NCBI GenBank assembly: GCA_963809805.1
Contig: CAWELB010000002.1
Span: 449,014-513,013 of the forward strand
Source of the DNA: an uncultured Chloroflexia bacterium
Lineage (GTDB): Bacteria > Chloroflexota > Anaerolineae > Anaerolineales > UBA4823
Direction of reading: 5' to 3'
Length of the DNA: 64,000 nt
The position numbers and the translations under genes are program-made. The notes under the pieces were generated by a model. That model was not told where the DNA came from, searched no databases, and saw only the letters and a program-made list of their open reading frames with translations. This document shows, in pieces, positions 1 to 64,000 of the stretch (position 1 is the first letter of the stretch; each line of letters starts with the position of its first letter).

Positions 1-138
1 TGATGGCGGTAGGTGAAAAATCTCGATGCCGGCTGAATACCAGCATCTGGTCATACCGTCTTTCTTTCTGACGAATTTGAAGTTCCTGTACAAACATCAG
101 ACTCGGAAATGAACTGAATTTACTATTTGAGTAAATAA

Positions 139-179
139 ATCCTGCACCCGAATTATGATGAATAATTTGGGGGCAGGAT
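139..179 (-). terminator. Stem-loop downstream of the P-type ATPase gene
   Basis: Arms atcctgcaccc (139-149) and gggggcaggat (169-179), with extra aattat/ataatt pairing inside. On the minus strand a T-rich tract follows. Lies about 50 nt past the ATPase stop. Confidence 0.5.
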
Positions 180-229
180 CGAATGGTATTATTTACAGGT
201 CAGCTGTGTAGTTAGAAAACCATTGGATT

Positions 230-2830
230 TCACGACCCAGGATGGACCTGATCCTGAATCTCAACCTTCTTCAGTGGACCAGCGGTTAATTTATTGGCAA
301 ATATCTTTAACTTCACCGTCTCTGCCAACAAGATACTTACAAGACTTGCGATTACTACCAACCCCACTCCCCATGGAAATAGCGGTCCAAAACTAAATAA
401 ACCGCGCAAGAATGGTATGCTGACCACCAAAGTCAGGAAAAAGAAAGTTCCTCCGGTCACCCACCATAAGGCTGGGTTTGGAACGCGCACGGTCGCCAGG
501 ATCGAATTCTTCCAGGACCGGTTGGTAAAGATCAAACCCAGGTTGGAGATCACCAGGGTGGCGAAGCTCAATAACCTGGCTTCGCCCGCACCAAAACCAT
601 TGGATAAGATCAGCGCATAGACACCCAAAACCATTGCCAACACAATCAATCCTTGAATTAATCCAATGAAAACCATCTGCTTCCCGAATAAGGGTTCACT
701 CAGCTTGCGCGGAGGTCGATTCATTATGTCCTTCTCTTCACCTTCCATTTCGAAGACCACAGAACACGCCGGGTCGATGATTAATTCCAGGAAGAGGATG
801 TGCACGGGTAACAATGCCAGGGGCCAGTTCAACAAGACCGGGATCAGTGACATTCCGGCAATGGGGATGTGTACAGAAAGAATGAAGGTCATGGCCTTTT
901 TTAAGTTGTCGTGGATGCGACGCCCAACGCGGACTGCCTGAACAATTGAAGCGAAATTATCGTCCAACAGGACCAGGGCGGCTGCTTCACGCGCCACATC
1001 TGTGCCACGCCCGCCCATGGCAATCCCGATGTGAGCTGCCTTGAGTGCCGGGGCATCGTTGACCCCATCACCAGTCATGGCGACCACCTCCCCATTAGCT
1101 TTGAGGGCTTGTACCAGGCGCAGTTTTTGTTCGGGCACCGCCCGGGCAAAAATGCAGGTTGTTTTTATGCGCTCTTGCAGCTCTGCGTCACTCATTTTGT
1201 CCAGCTCGGGACCAGTGATCATCTTATCCAGGGGTTTTAAGCCGATTTTCTCAGCAATGTTGAGTGCCGTGCCGGGATAATCACCCGTGATCATTATCAG
1301 GCGCATGCCCGCTGAGTAGCAGTCTTTCACTGCTTCAGGCACACCTGGTCGTACAGGATCAGCTAATCCCAGCATTCCAAGGTACTCGATGGTGAAATCA
1401 TGTTGAGAGTCAGGCAGGTCGGTTGGTCTGAAGGTGGCACGCCCCACGGCGATCACGCGCAGCCCATGATTAGCCATACGGTCGACCTGGAGGCGCATAG
1501 CGTGTCGCTGGTCCTCGTTGAAGTGGCACAGGTTCGCCACTGCTTCGGGGGCTCCCTTGACCGCGATGATGGCTTCGTGTCCATCGGGTGATTGCCATAC
1601 ACGTGACATGGCCAGCAGGTCTGGTGAAAGAGGATACTCGCGTAAGAGCTTCCATTCCTTATGAATATGCTCGGTATTGGCGAGGGTGCGCACAGCCAGC
1701 TCTTTTATCGCCTTTTCCATAGGGTCGAAAGGATCAGCGGGACTGGCCAGGATGCTATATTCGACCACCTCGTGCGCCATTTCAGGAAGTTTGGAGGGAG
1801 TGGTTTCTACTTCAAAAATGTGATCATTCACAGATATTTTTGTGACCGTCATCCGGTTGAGGGTGAGTGTGCCGGTTTTATCCACACACAGCACGGTCGT
1901 TGCCCCGAGCATTTCCACTGCTGGAACGCGCCGGGTGAGCACCTTGCGTTGAGAGATCCGCCAGGCGCCCAACGCCAGGAAGATGGTCAGCACGACCGGG
2001 AATTCTTCCGGCAGGGTGGCCATAGCCAGGGTAATGCCTGCCAGGAAACCTTCCAGCCAATTTCCACGCGTCAGGCCGAAGATAATCACCACCAACACAC
2101 ACAAGCTGATGCCTGCGATAGCAAAGTTACGCACAATTTTACCGGTCTGCCTTTGCAAATCGGTATCTTCGGGCTGGAGAACCTGCAAAGCCTTGCCAAT
2201 CTTACCAATTTCGGTGCGAGGTCCGGTGGCATGGGCGATAGCGATGCCCTGTCCCTTCACCACCAAACTTCCTGAATATATAAAGGGTAGATCATCCCCA
2301 CCGGGACGGGCAATTTCCGGCTGACCTTCACCAACATTTTTCCTGACTGGTACAGCTTCCCCGGTTAATAAGGATTCATCCACGCTCAAGTTTGTAGCCG
2401 AGAGCAGGGTTGCATCTGCAGGGACCCGGTCACCTTCGGAGATCAATAAAACATCATCCTTCACCACTTCACGCCCGGCAATGCGCTGTTGTTTGCCACT
2501 GCGGATGACCAACGCGCGCGGGCTGGATAGATCACGCAGGGCTTCCAACGCACGTTCCGTTTTCTGTTGTTGGTAAAAGGTAATGCCGATGATCACGAAC
2601 ACGAAGCCAGAAAGCATGAGCGCCTCTTCGGGGTCACCGAGTGCCAGGTATAGCACGCCGCACACAATCAGCAGCAGGAACATCGGTTCGCGCAAAATAT
2701 CCCACAGAATATGAAAAAAAGTACGTTTACGGGTAGATGGCAGCTCATTATAGCCATCCTGCGCCAGGCGTTCAAATGCTTCCTGCTCAGTTAATCCTTG
2801 AATGTTTTTTTCATCGAATGATTTTGTCAT
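230..2830 (-). CDS. Cation-translocating P-type ATPase (P2-like, Ca2+/Mg2+-type)
   Basis: 866-aa ORF. Phosphorylation motif DKTGTLT, actuator LTGEA, hinge TGDGVNDAPAL, N-terminal LTEQEAFERLAQDGYNELP typical of the cation-ATPase N domain, and multiple C-terminal TM helices. Confidence 0.93.
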   Translation of the reverse strand: MTKSFDEKNIQGLTEQEAFERLAQDGYNELPSTRKRTFFHILWDILREPMFLLLIVCGVLYLALGDPEEALMLSGFVFVIIGITFYQQQKTERALEALRDLSSPRALVIRSGKQQRIAGREVVKDDVLLISEGDRVPADATLLSATNLSVDESLLTGEAVPVRKNVGEGQPEIARPGGDDLPFIYSGSLVVKGQGIAIAHATGPRTEIGKIGKALQVLQPEDTDLQRQTGKIVRNFAIAGISLCVLVVIIFGLTRGNWLEGFLAGITLAMATLPEEFPVVLTIFLALGAWRISQRKVLTRRVPAVEMLGATTVLCVDKTGTLTLNRMTVTKISVNDHIFEVETTPSKLPEMAHEVVEYSILASPADPFDPMEKAIKELAVRTLANTEHIHKEWKLLREYPLSPDLLAMSRVWQSPDGHEAIIAVKGAPEAVANLCHFNEDQRHAMRLQVDRMANHGLRVIAVGRATFRPTDLPDSQHDFTIEYLGMLGLADPVRPGVPEAVKDCYSAGMRLIMITGDYPGTALNIAEKIGLKPLDKMITGPELDKMSDAELQERIKTTCIFARAVPEQKLRLVQALKANGEVVAMTGDGVNDAPALKAAHIGIAMGGRGTDVAREAAALVLLDDNFASIVQAVRVGRRIHDNLKKAMTFILSVHIPIAGMSLIPVLLNWPLALLPVHILFLELIIDPACSVVFEMEGEEKDIMNRPPRKLSEPLFGKQMVFIGLIQGLIVLAMVLGVYALILSNGFGAGEARLLSFATLVISNLGLIFTNRSWKNSILATVRVPNPALWWVTGGTFFFLTLVVSIPFLRGLFSFGPLFPWGVGLVVIASLVSILLAETVKLKIFANKLTAGPLKKVEIQDQVHPGS

Positions 2831-3094
2831 ATTAATCTAACCTTCTTTATATATTTATTAGTAAAAGTAATGCAGGTACCAGTTTTATATAGAAAGTGCG
2901 CTCACCATCCGTACCACTCATATGCGCTTCCCTAAAATATATCGTTCATCAGCTTTTGCCCCTAATACAGTTAAAGAGTAAATTTCGCATTCGATACATC
3001 TCCCAAAATGGTTCCGATACTCAGCACTTAAATTCCGGCAAATTACCATTGCCAGTAGACTCGGATTAGCTCGAGCGATGTTGTGAGTATGAAA

Positions 3095-3400
3095 TTAGAC
3101 GGCTTTTGGAGGGGGCAGTAGCGGTGATACGGAATGATGAACCACTGGGATCTGGTTGGATCGGTTTTCCAGAATTGATACAGCACCAATACCACCAACA
3201 GCTTCATCTACAAGCACAAAATCGTCGTCATGCTCATCGAGATGCGATTGTTGGAGAACTCCGCCCGCATAGGACATATACCAGCGATCATCTGAGGCAA
3301 TTAATGGATCGATTACCTCGCACAGAAACAGGCTGCCCAGGCAAAGGCAGACTGTATAAAGGATCATTCTGTGTCTTCGGTTCTCCACGGACTTAACCAT
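3095..3400 (-). CDS. Small hypothetical protein with N-terminal signal/anchor, co-transcribed with arsR
   Basis: ATG at 3400 overlaps the arsR stop by 8 nt (ATGGTTAA). It gives a basic n-region (KSVENRRHR) followed by a hydrophobic stretch (ILYTVCLCLGSLFLC) and an acidic/His-rich tail. The alternative start is 3367. The longer track ORF to 3517 overlaps arsR and is rejected. Confidence 0.45.
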   Translation of the reverse strand: MVKSVENRRHRMILYTVCLCLGSLFLCEVIDPLIASDDRWYMSYAGGVLQQSHLDEHDDDFVLVDEAVGGIGAVSILENRSNQIPVVHHSVSPLLPPPKAV

Positions 3401-3743
3401 GCAGGATATGGTTAACCCCCTGTTCGAACAAGGTGATAATATGTTCGTCCACCAGGCTATAGTATATTTCCTTGCCCTGGCGGCGCGCCTGCACCAGCCG
3501 CAACAGCCGAAGGCCACGCAAATGGTGTGAAACAGCCGATTCGCTCATCCCGACAGCCTGAGCTAACAGGGTTACATTCAGCTCCTGGCCGATTATCGCA
3601 GAAATGATGCGCACACGGTTGGTATCGCTGAAAGAACGGAACAATTCTGCCACATGTACGGCAGTATGGTCGTCGATAATTATTGGAGGTGAGGTTGTAC
3701 TCATAAATTGATATCTCGATGGAACATATGAATAGATGTTCAT
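3393..3743 (-). CDS. ArsR/SmtB-family winged-helix transcriptional regulator
   Basis: Pattern ELFRSFSDTNRVRIISAI...NVTLLAQAVGMSESAVSHHLRGLRLLRLV matches the ArsR HTH. The start may be the internal ATG at 3704 (MSTTSPP...), which would give 103 aa. Confidence 0.85.
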   Translation of the reverse strand: MNIYSYVPSRYQFMSTTSPPIIIDDHTAVHVAELFRSFSDTNRVRIISAIIGQELNVTLLAQAVGMSESAVSHHLRGLRLLRLVQARRQGKEIYYSLVDEHIITLFEQGVNHILHG

Positions 3744-3760
3744 GTATTGTAATGTACAAA
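3719..3760. promoter_or_regulatory. Candidate ArsR-type operator(s) in the arsR / 3887 divergent region
   Basis: Inverted repeat GAACAT(3722-3727)-N8-ATGTTC(3736-3741), read on the minus strand as TGAACATctattcatATGTTC. A second palindrome TTGTAatgTACAA lies at 3747-3759. ArsR/SmtB operators are typically TGAACA-type inverted repeats. Confidence 0.35.
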
Positions 3761-3886
3761 TAAAAAATTGTCAACGTGCACATTATTCTGAGGTCAGCTA
3801 CCTGCCACCAACCCAAAATTAAGGTGAGGGATTGTCTCCCGATGAGATAGATTTGGACTATACTTGTATGCAAAGAGGAAACCAAC

Positions 3887-4357
3887 ATGAGCAAGGATCA
3901 AAAATCCGATCAGCAAGAGCAGTTCGAGCAGTGGCAGCGCAAGCAGAAAGATATAGAGAAACAGCAGGAAGAAGAAAGGAAGAAACGCGCCCAGGAACGT
4001 ATAAAGCTGGAACAAGAACAAGAAAAAGAACGGCTGGTACGCCAACAGGAGCGGCTGAAGCTCGAACGCCAACAGGAAGAAGAGCTGCGCAAACGGCGGC
4101 AGGAACGGCTGCAGCTGGAACGAACGCAGGAAGGTCAAGATAGACCGAGGCAAGAGGAACGGCAGCAGTTGGAACTAGAGCAAGAGAAGAAACGCATCCA
4201 ACAGCAGCAGGATAGGCAGCAACTGGAGCAGGAACAGGGCGATCAACAAAAACCACAGCAAGAACTGCGTCAGCAGCTGGAACAAGAGCAGGAGAAGAAA
4301 CGATTAGTACAACAGCAAGACCGGCGTGATCTGGAAAAAAAACAGGACGAGCAGTAA
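3887..4357 (+). CDS. Highly charged E/Q/R/K-rich repeat protein (predicted long helix / coiled coil)
   Basis: 156-aa ORF made almost entirely of Q, E, R, K and L, with recurring LE(Q/R)(E/Q)QE(K/E)(K/E)R...QQ(Q/E)(D/E)R units. RBS-like gaggaaacc lies upstream. Overlapping antisense and alternative-frame ORFs are low-complexity artefacts. Confidence 0.55.
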   Translation: MSKDQKSDQQEQFEQWQRKQKDIEKQQEEERKKRAQERIKLEQEQEKERLVRQQERLKLERQQEEELRKRRQERLQLERTQEGQDRPRQEERQQLELEQEKKRIQQQQDRQQLEQEQGDQQKPQQELRQQLEQEQEKKRLVQQQDRRDLEKKQDEQ

Positions 4358-4618
4358 CAAGAGGGGTGCCAATCATCAAGGTCAGGTAAACCACTTTATG
4401 GTACGAGTGGATTTTCCATGTTGCCCATACCAGTCACGTAGTTAGAAATCCGATTAGTCCAATCCAATATGGCTTCCACCAAGTTTTTTAGTTAATCAAA
4501 TATTAGAGCATCTTCAAACACACCTTTCTTAAAATCCATTGTGCAGGTTGATACGTATTATCAATAGGTCAGTGTGAATATCACCTGACCTAATTAACTA
4601 TTATTAGGAGGATATACA

Positions 4619-5134
4619 ATGAGAAAGGTTGTTTTGACTGCACTCAGTGTGGTGTTAATGTTTGGGGGAGTATTCTTAAGTGGAGGGTCAACATCAGCAC
4701 AGGCAGATTCGCCTACGATTCTCTCATTTGGGAGTATGGTGGGAGTACCAACCGGGTTAACCGGAGCGCAGAGCCAGACTCCTTTGCGTGGAATCAACGG
4801 TGGCGGGTTACCCTGGATGCTCACTTCAGCCAAGGGATCACTTAGATCAAGCGGAGCACTGAAGGTTGAGGTGGAGGGTTTGGTGCTGGCAGCGGGAGCC
4901 AATGCGGGTTCGAACCCAGTTGCCAGCTTCCGAGCGATCGTGAGCTGTGTGAATAGCGACGGCACATTTACGAATATTTTGACCGATGCTTTCCCTGCCA
5001 CGACGGGACCAGCATCTAGCGGGGGTGGAAACGCGGATATTGAGACGACAGTATCGCTTCCTCATCCCTGTATTGCACCGATCATATTTGTCACCAACCC
5101 GGTTGGGGCCTGGTTTGCAGCCACCGGCAGATAG
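4619..5134 (+). CDS. Secreted hypothetical protein
   Basis: Strong RBS (aggagga) 7 nt upstream. N-terminal signal peptide MRKVVLTALSVVLMFGGVFLSGGSTSAQA. No recognisable catalytic motif. Confidence 0.7.
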   Translation: MRKVVLTALSVVLMFGGVFLSGGSTSAQADSPTILSFGSMVGVPTGLTGAQSQTPLRGINGGGLPWMLTSAKGSLRSSGALKVEVEGLVLAAGANAGSNPVASFRAIVSCVNSDGTFTNILTDAFPATTGPASSGGGNADIETTVSLPHPCIAPIIFVTNPVGAWFAATGR

Positions 5135-5158
5135 ACTGATTGGAGCTCGATCCAATGA

Positions 5159-5198
5159 GATACACCCCGGAGTGAATTACCGGGGTGTATCTGTTTTT
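5159..5198 (+). terminator. Rho-independent terminator of the 4619..5134 gene
   Basis: Arms gatacaccccgg and ccggggtgtatc (12 bp) with a 9-nt loop, followed by tgtttttct. Confidence 0.75.
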
Positions 5199-5279
5199 CT
5201 GTCGTTATGAGGTTTATACCGATCGGCGCCACGGGTACATCCACACCCTCCCATCCCCCCAGAACCAGGAGGGACTAGA

Positions 5280-5311
5280 CCTCCCCCAAATCGATCTGCA
5301 TTTGGGGGAGG
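5280..5311 (-). terminator. Hairpin immediately downstream of ileS
   Basis: Arms cctcccccaaat and atttgggggagg (12 bp) with an 8-nt loop, 8 nt past the ileS stop. The T-tract is only on the plus-strand side, so its role as the ileS terminator is uncertain. Confidence 0.4.
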
Positions 5312-5318
5312 CGTTATT

Positions 5319-8300
5319 TTATTTCTTATTCTGCTTCACTGCCAGGATCAACGTCTCTCCGTCTAGCTTGTGTTCTTCAGCATAGGAGCCCTCCACGGGA
5401 GGGGTATTAAGCAGCTGAGTGGTGAGTGTCTCGGCCGCGATATACTCACCCCAGCGGGCAAACACCGCTTCCAGCACCGCTCCAGCCTGATAGCAGGTGG
5501 TGATGCGGTCCTCGATATTGAACCCGGCGGTCTTACGCATATCCTGGATCCAGCGCACAATCTCACGTGCCGACCCCTCGGCCTTGAGCTCGGGGGTAAG
5601 CGTGGCATCGATTGCCACCGTGATGTATTTATCGGCAGCTACCGCCAGGCCTGGAAGAGCCTCAGTGCTCACCAGGATGGTTTCGGGGGCCAGCTCGACC
5701 GTCTCTCCCGCCACATCGAGCGTCACCGGGAGACCAGCACTCACAGTGGCAGCCACCCAGGCAGGGTTTGCAATCGCCAGGGCAGCCTTCAGCTGTGGGA
5801 AGCGCGCCCCAAATTTGGGTCCGAGCAGCTTATTATCGGGCAGCACTTTGTATTCCACCAGGGTACCTTCCTGCTCCACGAACTCGAACGCCTTGACGTT
5901 CAGTTCATCCAGCACGATACTCACCAGCTCCGGTCGAAGTACAGCTTTGCCGGCATATACCTTTACTTTGCTCAATGGTTGGCGCACCTTGAGGTTGGCA
6001 TTGGCACGCGCACTGAGACCCAGGGAGGCCACCCGGCGGGCAAGCGGCATCTGTTCGAGCAAATCATCGTCCGTGCTGGAATCGTCAACCAGAGGCCAGG
6101 CGGTATGGTGGATACTTTCATAAGCTGTGGGTCTCACCCCACGCACCAGGTTCTGGTACATCACCTCGCTGATGAATGGCACAAAGGGGGCCAGCGTCTT
6201 GGCAAATTTAACCAGCACATGGTAAAGGGTGGCGTAGGCGGTATTTTTATCGGCGTCATGCTCCGATTTCCAATAGCGCCGGCGGCTGCGGCGCACATAC
6301 CAGTTGCTTAAATCATCCAGAAAAGCTTCCGCAACGATGCTTGCACTCATCGGGTCAGAAGCTTCGATGGCAGCACTGACACGCTCGACCACCTGGTTCA
6401 GACGTGCTAATATCCACTGATCCAGAAGGTTGTCACTCTGAGGAGTGGGTCCTTCAGGGAAATTGGGGTCGAATTCGCCAGATGGCTGCCAGCCATCCAG
6501 CCTGGCGTAATTGGCAAAGAAACTGTACACATTCCACAGCGGGATAATGAAATCCTGTCGTGCCTGCTTTCCAGCCTCGTAGCCGAACCACAGGTCATTT
6601 TCGGGTTTGTGGGAGCAGAACAACCAGCGCATGGTATCCACGCCCATTTTATCGGCAGCTTCATTGAATTCAATCATATTTCCCGAGCTTTTATGCATCG
6701 CGATCCCATGCTCATCCAGCAGGGTGGCATAGCCGAAATTCTCCAGGAAGGGCGGCGTGCTGTCCATGACGGTGGCCATGGCCAACAGTGAATAGAACCA
6801 GTTGCGGAACTGCCCGGGGAAGGATTCACTGATCCAATCGGCTGGGTACCACTTACGCCAAAAGGCTGGGTCTTTACGGTAGCTGAGGGTGCTGAAGGGG
6901 ACGATGCCGGCGTCCAGCCAGGGGTTGCCTACATCCCGCACCCGGTTCATGCTCGTGCCACACTTGGAGCATGGAACGGTTACCGCGTCGATGTACGGTC
7001 GATGCGGGGTGTGGTCGCCTAGCACATCCAACCCGCCATTGGCGCGCTGCTTGAGTTCATCATCACTACCGATCACTTCGAAATTGCCGCAGGCTGTACA
7101 TTCCCAGATGGGTAATGCCAGACCCCAATAGCGCTTCTTGCTGATCATCCAGTCATGCATATTGCGCAGCCAGTCCATCTCGCGTGAATAGCCGAAATCA
7201 GGGATCCACTTGATCTGGTCAACCACATCCATGATCTGATAGCGCAGGGAGGCTGATTTTTCCCCTGGGGTCAGCTCTTCGCGCGGTTTATCGTAGCTGG
7301 TGCCCATGCTGATGTACCATTCGTCCACCAGACGGAAAACCAGCTCGGTGCCGCAGCGCCAGCAGACCGGGTAGCGGTGCGTGTATGGCTGCACTTTGTA
7401 GAGCAGGCCCTTGCGGCGCAAGTCCTCGAAGATGGGGTCAGCCACCTCAGAAACATACTTTCCACTCAGCCAACCGAACCCCTCCAGGAATTCTCCCTCC
7501 TCGTTCAAGGGGGCGATGATGGGCAGATGGCTCGTTTTTCCAAGCTGGAAGTCTTCCGCGCCCGCGCCCGGAGCGATATGCACAATACCGGTGCCTTCTT
7601 CCTCGCCGACTGCATCCCACAGGATCACATGGTGCGCCTGGATGGCGTTTCGCTTGACATCGCGGATCAGCTGTGCCAGGTAAGTGTAGCCCCCCGGGCG
7701 CTGGGCAGGTTCCAGGTCGTCGAATGGACCGGAGTATTTCCAGCCTTCCATCTCGGTGCCTTTCAGCTCCTGCAGGATTTCGTACGGACCATCCAGCATG
7801 GAGAGGGTGCCCTTGGAGAGGTACAGTACCTCGTCGTTCTGCTTCACCTTGACGTAGGTCAGCTCGGGACCGACCGCCGCGACCACATTGCTGGTGAGCG
7901 TCCAGGGGGTAGTCGTCCACACCAGCAGGGATTCTTTCTCACGCCCGAGCAGGGGGAAGCGCAGGATCACCGAACGATGGGTGATCTCCTGGTAGCCCTC
8001 AGTGACGATCTCGTGTTGACTGAGACCGGTTGCACAGCGCGGGCACCACGGCATGACGTCATCCCCTTTATACAGCCAGCCCTTTTCCCAGCATTTCTTC
8101 AGGAAAGCCCAGATCACGAAATTGTTCTCATTGGAGAAGGTGAAGTACGAGCCTCCCAGCTCAGGCAGCCCCAAATGTGCCACCACCTGCTCCACTGTGC
8201 CGGTAAACGGACCATTCGGACCAGTTACGGTGATGACCTGGGAGGGGTCTTGCATCAGCTTATCAGCCAGCTCATCGAGCATCTGCGTGTCGTTCCAATC

Positions 8301-8729
8301 CATCCAGAATCCCAGACGAATGGATTGTTCGGTCTGGACAGCGGCGTAGCGCAAGACGCGCTCCTTGCACTTGAGCACGAACTTCGCCAGCCCGTAGTCT
8401 TCGATGTCCAACTTGGATTTGAAGCCCAGGTCACGCTCGACATTGACTTCCACCCATAAGCCCTGGCAATCGAAACCGTTCTGGTAGCGCATCTCGTGCC
8501 CCTGCATAGTGCGGAAGCGCAGCATCAAGTCCTTGTAGGTGCGTCCCCAACCGTGATGCACACCCATGGGGTTGTTGGCGGTGATAGGACCATCAATGAA
8601 TGACCATTTGGGCTGCCCCTTGTGAATGGCTACCATTTTATCGAAGGCATGGTTCTCCTTCCAGAACTTGAGTATTTCAAGCTCCTGGGCGTTGAAATCT
8701 ACTTTATTGGGGACTTCTTTGAATGGCAT
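5319..8729 (-). CDS. ileS: Isoleucyl-tRNA synthetase (class I aaRS)
   Basis: 1136-aa ORF. HIGH-region PMGVHHGWGR, WCPRC zinc-knuckle, TTTPWTL editing-domain motif, KMSKS-like MHKSSGN. A T-box leader upstream carries an AUC codon in the specifier position. Confidence 0.9.
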   Translation of the reverse strand: MPFKEVPNKVDFNAQELEILKFWKENHAFDKMVAIHKGQPKWSFIDGPITANNPMGVHHGWGRTYKDLMLRFRTMQGHEMRYQNGFDCQGLWVEVNVERDLGFKSKLDIEDYGLAKFVLKCKERVLRYAAVQTEQSIRLGFWMDWNDTQMLDELADKLMQDPSQVITVTGPNGPFTGTVEQVVAHLGLPELGGSYFTFSNENNFVIWAFLKKCWEKGWLYKGDDVMPWCPRCATGLSQHEIVTEGYQEITHRSVILRFPLLGREKESLLVWTTTPWTLTSNVVAAVGPELTYVKVKQNDEVLYLSKGTLSMLDGPYEILQELKGTEMEGWKYSGPFDDLEPAQRPGGYTYLAQLIRDVKRNAIQAHHVILWDAVGEEEGTGIVHIAPGAGAEDFQLGKTSHLPIIAPLNEEGEFLEGFGWLSGKYVSEVADPIFEDLRRKGLLYKVQPYTHRYPVCWRCGTELVFRLVDEWYISMGTSYDKPREELTPGEKSASLRYQIMDVVDQIKWIPDFGYSREMDWLRNMHDWMISKKRYWGLALPIWECTACGNFEVIGSDDELKQRANGGLDVLGDHTPHRPYIDAVTVPCSKCGTSMNRVRDVGNPWLDAGIVPFSTLSYRKDPAFWRKWYPADWISESFPGQFRNWFYSLLAMATVMDSTPPFLENFGYATLLDEHGIAMHKSSGNMIEFNEAADKMGVDTMRWLFCSHKPENDLWFGYEAGKQARQDFIIPLWNVYSFFANYARLDGWQPSGEFDPNFPEGPTPQSDNLLDQWILARLNQVVERVSAAIEASDPMSASIVAEAFLDDLSNWYVRRSRRRYWKSEHDADKNTAYATLYHVLVKFAKTLAPFVPFISEVMYQNLVRGVRPTAYESIHHTAWPLVDDSSTDDDLLEQMPLARRVASLGLSARANANLKVRQPLSKVKVYAGKAVLRPELVSIVLDELNVKAFEFVEQEGTLVEYKVLPDNKLLGPKFGARFPQLKAALAIANPAWVAATVSAGLPVTLDVAGETVELAPETILVSTEALPGLAVAADKYITVAIDATLTPELKAEGSAREIVRWIQDMRKTAGFNIEDRITTCYQAGAVLEAVFARWGEYIAAETLTTQLLNTPPVEGSYAEEHKLDGETLILAVKQNKK

Positions 8730-8731
8730 GG

Positions 8732-9040
8732 TTCCTCCGTTTTAACAAAAAACTCTCATCCCAAATCAGGGACGAGAGCGTAAATCCCAATACTCCCGCG
8801 GTACCACCCTGGTTCCCACCCGTTGGGCGAGCACCTCCGCTGCGTGGGCAGTCATCTGGATATCAGATCACAATCCACGTGCCCTGGCTAACGTTCGGCA
8901 GCTCCGGCTTTCCTACTTGCGAGCAAGCGCTTTCAGATCGCAGCTCCGGAAGGATTTTCAGCCTGTGGTACTACCCCGGCTCGCACCATTCCCGGGGTCG
9001 CTGACAGGGAGGCAGGCTTACTCGTTTCCATTATCGCTTT
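8732..9040 (-). promoter_or_regulatory. T-box riboswitch leader of ileS (Ile specifier)
   Basis: Minus strand contains the canonical T-box core GGGTGGTACCGCGG (8809-8796). Stem I elements are AGTA ... GAA (S-turn) flanking AGCCTG/CAGGCT, an AGCGA bulge and a distal loop GGTGCGAG. AUC (8955-8953) follows the GAA, and the terminator plus U-tract sits before the RBS GGAGG. Confidence 0.85.
8747..8778 (-). terminator. T-box leader terminator hairpin
   Basis: Minus strand reads CTCTCGTCCC-tgattt-GGGATGAGAG followed by TTTTTTG. Its 5' arm lies about 17 nt downstream of the T-box core GGGTGGTACCGCGG, the expected position for terminator/antiterminator competition. Confidence 0.8.
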
Positions 9041-9077
9041 TCAATGTACGATTGGCGCAAATTATGCCACAAATCGA

Positions 9078-9170
9078 GTGATTGGTCAATTAGGGATAAG
9101 GTAATTAGTAATAAGTGATCAGGTAATTAGGGGAGAGAAGTGATTAGTGATAAGTGATCAGGTAATTAGG
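9078..9170. repeat. 8-nt-phased short repeat tract (TTAGG/GTGAT-type units)
   Basis: Contains a perfect 20-nt direct repeat taagtgatcaggtaattagg at 9112-9131 and 9151-9170. It is embedded in gtgattag / gtaattag / ataaggta units. It shares atcaggtaattagg with the tract at 14251-14304. Confidence 0.8.
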
Positions 9171-9226
9171 AAGTTAACATAAAGGTCGAGAAATAATATG
9201 ATTATTAAATATATAGATCAATAATA

Positions 9227-9250
9227 GAAACCGGCATTTCTGCCGGTTTC
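9227..9250. terminator. Bidirectional-looking hairpin in the asnA-ileS spacer
   Basis: Arms gaaaccggca and tgccggtttc (10 bp) with loop tttc, and A/T-rich tracts on both sides. It lies about 360 nt downstream of asnA. Confidence 0.45.
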
Positions 9251-9609
9251 ATAATAATTTTCTATGATCAGTCTGGATGGATTATCCAGATCAGTGACCT
9301 GAATGGTCATTAGTTGATCAAAAAACTATCCCCCTTAAATTGGGTGGGTGGTAACTTGATTATTAGCTTACTCGGCGCCTCCTTTCTTATTCCATCAAAG
9401 AAGTTATTCGAAAGAACATGAAATTGGGAGCACCTCCTTTTTGTTATTTCCAGTTATGAACCGGTAATGATTCTATATTTCACAAATAACTCTAAAAACA
9501 TTATAGCAAACGCCGTAAAAAAGTAAATGACAGATTTGAAAGGGTCATCGAGTCCAATGATTCGGGGTGCGACACTTATAATTTTCGCCATATTCGACGA
9601 AGTTAATTG

Positions 9610-10650
9610 TTACAGCAAAGTGATGTTATGCGCCCGGCACGCTTTCACCATCTCCTCCGGCCACAGGCTGGATTGGATCTCGCCGATGTGCGCCTTGCGT
9701 AAGTAGAACATGCACAGTCGTGATTGGCCGATCCCACCGCCAATCGAAAGGGGCAGCTCACCATTCAGTAAGCGCCGGTGGAATAACAAAACTTTGCGCT
9801 CCAGGGCGCCGCGCAGCTCCAATTGACGCAATAAGGCAGATGGATCCACGCGAATGCCCATCGACGAAAGCTCGTAAGCACAGTCCAGCAGGGGATAGTA
9901 GACCAGGATGTCACCATTCAGGCCTTTGTACCCATTAAATGTCGGCGTAGACCAATCGTCATAGTCCGGGGCACGACCATCGTGGGGAATACCGCCAGGC
10001 AGATCAGCACCGATACCAATCACGAAGACCGCTCTGAATTCTTTACAAACCGCAAGCTCACGCTCTTTGGGAGCCAGGGCGGGATAGCGTTTTTCGAGTT
10101 CTTCACTGTGGATGAAGGTGATTTGATCGGGCAGGGAGGGTGATATTTCTGGATATAAATGGCTGATGTACAGTTCCGTTCGGCGGATGACATCATATAT
10201 CTTATTCACCACATGCTTCAAGAATTCCACATTCCGGTCTTCCGGGGTTATCACCCGTTCCCAATCCCACTGGTCCACATAGATTGAATGCAGGCTGTCC
10301 AGCTGCTCATCCGGGCGGATGGCATTCATATCGGTGTATAAACCTTCACCAGGCTGAAGGTCAAAGTCAGCCAACTGCAGACGCTTCCATTTGGCAAGTG
10401 ATTGCACGATCTCAGCGCGGCTATCCTGCATCGACTTGATCGGGAAGCTCACCGGTCGTTCGACACCGTTGAGATCATCATTGATCCCTGTTCCGGAGAG
10501 CACAAAAAGCGGGGCGGTCACACGGATCAAATTCAATTCGAAAGCCAGGTTAGTTTGGAAGAACTCCTTGATTTGACGGATCGCAAGCTCAGTCTGGCGC
10601 AATCCCAGCAAGGGCTGATAGTCTTGCGGGAATGATATGGGTGCTTCCAT
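9610..10650 (-). CDS. asnA: Aspartate--ammonia ligase (asparagine synthetase A)
   Basis: 346 aa. Near-colinear with the AsnA sequence as I remember it: SLAKWKR, VDQWDWERV, RAPDYDDWSTP, LNGDILV, ELSSMGIRVD, GGGIGQSRL. Confidence 0.93.
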   Translation of the reverse strand: MEAPISFPQDYQPLLGLRQTELAIRQIKEFFQTNLAFELNLIRVTAPLFVLSGTGINDDLNGVERPVSFPIKSMQDSRAEIVQSLAKWKRLQLADFDLQPGEGLYTDMNAIRPDEQLDSLHSIYVDQWDWERVITPEDRNVEFLKHVVNKIYDVIRRTELYISHLYPEISPSLPDQITFIHSEELEKRYPALAPKERELAVCKEFRAVFVIGIGADLPGGIPHDGRAPDYDDWSTPTFNGYKGLNGDILVYYPLLDCAYELSSMGIRVDPSALLRQLELRGALERKVLLFHRRLLNGELPLSIGGGIGQSRLCMFYLRKAHIGEIQSSLWPEEMVKACRAHNITLL

Positions 10651-10938
10651 AATGGTCCTCCCTTGATGATGAAATCCCTGGTTACCGGATGGGTTGGAGC
10701 TGCTTCCATGCGCGCTGCCCGATTTGGTTTTGAACAGAAATCTTCATGGATGCTACTGTGCCTGGATAATTGGTCGATTATATCACCCGCGGTTTAGGAG
10801 TAATGGGGGAGATAAATGATTCACTGCCGATAGCGAACTAATTTATCCCGACATGAGCTGAGGAACTATCTTTGGGGAGGGATTAATTCTGATGGATTGG
10901 AGAAGAATCGCAGAGTTTGCTGATCTGATTTTATCCGG

Positions 10939-11427
10939 TCATGCATGCATGTAGCGCTTGTTCAGCCTGACCGCCAGGAGGATCACGGATAGGCTCAGCA
11001 GGAACATGAATATTCCTTGCTGGAACCGAATACCCATCCCGGCAGTGCGGAAGTACATCACACCTGCCAGCAGGTAGAGCAAGCCGGCTCCGACGACCAG
11101 ACCTGCACCCAGCCATAGGACGAAATGCAGCTCGGGCAGCCACAACGATAACAATCCGTATAACAACACCAGTGCAGCGCAATAGAAACAGATCTCCGCT
11201 AACGTAAACCATGAATCGGCATCCGTCAGCACTTGTGGGAAGGGGATCAAAAATGCCGGCTGAAGCCTGGGGAGCTGTTTGACAATGGTGATCAAAATCA
11301 GGACCACATCCAGGATGGCGATTCCAAGGGCGAACGTATAACGCGCCGGTTGTTGATAATGATTTGTGGTGACCATAGAATTTTTACACTCCAAGCAATT
11401 AATTTCGGTAGATTGTGCAATTTGCAT
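10939..11427 (-). CDS. Hypothetical integral membrane protein
   Basis: 162-aa ORF with 4-5 hydrophobic helices. No motif recognised. The start is uncertain (internal ATG at 11376). Confidence 0.55.
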   Translation of the reverse strand: MQIAQSTEINCLECKNSMVTTNHYQQPARYTFALGIAILDVVLILITIVKQLPRLQPAFLIPFPQVLTDADSWFTLAEICFYCAALVLLYGLLSLWLPELHFVLWLGAGLVVGAGLLYLLAGVMYFRTAGMGIRFQQGIFMFLLSLSVILLAVRLNKRYMHA

Positions 11428-11500
11428 ACCATTACAAGCTGAAGCGAGTGGGCGGGTGTAAAATTAAGACCATGCAATTGTTTAAAAATCCTTTTGCCAG

Positions 11501-12223
11501 GTGAGCCTTATGGCCTTTTTATCATACCTGTTGATGCAGCTTTTGGCTGCTTACACTGTGCTGGTCGAACCTATTGTGCGCACCAACTTCTACCGCATGT
11601 TGAAGAAGCAGCTGAAGATCGATCCCAGCGCCCGCCTGCTGTTCTATCGCACCCAGGTATTATGGGAGTGGAGCTGGGTGGTGGTGCTGATCTTGATCGT
11701 GATTCCGATCAAAGCCCCTCTACAGTGGTTGGGTCTGGTGCAACCCAACCTGATTGGATGGATCATCTTATTGGCTCTGCTGGTGGGGGTCGTTTTATCC
11801 ATCGTGTTGCTCAGGAGCAGCCCAAGGGCTTTGGCTGCCATGCGGCGCAGCCTGGAAAGCAGCTCAATCCTGCTGCCTTCCACCGCCGCGGAGCGTAAAT
11901 GGTTTGCGATCACGGCAATTACTGCGGGCATCTGTGAAGAGCTGCTTTACCGCGGTTTCTTAATGTCCTATATTCCCACGATATTCCCAATGTTTGCCAG
12001 GCAATTCGTTGTTATATCCATCATTTCAGGCGTTGTTTACGGGTTAAGCCGGGCATATCTTGGATTCCGGGGGATATCTCAGGCCGCACTGACGGGTTTC
12101 AGCTTTGCAATTGTTTACTTTTTGGGTGGCAGCCTGATTCCGGCCATCGTTGTGCACGCCCTGGTGGAGCTGCGCACGCTCATTTTATTACCAGTGGAAG
12201 TTCAAAAGAAGAAATCGTCGTAA
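11501..12223 (+). CDS. CPBP-family intramembrane glutamic endopeptidase (CAAX protease-like)
   Basis: EELLYRGF motif (ICEELLYRGFLMSY), a later FxxxH-type motif (HALVE) and multiple TM helices. The start is GTG 11501 or ATG 11510. Confidence 0.8.
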   Translation: MSLMAFLSYLLMQLLAAYTVLVEPIVRTNFYRMLKKQLKIDPSARLLFYRTQVLWEWSWVVVLILIVIPIKAPLQWLGLVQPNLIGWIILLALLVGVVLSIVLLRSSPRALAAMRRSLESSSILLPSTAAERKWFAITAITAGICEELLYRGFLMSYIPTIFPMFARQFVVISIISGVVYGLSRAYLGFRGISQAALTGFSFAIVYFLGGSLIPAIVVHALVELRTLILLPVEVQKKKSS

Positions 12224-12239
12224 TTTCTCTAAAAACAAT

Positions 12240-13454
12240 ATGCGCTCAGACATCCCGTTCCTGTTCGCCACCCGTATTATTCGCATGTTTGGATATGGCT
12301 TCTTATCGGTCGTATTGGCACTATACCTGGCACAGCGCGGTCTTTCAGAGGGCGAGATTGGCTTACTTCTCACCCTCACCCTGGCAGGTGACGCAGCCGT
12401 TACCCTGTGGCTCACCACTTCAGCGGACCGGATCGGCCGGCGGAGGATGCTGATCGTTGGGGCTGGGTTGATGATCATGGCAGGTGTGATCTTCAGCCTG
12501 ACGGGCAACTTCATCCTGCTGGTGGTGACCGCCATCATTGGGGTGATCAGTCCATCCGGGAATGAGATCGGTCCATTTCTCTCCATCGAACAAGCTGCCC
12601 TTTCCCAGCTCCTACCGGACGAAAAGCGCACCCAGATCTTTGCCTGGTACAACCTGGTGGGTTCCTTTGCCACCGCGACAGGCGCATTGGCAGGCGGTGG
12701 GTTGGCACAGCTTTTACAAGGCAGTGGCTACACCCCCCTGAATTCATACCGGGCGGTGGTGCTGGGATACACTCTGATCGGTGTGGTGCTAACCATCCTG
12801 TTCCTGAGGCTTTCGCAGGCGGTGGAAGCCCCCAAGCTGGTAGATGCTGTACCCATCCAGCGCAAGCTGGGGCTGCACAAATCGCGCGGGGTGGTGCTCA
12901 GGCTCTCGAGCCTGTTCGCCATCGATGCCTTCGCCGGTGGATTGGTGGTGCAGAGCATGGTGGCGTACTGGTTCAATATCAAATTCGGGGTTCAACCCGC
13001 CGTTTTGGGGAGCATCTTCTTCGGTGCCAACGTCCTGGCGGGGGTTTCTGCCCTGTCGGCGGCCTGGATCGCCAAACGCATCGGCCTGATCAACACGATG
13101 GTGTTCACCCACATCCCCTCCAACATCCTGCTCATCCTTGTGCCGTTCATGCCCACCCTGCCCCTGGCAATCGTGGCGCTCCTGCTCAGGTTTAGCATCT
13201 CACAAATGGATGTGCCGACCCGCCAATCGTATACCATGGCAGTGGTCAGTCCTGACGAGCGCTCGGCTGCCATGGGTGTGACCAGCATCTCCCGTTCGGT
13301 AGGGGCGACGCTTTCACCTGCCATCACCGGGCAGCTGCTGGCAGTTAGCAGCCTGATTGGGGCACCTTTTATGATCGCAGGTGGATTGAAGATCGTATAT
13401 GACCTGTTGGTATGGAGAGGTTTCAGGGCGGTAAAGCCACCGGAGGAGCGGTGA
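12240..13454 (+). CDS. MFS transporter
   Basis: About 12 TM helices. MFS loop 2-3 signature SADRIGRRRMLIVG. The ATG at 12240 avoids overlap with the CPBP gene; the track start 12150 is rejected. Confidence 0.85.
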   Translation: MRSDIPFLFATRIIRMFGYGFLSVVLALYLAQRGLSEGEIGLLLTLTLAGDAAVTLWLTTSADRIGRRRMLIVGAGLMIMAGVIFSLTGNFILLVVTAIIGVISPSGNEIGPFLSIEQAALSQLLPDEKRTQIFAWYNLVGSFATATGALAGGGLAQLLQGSGYTPLNSYRAVVLGYTLIGVVLTILFLRLSQAVEAPKLVDAVPIQRKLGLHKSRGVVLRLSSLFAIDAFAGGLVVQSMVAYWFNIKFGVQPAVLGSIFFGANVLAGVSALSAAWIAKRIGLINTMVFTHIPSNILLILVPFMPTLPLAIVALLLRFSISQMDVPTRQSYTMAVVSPDERSAAMGVTSISRSVGATLSPAITGQLLAVSSLIGAPFMIAGGLKIVYDLLVWRGFRAVKPPEER

Positions 13455-14224
13455 GCCTCACCTTTCGCTGGCTGGGTGTTGCGGGTGTGGAGCTCAAAGC
13501 AGGCGGGCAGGTGCTGGTGCTTGACCCATTCTTCACCCGTCCAACCATGCTGGAAATGTTACGTCCGGTTAAGCCCAATCCATCCTATGCCGCTGAAAAA
13601 ATCCCTGAATGCCAATATGTGTTGGTGACGCATTCGCATTACGATCACCTGCTGGATGTACCGGATGTGCTGCGGCTCACCGGGGCGATCGCCTACGGCT
13701 CATCCAACAGCTGCCAGCTGCTGCGACTACTTGGGGTACCAGCATCACAAATTCATGAGATTGGGGTAGGGGATAAGCTTTCACTGGGTGCGTTCAAAGT
13801 CAGTGTGATTGCCGGGCAACACAGCCATATCCCTTTTGAGAGGCAATTCAATGGCAAGCTCCGCCAAAACTTGCATCCTCCCCTGCGTGTGCAGGATTAT
13901 CGTATGGACGTCTGTCTGGGGTATTGCATCACCGTGATGGGTTCTCGCCTATTGATCTGTGCTGCTGAACCCCAACTTGCTGAAGTTCTCTTCGCGGTGG
14001 TGCAGGAATCCAAAAAACATTACCAGCGCTTGTTCCGTGGAACTGTCCCGCATACTTTCATTCCGATCCACTGGGATAATTTCACCCGCCCGCTGCACAA
14101 ACCACTGAAAAGGTTCACCAGACCCGGCAGGATGCCTCTGTGGCAGCTAACCAGGCTGGCGCGCCAATCCCTGCCTGGGGTGGATGTGATCATCCCGGAG
14201 ATTTTCAGGGAGTATGAGTTATAG
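13451..14224 (+). CDS. MBL-fold metallo-hydrolase
   Basis: HSHYDH (HxHxDH) zinc motif. N-terminus LTFRWLGVAGVELK is typical of the family. GTG 13451 overlaps the MFS stop (GTGA). The track start is 13412. Confidence 0.8.
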   Translation: MSLTFRWLGVAGVELKAGGQVLVLDPFFTRPTMLEMLRPVKPNPSYAAEKIPECQYVLVTHSHYDHLLDVPDVLRLTGAIAYGSSNSCQLLRLLGVPASQIHEIGVGDKLSLGAFKVSVIAGQHSHIPFERQFNGKLRQNLHPPLRVQDYRMDVCLGYCITVMGSRLLICAAEPQLAEVLFAVVQESKKHYQRLFRGTVPHTFIPIHWDNFTRPLHKPLKRFTRPGRMPLWQLTRLARQSLPGVDVIIPEIFREYEL

Positions 14225-14250
14225 TGATCCGGTAAAAGTACAAACCGGAC

Positions 14251-14304
14251 GGTTAGGCAATTAGTGATTAGGCTATCAGGTAATTAGGCAATTAGGTAAT
14301 TAGG
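14251..14304. repeat. 8-nt-phased TTAGGNAA repeat tract flanked by direct repeats
   Basis: ttaggcaa/ttagtga/ttaggcta/tcaggtaa/ttaggcaa/ttaggtaa/ttagg. Flanked by acaaaccggacggttagg (14240-14257) and acaaaaccggacaggtaagg (14311-14330). Confidence 0.8.
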
Positions 14305-14528
14305 AAAGAGACAAAACCGGACAGGTAAGGCGGTCAGGTAGATAAGAAAAAAGTCTCATCCGAGTCTAAGGATATTTGCTCAATCTCTAATTATGATAGC
14401 ATTATACTTACCCCCGACAGCTGCTGATAATAAGTATTGATGGTGCGGCGATTTCAATCTGGAGGGTGGATTATCACGTATGATAGATTATAGATGGTGT
14501 AAATATTAGGAGCCGGATAGAAATCAAC

Positions 14529-15851
14529 ATGCCCAAAGTTGCCCTGATATTCCCGTATTTCCGCACAAAGTCATCCACCGAGATGTTATTCCCACCGCTG
14601 GGGGCTGCCAGTCTTTTAGCACAGCTTAACCAGCGCCATATTGAAACGCGCATCTTTGATTGCACCTTCCAGACTTTTTCGCGGGTGGCAAAAGCACTCA
14701 TCGCCTACCAACCGGATATCGTGGGTGTCTCATCCATGATTTTATTGAGCCGGAATACCTTTCGTTTTGCCGAGCTGGTGCGCAGGCATCTGCCCGAGGC
14801 ATTACTGGTGGTGGGAGGTCCAATGCCCACACTGTACCCCGAGCGCTACAACGGAGCATTCGACCTGGTTTTCCGAGGCGAAGCTGACCTGAGTTTCCCG
14901 GATTTCTGCCAGGATTACTTTGCGAACCAGGCGGGTAGGAAGACATTGTATAAGCTCGACCTGGCAAAATATCCTGGCTTGTTTAGTCGCAACCTGGATG
15001 TCTCTGTGGATAACCCAATCATCCATTACAGCACACAGGAAATCCGCAATTTCCCGATCCCCGACCGGAGCCAATTCGATCATGCTTCTTATCAAAAAGC
15101 CTGGCTGGAAAAGAATGGCTCCCGCACCACTTCCATCATGATCACCCTAGGCTGCCCCTTCGATTGTGACTTTTGCTCACGTCCGGTATTCGGACACTTA
15201 TACCGGAAACGCAACCTTTTCGTGGTTTTCGAAGAGATCCGCCAGATCAAACAGCTGGGGTACGACCAACTGTGGATCGCCGATGATAATTTCACCCTGA
15301 ATTTATCCCTGTTGCGGCAGTTCTGCGAGCGCATGCTTGGCATGGAAATGAAGTGGAGCTGCCTGTCGCGCTCCACGGGCATCACCGAGGAGATAGCGAA
15401 GTTGATGAAGGCTTCAGGCTGCCAGAGGGTGTATTTGGGTCTAGAATCGGGCAGCGATGAAACATTGCGCCTGATGAATAAGAAAGCCACACTGGATGAT
15501 GCCATCCAGGCTGTGGATCATTTTCGTCAGGCGGGCATCGAAGTGGCAGCATTCTTTATTGTTGGATATCCGGGCGAGACGCCCGCGAGCATTGAACGAA
15601 CATTTAAGCTAGCACTCGAACTCCCCCTGAATGAAATCTCCTTCAATGTACCGTTTCCACTGCCGGGTTCGGCGCTTTTCGACCGGGTTAGCGGGATAGA
15701 CCCTGACAAGGACTGGAGCAAGGAGAATGACGTCACCTTTGTTTACAACTCAGAATTCGACCCCCTATGGCTGAAGCGCCGTATTCACCAGACGATGCGG
15801 GCATACAATCTACGCAACAGGCAATCCCCGGCACCCTTATCAGGGCTTTAG
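14529..15851 (+). CDS. B12-binding-domain radical SAM protein (class B)
   Basis: 440 aa. N-terminal Rossmann-like B12-binding region (KVALIFPYF...PPLGAASL). Radical SAM cluster motif CPFDCDFC. Paralogous to 15848..17230. Confidence 0.88.
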   Translation: MPKVALIFPYFRTKSSTEMLFPPLGAASLLAQLNQRHIETRIFDCTFQTFSRVAKALIAYQPDIVGVSSMILLSRNTFRFAELVRRHLPEALLVVGGPMPTLYPERYNGAFDLVFRGEADLSFPDFCQDYFANQAGRKTLYKLDLAKYPGLFSRNLDVSVDNPIIHYSTQEIRNFPIPDRSQFDHASYQKAWLEKNGSRTTSIMITLGCPFDCDFCSRPVFGHLYRKRNLFVVFEEIRQIKQLGYDQLWIADDNFTLNLSLLRQFCERMLGMEMKWSCLSRSTGITEEIAKLMKASGCQRVYLGLESGSDETLRLMNKKATLDDAIQAVDHFRQAGIEVAAFFIVGYPGETPASIERTFKLALELPLNEISFNVPFPLPGSALFDRVSGIDPDKDWSKENDVTFVYNSEFDPLWLKRRIHQTMRAYNLRNRQSPAPLSGL

Positions 15852-17230
15852 TGGAGCCGGATTAACAACCAGTCGGTGGTCGCTTCAAATAGTTTCAGGA
15901 TAAACGCTGCCAGTTTCCCCAACCTGCGTAATCTTCGTTTAATTTCAAACTGAGCCCGACCCTTGATGATCCCAAACCACATCTTGGTTTCTGAAAAGTC
16001 GGCATTATAGATGAGCACGTGGCTGCCGAACACACTATCACCCTGGTGCCAGTCGCGCTTGATCTGCCCTTTAACTCGTTCGTATAGTTTCGTACCGGGT
16101 AACGGGTATGGCATGGTCAGCCCGAGATAATCCAATGGCAGGGAGGTGGCGAAATGCAGTGTGTTCAACACGGTTTGATTGGTCTCACCAGGGTAGAAGA
16201 GGATGAAAAATGCGCCCACTTCCAACCCGGCCTGGTGAGCTGCCTGCACCGCCTGTCTTGCCTTCTCGGCGGAGATCTTCTTGTTCATCAGCTTCAATAC
16301 CGTGTCATCGCCTGATTCAATCCCGAAGTACACCCGCCTGCACCCTGCCCGGTACATCTCCACATACGTGGCGGCGTTGATTGAATCGACGCGCGCCAGG
16401 CATTCCCATTTGAACAGCAATTTCCTTTGCTTGATCTCCTCGCACACTTCCAACACCCTTTTTTGGCGCATCGTGAAGACGTCGTCCGCAAAGGAGATGC
16501 GGTCGTAGCCGAACGATAAAGCCTGCTCGATCTCATCCACCACATTCCTGGCGGAGCGCTCGCGGTAAGAGCCCCCAAATATGACGTTACTGCAAAACTC
16601 GCAGTCATAGGGGCAGCCGCGCGTGCTCATCACCGTGGTGATGGAGTAGCCGTATTGCTTTTGCCCAAATTGGATATAGCTTTTGTTCGGCAGCAGCTGA
16701 CGGGCAGGGAAGGGCAGACCGTCCAGGTTTTTATTGAAGGATCGATCAGGGTTGGTAATGGTCTTTGAAGATACCTTGCCTTCCACGATGTTCTTCTGCA
16801 AATAGGTGATGCCTGTGACGTGGCTGTAATCACCCCCAGCTGCATATGCCTGGAGCAGCTCCAGCGCCGTGTTTTCCCCTTCACCACGAACGACCACATC
16901 AAAATCTTCCACGAAGGCATGTGGGTCACAGGTGGCGAGCGGACCACCCACCAACAGCAAGCGGGCGCTGAGGCGCAGCTGCCTGGCAAGCCACAGGCAG
17001 TCATCCCGCATGGTCACCATGCAATAGAGACCCACCACTTCCGCGTGGGCGTCGAAAGCCTGTTGTAAAGCATCCGCTTTATTCATGAACGTACAATCAA
17101 TGATTTGCACTTCATGACCGGCTTCGAGCAGGCTGGATGCAAGATAGCTGACCCCCAGGGGTGGGAAGCGGAAGACCGAACGATCATTCGGAGGTCTGAA
17201 ATACGGGTAGATCAGCAATACCTTGCTCAT
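15848..17230 (-). CDS. B12-binding-domain radical SAM protein (class B), paralog
   Basis: 460 aa. KVLLIYPYF...PPLGVSYL, CPYDCEFC. Overlaps the next upstream gene by 4 nt. Its stop overlaps the stop of the convergent paralog. Confidence 0.88.
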   Translation of the reverse strand: MSKVLLIYPYFRPPNDRSVFRFPPLGVSYLASSLLEAGHEVQIIDCTFMNKADALQQAFDAHAEVVGLYCMVTMRDDCLWLARQLRLSARLLLVGGPLATCDPHAFVEDFDVVVRGEGENTALELLQAYAAGGDYSHVTGITYLQKNIVEGKVSSKTITNPDRSFNKNLDGLPFPARQLLPNKSYIQFGQKQYGYSITTVMSTRGCPYDCEFCSNVIFGGSYRERSARNVVDEIEQALSFGYDRISFADDVFTMRQKRVLEVCEEIKQRKLLFKWECLARVDSINAATYVEMYRAGCRRVYFGIESGDDTVLKLMNKKISAEKARQAVQAAHQAGLEVGAFFILFYPGETNQTVLNTLHFATSLPLDYLGLTMPYPLPGTKLYERVKGQIKRDWHQGDSVFGSHVLIYNADFSETKMWFGIIKGRAQFEIKRRLRRLGKLAAFILKLFEATTDWLLIRLH

Positions 17231-18063
17231 GACAGCCTTTTCAGGGTGATTTCATATTTGAAGTGCTCCAGGTTGGGCGGGAAAGTATATCCGAACCCCG
17301 ACCAAGCCAGACGAGTTCCGATCAGCTCCCTGCCCCGGAAGAGACTGGCTCCGCTGACCTGGGAAAGGCCAAATGAAACCTTCTGCCGGGTGCTGATAAA
17401 TGCCGCACTGGCAGAGGTGACTTCATCCCAACAGCCGACATCTTTTCCATCCATGGATCTACCATCTACTTCCTGGTAGCGGTCGAAATGATGGGCACCC
17501 TGCTCATTCATGATGATGATTTCGCTGATGTGGTCAGGAATGATATCCTGTCCCAGCAGCTCAACCTGGATCATGCCTGCAGCAGCATCGATGCGATAAG
17601 CTATGTTCACGTGGGTGAAATAATCCGTTGGCTCATAGGTGGTTTTTAGGTCAAAAGTGGAACGCAGTAGGCTGGATGTGCCGGTGAGCAGCTTGCGTAC
17701 AAGGGGCAGATGGCGGATCAATGCCGCCAACCTGTTCTTACCGGCGTACACCAGGCGGCTGTTGATCGTGCCCGAACCGGTCCGAGAAATCTTCTCCTCC
17801 AGGTTCAGCTTATAACGCGCCGCGAACGTACCCGGTGCACCACCTTCATCTGAGTACAGCTCCACCTCGCCAGGGAAGATGGTTTGCAAGCCGCGCTTCA
17901 GAATGGGTACCCCAAATCCAACTGCTTCTTCTGATAAATCTTCGCCATCGCAAACCAGCACCAATCCCTTTTGCAGCCTCCCAGTGGGGTAGGAGCTATT
18001 CCCGATGGCGCCCGCAGCAATTCGCAGGCTAATCCCGTCGGATAAGGTAAAGTCTAATTTCAT
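17227..18063 (-). CDS. Hypothetical soluble protein, no motif recognised
   Basis: 278-aa ORF with 4-nt overlaps to both neighbours, indicating translational coupling in the operon. Confidence 0.6.
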   Translation of the reverse strand: MKLDFTLSDGISLRIAAGAIGNSSYPTGRLQKGLVLVCDGEDLSEEAVGFGVPILKRGLQTIFPGEVELYSDEGGAPGTFAARYKLNLEEKISRTGSGTINSRLVYAGKNRLAALIRHLPLVRKLLTGTSSLLRSTFDLKTTYEPTDYFTHVNIAYRIDAAAGMIQVELLGQDIIPDHISEIIIMNEQGAHHFDRYQEVDGRSMDGKDVGCWDEVTSASAAFISTRQKVSFGLSQVSGASLFRGRELIGTRLAWSGFGYTFPPNLEHFKYEITLKRLS

Positions 18064-19349
18064 GCTGGTTTGAGATTTCCTTTACGGAAGGAACGGGCGA
18101 CCATCCACCACCCAACCAGCTGCCATGGGATGACTACCAGCATGCGCGCCATCAGTCTTATGGTGCGAAAGGTATCCGTCCACTGCAGCAGCCTGGTCAT
18201 CAGATCTGGCAGGATGGGGAATAAAAGCTGGGGAGGCGAGTCGTTGAAAATTGTGAAAATCAGAGGCAGGATCCACACTGCGGATAAAGCGAGCCGGGGC
18301 AGCTCTCCCAGGTACACCAGGATCAATACCAGGGGCAGGATGAGGGCCAGGTTTTGCTCCGAAAGCCAGGTGCGGGTGAGGAAGAAGATCAATATCAGCA
18401 CCAGGCTATTCTTGAGCAGGCTAACCAGACCATGATCTCCCCTCCTCAAGAACAGGGCGCCGATAAATGTGGCGGGCAGCCAGACGACACCCAAAAGCCA
18501 CCAATTCCCAGGCAGTACGTAAGTACCCGCCGAAAGCTCATAAAGAGTGGTTAAAGCCATGCCTCCGCTGACGGTAAATTGGGTGTTCCAGCCATTCAGG
18601 ATGGGGCTGGCATCCCAGCGGAAGATGATAAAAGGAAGAACACACAATATCAACATACATATGCCCAGGGTGATCATGTAACCGATCAACCGCTTCCAAG
18701 GGGATCCCCACAGGAACAGCATCACTGCCAGCACGACTGGCACCGGAGTGGGTTTCAGGCAGATCGCCAATGCCAACAGGATGGCGGAGCTTATTAGGCG
18801 TTGCTTATTGACCAACACCAACGCCGCCAGGGTGACCAGTGCGACCAGTGAGTCGAATTGACCCCAGGCAGTGGTGAAATAAAACAGGAACGGATTCAAG
18901 ATCAGGAAAATCCAGGCTTTACGGGCTGACTCCTGGCTGACCTTTTGATCCAGCAAGATATCTTTGACCAGGTATGCCAGCCAGATATTGGCAACGATGA
19001 TCGGCAGCTTAATTGCCAGGTTGTAGAGCAGAAAATTGTGGGTGGGTGCATAACTAAGCAGATACAGAAGACCTAAAACGAGAGGCCAGGCTGGTGGGTA
19101 CCCGATACTGGTCAGTCCATAAAAGGCGGGGTTTTGAAATATCGCCCTGAGATCCGGAAGGATATATGGATCCAGGCCTGTTGCCACCAGGTAACCCGTT
19201 GCCATAAAGATGCGCACGTCGTAGGCATGCCCAAAAAAGAAGCCCAAGACCAGCTGAATCAGGATGCTGGCCAGGAGGAAGCCGAAGTCTTCCTTGGGGA
19301 CCAGCCGCCCTAATTTATTTGCACTCATCGGTTGAACTTCACTCGACAT
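18060..19349 (-). CDS. Polytopic GT-C-type glycosyltransferase-like membrane protein (DUF2029/GT87-like)
   Basis: 429 aa with more than 10 TM helices. The first loop HAYDVRIFMATGYLVATGLDPY resembles the D...F...G...PY loop of DUF2029/PMT-like GT-C enzymes. Confidence 0.55.
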   Translation of the reverse strand: MSSEVQPMSANKLGRLVPKEDFGFLLASILIQLVLGFFFGHAYDVRIFMATGYLVATGLDPYILPDLRAIFQNPAFYGLTSIGYPPAWPLVLGLLYLLSYAPTHNFLLYNLAIKLPIIVANIWLAYLVKDILLDQKVSQESARKAWIFLILNPFLFYFTTAWGQFDSLVALVTLAALVLVNKQRLISSAILLALAICLKPTPVPVVLAVMLFLWGSPWKRLIGYMITLGICMLILCVLPFIIFRWDASPILNGWNTQFTVSGGMALTTLYELSAGTYVLPGNWWLLGVVWLPATFIGALFLRRGDHGLVSLLKNSLVLILIFFLTRTWLSEQNLALILPLVLILVYLGELPRLALSAVWILPLIFTIFNDSPPQLLFPILPDLMTRLLQWTDTFRTIRLMARMLVVIPWQLVGWWMVARSFRKGNLKPA

Positions 19350-19350
19350 G

Positions 19351-20904
19351 CTATGTCGATGCCTGTGGTCGGCTCTGTTGGTAGGTCAGGATGGAAATAA
19401 AAATATAGGCAGCGGTATATGGGACCAGGATCGCCAGGACAAAATAATGCGCATGTAGAATGGCAATCGTAGTGGCAACCAATCCCAGGCAGACTGAAGC
19501 CAGCTCAAGCAGGAAAACGAAATCGAGCGGTACCTGGTATCTGCGGCTGCGCACTCCCGCTGCGTCTTTGACATTGGCATATTTTGGCGTTCGTTTGAAT
19601 TCCCATTGCTTGTTGGTGAACAGCGCTTTGATGGCTTCCACAGTATTGCTGACACTGATACCGCTACCCAGCAAGAACAACACCAGCAGACCTGGCAGAT
19701 TTTTTTGGATGGATAGCTTTTGAAGTTTTAAGCTTACCAGGGGAGATAACCAGGCTGCTACCATGCTAAGCAGGATCATGGCGTCCAACGCACCCCAGCT
19801 CAGGTCGTGCAACTGCTTGGCGGTCACCGGATCGAACGAAGCAAATGCACCTCCGAAAGGGGTGAGCATGTGCGAATGTACCAGGAAAGTATCCACTTCG
19901 AATATGGTGCCGAAACTGGCCAGGAGAAACGAGATGAACATCATTGGATGAAGGATGTAACCCGTCAGGTGGATGAAAGCTTCCACCCGTTGGTATAATT
20001 TTATGCGGTAGTTGGGCAAAATGGATGGCAGCAGTTTACGGGCGGTGCGCAACGACCCATTCGCCCAGCGCGCCTGCTGCTTTTTGAAGCTTGGCACGGT
20101 AGGTGGCACTTCACCCGGGCTGAACAGATCCTTGAGGAAAAGCACATGGTAGCCTTTCATCTGGATACGATAACTGGCATCCAGGTCCTCCGCCAGCGTA
20201 TCGGCTTGCCAGCCACCCGCTTCCACCAGGGCGCTTTTTCGCAATACCCCACCGCTGCCATTGAAATTCTGGAAGCATTTGGAGGCATACCGGCCGGTTT
20301 GTTCGACAAAAAAATGCACATCGATGCCGATGGCTACCGCGCTGGTCACCCGGTTGAAGTAGCGATTCAAGTGTGTCCACCGGCTTTGAACGATGGCTAG
20401 CTTTTCATCATCCAGCAGATAGGGGATGGTGCGCTGCAGAAAGTCAGCCGGTGGGGTGTAATCTGCGTCGAAGATTGCGATGAACTCTGCGGGAGTATTT
20501 TCCAGGGCGATTTGCAGGGCACCGGCTTTATAACCCTCACGCGTCGGTCTGCGCTGGGCATAGATATGAAATTTTTTCTGTGAATATTCGCTGACGATCT
20601 GATCGACCAGCTGGACAGTATCATCATTTGAATCATCCAGGATTTTGATCTCAGCACGATCGATACCATATTGCTCCACCATGCGGATGCATGAATCCAC
20701 CAGGCGGCGTACCACGTAGCGCTCATTGTAAATTGGCAGCTGGACTGAGATGAATGGGCGATTTCCATTCATTCCTGATTGAAGTTTTGGGGCATGATAA
20801 CGGTGCATCATACTCAACAAGAAGTAGTGGTTGAACCCGTAGATAAAGAACATAAACGTCAACAGGAGTGAAAGTACCAGGAAAAGGATCTGGACGTAGA
20901 GCAT
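19351..20904 (-). CDS. Membrane-embedded family-2 glycosyltransferase (synthase-like)
   Basis: 517 aa. N-terminal TM helix, GT-A core with DDSND and DxD (FDADY), Q(Q/R)xRW motif (KKQQARW) and several C-terminal TM helices. Confidence 0.8.
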   Translation of the reverse strand: MLYVQILFLVLSLLLTFMFFIYGFNHYFLLSMMHRYHAPKLQSGMNGNRPFISVQLPIYNERYVVRRLVDSCIRMVEQYGIDRAEIKILDDSNDDTVQLVDQIVSEYSQKKFHIYAQRRPTREGYKAGALQIALENTPAEFIAIFDADYTPPADFLQRTIPYLLDDEKLAIVQSRWTHLNRYFNRVTSAVAIGIDVHFFVEQTGRYASKCFQNFNGSGGVLRKSALVEAGGWQADTLAEDLDASYRIQMKGYHVLFLKDLFSPGEVPPTVPSFKKQQARWANGSLRTARKLLPSILPNYRIKLYQRVEAFIHLTGYILHPMMFISFLLASFGTIFEVDTFLVHSHMLTPFGGAFASFDPVTAKQLHDLSWGALDAMILLSMVAAWLSPLVSLKLQKLSIQKNLPGLLVLFLLGSGISVSNTVEAIKALFTNKQWEFKRTPKYANVKDAAGVRSRRYQVPLDFVFLLELASVCLGLVATTIAILHAHYFVLAILVPYTAAYIFISILTYQQSRPQAST

Positions 20905-20913
20905 ATAATGCCT

Positions 20914-21381
20914 TCAGATGCCCAGCACGAATACGATGATATAGACGATGACACCACCCGCCGTAGCTAGCATGTAGAGTGCATATGCCCAGCGCATGAA
21001 TAGCTTGTAATTATTGAAGCGCAACCGCATTGGCACGAGCTCATTTCCCCGCAGTGCCACAAAAACGCCCAATAGCAGGGCTATCGCACCAATGACGCCA
21101 TGCACAGTGGTCACGGCATAATCACCCTGGTTTAGTTTTGAAGGGATCCCCGGGAGGATATGAATGATATAGGAGGTTACCATGGAGATTAACACTACGA
21201 GTGTGTTTAACGTTACTGAGGTAGTCTGTACCCAGCGATGGGCTCTGAACTGCTTCCTTCTCGCCAGGATGAACCCGACATTGAATAAAACTGCCGTGAC
21301 CAGGATAAGCACCAGGGTGAGGTCAGAACGAAGAGTGGCTTTGGTTCCAAGGAACCCTGGTGTGGTGAGGAAATCAGACAT
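20914..21381 (-). CDS. Small 4-TM membrane protein (DUF420-like?)
   Basis: 155 aa with four hydrophobic helices and conserved-looking His residues (AHRW, TVHG). First gene of the minus-strand cluster. Confidence 0.5.
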   Translation of the reverse strand: MSDFLTTPGFLGTKATLRSDLTLVLILVTAVLFNVGFILARRKQFRAHRWVQTTSVTLNTLVVLISMVTSYIIHILPGIPSKLNQGDYAVTTVHGVIGAIALLLGVFVALRGNELVPMRLRFNNYKLFMRWAYALYMLATAGGVIVYIIVFVLGI

Positions 21382-21513
21382 ACATCATTATCCTGGCTTA
21401 TAGATTTCATTCTAGCAGAGTAATTGTATCATTTATGGTTAGGGAGATTACGAATTGATTAATGCTGTATGAAATGATGCTTGCCGGGTGGTAAAATCAT
21501 TAAGGAGCTGGAT

Positions 21514-22029
21514 ATGCATCTAAAGTGTAAATCCGAGTTGCTAGAATCTACTCGTACTGAACGAGGCAAACTGGAGAATAAAATTGCCGGAATGACTTCG
21601 GAAGAACTGATGTACCCTGGGAGCATGGGGGAGTGGTCCGTCAAAGACATTTTACAACATCTGGTGGACTGGGAACAACGCTGGATCAGCTGGTATGAGA
21701 CTGGAAAAAGAGGCGGTAGAGTAGAAACACCTGCACCAGGTTTTAATTGGCGACAGATGGGAGTGTTGAACGAGAACTATCGCCAGAAGCATAAAAACCG
21801 ACCGTTGGACGATGTACTGGTAGATTTTCATAAATCCTACCAACAGATATTGGACGTGATTGAGAAGATTCCAGAAACTGAAATGCTCACCATAGGGATT
21901 TATCCATGGACCGGGAAACTTCCCCTGATCGCCTGGATCGCTGGCAATACGTGCGAACATTATCAGTGGGCAGTTCAGATGATCCATCCTCGCAGTATCC
22001 AGCGAAAAATGAGGGCAATCGACAATTAG
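21514..22029 (+). CDS. ClbS/DfsB-family four-helix-bundle protein (DUF1706)
   Basis: KSELLESTRTERGKLENKIAGMTSEEL...WSVKDILQHLVDWE...NTCEHYQWA pattern. The likely start is the ATG at 21514; the track ORF starts at 21481. Confidence 0.7.
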   Translation: MHLKCKSELLESTRTERGKLENKIAGMTSEELMYPGSMGEWSVKDILQHLVDWEQRWISWYETGKRGGRVETPAPGFNWRQMGVLNENYRQKHKNRPLDDVLVDFHKSYQQILDVIEKIPETEMLTIGIYPWTGKLPLIAWIAGNTCEHYQWAVQMIHPRSIQRKMRAIDN

Positions 22030-22074
22030 CTGTATTATTGAGATCATTGGCATAATGAACAGGAGAGGATATCC

Positions 22075-23576
22075 ATGACCGAAGATGAAAAAGAAGCCAA
22101 GAAAAGCGAAGCCTCCACACCTGCCTCACCCAAGGATGAGCTGGTGCAAACCCAACACAGCCTGACCATTGATGGGAGGGAGATCCGTTATACTGTCACC
22201 TGTGGGACGATGGTCTTAAAGAGGAGGCAGAAAAAAAGGGGGAGAAAGAAGGCGAGGCGGAAGGGGAAAAGCCACGTGCCACAATCTTCTTTGTCGCCTA
22301 CACGCGCGATGGGGTTGAGGACCGATCAAAGCGCCCGCTGACGTTCTCCTTCAATGGAGGGCCGGGGTCATCCTCCGTTTGGCTTCATCTCGGATTACTG
22401 GGTCCACGCCGGGTGTTGTTGGATGACGAAGGTTTTGCTTATCCACCGCCTTATAAGCTTGTCGATAATGCCTTCTCCCTGCTCGATCAGACTGACCTGG
22501 TGTTCATCGACCCGGTGAGCACGGGTTACAGCCGGGCAGTACCGGGCGAAAAACCCAAGCAATTTCATGGCTTCAAGAAGGATATTGAGTCGGTGGGTGA
22601 TTTTATCCGCCTTTACACTACACGTTATCAACGCTGGACCTCGCCCAAGTTCCTCATTGGTGAAAGTTATGGCACCACGCGTGCCGCTGGTCTCTCCGGC
22701 TACCTGCAAGATCGCCACGGGATGTACTTGAATGGGATCATGTTGATATCCTCCATCCTGAACTTCCAAACCGCAGACTTCCATACTGGCAATGATCTGC
22801 CATATATCCTGTTCCTGCCCACCTATACTGCCACAGCCTGGTATCACCACCGCCTCAGCGATGATCTGGAGAAAGACTTAGCTGCCACGCTGGTGGAAGT
22901 AGAGGCCTTCACCCTGGGTGATTATTCGCACGCCTTGATGCAGGGGGATGACCTCCAGGATGAAGAGCGTTTGCTCATCGCCCGGAAACTGGCTCGCTAC
23001 ACCGGCCTGTCGGAAGACTACATTGATCGCAATAATCTGCGCATTGAGATCTTCCGCTTCACCAAGGAATTACTGCGCCACGCCAAGCGTACCGTCGGCA
23101 GGCTGGATAGCCGTTTCAAGGGTATCGACAGGGATTCAGCCGGGGAGCATTTCGAATTCGACCCCAGCATGAACAACATCGGCGGTCCATATACTGCCAC
23201 ATTGAATGATTACGTGCGTGGGGAGCTTAAGTTCGAATCGGACTTGACCTATGAGATCCTGTCTGAGCGAGTGCATCCATGGAGTTATGCCGAATTTGAG
23301 AATGAGTATGTTAACGTTGCAGAGACGTTGCGCAAAGCCATCACTACCAACCCACACTTGAAAGTATACGTGGCAAATGGCTATTTTGACCTGGCGACGC
23401 CCTACCTGGCAACCCGCTATACCTTCAAGCATCTTGGATTGGACAAGTCATTAACTGGCAACCTGCGCATGGGTTATTTTGAAGCCGGGCATATGATGTA
23501 TATTCACATACCCTCCCTGGTCAAGCTGAAAGCTGAACTGGTGGATTTCATTAATTGGGCTATCCCAGGATCTTGA
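22075..23576 (+). pseudogene. Peptidase S10-family serine carboxypeptidase, reading frame interrupted
   Basis: The N-terminus (HSLTIDGREIRYTVTCGTMVLK) is in the frame of 22075. The rest is in the frame of 22413, which is open from about 22180: EEAEKKGEKEGEAEGEKPRATIFFVAYT...RPLTFSFNGGPGSSSVW...GESYGT. The shift lies between about 22215 and 22242, which includes the A7G5 tract at 22231-22242. Confidence 0.8.
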
Positions 23577-23883
23577 GGCTTATAGATAACCCGACTTTAC
23601 AGTGAATAATGTCGCAACAGGCACTTATATTGCCTGATTCGTGCAAATTTGCACGCAAATAAACAGAGTAGTTCGGCTTTCTTCCACTGATTTGTGAACC
23701 TAAAGGTATCAGCGGCTGGAAAATTGTTGCTTTGCTGAGTTATCTAATCACTCCAGGCATACTGTGAGACCTATATTTAAAGCTCACCAGCTTCCTCGTG
23801 AAATCGGGAACAATTTGCGATTCTAGGGCGTTAACTTGAATGCGGTCCTTGAGCCGCAGATATTGCCTTTGAAGGAGAGTTGT

Positions 23884-24933
23884 ATGTTAACCATCAGCAA
23901 GCGCACCATTCCATTTATTGCGATTATCTTATTTATTGCTGCATGTACATCTGCCAGCCCAACCGCTGAACCTACCGGGACAACCGTTATCCCCCCAGCT
24001 GAAGCAACCGTTCAACAATCTACTGCCACAATACCGCCTACCACAGTTCCTGTTGCCCCTACCGCCACACAGGCACCCACCAATGCTCCGCCGCCTATGG
24101 GTGGGAGTGGTGTGATCGAGTTCGGCTCGAACAGGGATGGGGATTTCACCAATGTTTATGTAATGAACACCACGGATAAAAGTGTTTTACAATTAACCAT
24201 GGGCGATTCCAATGTCTTTCCCGGTCCATTTTCCCCCGATGGCACTAAGCTGCTCTTCACCGGATTTGGACTCACGAATAGCTACGTGGGTCTGATGACC
24301 GCGGATGGCACCGATCCAATCGATCTGTCTGGGCGACCTAGCGTTGATGAAGGCTTTCCTACCTGGTCACCGGATGGAACAAAGATTGCATTTACCTCCC
24401 GCAAGGACGGCAACAATGAAATTTACATCATGAATGCAGCCGACGGAACCATCGTTAAACGCCTCACCGATAACCCCGCCGATGACTTCGGTGCTGCCTG
24501 GTCTCCCAATGGCGAACTGATCGCATTTGTTTCAGACCGGGACAATGCCGCAGGTGTGAATAATCTTTACGTCATGCACGTGGATGGCTCGGATGTCGTC
24601 CGCCTGACCAATGGCACCGAGATCGATTACGGACCTGCCTGGTCTCCAGATGGGTCACAGATCGCCTTCCGGGCGGACGTCGATGGCAATGGTGATATCT
24701 ATGTGATCAAAGCCGATGGCACGGGCAGGGTCAACCTGACCAATAACCCGGCGAGCGATTGGTCACCCGCCTGGTCACCAGACGGAAAATTGATTGCATT
24801 CCAAACCGACCGGGATGGCAATTGGGAAATCTACGTCATGAATTCCGATGGGTCGCAGCCCACCAACCTGACCCAGAATGCCTCCGATGATCAGATGCCG
24901 TATTGGAAGCCAAACTTGGCTGGCATCAATTAA
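23884..24933 (+). CDS. Lipoprotein with PD40/TolB-like beta-propeller repeats
   Basis: ATG 23884 follows a GGAG RBS. Lipobox IAAC. P/T-rich linker. Six or more repeats of the W/FSPDG...I.F....DG. .EIY. type. Confidence 0.8.
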   Translation: MLTISKRTIPFIAIILFIAACTSASPTAEPTGTTVIPPAEATVQQSTATIPPTTVPVAPTATQAPTNAPPPMGGSGVIEFGSNRDGDFTNVYVMNTTDKSVLQLTMGDSNVFPGPFSPDGTKLLFTGFGLTNSYVGLMTADGTDPIDLSGRPSVDEGFPTWSPDGTKIAFTSRKDGNNEIYIMNAADGTIVKRLTDNPADDFGAAWSPNGELIAFVSDRDNAAGVNNLYVMHVDGSDVVRLTNGTEIDYGPAWSPDGSQIAFRADVDGNGDIYVIKADGTGRVNLTNNPASDWSPAWSPDGKLIAFQTDRDGNWEIYVMNSDGSQPTNLTQNASDDQMPYWKPNLAGIN

Positions 24934-25129
24934 CCAGTAATAGCTAATGATCCCCGCTAACATGGATCGTCGCTGGGGCAGTGATCAGTACAGATAATTG
25001 TTGCATTGTTCTCATGAATTTGTTTTTGTTGAGATTTATTATTGGTAGGAGAACCAGAAAAATTTAGATCGCAAACATTTGCGGGCTGAAAAACCCCCAA
25101 TGGGTGAGATTCGGATGGTAACGTGAATT

Positions 25130-26248
25130 ATGCGCCAAAAAACATTGGTTAAAATCATTTATCTGGAGGCATTTGTAGCTGTAGCTGCCCTGATATTTGT
25201 TCTGTTGGCTTTATGGTACAAGCCTTTGGATCCGGTGCTTGGGTTGCCAACTGGCACGCCGGGTCAGACTGACCGTTTAGCCAATAACCCTACAGTCAGT
25301 GCGATTGAGACTATTTCCCCGACTGAAGCCACGCCAACCCCTTCTTCGCTGTTATCCCAGATTGTGTCTATATTGGAGCCTCAATCTGGATCCAGCCAGC
25401 CCCTGTGTAATGGTCCGTCTGTGATGACCCTGCTCGTGGTCGGATCTGACGAGCGCGCCGAAGACTATCTGTATGGCCTGGCGGATTCCATCCGCATCGT
25501 CCGCATCAACTTTACTGCACCCGAGATGATGGTATTGGACATGCCCCGCGACTTATGGGTCGAAATTCCGGGCATTTCGGACCATTACGGTGTCACCCAC
25601 GGCAAGCTCAACCAGGCATATTTCTTCGGCAACCCCGGCATGGGTTATTATGACGGTCCGGGGGAAGGTCCGGGCCTGCTCGCCCGTACCCTGGAATTGA
25701 ACTTCGACTTGAGCGTGGATCACTATCTGGCGGTGGATATGAAGACTTTTAGCCGCATGATCGATGCCATTGGAGGAATAGATATTCGGGTGGATTCCGG
25801 GATCGACCTGAATGAGAATCAGGATGGTGCCAACCCGGAGTATGTATTCGAGCCGGGTATGCATCACCTGGATGGTCAGTTGGCACTTAAGCTAGCCATG
25901 AACCGGTATCCAACCATATTTCAACGCGCCCGTAATCAGAATATCGTCTTGAAAGCCATCCAGAATAAGCTGGTTACCCCTGCCATGTTGCCCGAGTTGC
26001 CGGGGTTGATCGCTCAGTTCAGCCAATCCGTCCAAACCGATTTGAGCCCAAGCAACATCAGTAGCCTGGTGTGCATCGGGCAGGCTTTGACCAAGGATGA
26101 GATCAATATGGTGGCTTTTCCTGATGATATGTTCTCATCGGGTCGTATATATGATCCTTATCGCCAGGTGAACACTTCCATCGTGGAAGCAGACTTCAAC
26201 CAGATTCGCTCGGAAATTGCTGATTTTATGAATGGGTTGTGGCCTTAA
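25130..26248 (+). CDS. LytR-CpsA-Psr (LCP) family protein
   Basis: N-terminal TM anchor. LLVVGSDER...ADSIRIVRINF...MVLDMPRDLWVEIPG...KLNQAYFFG matches the LCP core. Confidence 0.8.
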   Translation: MRQKTLVKIIYLEAFVAVAALIFVLLALWYKPLDPVLGLPTGTPGQTDRLANNPTVSAIETISPTEATPTPSSLLSQIVSILEPQSGSSQPLCNGPSVMTLLVVGSDERAEDYLYGLADSIRIVRINFTAPEMMVLDMPRDLWVEIPGISDHYGVTHGKLNQAYFFGNPGMGYYDGPGEGPGLLARTLELNFDLSVDHYLAVDMKTFSRMIDAIGGIDIRVDSGIDLNENQDGANPEYVFEPGMHHLDGQLALKLAMNRYPTIFQRARNQNIVLKAIQNKLVTPAMLPELPGLIAQFSQSVQTDLSPSNISSLVCIGQALTKDEINMVAFPDDMFSSGRIYDPYRQVNTSIVEADFNQIRSEIADFMNGLWP

Positions 26249-26363
26249 TGCTGGAACACAGTACACCATTTAGTCCGCCTCAGAGTTATAGTATCTGTAC
26301 AAATATCCACCCGCGCCAGGTAAATTTCCCATTTCGCGCGAAAATAATGCATGGGAGACTATC

Positions 26364-26846
26364 ATGCCTGACGATGCTCAAATCTATATGATCCAGCAGG
26401 TAGCCGAGGTGACGGATCAACTGTACCAGGCGTGCCGGCACCTGGTTCCCCAGCTTACCCACAACAACCCACCACCTACGCGCGAGGAGCTTGCCCTTTT
26501 GCTGACTGGGGGATCTTCAATCCTCTTTATTGCTCAACGACAAGAATCCGCCTCCAATGCTATCATCGGATTGGCTACTCTGGCACTTTATCGCGTTCCG
26601 ACTGGCTTACGAGGCTACATCGAAGATGTGATCGTGGATGAGAACGCCCGCGGCAAAGGTATCGGCGAAGCGCTCACGCGTGCCTGCCTGGATTATGCCC
26701 AAAACGCCGGCTGCCCGCAGGTAATGTTGACCTGTAACCCTGGCAGGCAAGCGGCCAACCGGCTGTACCAGCGCATGGGTTTCGAGCTACGCAAGACGAA
26801 TGTATATCGGTATAGTTTTGAGAAGCCGAAGGCGAGTCGGAAATAA
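26364..26846 (+). CDS. GNAT-family N-acetyltransferase
   Basis: Acetyl-CoA motif VDENARGKGIGEALT (R/Q-x-x-G-x-G/A) and YQRMGF tail. Confidence 0.85.
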   Translation: MPDDAQIYMIQQVAEVTDQLYQACRHLVPQLTHNNPPPTREELALLLTGGSSILFIAQRQESASNAIIGLATLALYRVPTGLRGYIEDVIVDENARGKGIGEALTRACLDYAQNAGCPQVMLTCNPGRQAANRLYQRMGFELRKTNVYRYSFEKPKASRK

Positions 26847-26871
26847 GTATATATCAACTGGTGAATTCGAA

Positions 26872-27816
26872 ATGAAAGAAACCGGAGTAACTCAGGATCA
26901 GCTGCTGCAATTATTACAGCAGGCAATCGGCACGCAGGTTGAGCTCGTTGGTCAAAAGATTGTCAATCAGCAATTTGATTATTTGGTGCTGGTTGCCCAA
27001 CTCCACCACCCGTCGATCAAAGTGGTCATTAAAATCGCAGGACCAGGTGCCCGGATGGCTGCCTCTTTTGATCGGACCGTTATGATCAACCGTCTGGTAG
27101 CTTCAAGCACAACCATCCCGATGGCTGAGGTACTGGCAGTCGATGTGTCGGGCCACGAGTGGCCGTGGCGTTATTTGCTCATGACTTATATTCCAGGGCG
27201 GGAGTGGGCAATTGTGAGACGACGAATGAACGCTCAAGAGATGTCGGATGCATATCGACAAATCGGCGATGCAGCGGCACAGCTTCATATGATTCATTTT
27301 CCCGCTTTCGGCGAGCTGGCAGGGGATGGTAGTGTTCGGGGAGAAAGATCATTCTACGCCGAGTTTACTCAACGCGCCCGGTCCTGCATCCAAAACGACC
27401 GCTTGTACGACCAATTTTTATCTGTGCTGCAACCAAACCAGGCTCTCTTCACTGACGTTCGCCAGGCGTGCCTGTGCCATGAAGACCTGCACGGGTACAA
27501 CATCCTCTTTGAACATCGCCAGGATCAATGGCACCTGGCAACCATTCTGGATTTTGATAAGGCATGGTCTGGCAATCACCAGATAGACCTGGCTCGGCTT
27601 GAATTCTGGAAGGGAATGACGAGCAAGGAATTCTGGGAAGCCTATACCGCCAATTGCTCGATTGAACCGCTGTATGTACAACGCCGGCCGATTTACCAGC
27701 TGTTGTGGTGTTTTGAATACGCCAGAAATACTCCTCGACATCTCAGGGATACCCGGCAATTGTGTGAGAAATTAGGACTTCCAGAATTGGTGACTTTTGA
27801 TGCGGATCAGCTTTAG
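26872..27816 (+). CDS. Aminoglycoside/choline-kinase-like phosphotransferase (APH family)
   Basis: Catalytic loop CHEDLHGYNILF (HxDxxxxN) and ILDFD (DFD-type metal site). The ATG at 26872 avoids overlap with the GNAT gene. Confidence 0.8.
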   Translation: MKETGVTQDQLLQLLQQAIGTQVELVGQKIVNQQFDYLVLVAQLHHPSIKVVIKIAGPGARMAASFDRTVMINRLVASSTTIPMAEVLAVDVSGHEWPWRYLLMTYIPGREWAIVRRRMNAQEMSDAYRQIGDAAAQLHMIHFPAFGELAGDGSVRGERSFYAEFTQRARSCIQNDRLYDQFLSVLQPNQALFTDVRQACLCHEDLHGYNILFEHRQDQWHLATILDFDKAWSGNHQIDLARLEFWKGMTSKEFWEAYTANCSIEPLYVQRRPIYQLLWCFEYARNTPRHLRDTRQLCEKLGLPELVTFDADQL

Positions 27817-28411
27817 GTTGATTTGGTGACCTTAGTATGTAATCGGATATTCAAATATATTAAGCTATCTTTTCAGGCTGTATATGCTATAAAAGACCAT
27901 GGGGGAAGTGATACGAGATCGAACTACTCATTGCCCTTTAAGTATCATTAAGCGCATACATGATATAATCGGCCTAATTGGTCAGTAATATTGTTTAGAT
28001 ACTGATCGGATTAATCTGCGCGTTTTTCGATGGAATAAGGGAGGAAATAAATGTTCGGTGCTAATCAGCTGTTAATGGTCAAAATTGCAGGGAAAATTTA
28101 CTAGCTGCCGTTAGGTTTGCTCGCTGCTGTTCATCCGGTCCAGTCTGCACTAGCTCAACTTAATCCGGACATGCAAGGGTATGAGTGATGTCACCCTAGC
28201 ATATTTCGGAATGGGTCGACTTGGCATGCCGGGCTAGACCTGACGACGATCAAATCTGTCTTAAATATTTCCACCAGCTCAACCGCTGGGGCTGGTAGTA
28301 ACCGAAGTCCAGTAAATCATATCAAACATAAGATATAACAAAATTAAACCAATAATAGACATAATCACCAAATAAACCATATTTACTAAAATACAGAGAG
28401 GATTCTAAAAA

Positions 28412-29479
28412 ATGAAAAAAATTGTTCACCTGGGGTTATTATTGACCTTGTTCCTTGGGTTGGTTGGATTTATCTCCCCAGCATCAGCCAGTGCTTCAAA
28501 AAATTATTCGGTATTGGTCGGGGCGGATAACACGGCCAGAGGCGTATCGATCATGTCTTTCTTCCCACAGAGTGTCAGCTTGCATGTGGGCGACTCGATC
28601 ACCTGGAAGAGTAATTCGCATGAAATCCATACCGTTTCTTTCCTGGCCGGTCAGCCTTTGCAGCCTTTACTGATCCCTGCACCTCCAGGAATAGCTTCCC
28701 CATTTCAGATCAATCCGCTGGCAGCCTTCCCAAGCGTCCCAGCTGGTGGGCTGTATGATGGATCGACCTATGTAAACTCGGGCATTATGTCCACGGACCC
28801 GGGTATGGTTACATCATTCAAACTGACTTTTACTCAGGAGGGTGTGTTCCACTACGTGTGTTACGTTCATGGGGAGATGATGTCAGGGACTATAAATGTG
28901 GTTCAATCCAATGTGCGCATCCCCACACCTGGACAGGTTCTGGCGCAGGGAAGAATCGAGTTAGCAGCTGCCTGGTCAGATGTACCTTCAGTCCTGGCGC
29001 AAGCCTATGCACAAATCATCCCGCCGTTTGAAAACCCGGATGGCAGCATGACTCATACAATCATAATGGGTTATGAATCGATGAATATCATGGTGGCGCG
29101 CTTTTTACCCAGTAAAGAGATCGTCAAACCGGGGGATACAGTAATATGGAAGCTGTCATCTTCTAGTGAGGCACCCCATACAGTTACATTTTATAATGGA
29201 ATGCCAGATCTGCCGCTGATTATTATTGCCCAAGGGCCTGACGGTCCTGTGGCACTGGTTAATCCAGCCGTGTTGTTCCCTTCTCAGGCTGTGATGTCAG
29301 GCGAGCCGTTGAATAACACCGACTTCTTCAACTCCGGGATCATGATCCCCGGTGTTCAGGACACATTTACACTCAAGATTGGCGATATAACTTCCAATTT
29401 GAGCTACGATTGCGTCCTGCATGACAGCAGTGGGATGAACGCCACTCTGGTATTAGCACCAAACTATAGTATAAGATAA
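28412..29479 (+). CDS. Secreted tandem cupredoxin (two type-1 copper sites)
   Basis: Signal peptide. Domain 1 has HEIHTVSF plus CYVHGEMM. Domain 2 has APHTVTF plus CVLHDSSGM. These are His ... Cys-x2-His-x(3-4)-Met ligand sets. Confidence 0.8.
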   Translation: MKKIVHLGLLLTLFLGLVGFISPASASASKNYSVLVGADNTARGVSIMSFFPQSVSLHVGDSITWKSNSHEIHTVSFLAGQPLQPLLIPAPPGIASPFQINPLAAFPSVPAGGLYDGSTYVNSGIMSTDPGMVTSFKLTFTQEGVFHYVCYVHGEMMSGTINVVQSNVRIPTPGQVLAQGRIELAAAWSDVPSVLAQAYAQIIPPFENPDGSMTHTIIMGYESMNIMVARFLPSKEIVKPGDTVIWKLSSSSEAPHTVTFYNGMPDLPLIIIAQGPDGPVALVNPAVLFPSQAVMSGEPLNNTDFFNSGIMIPGVQDTFTLKIGDITSNLSYDCVLHDSSGMNATLVLAPNYSIR

Positions 29480-29498
29480 CTATCATACTTAGATAATG

Positions 29499-29534
29499 CC
29501 AGCCGGCAGTCTATCTGCCGGCTGGTATTTCTTT
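29499..29534 (+). terminator. Rho-independent terminator between convergent genes
   Basis: Arms ccagccggcag and ctgccggctgg (11 bp) with loop tctat, followed by tatttcttt. Confidence 0.8.
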
Positions 29535-29601
29535 ATGTAGAATTTATCGTCTGCAATCGATCTCTATCCGTTCACAGCAGATACTTTAATCGGCTCCGAC
29601 C

Positions 29602-31341
29602 CTACTTAACCATAGGCAGCTCCAGATAACTAGGGTGGTCTGGGTCATGATACAGGCTGATGTGGGCGGTCCGTGCATCCTTGCCCGATTCTTCGGCTAC
29701 CACGCCCCCACGGTTGTAATTCTTCTCCACAAGGATCGAATTGGGACAGCTGATGATCAATCTCAGGCGGCTGCCTTTGGCAATCTGGCGCGAAAAGAAT
29801 GTGAACCCATCAAAGGTGTACAGGTTGATCTCACCCGGGGTGACCAGCTTCTCCACCCGATCTGATTCGCGGTAGCGCGCCCGTAGCCAGTCCTGGCTCA
29901 ATTTGATCACATTTCCATTGGGCAGTACCTCTTCCACCAAGACCTGGAAATCTGTATCTGGCACGTCCAGCTCCATCCATGCGTACAGCTTGAGCCAGCC
30001 GGTGATTTCTGCTTCTTTGGCGAACGGCTCAGAGTGATAAACCAACCCATTCCCGAACAGGTTCAGATCATGGGTTTGGTCGGTGAGATATTCCCGGATT
30101 AACTTATGCTCGAGGTCCCCTGGGCGAGTATCCAGCGGGTCATAGGTAAAGGTATCCGATCGATTTGCATGGGGCTTCTTCGTTTCGAGGCTGCCCGAGT
30201 GGAAAACATCGCCTGCGCCGTTCTCTGAGCTGAGATACATTTTCCGAGCTCGGGTGGGGATTTCTTCCAGGCTGTTGGCAAATTTCCATTTTTCCTCTCC
30301 CATCACGTAATACCCCACCCGTTTTTCCAAAAATGCAGGCTTATTACCGCCTTTCAACGTCCAGTCATACCACTCCTTGTGCAGCCCGTTCATATCCAGC
30401 AGGGAGGCTTCCGCAAACTTCAAACCGCCGAACTCCGGGTGCGGACTCCGCGTCCCGCTATGGTCCCAAGGACCAATGATCAGGTAGTGAGAATCTTTCA
30501 TTTTACATTTCGAGCGCATGTGCCGGTGGTAATATTCCATCGCACCAAGCTGGTCATCGTCATAATGACCGGTGATGGTCAGGATGGGAATGTTGATCCG
30601 GTCATACTGTCTGGGAGTCAAAGACATGCTATCCCAATACTTATCCGCGTGAGGATGCTTCAGCCAGGTCTGGAAAAGAGTGGATCGATTGCCCACGATT
30701 CGATCCAGGTCTTTATAAGGCAGGTGGTTCCGATACATCTCCTGGAATTTTCCGTTCCAAAAACTGTAATCATCCATCAGAGCTTCATTGCGCGTAACAC
30801 CACTGACATAAGTCAGCCATTGAATCTCAAAGGAGCTGAAGATATTGCCAACACATGGGAAATCCACCCCTGAATGGGCTGCGGCCACCGGCACGATGGT
30901 CTTAAGGTGTGTGGGTGCTTCCCTGAGGGTCAGCCATTGATCATACCCGCCATACGAACCTCCCCACATGGCAACCTGCCCATCACACCAGGGCTGCTTC
31001 GCCAGCCATTCCACTACGTCGTGCCCATCCCTGGCTTCATTGACCCACGGCTCAAAAATACCCTCGGAATTGCCCCGCCCGCGCACATCAACGGCAGCAA
31101 AGGTATATCCATTCTCGGCAAAGTAAATCCCGCGCCCATGCGAATTATCTGCAACATACGGTGTAAAGGTGAAGATAGTGGGCGTCGGACTGCCTGATTT
31201 CGGCTTATAGAGCGTGGCGTTCAGCTTCACCCCATCCCTCAGCGGTATTTTCACTCCCCAGGTGAAATCCACTTGATTGGGAGCATTGGTTTGGGAATCG
31301 GTCTTATCGGTCTTCATGTCTGATCCTGACGAGCTTCGCAT
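29602..31341 (-). CDS. CocE/NonD-family hydrolase (S15 X-Pro dipeptidyl-peptidase-like)
   Basis: IPLRDGVKLNATLYKP...FTFTPY N-terminal pattern. Nucleophile elbow GGSYGG. About 580 aa including the C-terminal beta-sandwich region. Confidence 0.8.
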   Translation of the reverse strand: MRSSSGSDMKTDKTDSQTNAPNQVDFTWGVKIPLRDGVKLNATLYKPKSGSPTPTIFTFTPYVADNSHGRGIYFAENGYTFAAVDVRGRGNSEGIFEPWVNEARDGHDVVEWLAKQPWCDGQVAMWGGSYGGYDQWLTLREAPTHLKTIVPVAAAHSGVDFPCVGNIFSSFEIQWLTYVSGVTRNEALMDDYSFWNGKFQEMYRNHLPYKDLDRIVGNRSTLFQTWLKHPHADKYWDSMSLTPRQYDRINIPILTITGHYDDDQLGAMEYYHRHMRSKCKMKDSHYLIIGPWDHSGTRSPHPEFGGLKFAEASLLDMNGLHKEWYDWTLKGGNKPAFLEKRVGYYVMGEEKWKFANSLEEIPTRARKMYLSSENGAGDVFHSGSLETKKPHANRSDTFTYDPLDTRPGDLEHKLIREYLTDQTHDLNLFGNGLVYHSEPFAKEAEITGWLKLYAWMELDVPDTDFQVLVEEVLPNGNVIKLSQDWLRARYRESDRVEKLVTPGEINLYTFDGFTFFSRQIAKGSRLRLIISCPNSILVEKNYNRGGVVAEESGKDARTAHISLYHDPDHPSYLELPMVK

Positions 31342-31432
31342 TTTGAGGCCTCCTTATCGGTCTATAACCAAGTCGGCTGAATGATGCTGGAAAGACCTTG
31401 AATATCTAATCGGATGATAAAAAAGATTTACT

Positions 31433-32224
31433 TTACGCCGATGCTCCGGAGTAATTCTTCAATCCCAAGCGCCAGATGACCCGCGCCAAAATGATAAAAA
31501 ATATCGTGAGAGCCAGTGTACCGACTGCCACCCATGGAGAGAGGCGGGAGGTGAGGGCTTCAGCCGGGATCGTGACCGCAAAAGCCACGGGGATGATAAA
31601 GGTCAGCCCTACTTGCAGCCAGCGTGGGTAGATCCCTACCGGCCAACGTCCAGCAGCATACACCCCCTGGAAAAGGTTGACAATCTCATCCACGCGCACG
31701 AACCAGAAAGCTGTAGACGTAATCATTAGCCAGAAACAGTAGATCAGGATGCTTCCCATCAACAGCGTCAGCAGGAATATCAGAGATTGGCTAATGCCTA
31801 CACTGCCTTCATAATGATATACAGCATACGAAAGCACCAGTATCCCCATGATAACATCGGTAAGCGACCAAAGCCGAAACTCGCGGATGCTGATCAATCC
31901 TTGTGCATCGGCTGGTTTTGTGAGTGCATAATCGAGCGTGCCCTGCTGGATTTCTTCAAGTAAACGCGTCATGTTGGGCTGAATGAATGCATTGATCAGT
32001 CCACCCATCAAAATGAAGATGCCCATCACTACCAACAGCTCAGGCTGGCTCCAACCATTGAGCACGGTGGTATGCGAAAATACCAGCCACAACCCGATCA
32101 GCCCTGTCGCCAGCGAGATGAGTGATTGCCCCAGCTGTACGAAGAAATTGACCCGGTACTGCATCTCGTTCTGTATTCCAACTCGCAAGTAATTCAACGC
32201 CAGATATAGCATAATAAACTCCAA
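31433..32224 (-). CDS. ABC-2-family transporter permease (second permease)
   Basis: 263 aa, 6 TM helices, no ATPase motifs. Lies downstream in the same orientation as the ATPase and first permease. Confidence 0.75.
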   Translation of the reverse strand: MEFIMLYLALNYLRVGIQNEMQYRVNFFVQLGQSLISLATGLIGLWLVFSHTTVLNGWSQPELLVVMGIFILMGGLINAFIQPNMTRLLEEIQQGTLDYALTKPADAQGLISIREFRLWSLTDVIMGILVLSYAVYHYEGSVGISQSLIFLLTLLMGSILIYCFWLMITSTAFWFVRVDEIVNLFQGVYAAGRWPVGIYPRWLQVGLTFIIPVAFAVTIPAEALTSRLSPWVAVGTLALTIFFIILARVIWRLGLKNYSGASA

Positions 32225-32343
32225 GATCTTTTAACCGCGGATAAACGCGGATGAACGCAGATCACTTAATAAAAATGATTCTTTACAACAAAATTGGTAT
32301 TTTTGGTTTCATTTTAGGTACAGCTTATTACAAAATATTTGGA

Positions 32344-32754
32344 TCATAGTTTCTCTTTTGTGACGGGCTCAATCAGATTGTGCACAATCCGTTTAAACTC
32401 TAAACGACGATTTGCAAAATTAATCAATAAACATATGTTTAATTCCGTAGCTCTCAAATAATTCATACATTGGGCATAATGGCTGTCATCTAATTGCCTG
32501 ACAGTTTTCAGCTCTACCATCACATAATCTTCTATCAGCAGGTCAACGGTGTAATCCCCAACAATAATTCCCTCGTATCTCACTTGATATGGCCTTTGTT
32601 GGCTGACTTTTAATCCTACTTTACTTAGTTCAAATGCAAAGGCATTTTCATAGACTTTTTCCAGAAATCCTGCTCCCAATGTATTACTCACCTTATAAGC
32701 ACATCCGATTATCTGTTCAGTAATTTTATTAATTTCTTCCAAGGTTTTTTTCAT
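32344..32754 (-). CDS. GxxExxY protein (PD-(D/E)XK nuclease-fold family)
   Basis: 136 aa. GAGFLEKVYENAFAFEL (GxxExxY). DLLIEDYVMVELK (D...E.K nuclease-like motif). The size is typical of the family. Confidence 0.8.
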   Translation of the reverse strand: MKKTLEEINKITEQIIGCAYKVSNTLGAGFLEKVYENAFAFELSKVGLKVSQQRPYQVRYEGIIVGDYTVDLLIEDYVMVELKTVRQLDDSHYAQCMNYLRATELNICLLINFANRRLEFKRIVHNLIEPVTKEKL

Positions 32755-32796
32755 ATTTTTTATTTGTTTGATATTCTCTGTGTTTATTCCGTACTG

Positions 32797-32855
32797 TGGA
32801 TATCCGCTGGTTTTGCGGATGCTGTGGTTAGATGTCTTTCTTTATCTGTAGCTTA
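32797..32855. repeat. Copy A of a ~58-nt dispersed repeat (copy B at 41764-41820)
   Basis: tggatatc..ctggt.tt.cggatgctgtggt.a....tctttctt is shared between the two copies. By-eye identity is about 70-75%, including a perfect 13-mer cggatgctgtggt. Confidence 0.5.
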
Positions 32856-32857
32856 TT

Positions 32858-33661
32858 TCACCCGCCAACGGCGGAGAATTGACGCACACTGAACCTCCAC
32901 ATGATCATCACTGCCACCCAACCTATGGCAATCCATAATACCTGCATGCCCAGCCCACTGAGCATGTGCCCGATGGTCATTGGTGATACCAGCGCTTCGA
33001 TAGGGAAAAAGAACGTCCACTGGAATGGAAGAAAGGTGGCGATTTGCTGCACCACAGGTGGCATGAGCGACATGGGTACCAATCGCCCGGAAAATACCAG
33101 CTCGAAGGCAAAGAACAGCTCGAAAATGGCGCCCACCCGGGTAGTGAAGAACGTGATCATCCCAAGGAGTGAAAGCAGCATGGTCCGGATGAGATAAGCT
33201 CCCCAAATTGCAAAGAAGAACCCAATCAACTGGTACCAGGCTGGGTGCAGCTCAGGCTTAAAAAACAGGGAGAGCAGCAAACCAAGTGGGATCCACAGGA
33301 TGATGACCACCACCTTCATTCCTGCAAAATACGCCACATCATTGTTCAATGGATGGATCGGGCGCAGTAAATCCATCGAAAACCAGCCACTGCGGATGCG
33401 GTTCTCCCATCCATAGGGGGTGAAGACGATATTCATATTACGCACCAGCGTCCACACCAGATAATACGCTGCAAAAGCGCCCGGTGTATATCCACCCACC
33501 GAACCACCCTGCGATCGGGCAATGGTCGACCACACAACCAGATATATGACTGGCTCAGCAAGCATGCCGATCATATAAAAATATTGCACTACCCGGTATT
33601 GGAATTGGCTCTGGATGGCAATCTTGATCGTAGTCAGGTAGTAATCGAGCATGTGTTTCAT
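32858..33661 (-). CDS. ABC-2-family transporter permease (first permease)
   Basis: 267 aa, 6 TM helices, 4-nt overlap with the upstream ATPase gene. Confidence 0.75.
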   Translation of the reverse strand: MKHMLDYYLTTIKIAIQSQFQYRVVQYFYMIGMLAEPVIYLVVWSTIARSQGGSVGGYTPGAFAAYYLVWTLVRNMNIVFTPYGWENRIRSGWFSMDLLRPIHPLNNDVAYFAGMKVVVIILWIPLGLLLSLFFKPELHPAWYQLIGFFFAIWGAYLIRTMLLSLLGMITFFTTRVGAIFELFFAFELVFSGRLVPMSLMPPVVQQIATFLPFQWTFFFPIEALVSPMTIGHMLSGLGMQVLWIAIGWVAVMIMWRFSVRQFSAVGG

Positions 33662-34650
33662 GCGCTCGCCTCCTCTGGTTTGCTCTGGGCGAATACCTGC
33701 TCGATGACGTCTTCAATTGGGGGATCTTCTACATTCAAGTCGTCCACCGGCAAATCTGCCAGAAGACGGGCTGTTACCTGGGCAGTTTCGTTTTTTGGCA
33801 CACGCAAGGTGAAGCGCGTCCCATCCTGACTCACCACCTGACCGTATTTCCGCAGATCGGCTGCTGCGGTCTGCAATGTCACCCGCACCGTTTTGAAAGC
33901 CGAAAACTGCTCCACCAGGCAGGTTAACTCACCATCAAAGAGCAGCTTACCATGATGGATGACAATCACCCGCTTGCATAATGCTTCCACGTCTGCCATG
34001 TAGTGTGAAGTGAGCAGCACAGTGGCACCATAGCGCTGGTTGTATTCGGAAACAAAAGATCTTATCCGCCGCTGCATGGTTACATCCAATCCAAGCGTGG
34101 GTTCATCCAGGAAAAGCACCTTAGGACGGTGCAGCAGTGCCCCAGCAAACTCCATTTTCATACGTTCGCCCAATGAAAGGTTGCGCACTGGTTTGTTCAC
34201 CAGATCCTTCAGGTCCAGCATATCGATGAAATCATCGCGGGCACGAATGAAGTCCTGGGTAGGGATGGAGTATATGGCTCGCATCAGGTCGAATGAGTCG
34301 AGGGCAGGCAGATCCCACACCAGCTGCTGCCGGTTGCCCATCACGAGGGTGATCTGACGGAGAAATTGCGCTTGTCGTCGTGAAGGTATGAACCCCAGAA
34401 CACTTGCGGTTCCATGGGTGGGATAAAGCAAGCCTGAAAGCATCTTCAATGTCGTCGTTTTGCCAGCACCATTCGGACCTAAAAACCCGACCACCTCACC
34501 CTGGGCGATCTGAAATGTGATTTCATCCACGGCCTTCACCGTTCGATATTCACGCTTGAACAGGCTGCCAATAGATGCTCTTAAACCACTTTCGCGTACC
34601 GGAACTTTGAAGTGCTTGGAGAGGGAATTCAGGACGATGATGGAAGACAT
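33658..34650 (-). CDS. ABC transporter ATP-binding protein
   Basis: Walker A GPNGAGKTT, signature LSLGERMK, Walker B VLFLDEPT, H-loop TSH. It has a C-terminal extension. Confidence 0.92.
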   Translation of the reverse strand: MSSIIVLNSLSKHFKVPVRESGLRASIGSLFKREYRTVKAVDEITFQIAQGEVVGFLGPNGAGKTTTLKMLSGLLYPTHGTASVLGFIPSRRQAQFLRQITLVMGNRQQLVWDLPALDSFDLMRAIYSIPTQDFIRARDDFIDMLDLKDLVNKPVRNLSLGERMKMEFAGALLHRPKVLFLDEPTLGLDVTMQRRIRSFVSEYNQRYGATVLLTSHYMADVEALCKRVIVIHHGKLLFDGELTCLVEQFSAFKTVRVTLQTAAADLRKYGQVVSQDGTRFTLRVPKNETAQVTARLLADLPVDDLNVEDPPIEDVIEQVFAQSKPEEASA

Positions 34651-34733
34651 GCAGTCTCCTTTACCTGGGATATATAAATAGATGGGTTTAAGCGTACCTT
34701 GTTTGCTATAATCAATCGAGATGGAGTAGTCAT

Positions 34734-35828
34734 ATGAAGATTAAATTCTCTGGTAGTGTCCATTACACCAATGGCGATCCAATATCGAATGTGACTGTGC
34801 ATATCTTTGACAAAGATGCAGCCGGTAAGGTCGATGATGATCTTACATTAAGCCCCGGCCTTTCCGACGAGCAGGGTCGCTTCAGCCTGACGTATGAACC
34901 TCTACGCTACCTGGATTATCACACCCTTCAACTTCCCGGGAAAGGTGATCCACCGAGCAATTTAGGGGCGGATAACCATGGGCTGCGATTACCTGATATT
35001 TGGGACGTCTATCTCCCATACTTGAAGTTTAATTATACTTATAATGATTCACCACGTGAGCAAACTGCTTCTTTAGGTCTTTTTCAGCACGAATTTTACC
35101 TGCCGATAAATCCAGCGGTGAAGTTTCTTCCTTCCCGTAATGGTTTCCTGTTCCGCAACAGTTTCTCAGGTTATTTTTTGCCTTACTCTACTCCTGCTTT
35201 CATGGGCTCGTCTAAAGTATCCTCGGCATACGGGTTGTGCGGAGGGATGTGTGCAGCCGCCTATGATTTTCTATTGGCAGGTAAGACCATCCCGGAGACG
35301 AATGACGTTCCCCGCCAGGGGACACGCCTGCAGCGCTATTTATTCCAACGCCAGATGGACTCACTGGGCGGGCTGGGTGAAGCGTTGATCAAGGTGGCTC
35401 AATGGACCAGCCTGCCGGATGATACTCCCGCAGGGACGATGCGACGCAGTGCGGATGAATTCAATCCGCTGCGCCAGAAACTGGACCAGGGCAATCTGGT
35501 GATCCTGGCACTGATCTATGCACGCGCTACCTCACTGAAAGAGCTGGCAAAGTTGATTTTCAACAATCACCAGGTGCTGGTATATGCCTGCGAGCTGAAT
35601 CCAACTGGTGCGGCAACTATTCATATTTATGACCCCAACCTGCCCGCTCAGGATGACGTGGATATCCAGTTTGAACCCGTGGTAGTGGGTGAGGCGACCA
35701 CGGCAACGGGTCCTCAGGTTGTGATGGGCTTGAAATGCACCCAGCTGGTGGCAGGTAAATTCTACCGGGAGATTCGTGGCTTCTTTGACATGCCGTATAC
35801 GCCAGTCAGACCACCCAAATTGATTTGA
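34734..35828 (+). CDS. Hypothetical protein: N-terminal beta-sandwich-like region plus putative papain-fold Cys-His-Asp domain
   Basis: 364 aa with no signal peptide. N-terminus VHYTNGDPISNVTVHIFDKD...GRFSL resembles a carboxypeptidase-regulatory/transthyretin-like fold. YGLCGGMCAAAYDF and later NHQVLVYAC...IHIYDPN resemble the Cys and His/Asp segments of C39-like/BtrH-N-like peptidases. Confidence 0.4.
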   Translation: MKIKFSGSVHYTNGDPISNVTVHIFDKDAAGKVDDDLTLSPGLSDEQGRFSLTYEPLRYLDYHTLQLPGKGDPPSNLGADNHGLRLPDIWDVYLPYLKFNYTYNDSPREQTASLGLFQHEFYLPINPAVKFLPSRNGFLFRNSFSGYFLPYSTPAFMGSSKVSSAYGLCGGMCAAAYDFLLAGKTIPETNDVPRQGTRLQRYLFQRQMDSLGGLGEALIKVAQWTSLPDDTPAGTMRRSADEFNPLRQKLDQGNLVILALIYARATSLKELAKLIFNNHQVLVYACELNPTGAATIHIYDPNLPAQDDVDIQFEPVVVGEATTATGPQVVMGLKCTQLVAGKFYREIRGFFDMPYTPVRPPKLI

Positions 35829-35848
35829 TCCCTTATCATCAGGTTTCT

Positions 35849-36322
35849 ATGCTCCAGGCAACATTGTGCTTCATTTTTCGCGGCGAGCCGCCACAGGAAA
35901 TCCTGCTCGGGTATAAAAAGCGCGGATTCGGTGAGGGAAAGTATGGTGGATTTGGTGGCAAGCTTCAGGATGATGAAACACTATCCCAGGCTGCATTGCG
36001 TGAGCTCCAGGAGGAAGCCGGCTTTACCGCCGACCTGGAACACCTCATTTCACTGGGTACGCTCACATTTATCTTTCCATACAAGCACACGTGGGACCAG
36101 GAAGTCCACGTATTTGTCGCACGAAAATGGCAAGGAACACCCCGGGAAAGTGAAGAGATGGCCCCATGTTGGTTTGATATTGGCAAGATTCCCCTTGAGC
36201 AGATGTGGGACGATAGCCGCTACTGGCTGCCTCACATCCTGGCAGGTGAGCGGATCGATGCGGTTTTTATCTTGAACCAGGATAATGAGACGGTTAAAGA
36301 CTACCACATCCGACTCATCTAG
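35849..36322 (+). CDS. NUDIX hydrolase (MutT-like)
   Basis: Nudix box GGKLQDDETLSQAALRELQEEAG (GX5EX7REUXEEXGU). The track start TTG 35825 overlaps the upstream gene by 4 nt. ATG 35849 is the alternative. Confidence 0.88.
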   Translation: MLQATLCFIFRGEPPQEILLGYKKRGFGEGKYGGFGGKLQDDETLSQAALRELQEEAGFTADLEHLISLGTLTFIFPYKHTWDQEVHVFVARKWQGTPRESEEMAPCWFDIGKIPLEQMWDDSRYWLPHILAGERIDAVFILNQDNETVKDYHIRLI

Positions 36323-36394
36323 TTGCCAGGGCAAGATTTTCAAGTATACTTTCACTATTGCATTAAATCTAAAATAATTTATGAAGAGGATCCC

Positions 36395-36877
36395 ATGGAG
36401 TGGCAAAGAGACGCATACACCATCAGCACCGATAAAACCAGACTGGATGCAGGTATGATCCATCACTTTCTTTATACTACAGCTCACTGGGCGATTGGTC
36501 GACCCATGAGCATTGTACGCAAATCAATCGAGAACAGTCTCTGCTTTGGCGTATATGAGATCAATAAGCAGGTCGGTTTTGCACGTGTGGTGACCGATGG
36601 CGCCACGGTCGGCTGGATTTGTGACATGTTCATCCTGCCTTCGCACCGCAACAATGGTTTGGGGAAATGGCTGGTGGAATGCATGATGGAATATCCCGAT
36701 GTCAAGGGCCTGCGGCGCATCTTGCTCAATACGCGGGATGCGCACGACTTATATATCAAATATGCCGGCTTTCGACCATTGCTGGCCCCCGAAAGCTGGC
36801 TGGAGAAGTTCACCGGTACACCCCTACGCCACGCCCGGCAGTCTGATCCCCCAGCAGCTAAAAAACCCTCGAATTAG
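36395..36877 (+). CDS. GNAT-family acetyltransferase
   Basis: HRNNGLGKWLV (R-x-x-G-x-G) CoA-binding motif. The ATG at 36395 (MEWQRD...) is preferred over the TTG at 36323. Confidence 0.8.
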   Translation: MEWQRDAYTISTDKTRLDAGMIHHFLYTTAHWAIGRPMSIVRKSIENSLCFGVYEINKQVGFARVVTDGATVGWICDMFILPSHRNNGLGKWLVECMMEYPDVKGLRRILLNTRDAHDLYIKYAGFRPLLAPESWLEKFTGTPLRHARQSDPPAAKKPSN

Positions 36878-36989
36878 TTATGATTTTGTCATTAACGTTA
36901 TGCATGCAGACCTCTCAGCCAATCCAAGCTTATCAATGGCATCAGTCCGGATGAGGTTGTTCTTGTTGATGGAATGAGGAGACCCGTCG

Positions 36990-38411
36990 ATGTTCCAAAC
37001 CTATGAACAGGTAAGAAGTTACCTGGATGAACAGAATATCCAGATGGTGGACCTCAAGTTCACTGATCTGTGGGGGCGTTGGCACCACCTGACCGTTCCG
37101 GCAGGTCAATTTTCTCCCCAGCTGCTTGAGAATGGCATCGGATTCGATGGCTCGGCAGTTGGCCTGAAGAGTGTAAAAGCCGGTGACATGGTGCTGGTGC
37201 CCGAGCTATCCACTGGTATGCGTGATCCCTTTTGGGATGCCCCCACACTGAGTTTCATTTGCACCACGCTGGAAGCGGATACCCACGCTGTCTTCACTAA
37301 CGACCCGCGTAACATAGCCATTCGGGCAGAGGAGTATCTGCGTTCCACCGGTATCGCCGATGAGAGCCGTTGGGGACCGGAGTTTGAATTTTACATCTTC
37401 GACAGCGTCTCCTATGAATACGGGGTCAACCGTGCCAGCTACCGCGTGGATTGCCAGGAAGCCGATTGGGCCAGCGTGCAGAGTGGGCATGGGCATTACA
37501 TCCCTGCGCATGGTGGTTACCACGCCATCCCACCCAAGGACCAATTCTATAATTTACGCACCGAGATGACTTTACACCTTCAAGCCATGGGCGTGCCGGT
37601 CAAGTATCACCACCACGAAGTGGGCGGACCAGGGCAGTCAGAGATTGAAATACCCATGATGAGGCTGCTGCAGGCCGGGGATGCCGCGATGATCATCAAG
37701 TACGCCACCAAGATGACCGCTCATTCCCATAACAAGACCGTCACCTTTATGCCGAAGCCCTTGTATGGTGAAGCGGGCTCAGGGATGCATTTCCACCAGC
37801 ACCTGTTTAATGGGGGGGTGAATGTCTTCTATGACCCAGCCGGTTATGGCTGTCTTAGTCAAACCGCATTGTATTATATTGGCGGATTGCTTACTCATGG
37901 GCCGGCTTTGCTGGCACTAACCAACCCCAGTACTAATTCGTATAGTCGACTGGTCCCGGGATATGAAGCTCCGGTGAACGCTTTCTTCTCGCTGGGCAAC
38001 CGCAGTGCGGCGGTTCGCATTCCCAAGTACGCCACCCAGCCCGACACTGCCCGGATGGAATTTCGCCCTCCCGATGCCACCTGTAACGTCTACCTGGCGC
38101 TATCTGCCCAGCTGCTTGCGGGATTGGATGGCATCCAGCGCCAGATCGATCCCACCGCGGCTGGCTTTGGCCCGTTTGATGCCAATATCTTCGCCTGGAG
38201 TGATGATCAGCGGGGGCAGATCAAAAGCCTGCCCGATTCGCTCAACGCCGCCCTGGTCGCCCTGGAGCAGGACCATGAATTCCTGCTGGCAGGGGATGTG
38301 TTCAGCGAGCTGATGATCAATCAATGGGTGGATTTTAAGCGCAATGCGGAATATTATCAGGTACGCAACCGTCCTCACCCGTATGAGATGAGCCTGTATT
38401 TTGATGTTTAA
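36990..38411 (+). CDS. glnA: Glutamine synthetase, type I
   Basis: 473 aa. FDGSAV, GPEFEFYIF, KPLYGEAGSGMHFHQ, NPSTNSYSRLVPGYEAP and RIP...ARMEFRPPD motifs. Confidence 0.95.
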   Translation: MFQTYEQVRSYLDEQNIQMVDLKFTDLWGRWHHLTVPAGQFSPQLLENGIGFDGSAVGLKSVKAGDMVLVPELSTGMRDPFWDAPTLSFICTTLEADTHAVFTNDPRNIAIRAEEYLRSTGIADESRWGPEFEFYIFDSVSYEYGVNRASYRVDCQEADWASVQSGHGHYIPAHGGYHAIPPKDQFYNLRTEMTLHLQAMGVPVKYHHHEVGGPGQSEIEIPMMRLLQAGDAAMIIKYATKMTAHSHNKTVTFMPKPLYGEAGSGMHFHQHLFNGGVNVFYDPAGYGCLSQTALYYIGGLLTHGPALLALTNPSTNSYSRLVPGYEAPVNAFFSLGNRSAAVRIPKYATQPDTARMEFRPPDATCNVYLALSAQLLAGLDGIQRQIDPTAAGFGPFDANIFAWSDDQRGQIKSLPDSLNAALVALEQDHEFLLAGDVFSELMINQWVDFKRNAEYYQVRNRPHPYEMSLYFDV

Positions 38412-38473
38412 CGATGGATAGCGTAAGTCACCAAATCACACGAATATGGCAACATTGACCATGGAGAGGTGAT

Positions 38474-39013
38474 GTGAATCGGCAATTCTCATTCGTTACT
38501 GCTTTACTTTCTCTTGCGCTGGTATTGACTTCCTGCGATCTGCCTGTTTCCAGGTCCAGTCAGGATAGGTTGGAATTGGCCGAATTTACTGAGAGCTATG
38601 TGAATGTATCGATTATATTGGAACGAGCTGGTGAAGGTGAGACAGTCCTGAAAGCCACTTTCACTCCGACAGAGGAGGATGCTCACCTGTACAGCATGGA
38701 GCTGCCCAGAGAAGGGGTTGACGGGTTGGGCAGACCCACACTGATCGAGCTGCCCCCAGGGGCGAGCATGCAGGTGGCGGGTGACCTTCAAGAGAGCGTG
38801 TCCTCTGTGTTAGATGCGGTAGCGACTGACTTACCAGCCCTCCCGGTATATCCAAGCGGAGCAGTTACGTTGAGCCTGCCAGTCCTCCTTCCGGAGGCGG
38901 ATGGCGAGCTGGTCACCGATCAGCTGATGATCACTTATATGGCGTGTACACCCCGCGGCTGCCATAAACCGGTGCTAGCCAGGCTGGTGCAGGTGCAGGT
39001 TCCAACGAAATAA
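38474..39013 (+). CDS. Lipoprotein with DsbD-alpha-like (DsbD N-terminal / DsbC-corrector) domain
   Basis: Lipobox LTSC. AHLYSMELP...LIELPPG...LPVYPSGAVTLSLPVLL...LMITYMACTPRGCHKP follows the PF11412-type pattern (HlY ... P ... vyeG ... yqaC..xxC.pP) as I remember it. Confidence 0.55.
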   Translation: MNRQFSFVTALLSLALVLTSCDLPVSRSSQDRLELAEFTESYVNVSIILERAGEGETVLKATFTPTEEDAHLYSMELPREGVDGLGRPTLIELPPGASMQVAGDLQESVSSVLDAVATDLPALPVYPSGAVTLSLPVLLPEADGELVTDQLMITYMACTPRGCHKPVLARLVQVQVPTK

Positions 39014-39084
39014 CGCCGGTCGGCGGTAAAGCCCCTGACCGGCTTTCTACACAATGAGTATATTTGACTTATAAGGAGGATGTT

Positions 39085-39750
39085 GTGCAAAAGGAGCCAT
39101 TCCCGCGCTTCATATTATTGATCCTGATGACGATCATGATGCTGGTGGCGACCGGGTGCAAGGGGCAGGTTGACACCACCGCGCTGCAAGCCCCTCTATC
39201 CAGTGCCACCTTTACCAGTGTTCCTTCGACGGACACACCCATTCCACCCACGGATACCGCTATCCCTCCGACGGATACCGCTATCCCTCCCACGGATACG
39301 CGCATACCACCCACCAAGACCAGCACACCGCTTCCACCCACGCCGACGTCGGAAGTGCCATTCGTTTTCATCCGCATAGTGCCTTCGGCTGGCAGCCTTT
39401 CCGATCAGCTGGCAGTGGAAGTGGGGAAGGCAGAACAATCAGGTTTAACACCTGTAGTTTTGTTCGATGCCACGTGGTGACCTGCTTGCCAGGCGATTGC
39501 CGTGAGCATTCGAACACAAAACTCGTTGATGGAGGATGCATTCGAGGGGATGTATATTATCCAGGTGGATGTCGACGTGTGGGGGTTTCCTCCCGATGGT
39601 TGGGATTTTAAATACATCCCGGTCTTTTACGCATTGGATTCCAATGGCAATTCCACCGGCGAGATGATTGATGGTGGAGCATGGGGAGATAACATCCCGG
39701 AGAATATGGCACCCCCGCTCAAGGCTTTCTTTGAGAGCCTAAAACCCTGA
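39085..39750 (+). CDS. Thioredoxin-fold lipoprotein with in-frame TGA at the CxxC position (candidate selenoprotein, W-U-P-A-C)
   Basis: GTG 39085 lies 5 nt after the RBS aaggagg (track start TTG 39064). Lipobox ATGC. TDTxIPP x4 linker. VVLFDATW-TGA(39478-39480)-PACQAI...YIIQVDVD...KYIPVFYAL is a Trx fold with a cis-Pro. Track ORFs 39064..39480 and 39502..39750 are in the same frame. Confidence 0.6.
39229..39312 (+). repeat. 4 x 21-nt tandem repeat encoding a TDTxIPP linker
   Basis: acggacacacccattccaccc / acggataccgctatccctccg / acggataccgctatccctccc / acggatacgcgcataccaccc. Confidence 0.9.
39483..39508 (+). promoter_or_regulatory. SECIS-like stem-loop just 3' of the in-frame UGA
   Basis: UGCUUGC-(CA bulge)-GGC [GAUU] GCC-GUGAGCA. 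About 10 bp including two G-U pairs. The apical loop starts with G about 17 nt from the U of UGA. Confidence 0.4.
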
Positions 39751-39780
39751 ACGGTTCAATAAAACCTAAAACGAGTATAT

Positions 39781-39826
39781 AAAAGCCTGGTGCAAACGAT
39801 GCAGCCAGGCTTTTATATTCTTCTTC
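39781..39826. terminator. Bidirectional terminator between convergent genes
   Basis: Arms aaaagcctggtgca and tgcagccaggctttt with A-tract and T-tract flanks, followed by tatattcttctt. Confidence 0.7.
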
Positions 39827-39855
39827 GGATATGCACTCCCGCCTGTCACACCAGG

Positions 39856-40236
39856 TCAGTCTTTATCAAAGAACTCCAAAGCCTGTTTGACCAGAAACAC
39901 CGGCCACACCAGGGCTTTCAGGAAACCCATTACCTTTTCCTGAGTAGTGACACCCTTGTTCATGTAATAGATACATGCGCCGATAACACCCAGTCCATAG
40001 ACTGCCCCTGAATTCCCACCCTGTACTCGAACCTGGACACCTTTATCTTTTTCTTCCGTTGGTGCTATTTCATCTGTCATATTTGCTCCTGTCTGTTCAA
40101 TCCGAAACTGAGGTTGGTTGATGATGCCCATTAATACGTAATTGAATACATTCGTTAATTCATAACCCTGGTGCTTGATCCAAATCTGTGGCTGGTTAAT
40201 CAGGCCAAAGATCACGCTGTTGATTTGATTTCTCAT
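39856..40236 (-). CDS. Small hypothetical membrane protein with duplicated G(L/I)INQPQ motif
   Basis: The C-terminal part GNSGAVYGLGVIGACIYY...ALVWPVFLV is hydrophobic. The internal ATG at 40080 has a strong RBS (aggag, 5-nt spacer). The N-terminal extension contains a duplicated 11-aa motif with synonymous differences, so the long form may also be real. Confidence 0.55.
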   Translation of the reverse strand: MRNQINSVIFGLINQPQIWIKHQGYELTNVFNYVLMGIINQPQFRIEQTGANMTDEIAPTEEKDKGVQVRVQGGNSGAVYGLGVIGACIYYMNKGVTTQEKVMGFLKALVWPVFLVKQALEFFDKD

Positions 40237-40426
40237 TCCTTCACCTTTGCGAGCCCAAATCTGCTGGAAATCTGCCCTTCATATTCAACATCTAATTGTG
40301 CTCGCATTTTGCGATTTTAGCAATGGCACAGTTGAAATTTCTAGATACCGTGGAAATTATACACTTGAATAAAATTCCTGAATGAGAATTGAAATTGATT
40401 TTGGCTGCCATTGGCGGGTTTAACCG

Positions 40427-41665
40427 ATGACCTTCTTTGAGAACGGTATAAGTTATAATCGCTGGATGAATTCACAGCTGCTGTACCAGGAAGATCAAAC
40501 CGTGCTTGAGTTTGAAGCTCAGGTGGTTGAGCTCGTTGCCCTGCCCGATAACCGGTGTGGGGTGGTGCTTGATCGCACCTACTTTTACCCTACAGGGGGT
40601 GGTCAGGTACATGACACTGGAGAGATCGGCACTGCCCGTGTGGTGGAGGTGTTCAAGGAAGAGGCTGGTTCCCGAGTGGTGCACGTCGTCGATAGGGAGC
40701 TGGATATAGGCGCTGTTATTGCACGCATCGATGGTGAACGCCGCCTGCGCCATATGCAGCACCACACTGCCCAGCACCTGCTCACCCAATGCCTGCTGCG
40801 CCAGACCGGCTTCGAGACCGTCTCAGCCAATATCAATGGCTATTCGCCTTCTACTTTGGACCTCGTGACTACACAGGTCAGCAAGCCTGATCTCGACCAG
40901 GCTGAGCTGATTGCAAACCAAATTATTTATGAAGATCGAGCAGTCAGGACCTATTTCGTCTCTCCAGAAGAGCTCAGCACCATCCCACTGCGCCGCCCAC
41001 CCAAAGTGACTGAAAATATCCGCATCGTCGAGATAGACCATTATGATTATTCTGCCTGTGGCGGGACGCATGTGTTAAGCACCGGCAGTATTGGTCTGGT
41101 GAAGGTGGTCAAAACCGAACGGCAGAATGATAAAACCAGGGTGTATTTTATCGCCGGGCTGCAAGCTATGGGGGTATTTCACCAGATGTACGAATCCCTA
41201 ACCGGACTGGCAAATAAGATGAGCACCAGCTGGCAGGATGTGGGGGATGTGATCAGCAAGCAGACGGAACGTCTGGGCGTCCTACAAAAAGAGCTGCAAT
41301 CACTGCGCCAGAATGCGCTCAGGTTTGAAGCCCAGGATCTGGCAGCCGGTGCTGAAGAACGGGATGGGTTCAGACTGGTGCGGGCTAGTTTTGATGCTCG
41401 TTCCCCCAGCGAGCTGCGCATATTGGCTGATGCATTTAGAAAGATCAGAGATCTGGTGGCTGTTCTATCCGCGTACGATGGTCAAAAATTATCCATGATC
41501 CTCACCTGTGGTGAGGCCACGGGAAAGGATGCCCGTCAGCTGCTTAATACCCAGCTGGCTCAGATTGGCGGCCGGGGTGGGGGAGATGCCAGTTTCGCCC
41601 AGGGGGGTGGAGTGGCAACCGAAGCGCAGTACCGTTTGTTACAGCAGCTAGTCGACCTGGGTTAA
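40427..41665 (+). CDS. AlaX-L-type alanyl-tRNA editing protein (tRNA SAD + DHHA1 domains)
   Basis: HTAQHLL (HxxxH) and CGGTH zinc/editing motifs. C-terminal GGRGGGDASFAQGG is typical of DHHA1. The start is uncertain. Confidence 0.8.
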   Translation: MTFFENGISYNRWMNSQLLYQEDQTVLEFEAQVVELVALPDNRCGVVLDRTYFYPTGGGQVHDTGEIGTARVVEVFKEEAGSRVVHVVDRELDIGAVIARIDGERRLRHMQHHTAQHLLTQCLLRQTGFETVSANINGYSPSTLDLVTTQVSKPDLDQAELIANQIIYEDRAVRTYFVSPEELSTIPLRRPPKVTENIRIVEIDHYDYSACGGTHVLSTGSIGLVKVVKTERQNDKTRVYFIAGLQAMGVFHQMYESLTGLANKMSTSWQDVGDVISKQTERLGVLQKELQSLRQNALRFEAQDLAAGAEERDGFRLVRASFDARSPSELRILADAFRKIRDLVAVLSAYDGQKLSMILTCGEATGKDARQLLNTQLAQIGGRGGGDASFAQGGGVATEAQYRLLQQLVDLG

Positions 41666-41763
41666 ATAAACCTGCAAAGGTGATCACGCCTGGATTGCTG
41701 CTGACTTCATCTTCCAGTTTTTCCTATGCAGTATTGTTCTTCACCCATATTAATACCTTTCGA

Positions 41764-41820
41764 TGGATATCGCCTGGTCTTACGGATGCTGTGGTAAATC
41801 CTCTTTCTTATATTGCTTGA
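41764..41820. repeat. Copy B of the ~58-nt dispersed repeat (copy A at 32797-32855)
   Basis: Lies in the long untranslated region upstream of the cold-shock gene. See copy A. Confidence 0.5.
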
Positions 41821-41995
41821 CGGATTGGTGATTCACTGGTAAACTAAACTACTGTAGGAAAGCCAGAAAGTTCTCGTTGCAAGGTGCAATAAAGACGGTC
41901 CAAGGCTCGCTCCTTGGGCTGTTTTATTTTGACTGCTCCGATGGATTCGAAGGCGCACCACATATCTTTTTTCATACCTTACGGAGGTAAATTTC

Positions 41996-42205
41996 ATGTC
42001 TGAAAGAATTATCGGCACAGTCAAATGGTTCAACGGGAGCAAGGGCTACGGTTTCTTGTCCCAGCCTGATGGCGCGGACGTCTTTGTCCACTACTCTGCG
42101 ATCCAATCTGACGGATACCGCACTCTCCAGGAAGGCCAGAAGGTGGAGTTCTCCATCGAGAAAGGCCCCAAGGGACTGCAGGCTGCCAACGTCATCCCTA
42201 TGTAA
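41996..42205 (+). CDS. Cold-shock protein (CspA family)
   Basis: 69 aa. [15 protein letters not shown] (RNP1) and VFVHYS (RNP2). Confidence 0.95.
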
Positions 42206-42231
42206 TTGTAGACCCAAAACTATGTCACCAG

Positions 42232-42265
42232 AGACCTGCCGCAAACCGGCAGGTCTTTGATTTTT
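42232..42265 (+). terminator. Rho-independent terminator of the csp gene
   Basis: Arms agacctgccg and cggcaggtct (10 bp) followed by ttgattttt. Confidence 0.85.
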
Positions 42266-42350
42266 ATCACGGAGACGGTGATAGGTTAGGGTGGATGATG
42301 CGCCAGAGTTGCCTCAATCTAACCTCTGCAGCAGTTATAATTCACTTTGA

Positions 42351-43280
42351 ATGAAGATATTGCCCACTGTAAAATTGATCAAATGGGCGGGAGGTATCCT
42401 GTGCCTCTTTTTCGCCCTCTCCGCCTGTAGCATCGTAGGTGGTGGCGCCGTGGATGACACCCCCACACCCATGCCGACCTCCAGCGTTCGTGGATCTACA
42501 GTGATCGCATCTCAAGCCTGTCTGGTGGCAGCGCAGAGCATGATCCGCGTCGATGAGCCTCAAGGAGATCTTATTGCCTGGTCACCACAAGCTGATTCCG
42601 TTGCTTACATTGCTGCAACTACAGGGTCAAGCTGGAATATCGGTGAGCTGAACTTGCTCTCGGCCCCCAAGTTTGATACACCCATCCGGTTGGCGACAGG
42701 TATCGCCGGTGAGCTCACCTGGTCTCCTGACGCAGCCTCGATTGCGTACCTGGGTCTTCGACGGAGTGATAACCTGTATACTATTGGTCTGGCATATCCT
42801 AATGGGCGCACCTCCCAGGACCTCTTCCCGGATGAAGCTGCCCGCACAGATGACTACTCCAGCCAGAAGGCGATCCTTGAGTGGGTGGATCCAGGCCGGT
42901 TGCGGGTGCTGGTTTCCTGCGGGAATGACTGCATGCAAACCATGGATATCGCCGTTCAAACCGGTATCACCAGCAACGTGGCTGACCCGATCCAAAGGAC
43001 CTGGGATATGTGGTCAGCTCACACGAACCATCCTGCCATCATTCCACCTAAATATGCAGAGCTAACCGGGCAGCTCAATTGGTCCTGGGATGAAAAGCAC
43101 ATCGCCTACATTGATAAGGCTGGAAATGCCTGGGTGATCAATGCAAATGGTGGCAACCTCTACTCTCTGGATATCGGTCAGTATGGCACAGCCACCGAAA
43201 CTGACTGGTCGTTCGATGACCAGTACCTGGCAGTTCAGGTAGACCAGCAATTGATGATATTCTCTTTTAAATGCCCATGA
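42351..43280 (+). CDS. Lipoprotein, beta-propeller-like (WSP(D/Q) repeats)
   Basis: Lipobox LSAC. Recurrent IAWSPQADSVAYI / LTWSPDAASIAYL / LNWSWDEKHIAYI blades. Confidence 0.65.
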   Translation: MKILPTVKLIKWAGGILCLFFALSACSIVGGGAVDDTPTPMPTSSVRGSTVIASQACLVAAQSMIRVDEPQGDLIAWSPQADSVAYIAATTGSSWNIGELNLLSAPKFDTPIRLATGIAGELTWSPDAASIAYLGLRRSDNLYTIGLAYPNGRTSQDLFPDEAARTDDYSSQKAILEWVDPGRLRVLVSCGNDCMQTMDIAVQTGITSNVADPIQRTWDMWSAHTNHPAIIPPKYAELTGQLNWSWDEKHIAYIDKAGNAWVINANGGNLYSLDIGQYGTATETDWSFDDQYLAVQVDQQLMIFSFKCP

Positions 43281-43291
43281 AAGGAGCTGAT

Positions 43292-44680
43292 ATGACCACA
43301 ACCCGCCTTGAGCACGACCTGTTGGGTGAGCGGGAAGTAGCAGATGAACATTATTATGGCATCCAGACCCTGCGGGCGGTGGAAAACTTCGGCATCACCG
43401 GCATCCCCATCTCTCAATATCCGCGCCTGATCCATTCGCTGGCATATATCAAGAAAGCCGCCGCGCTCACCAATCTCGAGCTGGGCTTATTGCCGGTAGA
43501 GATTGCTCAGGCGATCACACAGGCGTGTGATGATATCCTGAATGGCGAATTATTGCCCGAGTTTGTTGTGGACGTCATCCAGGGTGGGGCAGGCACATCC
43601 ACCAACATGAACGCCAATGAAGTGATCGCCAACCGCGCCCTCGAGCATCTGGGTCTTCCCAAGGGCCGGTACGATGTGCTGCACCCGCTCAACCACGTCA
43701 ACCTGTCACAATCCACCAATGATGTCTATCCTACCGCCTTGCGCCTTACCCTGAGCATGAAATTGGATGGGCTGGTGATCGAGATGCAAGCCCTTCAAAA
43801 GGCACTGGTCAGAAAAAGTGCTGAATTCTCAGATGTGATCAAGATGGGACGCACCCAGCTGCAGGATGCAGTGCCCATGACGCTGGGTCAGGAGTTTGAA
43901 GCCTGGGGTGTGACGGTTGGAGAAGATATCGCACGCGTACGTGAAGCTCAAGCCTTGCTGCGCGAGATCAATTTGGGTGCCACCGCCATTGGCACTGGTT
44001 TGAATGCACCTCCAAAATATGCTGAGCTTGTGACCGTGACGCTCAGGGAGCTGAGTGGAGTACCGGTGGTCCAATCGCAGAATCTGGTGGAAGCCACCCA
44101 GGATGCTGGCGCTTATGTGCAGCTTTCGGGTGTGTTGAAACGCGTGGCGGTTAAACTCTCCAAGATCAGTAACGATCTGCGCCTGCTCTCCTCCGGTCCA
44201 CGCGCCGGGCTGGGAGAGATCAACCTGCCACCCATGGCCCCAGGTTCGTCCATCATGCCGGGCAAGGTCAACCCGATCATCCCCGAAGTGGTCAACCAGG
44301 TGGCATTTGAAGTGATTGGCAACGACCTCACCGTGACAATGGCAGCTGAAGCTGGTCAGCTGGAGCTGAATGCCATGGAACCGGTGATCGCTTACAGCCT
44401 GTTCACTTCATTAGATATGCTCGGTCGGGCATGCCGCACGCTCGTCACTCGCTGTATCAATGGCATCACCGCCAACCGCGAACATTGCCGGCAGACTGTC
44501 GAGAACAGCATTGGGTTGGTGACTGCGCTTAATCCACTTTTGGGGTATGAAAAATCCAGCCAGATTGCCGAGGAAGCCCTGCGAACAGGGAAATCGGTGG
44601 TGGAAGTGGTGCTGGAAAAGGGTTATCTAAGCCGCCAGCAGCTGGAACAGGTGCTCGCACCACACAGGATGATCCGCTAG
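43292..44680 (+). CDS. aspA: Aspartate ammonia-lyase
   Basis: Near-colinear with aspartase as I remember it: EHDLLGEREV, QGGAGTS.NMN, GRTQLQDAVPMTLGQEF, GSSIMPGKVNP signature, MAAEAGQLELN. ATG 43292 follows the RBS aaaggag. Confidence 0.9.
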   Translation: MTTTRLEHDLLGEREVADEHYYGIQTLRAVENFGITGIPISQYPRLIHSLAYIKKAAALTNLELGLLPVEIAQAITQACDDILNGELLPEFVVDVIQGGAGTSTNMNANEVIANRALEHLGLPKGRYDVLHPLNHVNLSQSTNDVYPTALRLTLSMKLDGLVIEMQALQKALVRKSAEFSDVIKMGRTQLQDAVPMTLGQEFEAWGVTVGEDIARVREAQALLREINLGATAIGTGLNAPPKYAELVTVTLRELSGVPVVQSQNLVEATQDAGAYVQLSGVLKRVAVKLSKISNDLRLLSSGPRAGLGEINLPPMAPGSSIMPGKVNPIIPEVVNQVAFEVIGNDLTVTMAAEAGQLELNAMEPVIAYSLFTSLDMLGRACRTLVTRCINGITANREHCRQTVENSIGLVTALNPLLGYEKSSQIAEEALRTGKSVVEVVLEKGYLSRQQLEQVLAPHRMIR

Positions 44681-44732
44681 AGTAAATTTTAAATCTTAGT
44701 TCACTCAGTGAACGATCATTCGAACAAAAGAT

Positions 44733-44758
44733 CTCACAGGTTTTCAAAACCTGTGAGG
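44733..44758. terminator. Hairpin between convergent aspA and the 44798 gene
   Basis: Arms ctcacaggtttt and aaaacctgtgag. The T-rich flank is on the minus-strand side. Confidence 0.55.
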
Positions 44759-44797
44759 TCTGGTTGATTATGCGATGGTCGTGCTCTCAAAACCAGG

Positions 44798-45484
44798 TTA
44801 TCGCCGCACTACGGGCATGAATACTGTTCCGACAAAAGGAGCGTAATATGCCACACGTAAGCCGCAGATCTGGTTGGCGATGTTATTCTCGGCAGGCAAG
44901 CCGGATAGGGCATATCCATAAAGGGAATTATCTACAGTTTCGGTGATTGCCTGGCTAACGGTAAAGCCAACACCACCAGAAAACTCAGCGGTTGAGCCAG
45001 CATAAACAATGTCTGCGAATGCGCCTCCAGGCTGGTATTTCGTGATAAATCCAAGCACAGAACTGTTGGGATTTGTGTCTTTATAGTACACCCGTAAATA
45101 CTTGATCACTGCATTTTCTGGGATATGTAATTCAGTATTTAATATTCTTTCACTACCTGCAGTGGTATGGGCGCAACCATTGCCATCATAGGTGAATTGC
45201 GTGGTGCTGGACCGCCCTCGCAAGGTTGCTCCGGTGACCTGGTAATAGGTGAAATTTGCAGATGGGCTGTTTACACCTGAAGTGGGGTTTTCATCCGGTG
45301 GAGAAATGTTTTGATAGGCTGGATCTCCACTGATATACGAGGGAGACATTTCTACAATTTCTCCTCCCGGCTCAGTGGCGGGCACGATTAATTGAGCGAG
45401 AACCTTTCCACCCAGGAGCAGCATAACCGCCATGACGATCACGATACCAATCTTCCAATACTTGTTCCTGTTGATCTGGTTCAT
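44798..45484 (-). CDS. Secreted/anchored hypothetical protein
   Basis: 228 aa. N-terminal anchor KIGIVIVMAVMLLLGG. RBS aaggagg upstream. No motif recognised. Confidence 0.65.
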   Translation of the reverse strand: MNQINRNKYWKIGIVIVMAVMLLLGGKVLAQLIVPATEPGGEIVEMSPSYISGDPAYQNISPPDENPTSGVNSPSANFTYYQVTGATLRGRSSTTQFTYDGNGCAHTTAGSERILNTELHIPENAVIKYLRVYYKDTNPNSSVLGFITKYQPGGAFADIVYAGSTAEFSGGVGFTVSQAITETVDNSLYGYALSGLPAENNIANQICGLRVAYYAPFVGTVFMPVVRR

Positions 45485-45648
45485 ACAGGCCTCCTTTGGC
45501 GTTTATCAGGTGAATGGTAAACATTTAATGGACGGAAATGATGTAACGCAATCCAAGATGATTTTATGAGTTATTCTATTTATTGTCAATTGAGAGTTGG
45601 TCCGAAGAAGATTAATTATTTTTATCATAGATATTGAATAAGTCGATA

Positions 45649-45672
45649 GTTCGAATCCCTCCAGGTCCACTA
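45649..45672 (+). other. tRNA (or tmRNA) 3'-end fragment: T-loop plus 3' acceptor strand only
   Basis: GTTCGAATCCCTC-CAGGTCC-A-cta corresponds to T-loop, T-stem 3' arm, 7-nt acceptor 3' strand and discriminator. No matching 5' acceptor strand (GGACCTG) or D/anticodon arms lie in the AT-rich sequence upstream. Confidence 0.55.
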
Positions 45673-45910
45673 AAAACCCCCATATGAGGTGTTTTTAGTT
45701 TAACTTTCCTCTATGGGGGTTATTGATTGAGACGGGAGATTTTTCAGAATTAAGTGTGCAATTATATACAGCGGGGTTATCCACATTGATTTTAAGACCC
45801 CCAAAACGTAGATAACCCCTTATGTTTCAACTGAGATCGGGCAACTGTCTCATCCATGGTATTGCAGACTGCGTTTTCCTTCAAAAAAGCAACGCCACAT
45901 TGTTGTAATT

Positions 45911-46657
45911 TTATAGAGGCACTTTCTTTGCCCCCGTAATGAGTGACGAATGGCGTGCCGGATCAAACGTCTCAAAGTACGATTCACCAATCGCTAATAG
46001 CCCTCGTTGAGGTATCCAGAAGTCTGCCAGATGAGCCTGAGGATGAACTGGTCCAGGTAGTCCGAGGTCTTCTCCAGCCAATACAGCTCGGCTGTCTGTG
46101 ATTGCCCATATTAAGCGCGGATTGGCTATGAATTGTTGTCTATTGGGGACACTTCCGTACATCCTGACGTGCCCTGCGCCTAACATCGGCCCTGCAATCA
46201 TTCCCATGGCTGCCAGGACCGCTGTGTTTTTCCATGCAGCTTTGGGAAGCATCCCCGCCATTGTGTTCATCAATCGTGTTGCTCCTGTCGGCCTGAGGCT
46301 TACTTCCCAATCCAGTGGTATCGCAGGGACGGCAACCCTGAAACGGAGCGGTGCATCCCACTTGATGTTAATCTCGGTTTGAATGAAGTCTGACGCTATA
46401 GCCCCGAAGTAACGCGGGCACGACTGGCGCGCGGGTGCGGTGGTGTAGAAAAACCACTCTCCAGCAGGATTGCGGTGCCACACAGAGGCATACCCTGGTC
46501 CGATGGAGGTGACCGTAAAGCGCCGCATAGCTAAGATGTGACCCGAAGTGAATGGGAGACCCATCCCCGCGTAACCGTTGAACCGTTCTTCAGACCCTGC
46601 TGGGAGTGTATGCATTGCTTCTAATTGCTCTACGAGTCCTTGAGGTTCCATGTTCAT
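45911..46657 (-). CDS. Hypothetical protein
   Basis: 248-aa ORF, last gene of a three-gene minus-strand unit. No motif recognised. Confidence 0.6.
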   Translation of the reverse strand: MNMEPQGLVEQLEAMHTLPAGSEERFNGYAGMGLPFTSGHILAMRRFTVTSIGPGYASVWHRNPAGEWFFYTTAPARQSCPRYFGAIASDFIQTEINIKWDAPLRFRVAVPAIPLDWEVSLRPTGATRLMNTMAGMLPKAAWKNTAVLAAMGMIAGPMLGAGHVRMYGSVPNRQQFIANPRLIWAITDSRAVLAGEDLGLPGPVHPQAHLADFWIPQRGLLAIGESYFETFDPARHSSLITGAKKVPL

Positions 46658-46701
46658 AGGTTGATGTATTCCTTTCCCCTTCTAAATATGGAAATCGTCC
46701 C

Positions 46702-47061
46702 CTAGAAATCCATTGATGCAGCTCCAGCCAATAGTTGCTCAATCACGCTTGCAGCCGTAACTATCTTTGCTCCAGGGATCAGATCTGATTCGGTGATTCC
46801 GCGCGGCTTGGTGCATGTGCCACAAGCCCAGATCGTCCCACCATTTTCAACGAAAGAGTGCATTACATCGCTGAGTGGTTGAAATCCTTCCTTGTGGATC
46901 CGTTCAGCATAACCTTTTGTAGCCAGCCAGGCTCCGTCAATGGTTAGAAAAACGATCGTCTCCTGATCCGCAGATGCAGCTACATTCCCAACGATAAAGG
47001 GTAGGGTAGCTCGTTCTGGATCATCTTCGCCATGCGTACAATTAATCAATAGCTTTGCCAT
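46702..47061 (-). CDS. DsrE/DsrF-like sulfur-relay family protein
   Basis: 119 aa. MAKLLINCTHGEDDPERATLPF...VFLTIDG...IWACGTCTKPRGI pattern is typical of the DsrE-like fold. Confidence 0.65.
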   Translation of the reverse strand: MAKLLINCTHGEDDPERATLPFIVGNVAASADQETIVFLTIDGAWLATKGYAERIHKEGFQPLSDVMHSFVENGGTIWACGTCTKPRGITESDLIPGAKIVTAASVIEQLLAGAASMDF

Positions 47062-47088
47062 GTTCTTATCTCCTTTTAGCTAAATGCT

Positions 47089-47796
47089 TTATTTTTTCAA
47101 TATGTAAAAAACCAATCCCTGGCCGTCGATTTGGTCCATTTTCAACAGCATGTTTCCAGAAAGTCGGCTCCAGGCTTCGATATCCTCCCTCGCAGAACTA
47201 TCGTCCACTCGGACTTCCAGTACCTGCCCGGAGTTCATTTCAACCAGTTTGTGCTTGATCAATGGTGTCAGAAGAGAACAGGTTGAACCTTGACCAGCGT
47301 TCGCGGTAAACTCCAACAGCGCATCAGCATGATGCCTCGATTCGGCTGGTGATATTGTGTATGTCGCTGAGGCGTTCACCAGGCTTATTGCGGGTGTGTC
47401 AGCCAGATCCTGGTCAGGTTGAAAACCACTGCAAATCAGCCTGAGCTGTTGTATCCGTCCTTCATAAACGGTGCAATATATTTGTTGTTCGATCGTGGAT
47501 GACACGCCATTCTCCCAACATCTATACCGGTAAAAAATTGCTAATTTCTCCCCCACCTTTGCCACGCGTACCTGTTCTTTTTCGATGGGATCGCAATCAC
47601 CGAACCAATCTTTAACCTTCTCGGTCAAGTCAATCGCGTTTTCCAACTGATAAATGCGGCTGGGCACCATCAGGATACTCTTGACATCTGGGTAGGAGAG
47701 CGTAGTCAGGTGGTTGAAATCCTTATCAAGGATCGCTTGAATCCATTCTTCACCCAGCTCCTGTACTGTCTTAACGTTCACCATTAATGCTTCCAT
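47089..47796 (-). CDS. Two-domain protein: NTF2/SnoaL-like N-terminus plus TusA/SirA-like C-terminus
   Basis: The C-terminal 75 aa align by eye to TusA: GSTCSLLTPLIKHKLVEMNSGQVLEVRVDDSSAREDIEAWSRLSGNMLL versus LRCPEPVMMVRKTV..M..GE.L...ADDP....DIP.F......L. The Cys is retained and the CPxP context is not. Confidence 0.5.
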   Translation of the reverse strand: MEALMVNVKTVQELGEEWIQAILDKDFNHLTTLSYPDVKSILMVPSRIYQLENAIDLTEKVKDWFGDCDPIEKEQVRVAKVGEKLAIFYRYRCWENGVSSTIEQQIYCTVYEGRIQQLRLICSGFQPDQDLADTPAISLVNASATYTISPAESRHHADALLEFTANAGQGSTCSLLTPLIKHKLVEMNSGQVLEVRVDDSSAREDIEAWSRLSGNMLLKMDQIDGQGLVFYILKK

Positions 47797-47911
47797 TGAT
47801 ATCCTCCTTATATCGGTTCAGTCAATATCCATGGTACCGATGATGGATAGGATATCAAATATCACGGTGATATTCATCGGGAAAACCCCCTATATTGGGG
47901 AATAAGCATCC

Positions 47912-50515
47912 CTATTTTATGGGTGGGAAGATATTTTTTTGCCTGGCTGCTGCTACTGCTTCAAGGCGGGAATGAACATTTAATTTTGCTAAAATTGTAG
48001 AAATATGATGATCCACAGTTTTTGAAGATATGGATAGACGCCCCGCAATTTCTGCGTTGCTCAAGCCCTCGACCAATAAAGCCAGGACTTCCATTTCACG
48101 TGGGGTCAACCCTTCAGGGTTGGCTTTGGTTCCTGTCCTTGGTCCCCTTGGAAGACTCTTCACACCTGCTAAACGCATTTTTTCTCGCAGAGCTCTTGCC
48201 GCTGGTTGTGCCCCCAATTGTTCGAAGATTGCCAGAGCTTCAATTTGAGCAGGGGCATCCCCTTCAGATAGAGCCATTGCTTGCTCGAATGTGCATTTTA
48301 GCTGGGCCCAGGCATTAGCTGCTTCTCGCCATTGGCCCTGGATCATCCACCGGTAAGGATCTGCAAGAAGTTCCACCGGGATGCCTGTTATGCCAGCGTG
48401 CCAAAGCCAATAAGCCAATTGACCCAAAGCCCAAGGGGCCTGACTCTTAAGCGCAAGCTCATAACCAGGGAGTGCCTCTTTATATACCTGGTCAATATCT
48501 CCGCGCCACCAGGAGGCCTCAGCGCAAGCAGCTGCCAGTGGCCCGATCCGTTGCAGTTCTGCGGTAGGCATTGCCAGGCTGCGAGCCTGTTCAAGCCACT
48601 CATTTGCATCAATATCTCCTCGGCGGACTTTTAGATGGCCAAGGACGATCAATGCTGGGATAGGAATCACTGATTCTCCCCGGTGCAGGCGGAGAGCATC
48701 AGTAGCTTCTTTTTCGGCTTTCTTCCAATTACCTGTCTCAAAATCCAACCGTGCTAGCCAGCCCATCAGGTAAACCCGATATGAATCCAGGTCATGTTCT
48801 CCCATGTAAACCAGTCCCTGGTTCAGCCAATCCATGGCCTGAGTATATCTACGATCCTGAACAGCTAGCGATGACAGGTTGGCATAAGCTCGACCCACAT
48901 GATCATGCAACTCCTCCAGCTTAGCCATCTCAAGTGCTTGGATCAGGTGATCCCAGCCGATCTCTTCTCTTACCTGGATCTCGGCAGTACCGACATTAGT
49001 CAGCGCATGTACCAGGACTTCGGCTGCATTCAATCGCTTAGCCAGATCGACAGCCTTTTCACCCCAGAGCCTTGCTCCTGTGTTATCTTCACTGAGTACG
49101 TCCAGCTGAGATTGGTTGCTGTAAGCCATAGCAAGCTCGAGTCCTGGAGGTAGCTTTTCCAGAATTTCTATTGCTTCCCTGGCGTATTCTTCAGCGTTCT
49201 TATTCTGACCCGCAAACCATGAGAGCCGCGAGAGCCAGCGCAGGTCGTTCCCCTCTTCCTTCGGACGCCGCATATTTTTCCAAATACTTGCGGCCTCCTG
49301 TCGGGCATGAATCGCAGTATTGATCTCCCCGGTCAGATAAGATTCGAATGATAAACCTTCTAATAGCTCGGCGCGTTTCTCTTGGGTCAAAGTTGGAACA
49401 ACAGATAAGACAAGCTGGTAGTGGGTAGCGGCCTCGCGGTGGGCACCCAATCGACTGGCCTGTCTGGCTGCCTGAGGTGCCCATCGAAGGATTACATCTA
49501 AATTTCCGCCGAGCGCAGCATGATGGACCAGCCTGGCCAGGGATACCGCTTCAGGATCACGTTTCAACAATGCGTGCAAAATTTGGGAATGAAGGAATCG
49601 AGCGTGTCCAGGTGAGAGGGAGTTCTCTACTGCTTGCCGTGCTAATTCGTGCCGATAGGTCAGGATTTCTCCATTCCAATGTAAGACACCCACCTCCACG
49701 CATTCATCAAGTGCCTCAGTTGGAGTCTGCAAACCCTGCTCTAAAATCCAGATTTCGATACCCCCTGGCGAAAGGGCAACCAGTTCAGCCAGCTCACGGG
49801 CATTGGCTGAAAGTCGGGAGACACGCCCCACTACCAGGTCTCGCACAGAAGCAGGCACCCCTTGTGATTCACTTTCCAGCATTTCCCTGACGAAAAATGG
49901 GTTCCCGCCGGTCACTGTAAATAAACCCTCTGACGTGCGCTCAGCATTCTGTGCCATTATGGCAACAGTATCCTCGGATAAAGCCGTCAGGGAAATTCGA
50001 ATGGTTATCCGATGTGGCAAATCTCCAGTCAGACGCCAAAGCAAGTGACGACTGTCGAGTTCATCATCTCGGAAGGTCAGGATCAAAAGAATCCGGCTGT
50101 GCTGGATGCGCCTGCCGAGGAATTTGAGCATATCAAAGGTTGCTTCATCGGCCCAATGAATATCCTCGATAACCAGGATAACCGGCGAGTCTCTTCTACT
50201 GAGTTCGGCTAAAAATGCATTGGCAACACGGAACCAATCCTGGCTGGTGTTGAGTAGATCGAGCAAACCAGATTGCATTTGAAAAGCGATGTCGCTAAAT
50301 GGACCGAGCGGCCGGGGCGTGAAGAGGGCATCACATTTTCCCCAATAGACGGTGGTGGACTTAGCCACCAGGGCGGTAAAATGCTCGACCAGGGTCGTTT
50401 TTCCAATCCCCGCCTCTCCACTGACCAACACAATCCGTCCATCACCCTTCCGAACTGATTCCAGGGCTTCATTTAGGGCTTGTAATGGTATCGCACGCTC
50501 AAAAAGTTCCATCAT
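47912..50515 (-). CDS. Large ATP-dependent LuxR-family regulator (AAA/STAND + TPR-like + LuxR HTH; LAL/MalT-like)
   Basis: 867 aa. Walker A GEAGIGKTT, Walker B LVIEDIHWAD, a long helical-repeat middle region, and C-terminal LTPREMEVLALLVEGLSNAEIAGRLSISSKTVDHHISTILAKL. Confidence 0.9.
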   Translation of the reverse strand: MMELFERAIPLQALNEALESVRKGDGRIVLVSGEAGIGKTTLVEHFTALVAKSTTVYWGKCDALFTPRPLGPFSDIAFQMQSGLLDLLNTSQDWFRVANAFLAELSRRDSPVILVIEDIHWADEATFDMLKFLGRRIQHSRILLILTFRDDELDSRHLLWRLTGDLPHRITIRISLTALSEDTVAIMAQNAERTSEGLFTVTGGNPFFVREMLESESQGVPASVRDLVVGRVSRLSANARELAELVALSPGGIEIWILEQGLQTPTEALDECVEVGVLHWNGEILTYRHELARQAVENSLSPGHARFLHSQILHALLKRDPEAVSLARLVHHAALGGNLDVILRWAPQAARQASRLGAHREAATHYQLVLSVVPTLTQEKRAELLEGLSFESYLTGEINTAIHARQEAASIWKNMRRPKEEGNDLRWLSRLSWFAGQNKNAEEYAREAIEILEKLPPGLELAMAYSNQSQLDVLSEDNTGARLWGEKAVDLAKRLNAAEVLVHALTNVGTAEIQVREEIGWDHLIQALEMAKLEELHDHVGRAYANLSSLAVQDRRYTQAMDWLNQGLVYMGEHDLDSYRVYLMGWLARLDFETGNWKKAEKEATDALRLHRGESVIPIPALIVLGHLKVRRGDIDANEWLEQARSLAMPTAELQRIGPLAAACAEASWWRGDIDQVYKEALPGYELALKSQAPWALGQLAYWLWHAGITGIPVELLADPYRWMIQGQWREAANAWAQLKCTFEQAMALSEGDAPAQIEALAIFEQLGAQPAARALREKMRLAGVKSLPRGPRTGTKANPEGLTPREMEVLALLVEGLSNAEIAGRLSISSKTVDHHISTILAKLNVHSRLEAVAAARQKNIFPPIK

Positions 50516-50722
50516 TTGAAATCCCTAGTGCAGCATAACCGATCTATTCAGTGTGGTAAAACTTTGTGATGGTATTTTTAACATTTGGAGAGGATATAAC
50601 TTTTTGGAGGGTACCAAATCACTTGATTACTAATGATTATAAGGCGAATCATAAAAATCAATCAGGAGATCTCTGTTGATAGGCTGGTTTTGCACAAAAT
50701 AAATAAGCATGCCGTTCACACA

Positions 50723-50757
50723 ATCAGAGCTCAACCATGCATCGGTTGAGCTCTGAT
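50723..50757 (-). terminator. Strong hairpin downstream of cpaF (end of the Tad operon)
   Basis: Arms atcagagctcaacc and ggttgagctctgat (14 bp) with a 7-nt loop, 30 nt past the cpaF stop. The U-tract is weak. Confidence 0.5.
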
Positions 50758-50787
50758 ATTTGAATAAACCTGCAGAACTATATTTGA

Positions 50788-52155
50788 TTAGAGGATTGTG
50801 CCTACATTAAAAATGTCTGCCGGTAGTTCAATACCATTGATCGCAAATTTTTCAGCGAACTTCGGTCGCAGTCCAGTGGATTTCAATCCACCCATCACGC
50901 GCCCGTTTTGGATGCCAGTCTGCTCGAACAGGAACAGGTCCTGCATAATGATCGTATCACTCTCCATGCCCTGCACCTCGGCGACGTGAACCACTTTACG
51001 CGTCCCATCCCGCAGGCGCTCCATATGGACGATCAGCTCAATCGCGGATGATACCTGCTCACGAATGGCACGCAGGGGTAACTCAAACCCGGCCATCAAT
51101 ACCATCGTTTCAATACGGCGTAAGGTATCACGCGGACTGTTGGAGTGGATGGTGGTCATGGAGCCGTCATGACCGGTATTCATTGCCTGGAGCATATCCA
51201 GGGCTTCACCCCCGCGGGCCTCACCGACGATGATCCGATCGGGTCGCATACGCAAGGAGTTGATTACCAGCTGGCGGATGGTCACCTCCCCTTTGCCTTC
51301 CACATTCGAGGGTCGTTTCTCCAGCCGCCCAACATGCTCCTGCTTCAGCTGCAGCTCGGCAATGTCTTCAATCGTAATAATGCGTTCGTTAGTAGGGATG
51401 AATGCAGACACGACATTAAGCAGGGTGGTTTTCCCGGAGCCTGTGCCACCCGAGATGATCATGTTCACCCGGGCTTCTACGCAGGCTTTCAAAAAGTTGA
51501 CCAGCTGGCTGGTTATTGTGCCATTGGCTACCAGGTCTTGAGAGGTAAATGGTGTTTGTGAGAACTTGCGGATGGTCATCATCGGGCCAATCAGCGAAAG
51601 GGGTGGGATGATCACATTTACCCGGTATCCATTGGGTAAACGGGCATCTACCATCGGAGAGGATTCATCCACCCGTCTCCCCAACGGTGCTACGATGCGA
51701 TCGACAATCCGCATCAGGTGAGCTTCATTTTCGAAGGTGACCTTGGTTTTTTCTACTTTCCCATACCGTTCGACATAGATATTGTCGAAACCATTAACCA
51801 TTACTTCAGTGATGGTTGGTTCCTGCAGCAGGGGTTCTAATGGACCAAATCCCAGGATGTCGGCGATCACCCAATCTAACAATCGACTGCGGACAGCACG
51901 GGTATATAACAGATTTTCTTCGGTAAGCACCCGAGTGAACAAGGTTTCGATCATCTGGTGCATTTGCGGGATGTGCGATAGATCGACTTCGCCATCGGCT
52001 TCAGCCAATAGTCGTCTCTGTACCCGATCCCGGATCATATATGCATCGGCTGAAATCTGATCGCCTGCGCCGTCCTTCTTGGCTTCAGCCAATACATCAT
52101 AATCAGCCTGTGAAATTGGTCGTCCGTTTTTAGCCGGTCGATTCGTAAACATCAT
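50788..52155 (-). CDS. cpaF: CpaF/TadA-family type II/IV secretion ATPase
   Basis: 455 aa. Walker [10 protein letters not shown], Asp box, Walker B IIVGEARG, His box [11 protein letters not shown]. Confidence 0.93.
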
Positions 52156-52173
52156 GCCGTCTCCTGATTTTAC

Positions 52174-53922
52174 CTATGGAAGGGTTGGTATGATCAGCTG
52201 CGTATTGGGTGTCAACCGCGGCTGGTTATTCATATCATTAGCTGACAGGATAGCGGCTACCGTTGTGTTATAACGATGGGCGAGCATGGTCAGATAATCA
52301 CCGCTCTTCACCGTCACCACTACTGTCTGATCATATGCCTTCACCCGGTCATGGATCAATTTTTGATAGGCATAAAAAGCACTTTGATAGTCACCTGCAC
52401 CAGCAAGATAATCTGCATATACCAGGCTATCACTGAGGTTATTCTGTAATGCAACGATGCGTTCCCGTAATCCAATCGTATTCAACGCTTCCTGGTAGAT
52501 CTGCACAGCTTGTTGAAAATGGTTAAGTGATCCCTGTGCCTCGCCGATCATGATTTGGGCTTCGAAGGATAATGGTTCTGAGTCAGGTAATTGTTTAGCC
52601 AGGATGGCAGAGCGCTGAAAATCCTCCAGTGCCAGTGCGTATTCACCGGAGGCAACGAAATCCGATCCCCTGGCGATATAAGCATCGAACAGGGTTTGCA
52701 AGGCAGTTCCGTCTGCATATCCAGCATCTTGTCCGACCACATATTCAAGCTGCTCAATGACCGAATCCCACTTACTGCTGGAGAAATCGCTGATTGCTTG
52801 AACAAAAGTTTGTGCAAGCTGGAATTGGAGTAGAACGTTCGGGTCGTTCGGTCGCACAGCCAGTGCCAGAGAGAGGTATTGTTCTGCAGTTTTTTGTGCT
52901 TCCAATGAATCAGGTGAATTTGCCAGCGCCGCTTGCGCTTGACTGACATAATCATTGATAATTCCATCCTCAAGGACCATTCGAACCTGGGTTCGGGCTG
53001 CCAGGGCTTCACGATCCATGGGCTTGAGTGCCAGTGCCTGGCTGAAATAATTATCAACCTTTTTTAATATTTCTAAGGTTGGCACTGGTGAAAGTAGTAG
53101 TTCCTGAGCCGCCCTGATATAACTCTTGAATAAGTTTTCTTCAACATCGCTGGTTTTGAATGTTGGGTTCATGATGCGCAGCAATTCATAATTCGACACT
53201 GCATCCTCATAGCGGCCTTCAGAGAATGCCACCTGAGCTTGATCATACACACAAGTCATTTCCGATTGGGATTGCAAGCTCTGGATTTGTAATGACACAT
53301 CCCGATAATTTGGCATTTTCTGGCTGACTTGCTTTAGTATATCCAGGGCCTGGGCTGAATCGCCAAGCCTTAGCAGGTTCATTGCCTGGGTGTATTGAAC
53401 CTCAACATCTTTTAATAGTTGGGCACGCGTGATGGAATCGGCTAAACCAGGAAAGTCCGGTTTTTTGGCTTTGATCGCATCATAAGCTATTAAGGCTTCA
53501 TCGGGTTTACCTGCGATCATCAATTGTTGGGCATTATGCAATTCAATCGTCAACTCAGCCAGCTGCATATTCTGCGAAATATTTGATTGCGCTTTGGTTA
53601 ACTGTCCCTGAATCCAACCCGAGTATGTATATATGGCAGCGAAAGCGATGAGCAGGATTGCAACGGCTACTACAGTTCGTAGGCTGATTTTCCTAAGGCT
53701 TCGCATCCGGTTCCGGCGATTTTCTTCCAACTCATAGTCAGATATGCGTGAACGGACTTCCATTTCCTGCCGAATAGCCCTTAGGTCAGGTTCCATGGGG
53801 AAGTTTTTCTCTGCATCTGCTAATTTTAAGAAGCCTTCAATCCATCTTCCGACCCGAAAATGTCCCATGGCCTCATGGAATGACGGGGAATTCATAAAAG
53901 ATTCTGATTTACTCGAACTCAT
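52174..53922 (-). CDS. Membrane-anchored TPR-repeat protein with C-terminal LysM domain
   Basis: ATG 53922 follows the RBS ggaggt (track start 53952). One TM helix (VVAVAILLIAFAAIY). Long TPR-like repeats. C-terminal VKSGDYLTMLAHRYNTTVAAILSANDM...LTPNTQLIIP matches the LysM consensus. Confidence 0.8.
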   Translation of the reverse strand: MSSSKSESFMNSPSFHEAMGHFRVGRWIEGFLKLADAEKNFPMEPDLRAIRQEMEVRSRISDYELEENRRNRMRSLRKISLRTVVAVAILLIAFAAIYTYSGWIQGQLTKAQSNISQNMQLAELTIELHNAQQLMIAGKPDEALIAYDAIKAKKPDFPGLADSITRAQLLKDVEVQYTQAMNLLRLGDSAQALDILKQVSQKMPNYRDVSLQIQSLQSQSEMTCVYDQAQVAFSEGRYEDAVSNYELLRIMNPTFKTSDVEENLFKSYIRAAQELLLSPVPTLEILKKVDNYFSQALALKPMDREALAARTQVRMVLEDGIINDYVSQAQAALANSPDSLEAQKTAEQYLSLALAVRPNDPNVLLQFQLAQTFVQAISDFSSSKWDSVIEQLEYVVGQDAGYADGTALQTLFDAYIARGSDFVASGEYALALEDFQRSAILAKQLPDSEPLSFEAQIMIGEAQGSLNHFQQAVQIYQEALNTIGLRERIVALQNNLSDSLVYADYLAGAGDYQSAFYAYQKLIHDRVKAYDQTVVVTVKSGDYLTMLAHRYNTTVAAILSANDMNNQPRLTPNTQLIIPTLP

Positions 53923-53970
53923 GTTACCTCCAAAGATCCTTTGACCATCCACACGAGCAGGTATTCATAT

Positions 53971-54921
53971 CTATTTGGCACCGAATACATCCATCAATGA
54001 TGGTACGGCGGGGCCAAGGATAACTGCAAGTAGCGCAGGAAAGATTAATAATGCCATCGGGATGAGCATCTTGATTGGGGCTTTCTGTGCCTGTTCCTGT
54101 GCCCGAAACCGGCGCTCGATCCGCATTTGTTCCGCCTGGGAGTGCAAGGTATCACTGATGCTCATACCCAATTGTTCGGTCTGTAGGATCAAGGCTACGA
54201 AGCTGGCAATTTCGCGAATTTCCAGCCTATCCGACAGGTTCCTTAATGCATCCCGGCGGGTTAATCCCATTTCCATTTCATTGATCACTCGTCCAAACTC
54301 ATGACCAATTGGAGTGTCCCAATGCTCACTCACCCTTTGTAATGACTGGTCAAATCCCAACCCGGCAGTGGCGCACACACTGAGCATGTCTAATGCGTCA
54401 GGCAGGCCTTTTCGAACTCGATTCTGCCTATTATTTACCCGGCTTTGCAGCCATCCTTTTGGTAAATAATATAGTAGGATCAGGATTAATATGCTTAGCA
54501 GCACATTTACGGTTGTGGTTCCTCGCTGTATCACTAAAAATGCCAGGTATACTCCCAATAATGTCGAGGCCATACTTATGCCATAAAATTCCCTGGCTCC
54601 CAAATTCATTGGATTACCTGCAATGAGTAATTTTTTTGCCAGGTTCTCAATCGAAGACGCAGGGGTGATGCGGCCAAATAATCGCCCGACCCATCGAACA
54701 GCTGGGATGATGGTGCGGCTGACAAAAGAGCCAGTGATCTGTCTGGGTTGCATCCGCACTGCATTCGCTTTAGTTTGGAGCCCTTCCAATGGCGTTTCGA
54801 CATATTGCACCAGGCGTTTACTCAAGTTACCTGATCTCAACCAGCGCAGACTCAGAAATAGCACGGATATTCCTAAGATACCCAATACGATACTGATCGT
54901 GATTTGCATGATTAGCTGCAT
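53971..54921 (-). CDS. tadC: Type II secretion system F-family protein (TadC-like)
   Basis: 316 aa. T2SSF core (LPDALDMLSVCATAGLGFDQSL) with flanking TM helices. Confidence 0.85.
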   Translation of the reverse strand: MQLIMQITISIVLGILGISVLFLSLRWLRSGNLSKRLVQYVETPLEGLQTKANAVRMQPRQITGSFVSRTIIPAVRWVGRLFGRITPASSIENLAKKLLIAGNPMNLGAREFYGISMASTLLGVYLAFLVIQRGTTTVNVLLSILILILLYYLPKGWLQSRVNNRQNRVRKGLPDALDMLSVCATAGLGFDQSLQRVSEHWDTPIGHEFGRVINEMEMGLTRRDALRNLSDRLEIREIASFVALILQTEQLGMSISDTLHSQAEQMRIERRFRAQEQAQKAPIKMLIPMALLIFPALLAVILGPAVPSLMDVFGAK

Positions 54922-54931
54922 TGAGCTATCC

Positions 54932-55912
54932 TCACACTTCGATCTTGGCTAAACGCCGGACCGCAAAGTTACCCGCGATGATCATAATAACTGCTCCAAT
55001 TGGAATGCACAATATTTGTGGTTCAAACAAGCGCATCATATATTCAGGATTAATAAAAAATAGGGCAGCTGCCATGGCAACCGGCATAAAAGTGAGTACA
55101 TAACTGCCAAACCTTTGCTGAGCCGTGAGCACACGCACCTCTGCGAATAATCGAACCCGCTCACGAATTGTCTCAGTAACCGCCTCCAACATAGTGACGA
55201 TATTCCCACCTACCTGCGAGTTGATGTTGATTGCAGTAACCGCCAGATAAAGATCATCATTTTCCATTCTGGCGACCAGGTTGGTGAGTGCCTGGCTTAA
55301 AGATAATCCGAGACCGATTTCATGCCGTACGCGTCGAAATTCGTCTGAGGCTGGTGCTTTCAATTCCTTACTCACTACCTCAATAGCCTGCGGCAAGCTG
55401 TACCCTGCCCTGACGGCACCTGTCATCAGGATCAGCACATCCACGAGCTGCTTCCCAAAATTCATCTGCCGTTGTGATATCGCGCGTCTCAACAATAGTT
55501 CTGGGACGAAGAACACGATCACAGCCAGACCAATCCCTGACACAACCATTCTGGAGATCAGCATACCCAGGGCGAATGCTACAATGACGCCAATTATTCG
55601 GATCAGCACAAATTCTGTCTCAGTAATCGGCCAATTTGCGCTGATTAACTGAAGGTTGAGTTTCTCAGACGCCAATCCGGATAACATATTGTTCATTCGT
55701 AGCCGCAAGCGCACCAGGCCTACGCGCCGTCTTTTTCCGATTTGGGTTATATCTGTTTCATCGGGCAAGGACACATAATTTGCCAACCGTGATCCGATAT
55801 CCTGGCCGGCGAAGAATACATCCCGTAGACCATAGATCACCAACCCATATGCCATCAGGATGATGACCACAATTCCAAGGACTACAGCGATAAGGACGGT
55901 AAAAGAGGACAT
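54932..55912 (-). CDS. tadB: Type II secretion system F-family protein (TadB-like)
   Basis: 326 aa. T2SSF core (QLVDVLILMTGAVRAGYSLPQAI) with flanking TM helices. Confidence 0.85.
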   Translation of the reverse strand: MSSFTVLIAVVLGIVVIILMAYGLVIYGLRDVFFAGQDIGSRLANYVSLPDETDITQIGKRRRVGLVRLRLRMNNMLSGLASEKLNLQLISANWPITETEFVLIRIIGVIVAFALGMLISRMVVSGIGLAVIVFFVPELLLRRAISQRQMNFGKQLVDVLILMTGAVRAGYSLPQAIEVVSKELKAPASDEFRRVRHEIGLGLSLSQALTNLVARMENDDLYLAVTAININSQVGGNIVTMLEAVTETIRERVRLFAEVRVLTAQQRFGSYVLTFMPVAMAAALFFINPEYMMRLFEPQILCIPIGAVIMIIAGNFAVRRLAKIEV

Positions 55913-55941
55913 TCAGTAAATCCTATTCCTGCTGCATGTTA

Positions 55942-57198
55942 TTATCCAAGGCGGCTTGAAGCAAGCAACAGGTCTCGATTGGCCTTGTCTCCAGGTAGGG
56001 CGACTGGCTCATGACCAGCCTCTCTCAGGTTGATCGCTACCAGGTTGCGAGCAAGTTGCTGGACGGATTTGCTGGCACTACTTCTTGGATAATAAACCAG
56101 GAATGGAATTCCCCGGTTGATACTTCGCAGTACGTTCGCCGGGTCATTAGCAATTTGATGATAAATCTGATTATGAAGGACGGCTTCGATGTCTTTAAGC
56201 TTGACCCCACCTTCTGAGCCAGCCTTATTCAGGATCATTAATATTTTTTCTGCGGGGTAAGAAAGTGACCTGCTAAGTTGTAAGAATCGGCTGGTATCAT
56301 GCAGCGATGCCAGGTCTGGTGTAGTCATCAGCAGAATTCGGTCGGTAGCATCCATTAACGTCACGGAGATATCATTCAATGGTCCGCCTGCATCCACGAC
56401 GATGTAATCATAATATCGGGAAACCCCAATAAAAATGTTATAGATATCCTCAGCCCGGATTCCCTGTGCGATCTGGGCATTCGCTGGAGCCAGCAGTACA
56501 TGGATCCCGGAAGGATGAGGGCATACTACGTCTCGAATCAAGTTCTCATCCAGGTTTGACGCATGCGGAATTAAATCGGATAGTGCATTTTGAACTTTCA
56601 AATTCAGCATCACTTCCAAATGACCAAAAAACACTTTTCCTTCGAATAAAAGCACCTTCTTTCCAGTTTCTTCAGCCAGGGCGATGGCGGTATTAGCTGC
56701 AATCGATGTGACACCTGTGCCTCCGCGCGGGCTGTAAAACGTAACCGAGCGTAGCGGGCGGGTGGCTTCTGGTAATTGCGACGGGATGTATGCCTGCGAT
56801 TGAATCCTGCGTCCTTCCAGCTCGGTCACCCTGCGCAATGTGCTGAGTAGATTGATCTGTGAAAATGGCGTGATCAAGAATGCCCGTGCTCCAGCCAACA
56901 TCACCTGCTGCGCAACCAATGGATCATTCGTGGGCAAAATTGCTACGATGGCTGCGGTAGGGAATTGGAGCGCCAGGTCATCAATAATATCCATGGTGGA
57001 TTCGCTTCCAAGCTGAGAATCCACCAGCAAGATGTCGGGCTCGGCAGCCCGTATTTGCCTTACCAACATCTCCTTGGAAGATAAAATATCTGCCAGGGTA
57101 AACTCATTTTCAATAGCAAGCGCTTCGGTGATTTGTTGCAGGGTTGCTCCGGGGTCACACAACGCGACCACTCGAATTTGTTTGTTTGCTGGGCTCAT
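55942..57198 (-). CDS. cpaE: CpaE/TadZ-like protein: receiver-like N-domain plus ParA/MinD-type ATPase
   Basis: 418 aa. REC-like region IRVVALCD...DILLVDSQL...AGARAFLITPF. Deviant Walker A region YSPRGGTGVTSIAANTAIALA. Confidence 0.8.
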   Translation of the reverse strand: MSPANKQIRVVALCDPGATLQQITEALAIENEFTLADILSSKEMLVRQIRAAEPDILLVDSQLGSESTMDIIDDLALQFPTAAIVAILPTNDPLVAQQVMLAGARAFLITPFSQINLLSTLRRVTELEGRRIQSQAYIPSQLPEATRPLRSVTFYSPRGGTGVTSIAANTAIALAEETGKKVLLFEGKVFFGHLEVMLNLKVQNALSDLIPHASNLDENLIRDVVCPHPSGIHVLLAPANAQIAQGIRAEDIYNIFIGVSRYYDYIVVDAGGPLNDISVTLMDATDRILLMTTPDLASLHDTSRFLQLSRSLSYPAEKILMILNKAGSEGGVKLKDIEAVLHNQIYHQIANDPANVLRSINRGIPFLVYYPRSSASKSVQQLARNLVAINLREAGHEPVALPGDKANRDLLLASSRLG

Positions 57199-57271
57199 GC
57201 GATCACACCTCTATTATCGATCATTAGATTTTGCATATCTTTGCCGATCAACGAATAATTCTCCCATCTTC

Positions 57272-58123
57272 CTACCTGGGAATGGTTAGATTATAGCGCT
57301 GTAATAAATATTCTTCGGTTACAGGGCTGATGTCAAACAGCTCGTTCGAAGTAGGTGAGCGCAGGACGATATCAAACTGTGCTCCGGAATCCCTGAGGTT
57401 TTTCAGTACCAATGCATCCTGTGCATTGAGTGCCAGCAAGTATGCTTTAACTGTCACATTCGCAGGGTTTGGCGTGGGTTGAGCTCCACCCTGGAGTGGA
57501 GTGCTTGAGCCGGATTCAGCCACCACTTCAACCACGGTGGCGGTTAATTGAATGCGCTGAAATGCATCAAAGGTGAACATGCGTTGAATCTGTTGTTCTT
57601 GTTGTGAGCCGGTCCCGACGCCTGGAGTGGTGAGCGTTGGGCTGACTTCTACTGACAGCGATACAAATATGTCAATATTGTCTCCGCGTTGTAAGACACC
57701 TAACCCGCTCATTAAATCGCTCGCTGGGAACGCCATCAATACCTGGTCATCTGCGATGATATATCCCACGTCATGCGAAACATTGGTTGGGTCAGCCAGA
57801 TGATGCTGCAGCACCATCTCTCCCTGGATCAAATGGGCGACGGCAATTTTACCCAGTGCAGCCTCGATCGTCTGCAGGGCATCCCGCGGTACCAGGCTCA
57901 GGGGGACTGAGGCGAGTTGAACGTCCTCGCGATTTAAAACTGCACCAACCGCCAGGTCATGGCTGGTAATGACGATATCCGTAGTCGCTTCAACGAATGG
58001 GGTTGGTTGTGCCGGGGGATTAAAGCTTTGCTTAAGCACGCGGTTAATTGCTACGATGCCGAGCCCAATCAGGCCGACACCCACAACAGCTATCAAGATT
58101 CCGATAAGCACTCGACGGTTCAA
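57272..58123 (-). CDS. cpaB: Flp pilus assembly protein CpaB/RcpC (SAF domain)
   Basis: TTG start 8 nt after the RBS aggaggg. N-terminal TM helix. ITSHDLAVGAVLNREDVQLASVP is SAF-like. C-terminal beta-rich region. Confidence 0.8.
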   Translation of the reverse strand: MNRRVLIGILIAVVGVGLIGLGIVAINRVLKQSFNPPAQPTPFVEATTDIVITSHDLAVGAVLNREDVQLASVPLSLVPRDALQTIEAALGKIAVAHLIQGEMVLQHHLADPTNVSHDVGYIIADDQVLMAFPASDLMSGLGVLQRGDNIDIFVSLSVEVSPTLTTPGVGTGSQQEQQIQRMFTFDAFQRIQLTATVVEVVAESGSSTPLQGGAQPTPNPANVTVKAYLLALNAQDALVLKNLRDSGAQFDIVLRSPTSNELFDISPVTEEYLLQRYNLTIPR

Positions 58124-58239
58124 ATTGACCCTCCTGGCCTAGTAGGTTTTAGAAACGATAGAAACCAAGGTATCTGGTGCAAATAATATACCAGATACCA
58201 GGGAAAGATTAGATTAGATTCAATTTTCACTTATATTGG

Positions 58240-59503
58240 TTACCCTGATTTCGTTAACACCACAGTAAAGACACCTGTATTATTCCATCCTCCCGGACAA
58301 CTGTGACCACCAGCGTCTAAAGTGATGAAATAACCTTCAATCGCCTTATCATTATCGTTAATTGAGTCATTTATCGATGCTGAATATTGACCATTGCACC
58401 AACCATTGGCATTATTGTTGGAAGCCCCCGGTGCTTCTGCAGTATCAAAATTACCAATTCTATGTATATTTATAGGGACGCCGGTCTGTACGCAAGTGAC
58501 ATGAAATGTTGAAAAAGAATAAATATGATAATTCGTACTACTACCAGCTATATCCAGATTAACAAGCTGTGTATAAGTGCAAAGTTCTTGCGGTTCAGTA
58601 TTTGCCTGTAATTCAGCCTCGGAAAATGGGTAATAAATATTAGGTTTTCCGTTATCACATAGATTATTAAAAACTGGCAGGATTACATCCATTCCTACTA
58701 ACGCTTTTGCAGCATCGAACACACTCGATGTAATTGCTACTTGTGAAGGCAGCCAGTCGTGGACAATGATCACCGGAAGCAAATCGATATTACCCGCTGC
58801 CACATCTGATATCCATTCTTTCAGTTCGTTGGCGCTACCACCTTGATCGCTATTCAGATCAAGCCATGCACGCGCTCCTCCAGTCATTAGTTCATCGACA
58901 CAATCGTTATTGACATCACAGTCAATTTGCTCTCCTGTATAGTCAGAAGGAAATACGCAATTCTTAGCTGCTCTTTGTTCTGGGGTATATGCATCGTAAC
59001 AAACAATATCGGAATTATCTACATAACATCCTTCAGGGATGGGACTTACTTTATCAGGATCACACTTTGGATCATGCAACTTATCTTTCTTTACTTTAAC
59101 CCAATCCTTCAGTACGTATGTGTAGACAGTATTATGGCGATCAGTTCCATAATAAGGATTGATTTTCATTTCACAGGCAGTATCTGTTCCCACGGGTGTA
59201 TAAGAATTTCCGCATGTAATTATCATCGATGCAATATTGTCTGGATCTACCAATGTCTCTGTGCCTACCTCATTAAATACCGCCGAATCGATTTGATTCA
59301 CTGTGGTTGTATCTGGTGTAAATGTGTAAGCTCGCACACCTTCGCGAGCCGCGTTGGAAATTGCGATTTAGGTAAAAAAAAGCCTGCCCTAGCTCAAATA
59401 TCCCAACGACGATCAGGACCATCAATGGTAAAACGAGTGCAAATTCAATCGTGCTCTGTCCTTGTTAGTATTGATACAAGGCTTTATTACTCCTGGTTGG
59501 CAT
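58240..59503 (-). pseudogene. TadE/TadG-like pseudopilin with large Cys-rich C-terminal domain; N-terminus disrupted
   Basis: Track ORF 58240..59337 starts at a GTG with no signal sequence. Directly upstream, in another frame, is a classical TadE prepilin N-terminus QG/QSTIEFALVLPLMVLIVVGIFELGQAFFYLN. It is preceded by ATG 59503 (MPTRSNKALYQY) but separated from it by an in-frame TAA (59467-59465). A 1-nt frame change near 59361-59381 (a T8 tract, then ctaaatc) is needed to join ...FYLN to (A)ISNAAREGVRAYTF. Confidence 0.6.
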
Positions 59504-59835
59504 GTTAATTGTATCCATTGGAACCGTGATAATATCGTTTCTCAGTGTTGCTCCCCCGATCGACGTAGGAATATTATCTTACTTCAGCTCTCTCCTCATC
59601 TACATTGATATTTCCTGTCAGAAAGTTGAACAACCTGATCCCTTGAGCTAAAAAAATTATATCATCTCAAGATTAGTAAATTACTGACAATTATGATAGG
59701 ACTATAAGAGGATTATTAAACATTCATAATTGCAAAGTGTTGTAAAATATAGGTAATCAGTTCTTATTAATCCGCTCCTAATTAAACGAATATCTGTGTA
59801 TTCTGTTACGGGATTTATTTTGAAAGGAAGGAAGC

Positions 59836-60450
59836 ATGTATTCACTGGATAGCCACAAAGAATTGTTGGATGCAGTATGGCGCTTGGCATATATTGCGGA
59901 ATTTCGTGAAGGCAGCAACCTGAACCATTTGGAGCGCATCAAGGGATTCACCCAGGTGCTCGGTCGTGGAATGGGTCTTACCCAAAATGAGGTCCAGCTT
60001 CTTTCTGCCGCCTGCCAATTGCATGATATTGGTAAAGTCGGTCTACCTGAATCAATACTGCTCCAACAAGGTCAATATTCTGAAACCGAGCTCCAAAAAA
60101 TTAAACGGCACACCACGATCGGTGCTGAGCTCTTAAGTAACTCGAACTCACCTTTATTACAAGCGGCGGAAACTATTGCCCTGAACCACCATGAACGTTG
60201 GGATGGTTCGGGTTATCCTCACGGCATCCTAGGGGATCAGATACCCCTAAGCGCCCGCATGTGTGCGATTGCGGATGTCTTCGATGCCCTAACGACCCCC
60301 CGCCCCTATAAAAAAGAGATTACTGCTGAAGATGCTTCACGCCTGATCATCGGCGCTGGCGGAACATTATTTGATCCCCAGCTGGTACAGGTATTCGAGG
60401 ATGAGCTTCAAGCGATCCTTAAGGTCAGGAAATCAGCTGAAAAACGATAA
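59836..60450 (+). CDS. HD-GYP domain protein (putative c-di-GMP phosphodiesterase)
   Basis: LHDIGKVGLP (HD) and HHERWDGSGYPHG (GYP) motifs. 204 aa, with no sensor domain. Confidence 0.88.
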   Translation: MYSLDSHKELLDAVWRLAYIAEFREGSNLNHLERIKGFTQVLGRGMGLTQNEVQLLSAACQLHDIGKVGLPESILLQQGQYSETELQKIKRHTTIGAELLSNSNSPLLQAAETIALNHHERWDGSGYPHGILGDQIPLSARMCAIADVFDALTTPRPYKKEITAEDASRLIIGAGGTLFDPQLVQVFEDELQAILKVRKSAEKR

Positions 60451-60476
60451 ATAATCACCTTCGTTGATGTGATTAT

Positions 60477-62177
60477 TTAAGGTGTGGGGGTGGCTGTCTC
60501 GCCACCAGTTGACCGGCTCGTAACCAGGTACCAGTTTGCCACGTTGTTAAAACGATCCGCTGGTTCAAGGATTGGACCGATGCTCACTCCTTGAACGTCG
60601 CTGCTCACGGCATAGGTATATACCGGGTAGAATAGCGGCAATGCGGGAAGTTCCTGGCTCCAAAGAACTTGAAAATTATTATACAGGCGTGTCCGTTCTG
60701 CCAAATCGGTGGTTATGCGCGCTTGCTCTAAATATTCACTTGCCTGACGATCATCCCAATTGGAATAATTCTGACCGCTCGAAACCTGGGTTTGGTGCCA
60801 GAATGGATAAGGATCAGGGTCTGGTGTATGTGAAAGGTTCAGATCCACCAAGGCAGCCTGGTAATTGCGCGTATCCAAATGCTCTGTGACAAGCTGATCA
60901 TACGGCAGCGGCTTTAAATTGACTTGAATTCCCAAAGCTGCCCAATTCTGCCGAATGGAATTCGCCAGGAAAGCATACTCCCTATCATCCGGGAAAAGCA
61001 GCTCGATTGTGAGGGTTGTCCCATCTTCGCTGGTCCGAATTTCTCCGCCGGTAGCCGGGATAGTAAAACCTGCTTCACGTAAAAGTGAAATTGCCTGGTT
61101 TGGGTTGTATGAATAATGTTCAATCCCATCATAATATGCCCAGGTGCCGGGGAAAATCGGTCCATCGGCCAGGATTGCCTGACCGCCTCGTAGGGTATCG
61201 ATCATTCCTTGGCGGTTGATCCCTTGCATGAGTGCCTTACGCACATTTACATCCTGGAAGAATTTCACTTCGGGGTTATCCAGGTTCAAAAGAACCATTG
61301 TCATCATGGGTAAGCGTGACGTGTAAAGGCTGAGCCCTTTCTCCGTCAACACCTTGGGCAGGATGTCTGAGGTCACATTACCGATCCCGCTAATTTCTCC
61401 AGCCTGGTAGGCAGCATAGGCAGTAATGGAATCTGGATAATAACGCAGCGCGATCTGGTCAATAAATGCAGCAGAAGAGTAGTAATCTTTGAATGCGGTA
61501 AGGACAACCCCGGTGATTTGACCATCGGTGGTGATCAGATGATCAAAACGATATGGTCCCGTGCCGATGGGTTGCAGGTTGAATGGGTCGTCGATCACCT
61601 CTGCCAGGGTCAGGTCACCCAGGAGATGTTCAGGTAGCACGCCAAAGGTCAGGTAATCAAGGAAAGGCGCATAAGGTTCAGGCAGTTTGAACTGCAGAGT
61701 CTTTTCGTCCAGACGCAGGATTTCAATTTGCTTCCAGAATTCACGCACGTCTGCCGGAATCGGAGAATCATCCGCCATCATCATTTGGATCGTGAAGATG
61801 ATGTCATCGCTCGTAACTGGCTTCCCATCATGCCAGACAGCATCGGGATTGAGCGAGAAGTTATAGATCATGCCATCCCGTGAGATTCCCCAGGATGTCG
61901 CCAGATCGGCTTGTGGTAGACCGTGATCGTCGATGCGCAGCATTCCCCGGAATAATAATCGGTCGACCTCTCGATCGGCTTCATTGTAATAATCCAACAC
62001 CGGGTTCAACCGTCTAAATACTCCGACCACACCCTCCGAATAGATCCCCCCTTCAGCGGGTTTAACTACTGGCTCGGTAATAGGTAGCAAGACGTCTGGT
62101 TTTTGGCTAAGGAGAAGGATGGAGATGGCAGCCAGCGCTATGATGGCGATCAACAACGGCCAGCGTAGTTTTTTCAT
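60477..62177 (-). CDS. ABC transporter substrate-binding protein, family 5 (peptide/nickel type)
   Basis: 566 aa. N-terminal anchor/signal. Overall SBP_bac_5-like pattern (LATSW..S.DG..Y.F.L...V.WHDG.P.T..D). No permease or ATPase genes are adjacent. Confidence 0.8.
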   Translation of the reverse strand: MKKLRWPLLIAIIALAAISILLLSQKPDVLLPITEPVVKPAEGGIYSEGVVGVFRRLNPVLDYYNEADREVDRLLFRGMLRIDDHGLPQADLATSWGISRDGMIYNFSLNPDAVWHDGKPVTSDDIIFTIQMMMADDSPIPADVREFWKQIEILRLDEKTLQFKLPEPYAPFLDYLTFGVLPEHLLGDLTLAEVIDDPFNLQPIGTGPYRFDHLITTDGQITGVVLTAFKDYYSSAAFIDQIALRYYPDSITAYAAYQAGEISGIGNVTSDILPKVLTEKGLSLYTSRLPMMTMVLLNLDNPEVKFFQDVNVRKALMQGINRQGMIDTLRGGQAILADGPIFPGTWAYYDGIEHYSYNPNQAISLLREAGFTIPATGGEIRTSEDGTTLTIELLFPDDREYAFLANSIRQNWAALGIQVNLKPLPYDQLVTEHLDTRNYQAALVDLNLSHTPDPDPYPFWHQTQVSSGQNYSNWDDRQASEYLEQARITTDLAERTRLYNNFQVLWSQELPALPLFYPVYTYAVSSDVQGVSIGPILEPADRFNNVANWYLVTSRSTGGETATPTP

Positions 62178-62297
62178 GGTTTCAATAATATCATATGCTG
62201 TAGGCTGCTATTAAAAAACAAAAAGCGCTTCAGAATAGTGACCAACCCCCTTAATAGTGGTGGTTGGCAGTGTTCCTCGACGCTCAATTGATTAATA

Positions 62298-62519
62298 TTA
62301 GGCGACTTTAACAGATACTACCGCTAAGATAAAGAACAGCACGGCCAGGGCAATGGTCACGTAAAACAAAGTCTTTTCCACACCCCTGCGCGCAGTAAAG
62401 ATGCCACCTGTATCCGCACCGGTTAAACCACCCAGACCTGCACCTTTGCTTTGTAAAATGACACTGGCGATCAATGCCACCGAAACAACGATCAAGGAAA
62501 TATCGACTACGTTACCCAC
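62298..62519 (-). CDS. secG: Preprotein translocase subunit SecG
   Basis: 73 aa, two TM helices. LQSKGAGLGGLTGA...F.ARRG.EK.L motif. Confidence 0.85.
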   Translation of the reverse strand: MGNVVDISLIVVSVALIASVILQSKGAGLGGLTGADTGGIFTARRGVEKTLFYVTIALAVLFFILAVVSVKVA

Positions 62520-62934
62520 AACCTGCCTCCGGCTAAAACTTTTTTATTTTGCTATTTTTTCTTTTCACAAATTTGACGCTTAAGCTTGCGGATTATACCT
62601 TTGGTTGGGTGAATTGTCAAACAAGATGACGGATATTCGCCGATATTAATATGAGCATCTTCCAATAATAAACAAGCAACTGCCTTCATCATTCATGATT
62701 TATTTATGCTACCCCCATCTATCGGATGTTGAGCGATCATTATTATTCACCAGATTCTACAGTTTCTTCGAATCAACTGCGCCTGATTTGTACACCATCA
62801 GCCTTAACTCATTGAATAATTTAGTGTATCGAACTACTCTGGATTCCATGTTAGGCCGCCAGTGAGAATTACATATATAATACTATCTGTATCTACCTTT
62901 GATCTACTAATTAATAATCCTGAGAGAAAAGTGA

Positions 62935-63996
62935 ATGCACGAGATCATCCTTAACCTGCATATGCATACCCGTTATTCTGATGGCGCCGGCACCCACGCA
63001 GATATCGCCGCGGCTGCCATGCAGGCAGGTTTGGATGCGGTGATCGTTACCGACCATAATGTTTTGGTGAATGGACCTGCCGGTTATAAAATCTCAGGTG
63101 ACCGACGCGTGCTCCTGATGGTAGGCGAGGAGGTCCACGACCAGGCACGGGATCCTCAAAAAAATCACCTTTTAGTGTTCGGAGCCCAGCGCGAGATGGC
63201 GACTTATGCTTACGATCCACAGCTGCTGTTGGATGCGGTGACCAGGGCAGGTGGTTTGGCGTTTATCGCTCACCCGGTCGACCCTGCAGCACCTTCCGTT
63301 CACGAAGGCGATATATCCTGGGTGGATTGGTCTGTGCGTGGGTTTACCGGTCTCGAGTTGTGGAATAGTTTCTCTGAGTTCAAACCGCGCATCAAATCCA
63401 TGTTGCACGCGGTGTATTATGTATATTTCCCACGCCGCATCGCCCGCGGACCTTTACCAGAAACCCTGCATAAATGGGACGAGTTGCTCTCGGCGGGAAA
63501 AAAGGTGGTAGCGGTTGGGGGTTCCGATGCTCACTCACACGTCATGCATCTCGGGCCATTGCGCCGGACGGTATTTCCCTACGGGTTCCATTTCCGTGCC
63601 ATCAACACACATGTATTGTTGCCGCGCCCACTTGGTATGGATGCTGCATCTGATACCAGCATGATCCTGGAAGCCCTGCGCCTGGGGCATTGCTTCATCG
63701 GTTATGACCTGCCTGCACCTACGCGTGGTTTTCGTTTCACCGCTCGTGGTCTCGACACTTCGGCTCAGATGGGCGATGAGCTCAACAGCAGGGGTGGCGT
63801 CACTATCCAGATCCGTTTACCCATGATCACTGAATGCGTATTACTTAAGGATGGCAAGCCTGTGCGTACTTGGCATAAGCATGAGCTGTGCACCTATATC
63901 GCCACCCAACCGGGGGTTTACCGGGTGGAGGTTTATATACAATACTTGGGACGCAGGCGTGGTTGGATATTTAGTAATCCGGTGTATGTCAGGTGA
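62935..63996 (+). CDS. PHP-domain metallo-phosphoesterase (CehA/McbA-like)
   Basis: N-terminal LHMHTRYSDG (HxH), TDHN, and later GGSDAHS metal-ligand motifs. Confidence 0.8.
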   Translation: MHEIILNLHMHTRYSDGAGTHADIAAAAMQAGLDAVIVTDHNVLVNGPAGYKISGDRRVLLMVGEEVHDQARDPQKNHLLVFGAQREMATYAYDPQLLLDAVTRAGGLAFIAHPVDPAAPSVHEGDISWVDWSVRGFTGLELWNSFSEFKPRIKSMLHAVYYVYFPRRIARGPLPETLHKWDELLSAGKKVVAVGGSDAHSHVMHLGPLRRTVFPYGFHFRAINTHVLLPRPLGMDAASDTSMILEALRLGHCFIGYDLPAPTRGFRFTARGLDTSAQMGDELNSRGGVTIQIRLPMITECVLLKDGKPVRTWHKHELCTYIATQPGVYRVEVYIQYLGRRRGWIFSNPVYVR

Positions 63997-64000
63997 TTTT

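Follow-up and report, generated by a model that had tools for sequence, protein, structure and literature searches.

The 64-kb window (the whole stretch of DNA analysed here) carries two same-frame open-reading frames on its forward strand, at 39064-39480 and 39502-39750, which are split by a TGA codon at 39478-39480 alone, as the earlier note on this DNA had read directly from the letters. Reading through this codon gives the translation ...VVLFDATW-*-PACQAIAVSI...KYIPVFYALD...AWGDNIPENMAPPLKAFFESLKP, and the two frames are almost certainly one gene encoding a membrane-anchored thioredoxin-like protein, in which an active-site cysteine has been replaced by UGA-encoded selenocysteine (Sec). 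The whole gene occupies 39085-39750 as an unbroken frame of 221 codons, including the one UGA (Sec), with its real stop, also a TGA, at 39748-39750, and the full architecture is repeated in relatives. The reading frame given in the earlier note stands, its TTG start at 39064 does not: translation likely begins at the GTG at 39085-39087, 5 nt downstream of a putative Shine-Dalgarno sequence (AAGGAGG, 39073-39079).

The gene begins with a predicted lipoprotein signal peptide (39085-39159) which ends in the lipobox L-V-A-T-G-C, where the protein would be lipidated at Cys25; the full-length homologues in the alignment likewise begin with a signal peptide that has Cys at the lipobox position. A 21-nt tandem repeat of 4.1 copies (39229-39314, Tandem Repeats Finder) encodes a Pro/Thr-rich PPTDTxI linker joining the membrane anchor to a thioredoxin-fold domain of 133 residues (39349-39747), which was recognised with Pfam PF00085, AlphaFold2 and Foldseek and has the UGA inside it. 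Comparison with relatives places this in-frame UGA (39478-39480), read as Sec, at the first, nucleophilic position of W-U-P-A-C. The resolving Cys of the UxxC motif follows at 39487-39489 (column C47, invariant in alignment A1), and the Pro of I-P-V at 39619-39621 (column P91, also invariant in A1) lies at the thioredoxin cis-Pro position and is presumably in the cis conformation. The family signature AWGDNIPENMAPPLKAFF (39679-39732), where conservation in the same alignment is highest, leads into and forms the C-terminal helix. After the real stop, between convergent genes, lies an intrinsic-terminator-like hairpin with a U-run (39781-39814); the 80 nt following 39750 fold at -29.3 kcal/mol (RNAfold), a consensus terminator scan did not call the hairpin, and the only terminator-like hairpin of the gene follows 39750.

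Fold and distribution of the UGA codon

With Cys substituted for the stop, the product passed the Pfam Thioredoxin model PF00085 marginally (25.4 bits vs. a cutoff of 23.5), a match also carried by many Cys-containing homologues. In the AlphaFold2 model (pLDDT 95.6, pTM 0.89) the whole read-through product forms one thioredoxin fold, in which the UGA residue (residue 44 of the model) sits just before a helix, between strand 34-40 and helix 46-55, and neither half is therefore a domain alone. This agrees with the earlier claim that the fold is complete only across both halves. The best Foldseek matches in the PDB were classical thioredoxins (TM 0.55-0.73, 15-24% identity), and the closest NCBIfam similarities of the domain were to DsbD-type C-terminal domains.

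None of the selenoprotein-specific NCBIfam models matched the protein at cutoff. NF041057, the Rcas_1661 family or ‘DsbG-like protein’ (PMC13188914), is an NCBIfam family of the same kind, a UxxC thioredoxin-like lipoprotein named from a Roseiflexus (Chloroflexota) locus tag. The window protein scored 12.7 bits against its cutoff of 190, through the signal peptide and linker only (residues 14-85), and we rejected membership since the redox domain lies outside the match and the score is far below cutoff. The two are different families, and recognition of the one described here adds to the prokaryotic selenoproteome a thioredoxin-fold family which lacks a dedicated NCBIfam model.

Known thioredoxin-fold UxxC selenoproteins include thioredoxins (PF00085, e.g. 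Treponema denticola), a thiol:disulfide interchange protein (PF13098) and DsbA-like, thiol-disulfide isomerase-like and Redoxin-family forms (PMC13188914). The window protein resembles them in having Sec at the N-terminal, nucleophilic position of the CxxC motif, where a helix begins, with Cys in homologues, and in having its putative SECIS within the coding sequence right after the UGA. It is unlike them in being a lipoprotein, in its long Pro/Thr linker and in the AWGDNIPENMAPPLK motif peculiar to its family, and it departs from classical thioredoxins in its low identity to them and in a PF00085 score just over the cutoff.

Related loci were sampled with the C-terminal motif AWGDNIPENMAPPLKAFF as probe, which is neutral to Sec vs. 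Cys. Each of the 14 loci fetched for the closest (truncated) matches has TGA at the identical column. In total, TGA is kept at the motif column by about 25 distinct relatives, which come from independent assemblies, belong to one Chloroflexota clade and stand at roughly 50-80% protein identity; among them are six named Chloroflexota MAGs (L015, L017, L018, L019, L023 and L024). The divergence of the loci excludes their origin from a single contaminant. About 104 distinct other homologues encode Cys (TGC or TGT) in this column, which bears out the suggestion that the TGA replaces the N-terminal, nucleophilic Cys, and answers the alignment check that the earlier note had called for. Neither TAA nor TAG was ever seen there among the UGA and Cys homologues sampled; apparent ‘TAG’ and ‘GCx’ classes at the motif column were regex misfires. 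All UGA forms fall in a single clade with 13 Cys forms interspersed, an exchange of Sec and Cys of the kind that selenoprotein families typically show (PMC1794560). The interspersed forms offer a natural comparison of Sec with Cys on the same scaffold.

Both halves of the gene are under purifying selection and translated: pN/pS was 0.42 upstream of the UGA, 0.27 in codons +1 to +4 and 0.22 downstream, with pS of 0.65-0.72. Decay of the downstream half in TGA-bearing relatives, which the earlier note had named as counting against a selenoprotein, is not what these values show. Two apparently decayed copies, L066 and L078, proved to be Cys forms, each with one frameshift, from MAG assemblies of the MFD series; the frameshifts appear to be errors of assembly and have no bearing on the UGA forms. 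In every database record of the UGA-bearing clade the gene has been split by gene callers into two ‘hypothetical proteins’, and the annotation of a widespread Chloroflexota gene is corrected once the Sec codon is recognised. A scan of the window for other in-frame TGA codons in a CxxU or UxxC context gave no convincing candidate, and the same scan over all loci was swamped by noise from non-coding frames.

RNA elements downstream of the UGA

Codons +5 to +10 (39493-39510) behave differently from the rest of the gene, with pS of 0.000 vs. 0.65-0.72 elsewhere; at each position 17-18 of 18 sequences use one and the same codon, although degeneracy there is three- to six-fold. They lie in an RNA block, GCGAUUGCCGUGAGCAUUC, at 39493-39511 (nt 16-34, with the U of UGA as nt 1), whose columns are invariant in alignment A2. 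Within the window clade, the best candidate for a SECIS core is a 19-nt hairpin at 39494-39512, with the loop C-G-U-G-A at 39501-39505 and the pairs C-G, G-C, A-U, a U.U mismatch, U-A, G-C and C-G. Pairing is kept in 97.6% of cells across 14 sequences and survives a one-base shift in L024, and Cys forms make 12-35% of the pairs.

The earlier note had pointed to another hairpin, at 39483-39508. It does exist, and at -11.2 kcal/mol is the most stable fold which this short segment adopts in the window sequence, essentially the minimum-energy fold of the segment; its standing as a conserved SECIS is what we rejected, since pairing and energy are lost in relatives. Only 71% of cells are paired, six of the ten pairs are broken in several relatives, and the energy rises to as much as +6.0 kcal/mol across the clade. 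The conserved element (39493-39512) overlaps this hairpin and is centred a few nucleotides further 3′, and the hairpin at 39494-39512 fits the conservation better, as a weak candidate.

We compared both with the consensus bacterial SECIS criteria set out in the Fig. 2 legend of PMC13188914: an apical loop of 3-9 nt capping an upper stem of 4-16 bp, a G at loop position 1 or 2 and, as a rule, G or U after it, a distance of 16-37 nt from UGA to apical loop, and a folding energy of -7.5 kcal/mol or lower (PMC13188914). The hairpin at 39494-39512 passes on spacing (20 nt), loop size (5 nt) and loop G (C-G-U-G-A), and falls outside two of the four criteria because its upper stem is 3 bp before the U.U mismatch and its energy is -5.7 kcal/mol. 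The hairpin at 39483-39508, which the earlier note had likened to the general SECIS layout, lies outside the criteria with a spacing of 14 nt and an upper stem of 3 bp; its loop, G-A-U-U, has the G without a following G or U, and its energy passes the threshold in the window and not in most relatives. The minimal SECIS of E. coli fdhF is a 17-nt hairpin 11 nt after the UGA with a bulged U (PMC8659212). The window-clade hairpin is similar in size (19 nt) and in its distance from the UGA (13 nt); it too leaves a U unpaired on its 5′ side and has G-U as the second and third loop nucleotides. It differs in its U.U mismatch, 3-bp upper stem, 5-nt loop and low stability.

The sister clades present a clearer picture. 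Their UGA forms share a hairpin at nt 21-39 with the loop A-G-U-Y-U, 97% paired and with compensatory changes at four pairs, and none of 500 shuffles reached the observed pairing or covariation score. With the loop 24-25 nt from the UGA, 7-9 bp in the stem and energies of -8 to -12 kcal/mol these hairpins lie within all four of the consensus criteria, the energy threshold being passed by eight of nine, in contrast to the window-clade element with its short stem and weak energy. Of the two sets of hairpin pairs, Cys forms of the sister clades make 43% and 12%, the canonical hairpin is intact in none of the 104 Cys forms, and the downstream RNA constraint and hairpins are specific to UGA forms.

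In the window clade itself the element is invariant, so covariation cannot choose among three alternative folds; RNAalifold (nt -9 to +71) returned a third, weak structure with zero covariation. Bulk downstream folding energy did not separate UGA from Cys forms (p = 0.85 overall, 0.21 GC-matched), and was rejected as a test on account of the higher GC content of the Cys forms. A scan of the window at Rfam gathering thresholds matched cspA only, and permissive scans of the SECIS region gave chance-level matches only. Strict consensus rules reject the window-clade hairpin, yet the comparative evidence indicates UGA recoding, and an invariant, sub-threshold hairpin of this kind is a test case for SECIS predictors.

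Sec machinery and alternative explanations

ARAGORN found no tRNA in the 64-kb window, and its search of the window together with 163 loci (ca. 1 Mb of related loci) gave no tRNA-Sec; tblastn with E. coli SelA, SelB and SelD (the SelA query being 100% identical to PDB 8uzw) found no selA, selB or selD in the window and the same ca. 1 Mb. Sec machinery genes are rarely linked to selenoprotein genes, and their absence from these stretches is therefore uninformative. A database search with Aquifex SelA gave, among its best 120 matches, only Aquificota and Nitrospirae. Within the Chloroflexota, Sec users include Dehalococcoidia with 46-49 selenoprotein genes (PMC13326102), and three selenoproteins have been recorded in Chloroflexi genomes (PMC1794560).

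The reading of the gene as a UxxC thioredoxin-like selenoprotein, one of those offered in the earlier note, is strongly supported by the conserved TGA, the selection on both halves, the Cys homologues and the UGA-specific RNA constraint. The same note had left room for a pseudogene or a sequencing error, in which a normal thioredoxin-like CxxC gene was lost through a TGC-to-TGA step, or only seems lost through a wrong base call; TGC is indeed one substitution from TGA, and the splitting of the gene by callers in every database record would fit. We regard this as extremely improbable. A base-call error is refuted by the recurrence of the same TGA in about 25 distinct sequences that were sampled and assembled independently, and a pseudogene by that conservation together with purifying selection which is at least as strong downstream as upstream; a decaying gene, moreover, would have neither an invariant RNA block nor a covarying hairpin confined to TGA forms. 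It is also very unlikely that the gene is split in earnest, with translation stopping at the UGA and restarting downstream to give two polypeptides which assemble into one thioredoxin fold. In-frame GTG, TTG and ATG codons do follow the UGA (39502, 39526 and 39529), and gene callers annotate a separate downstream open-reading frame of 73-82 aa; the start codons chosen, however, vary among relatives, none of the three has a Shine-Dalgarno sequence, and codons +1 to +4 (P-A-C-Q), which precede any candidate start, evolve as coding sequence whose synonymous sites vary freely (pS 0.65, pN/pS 0.27). The product would moreover have no active-site nucleophile, and its C-terminal fragment no signal peptide for export.

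Read-through without Sec, whether by hairpin-aided insertion of a near-cognate Trp, Cys or Arg or by partial reassignment of UGA, would accommodate both the absence of Sec machinery genes from the window and ca. 1 Mb of related loci and the failure of the window-clade hairpin under strict bacterial SECIS criteria. Against this, the UGA stands exactly at the redox-active Cys of the homologues, a hallmark of Sec/Cys pairs, and the sister clades have textbook SECIS loops and spacing. TGA is a normal stop elsewhere in the window, as the earlier note had argued: it ends 10 of the 40 long open-reading frames, and both examples which the note named (13452-13454 and 23574-23576) are TGA. The Chloroflexota also include Sec users (PMC13326102, PMC1794560), and NCBIfam curates the Roseiflexus-type thioredoxin-like (seleno)lipoprotein family. 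We consider insertion of another residue improbable.

Partner lipoprotein and putative redox relay

Directly upstream, at 38474-39013 on the same strand, lies a gene for a 179-aa lipoprotein resembling the N-terminal domain of DsbD, in which Cys158 (38945-38947) and Cys163 (38960-38962) are invariant. This partner gene is found directly upstream in all 15 UGA-form loci with enough flank. Twelve of 35 close homologues match Pfam DsbD_N (PF11412; best E 2.4e-6), and the window copy has no Pfam match at E ≤ 0.01. Its AlphaFold2 model (pLDDT 91.3) found DsbD N-terminal domains as best Foldseek matches (6dnv, 6dps and 1jzd_C; E 1.5e-4 to 8e-4, TM 0.51-0.60). No CcdA/DsbD membrane component occurs near the gene, and a TusA-domain gene at 47089-47796, considered as a link to selenium metabolism, revealed nothing specific.

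The conserved cassette with a partner lipoprotein suggests an extracytoplasmic redox relay. Taken together, 39085-39750 very probably encodes a lipid-anchored W-U-P-A-C oxidoreductase whose UGA is decoded as Sec through the element at 39493-39512, and which forms a cassette, and most likely a relay, with the DsbD-N-like lipoprotein. Under this model the gene would give one extracytoplasmic protein of thioredoxin fold, with the UGA at 39478-39480 recoded by a signal in the mRNA just 3′ of it, within 39493-39512, which by analogy with characterised bacteria would recruit SelB and Sec-tRNA(Sec) to the ribosome. The selenolate would take the place of the CxxC nucleophilic thiolate, and the oxidised form would be a selenenyl-sulfide with the Cys at 39487-39489. 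Working in a two-gene cassette with the upstream lipoprotein and its C-x4-C pair, the protein would most likely perform one step of a thiol/selenol-disulfide electron relay on the outward-facing side of the membrane, corresponding to the transfer from the gamma to the alpha domain in DsbD. We infer Sec as the inserted residue, the dependence on SelB, the redox partner and the direction in which electrons flow.

The finding adds a family to a well-known protein class; it brings no new mechanism and leaves the general picture of selenoproteins unchanged. We more tentatively propose, at somewhat less than even confidence, that this family, absent from curated catalogues, is a Sec-bearing, stand-alone, lipid-anchored counterpart of DsbD gamma, always beside an alpha-like lipoprotein in Chloroflexota and forming with it a ‘split DsbD’, a selenol/thiol relay at the cell surface, and that two SECIS architectures evolved within one orthologous family, one of them a minimal 19-nt form which breaks the consensus rules. 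The fixed pairing with a DsbD-N-like lipoprotein provides a testable hypothesis of extracytoplasmic redox chemistry for Anaerolineae-type bacteria.

The cassette would hold stand-alone counterparts of both soluble redox domains of DsbD: the one with CxxC and a thioredoxin-like fold, and the immunoglobulin-like one, whose Cys pair lies close to the C-terminus. As in DsbD and the CcdA-dependent thioredoxin-like lipoproteins ResA and StoA, the two would be extracytoplasmic, and both cassette proteins have export and lipid-anchor signals. Unlike DsbD, they are separate lipoproteins without a fused membrane domain or a nearby beta/CcdA gene, the Cys pair of the partner is spaced as C-x4-C, and the thioredoxin-like protein would use Sec.

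A thioredoxin fold across an in-frame TGA

The thioredoxin-like gene (39085-39750, + strand) is very probably a genuine selenoprotein gene and of a known kind, thioredoxin-fold UxxC proteins being the commonest bacterial selenoproteins (PMC13188914). Reading of the sequence bore out the earlier note in that TGA 39478-39480 parts two same-frame ORFs (39064..39480 and 39502..39750), and read-through gives ...VVLFDATW-stop-PACQAIAVSI..., ending at the TGA stop 39748-39750. The start codon is likely GTG 39085-39087, which lies 5 nt 3' of AAGGAGG, and the protein begins with a lipoprotein-type signal, MQKEPFPRFILLILMTIMMLVATG-C, followed by a Pro/Thr-rich linker in which a 21-nt tandem repeat (39229-39314, + strand, 4.1 copies, 78% matches) encodes PPTDTxI repeats. 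Linker length and repeat number vary among relatives.

When the stop is read as Cys, the protein narrowly passes Pfam Thioredoxin (25.4 bits, cutoff 23.5), and AlphaFold2 confidently models the 133-residue domain as a single thioredoxin fold (pLDDT 95.6, pTM 0.89), closest among solved structures to classical thioredoxins (TM 0.55-0.73, identity 15-24%). The UGA residue lies between strand 34-40 and helix 46-55, so the modelled fold straddles the stop, in line with the earlier proposal that read-through completes the domain. The nearest named family, NF041057 (Rcas_1661 / 'DsbG-like' thioredoxin-like (seleno)lipoprotein), is unmatched (12.7 bits vs. a cutoff of 190), with similarity in the signal peptide and linker alone; scores for all other selenoprotein-specific models fall short of their cutoffs, and the family or subfamily appears to be uncatalogued. 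Sec use is known elsewhere in Chloroflexota (PMC1794560, PMC13326102); we found nothing in the literature on Anaerolineae specifically, and neither tRNA-Sec nor selA, selB or selD within the window or ~1 Mb of related loci.

Conservation of the TGA column and selection around it

In a protein search, full-length homologues (170-200 aa) shared 40-57% identity, and the closest matches (55-79% identity) were all 73-82-aa fragments of the C-terminal half only. Examination of the DNA behind these fragments revealed an in-frame TGA at the identical column (W-stop-P-[A/C/Y]-C) in 14/14 loci, all with both halves open and conserved, in a conserved gene order of glnA, a 179-aa gene, the thioredoxin-like gene, an alaX-like gene and a cold-shock gene. 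For unbiased sampling, genome and metagenome collections were searched with a C-terminal signature (AWG[DE]NIPE / NMAPP) neutral to Sec or Cys; the earlier note had raised the question of what occupies the column in homologues, and in the 141 loci whose motif could be recognised it holds TGC/TGT in ~104 distinct forms, TGA in ~25 and TAA or TAG in none. Six named Chloroflexota MAGs carry TGA forms, Cys forms are found also in Myxococcota, Gammaproteobacteria, Planctomycetota and other phyla, and a neighbour-joining tree places every UGA form inside one 40-leaf clade alongside 13 Cys forms. One homologue (L160:534, metagenome contig WBZO01020340.1) reads W-A-Q-P-C, with Ala at the first redox position and the resolving Cys alone left. 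Cys-form copies in two MFD-series MAGs (L066:6001-6388 and L078:6001-6382) each carry one frameshift past the motif, probably an indel introduced in assembly rather than gene decay.

In the window's clade (16 sequences), synonymous divergence lies close to saturation (pS 0.65-0.72), with pN/pS values of 0.42 before the UGA, 0.27 in the first four codons after it and 0.22 in the remainder; the sequence past the UGA is therefore translated in the same frame and subject to selection. None of the first in-frame start candidates past the UGA (39502, 39526, 39529) has a Shine-Dalgarno sequence, and a terminator-like hairpin sits beyond 39750, at ~39781-39814. We reject a pseudogene or a base-call error, since the TGA is kept across so many distinct forms with purifying pN/pS on both sides, and likewise a reassigned genetic code, since TGA ends 10/40 of the window's long ORFs, among them both examples from which the earlier note had judged it an ordinary stop.

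Recoding signals downstream of the UGA

By the sequence that follows the UGA, three types of UGA form can be told apart, each monophyletic. Types B and C, which are sister clades, share a hairpin at nt 21-39 (U of UGA = 1) with loop A-G-U-Y-U, 97% of cells paired and compensatory changes at four pairs; 0/500 shuffles reached the observed pairing or covariation score, moving the 3' partners by 1-3 columns left 28-43% pairing, and the hairpin agrees with 4/4 published bacterial SECIS criteria (PMC13188914).

In type A, the window's clade, the 19 nt GCGAUUGCCGUGAGCAUUC (39493-39511) are invariant (pS = 0.000), and at each of codons +5 to +10, where degeneracy is 3- to 6-fold, 17-18 of 18 sequences share a single codon; residues just as conserved in other parts of the gene are encoded by 3-4 codons. 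Overlying this block is a 19-nt hairpin (39494-39512, + strand; 3 bp, U.U mismatch, 3 bp, loop C-G-U-G-A) with 97.6% of cells paired, kept in the divergent locus L024, where a one-base shift leaves a bulged U in place of the mismatch. This hairpin, a candidate atypical SECIS in the window's clade, resembles in layout the minimal SECIS of E. coli fdhF (17 nt, beginning 11 nt past the UGA, bulged U17, loop G23 and U24; PMC8659212). The hairpin is weak (-5.7 kcal/mol) and, because invariant, offers no covariation, and RNAalifold proposes a third, weak fold for this clade. The hairpin of the earlier note (39483-39508) is the most stable local fold in the window (-11.2 kcal/mol), but comparison does not support it as a SECIS: its energy rises to +6.0 kcal/mol in relatives, 6/10 pairs, which depend on third-codon positions that vary freely, are broken in several of them, and its spacing (14 nt) and upper stem (3 bp) fall outside SECIS criteria (PMC13188914).

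A pairing control against Cys forms establishes the hairpins as a property of UGA forms. The canonical hairpin (nt 21-39) and the 19-nt hairpin form 97% and 41% of their pairs in types B/C and 43% and 94% in type A, whereas the values are 43% and 12% in sister-clade Cys forms (n=13) and 35% for both in other Cys forms (n=91); the canonical hairpin is intact in 0/104 Cys forms.

A candidate DsbD-like cassette and neighbouring features

Directly upstream lies the 179-aa gene (38474-39013, + strand), which has a lipoprotein signal and adjoins the thioredoxin-like gene in 15/15 UGA-form loci with enough flank; it is also found beside Chloroflexota Cys forms but not beside copies in other phyla. 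Its product carries two invariant cysteines (C158-x4-C163-x-x-P-V). The window's own protein has no Pfam or NCBIfam match, 12/35 homologues match Pfam DsbD_N, and the predicted structure (pLDDT 91.3) is an all-beta domain, matched best in the PDB by the N-terminal domains of Neisseria and E. coli DsbD; by homologues and predicted fold, it resembles that domain. For the thioredoxin-like protein, the best NCBIfam similarities are DsbD-type C-terminal domains (all far under cutoffs). On these findings together, the cassette looks like the gamma and alpha domains of DsbD made as stand-alone, lipid-anchored proteins. If it works as DsbD does, it would hand on reducing equivalents at the membrane's outer face, and Sec would make the nucleophilic attack; we give such a relay role, with its presumed partner and direction of electron flow, about an even chance. 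No CcdA/DsbD membrane gene occurs within the 64-kb window.

A convergent 126-aa ORF (39856-40236, - strand), without Pfam or NCBIfam match, and the thioredoxin-like gene appear to share the terminator hairpin. The cold-shock-domain gene of the conserved order (41996-42205) is spanned by an Rfam cspA thermoregulator match (RF01766, 41901-42262, + strand, 87.9 bits, over the gathering score), notable in an apparent Chloroflexota genome. Two radical SAM proteins with B12-binding domains are encoded by convergent, overlapping genes (14529-15851, +; 15848-17230, -) adjoining glycosyltransferase genes. A 235-aa protein (47089-47796, - strand) has a TusA domain in its C-terminal part and nothing annotated N-terminal to it; a check for a selenium-metabolism link of this gene gave nothing specific, and its neighbours (44798-45484 and 45911-46657) have no family matches. 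A Tad/type IV pilus-like secretion cluster (50788-58123, - strand; T2SSE ATPase, two T2SSF genes, TPR-LysM protein, ParA-like response regulator, SAF-domain protein) is also kept downstream in the related contig L002.
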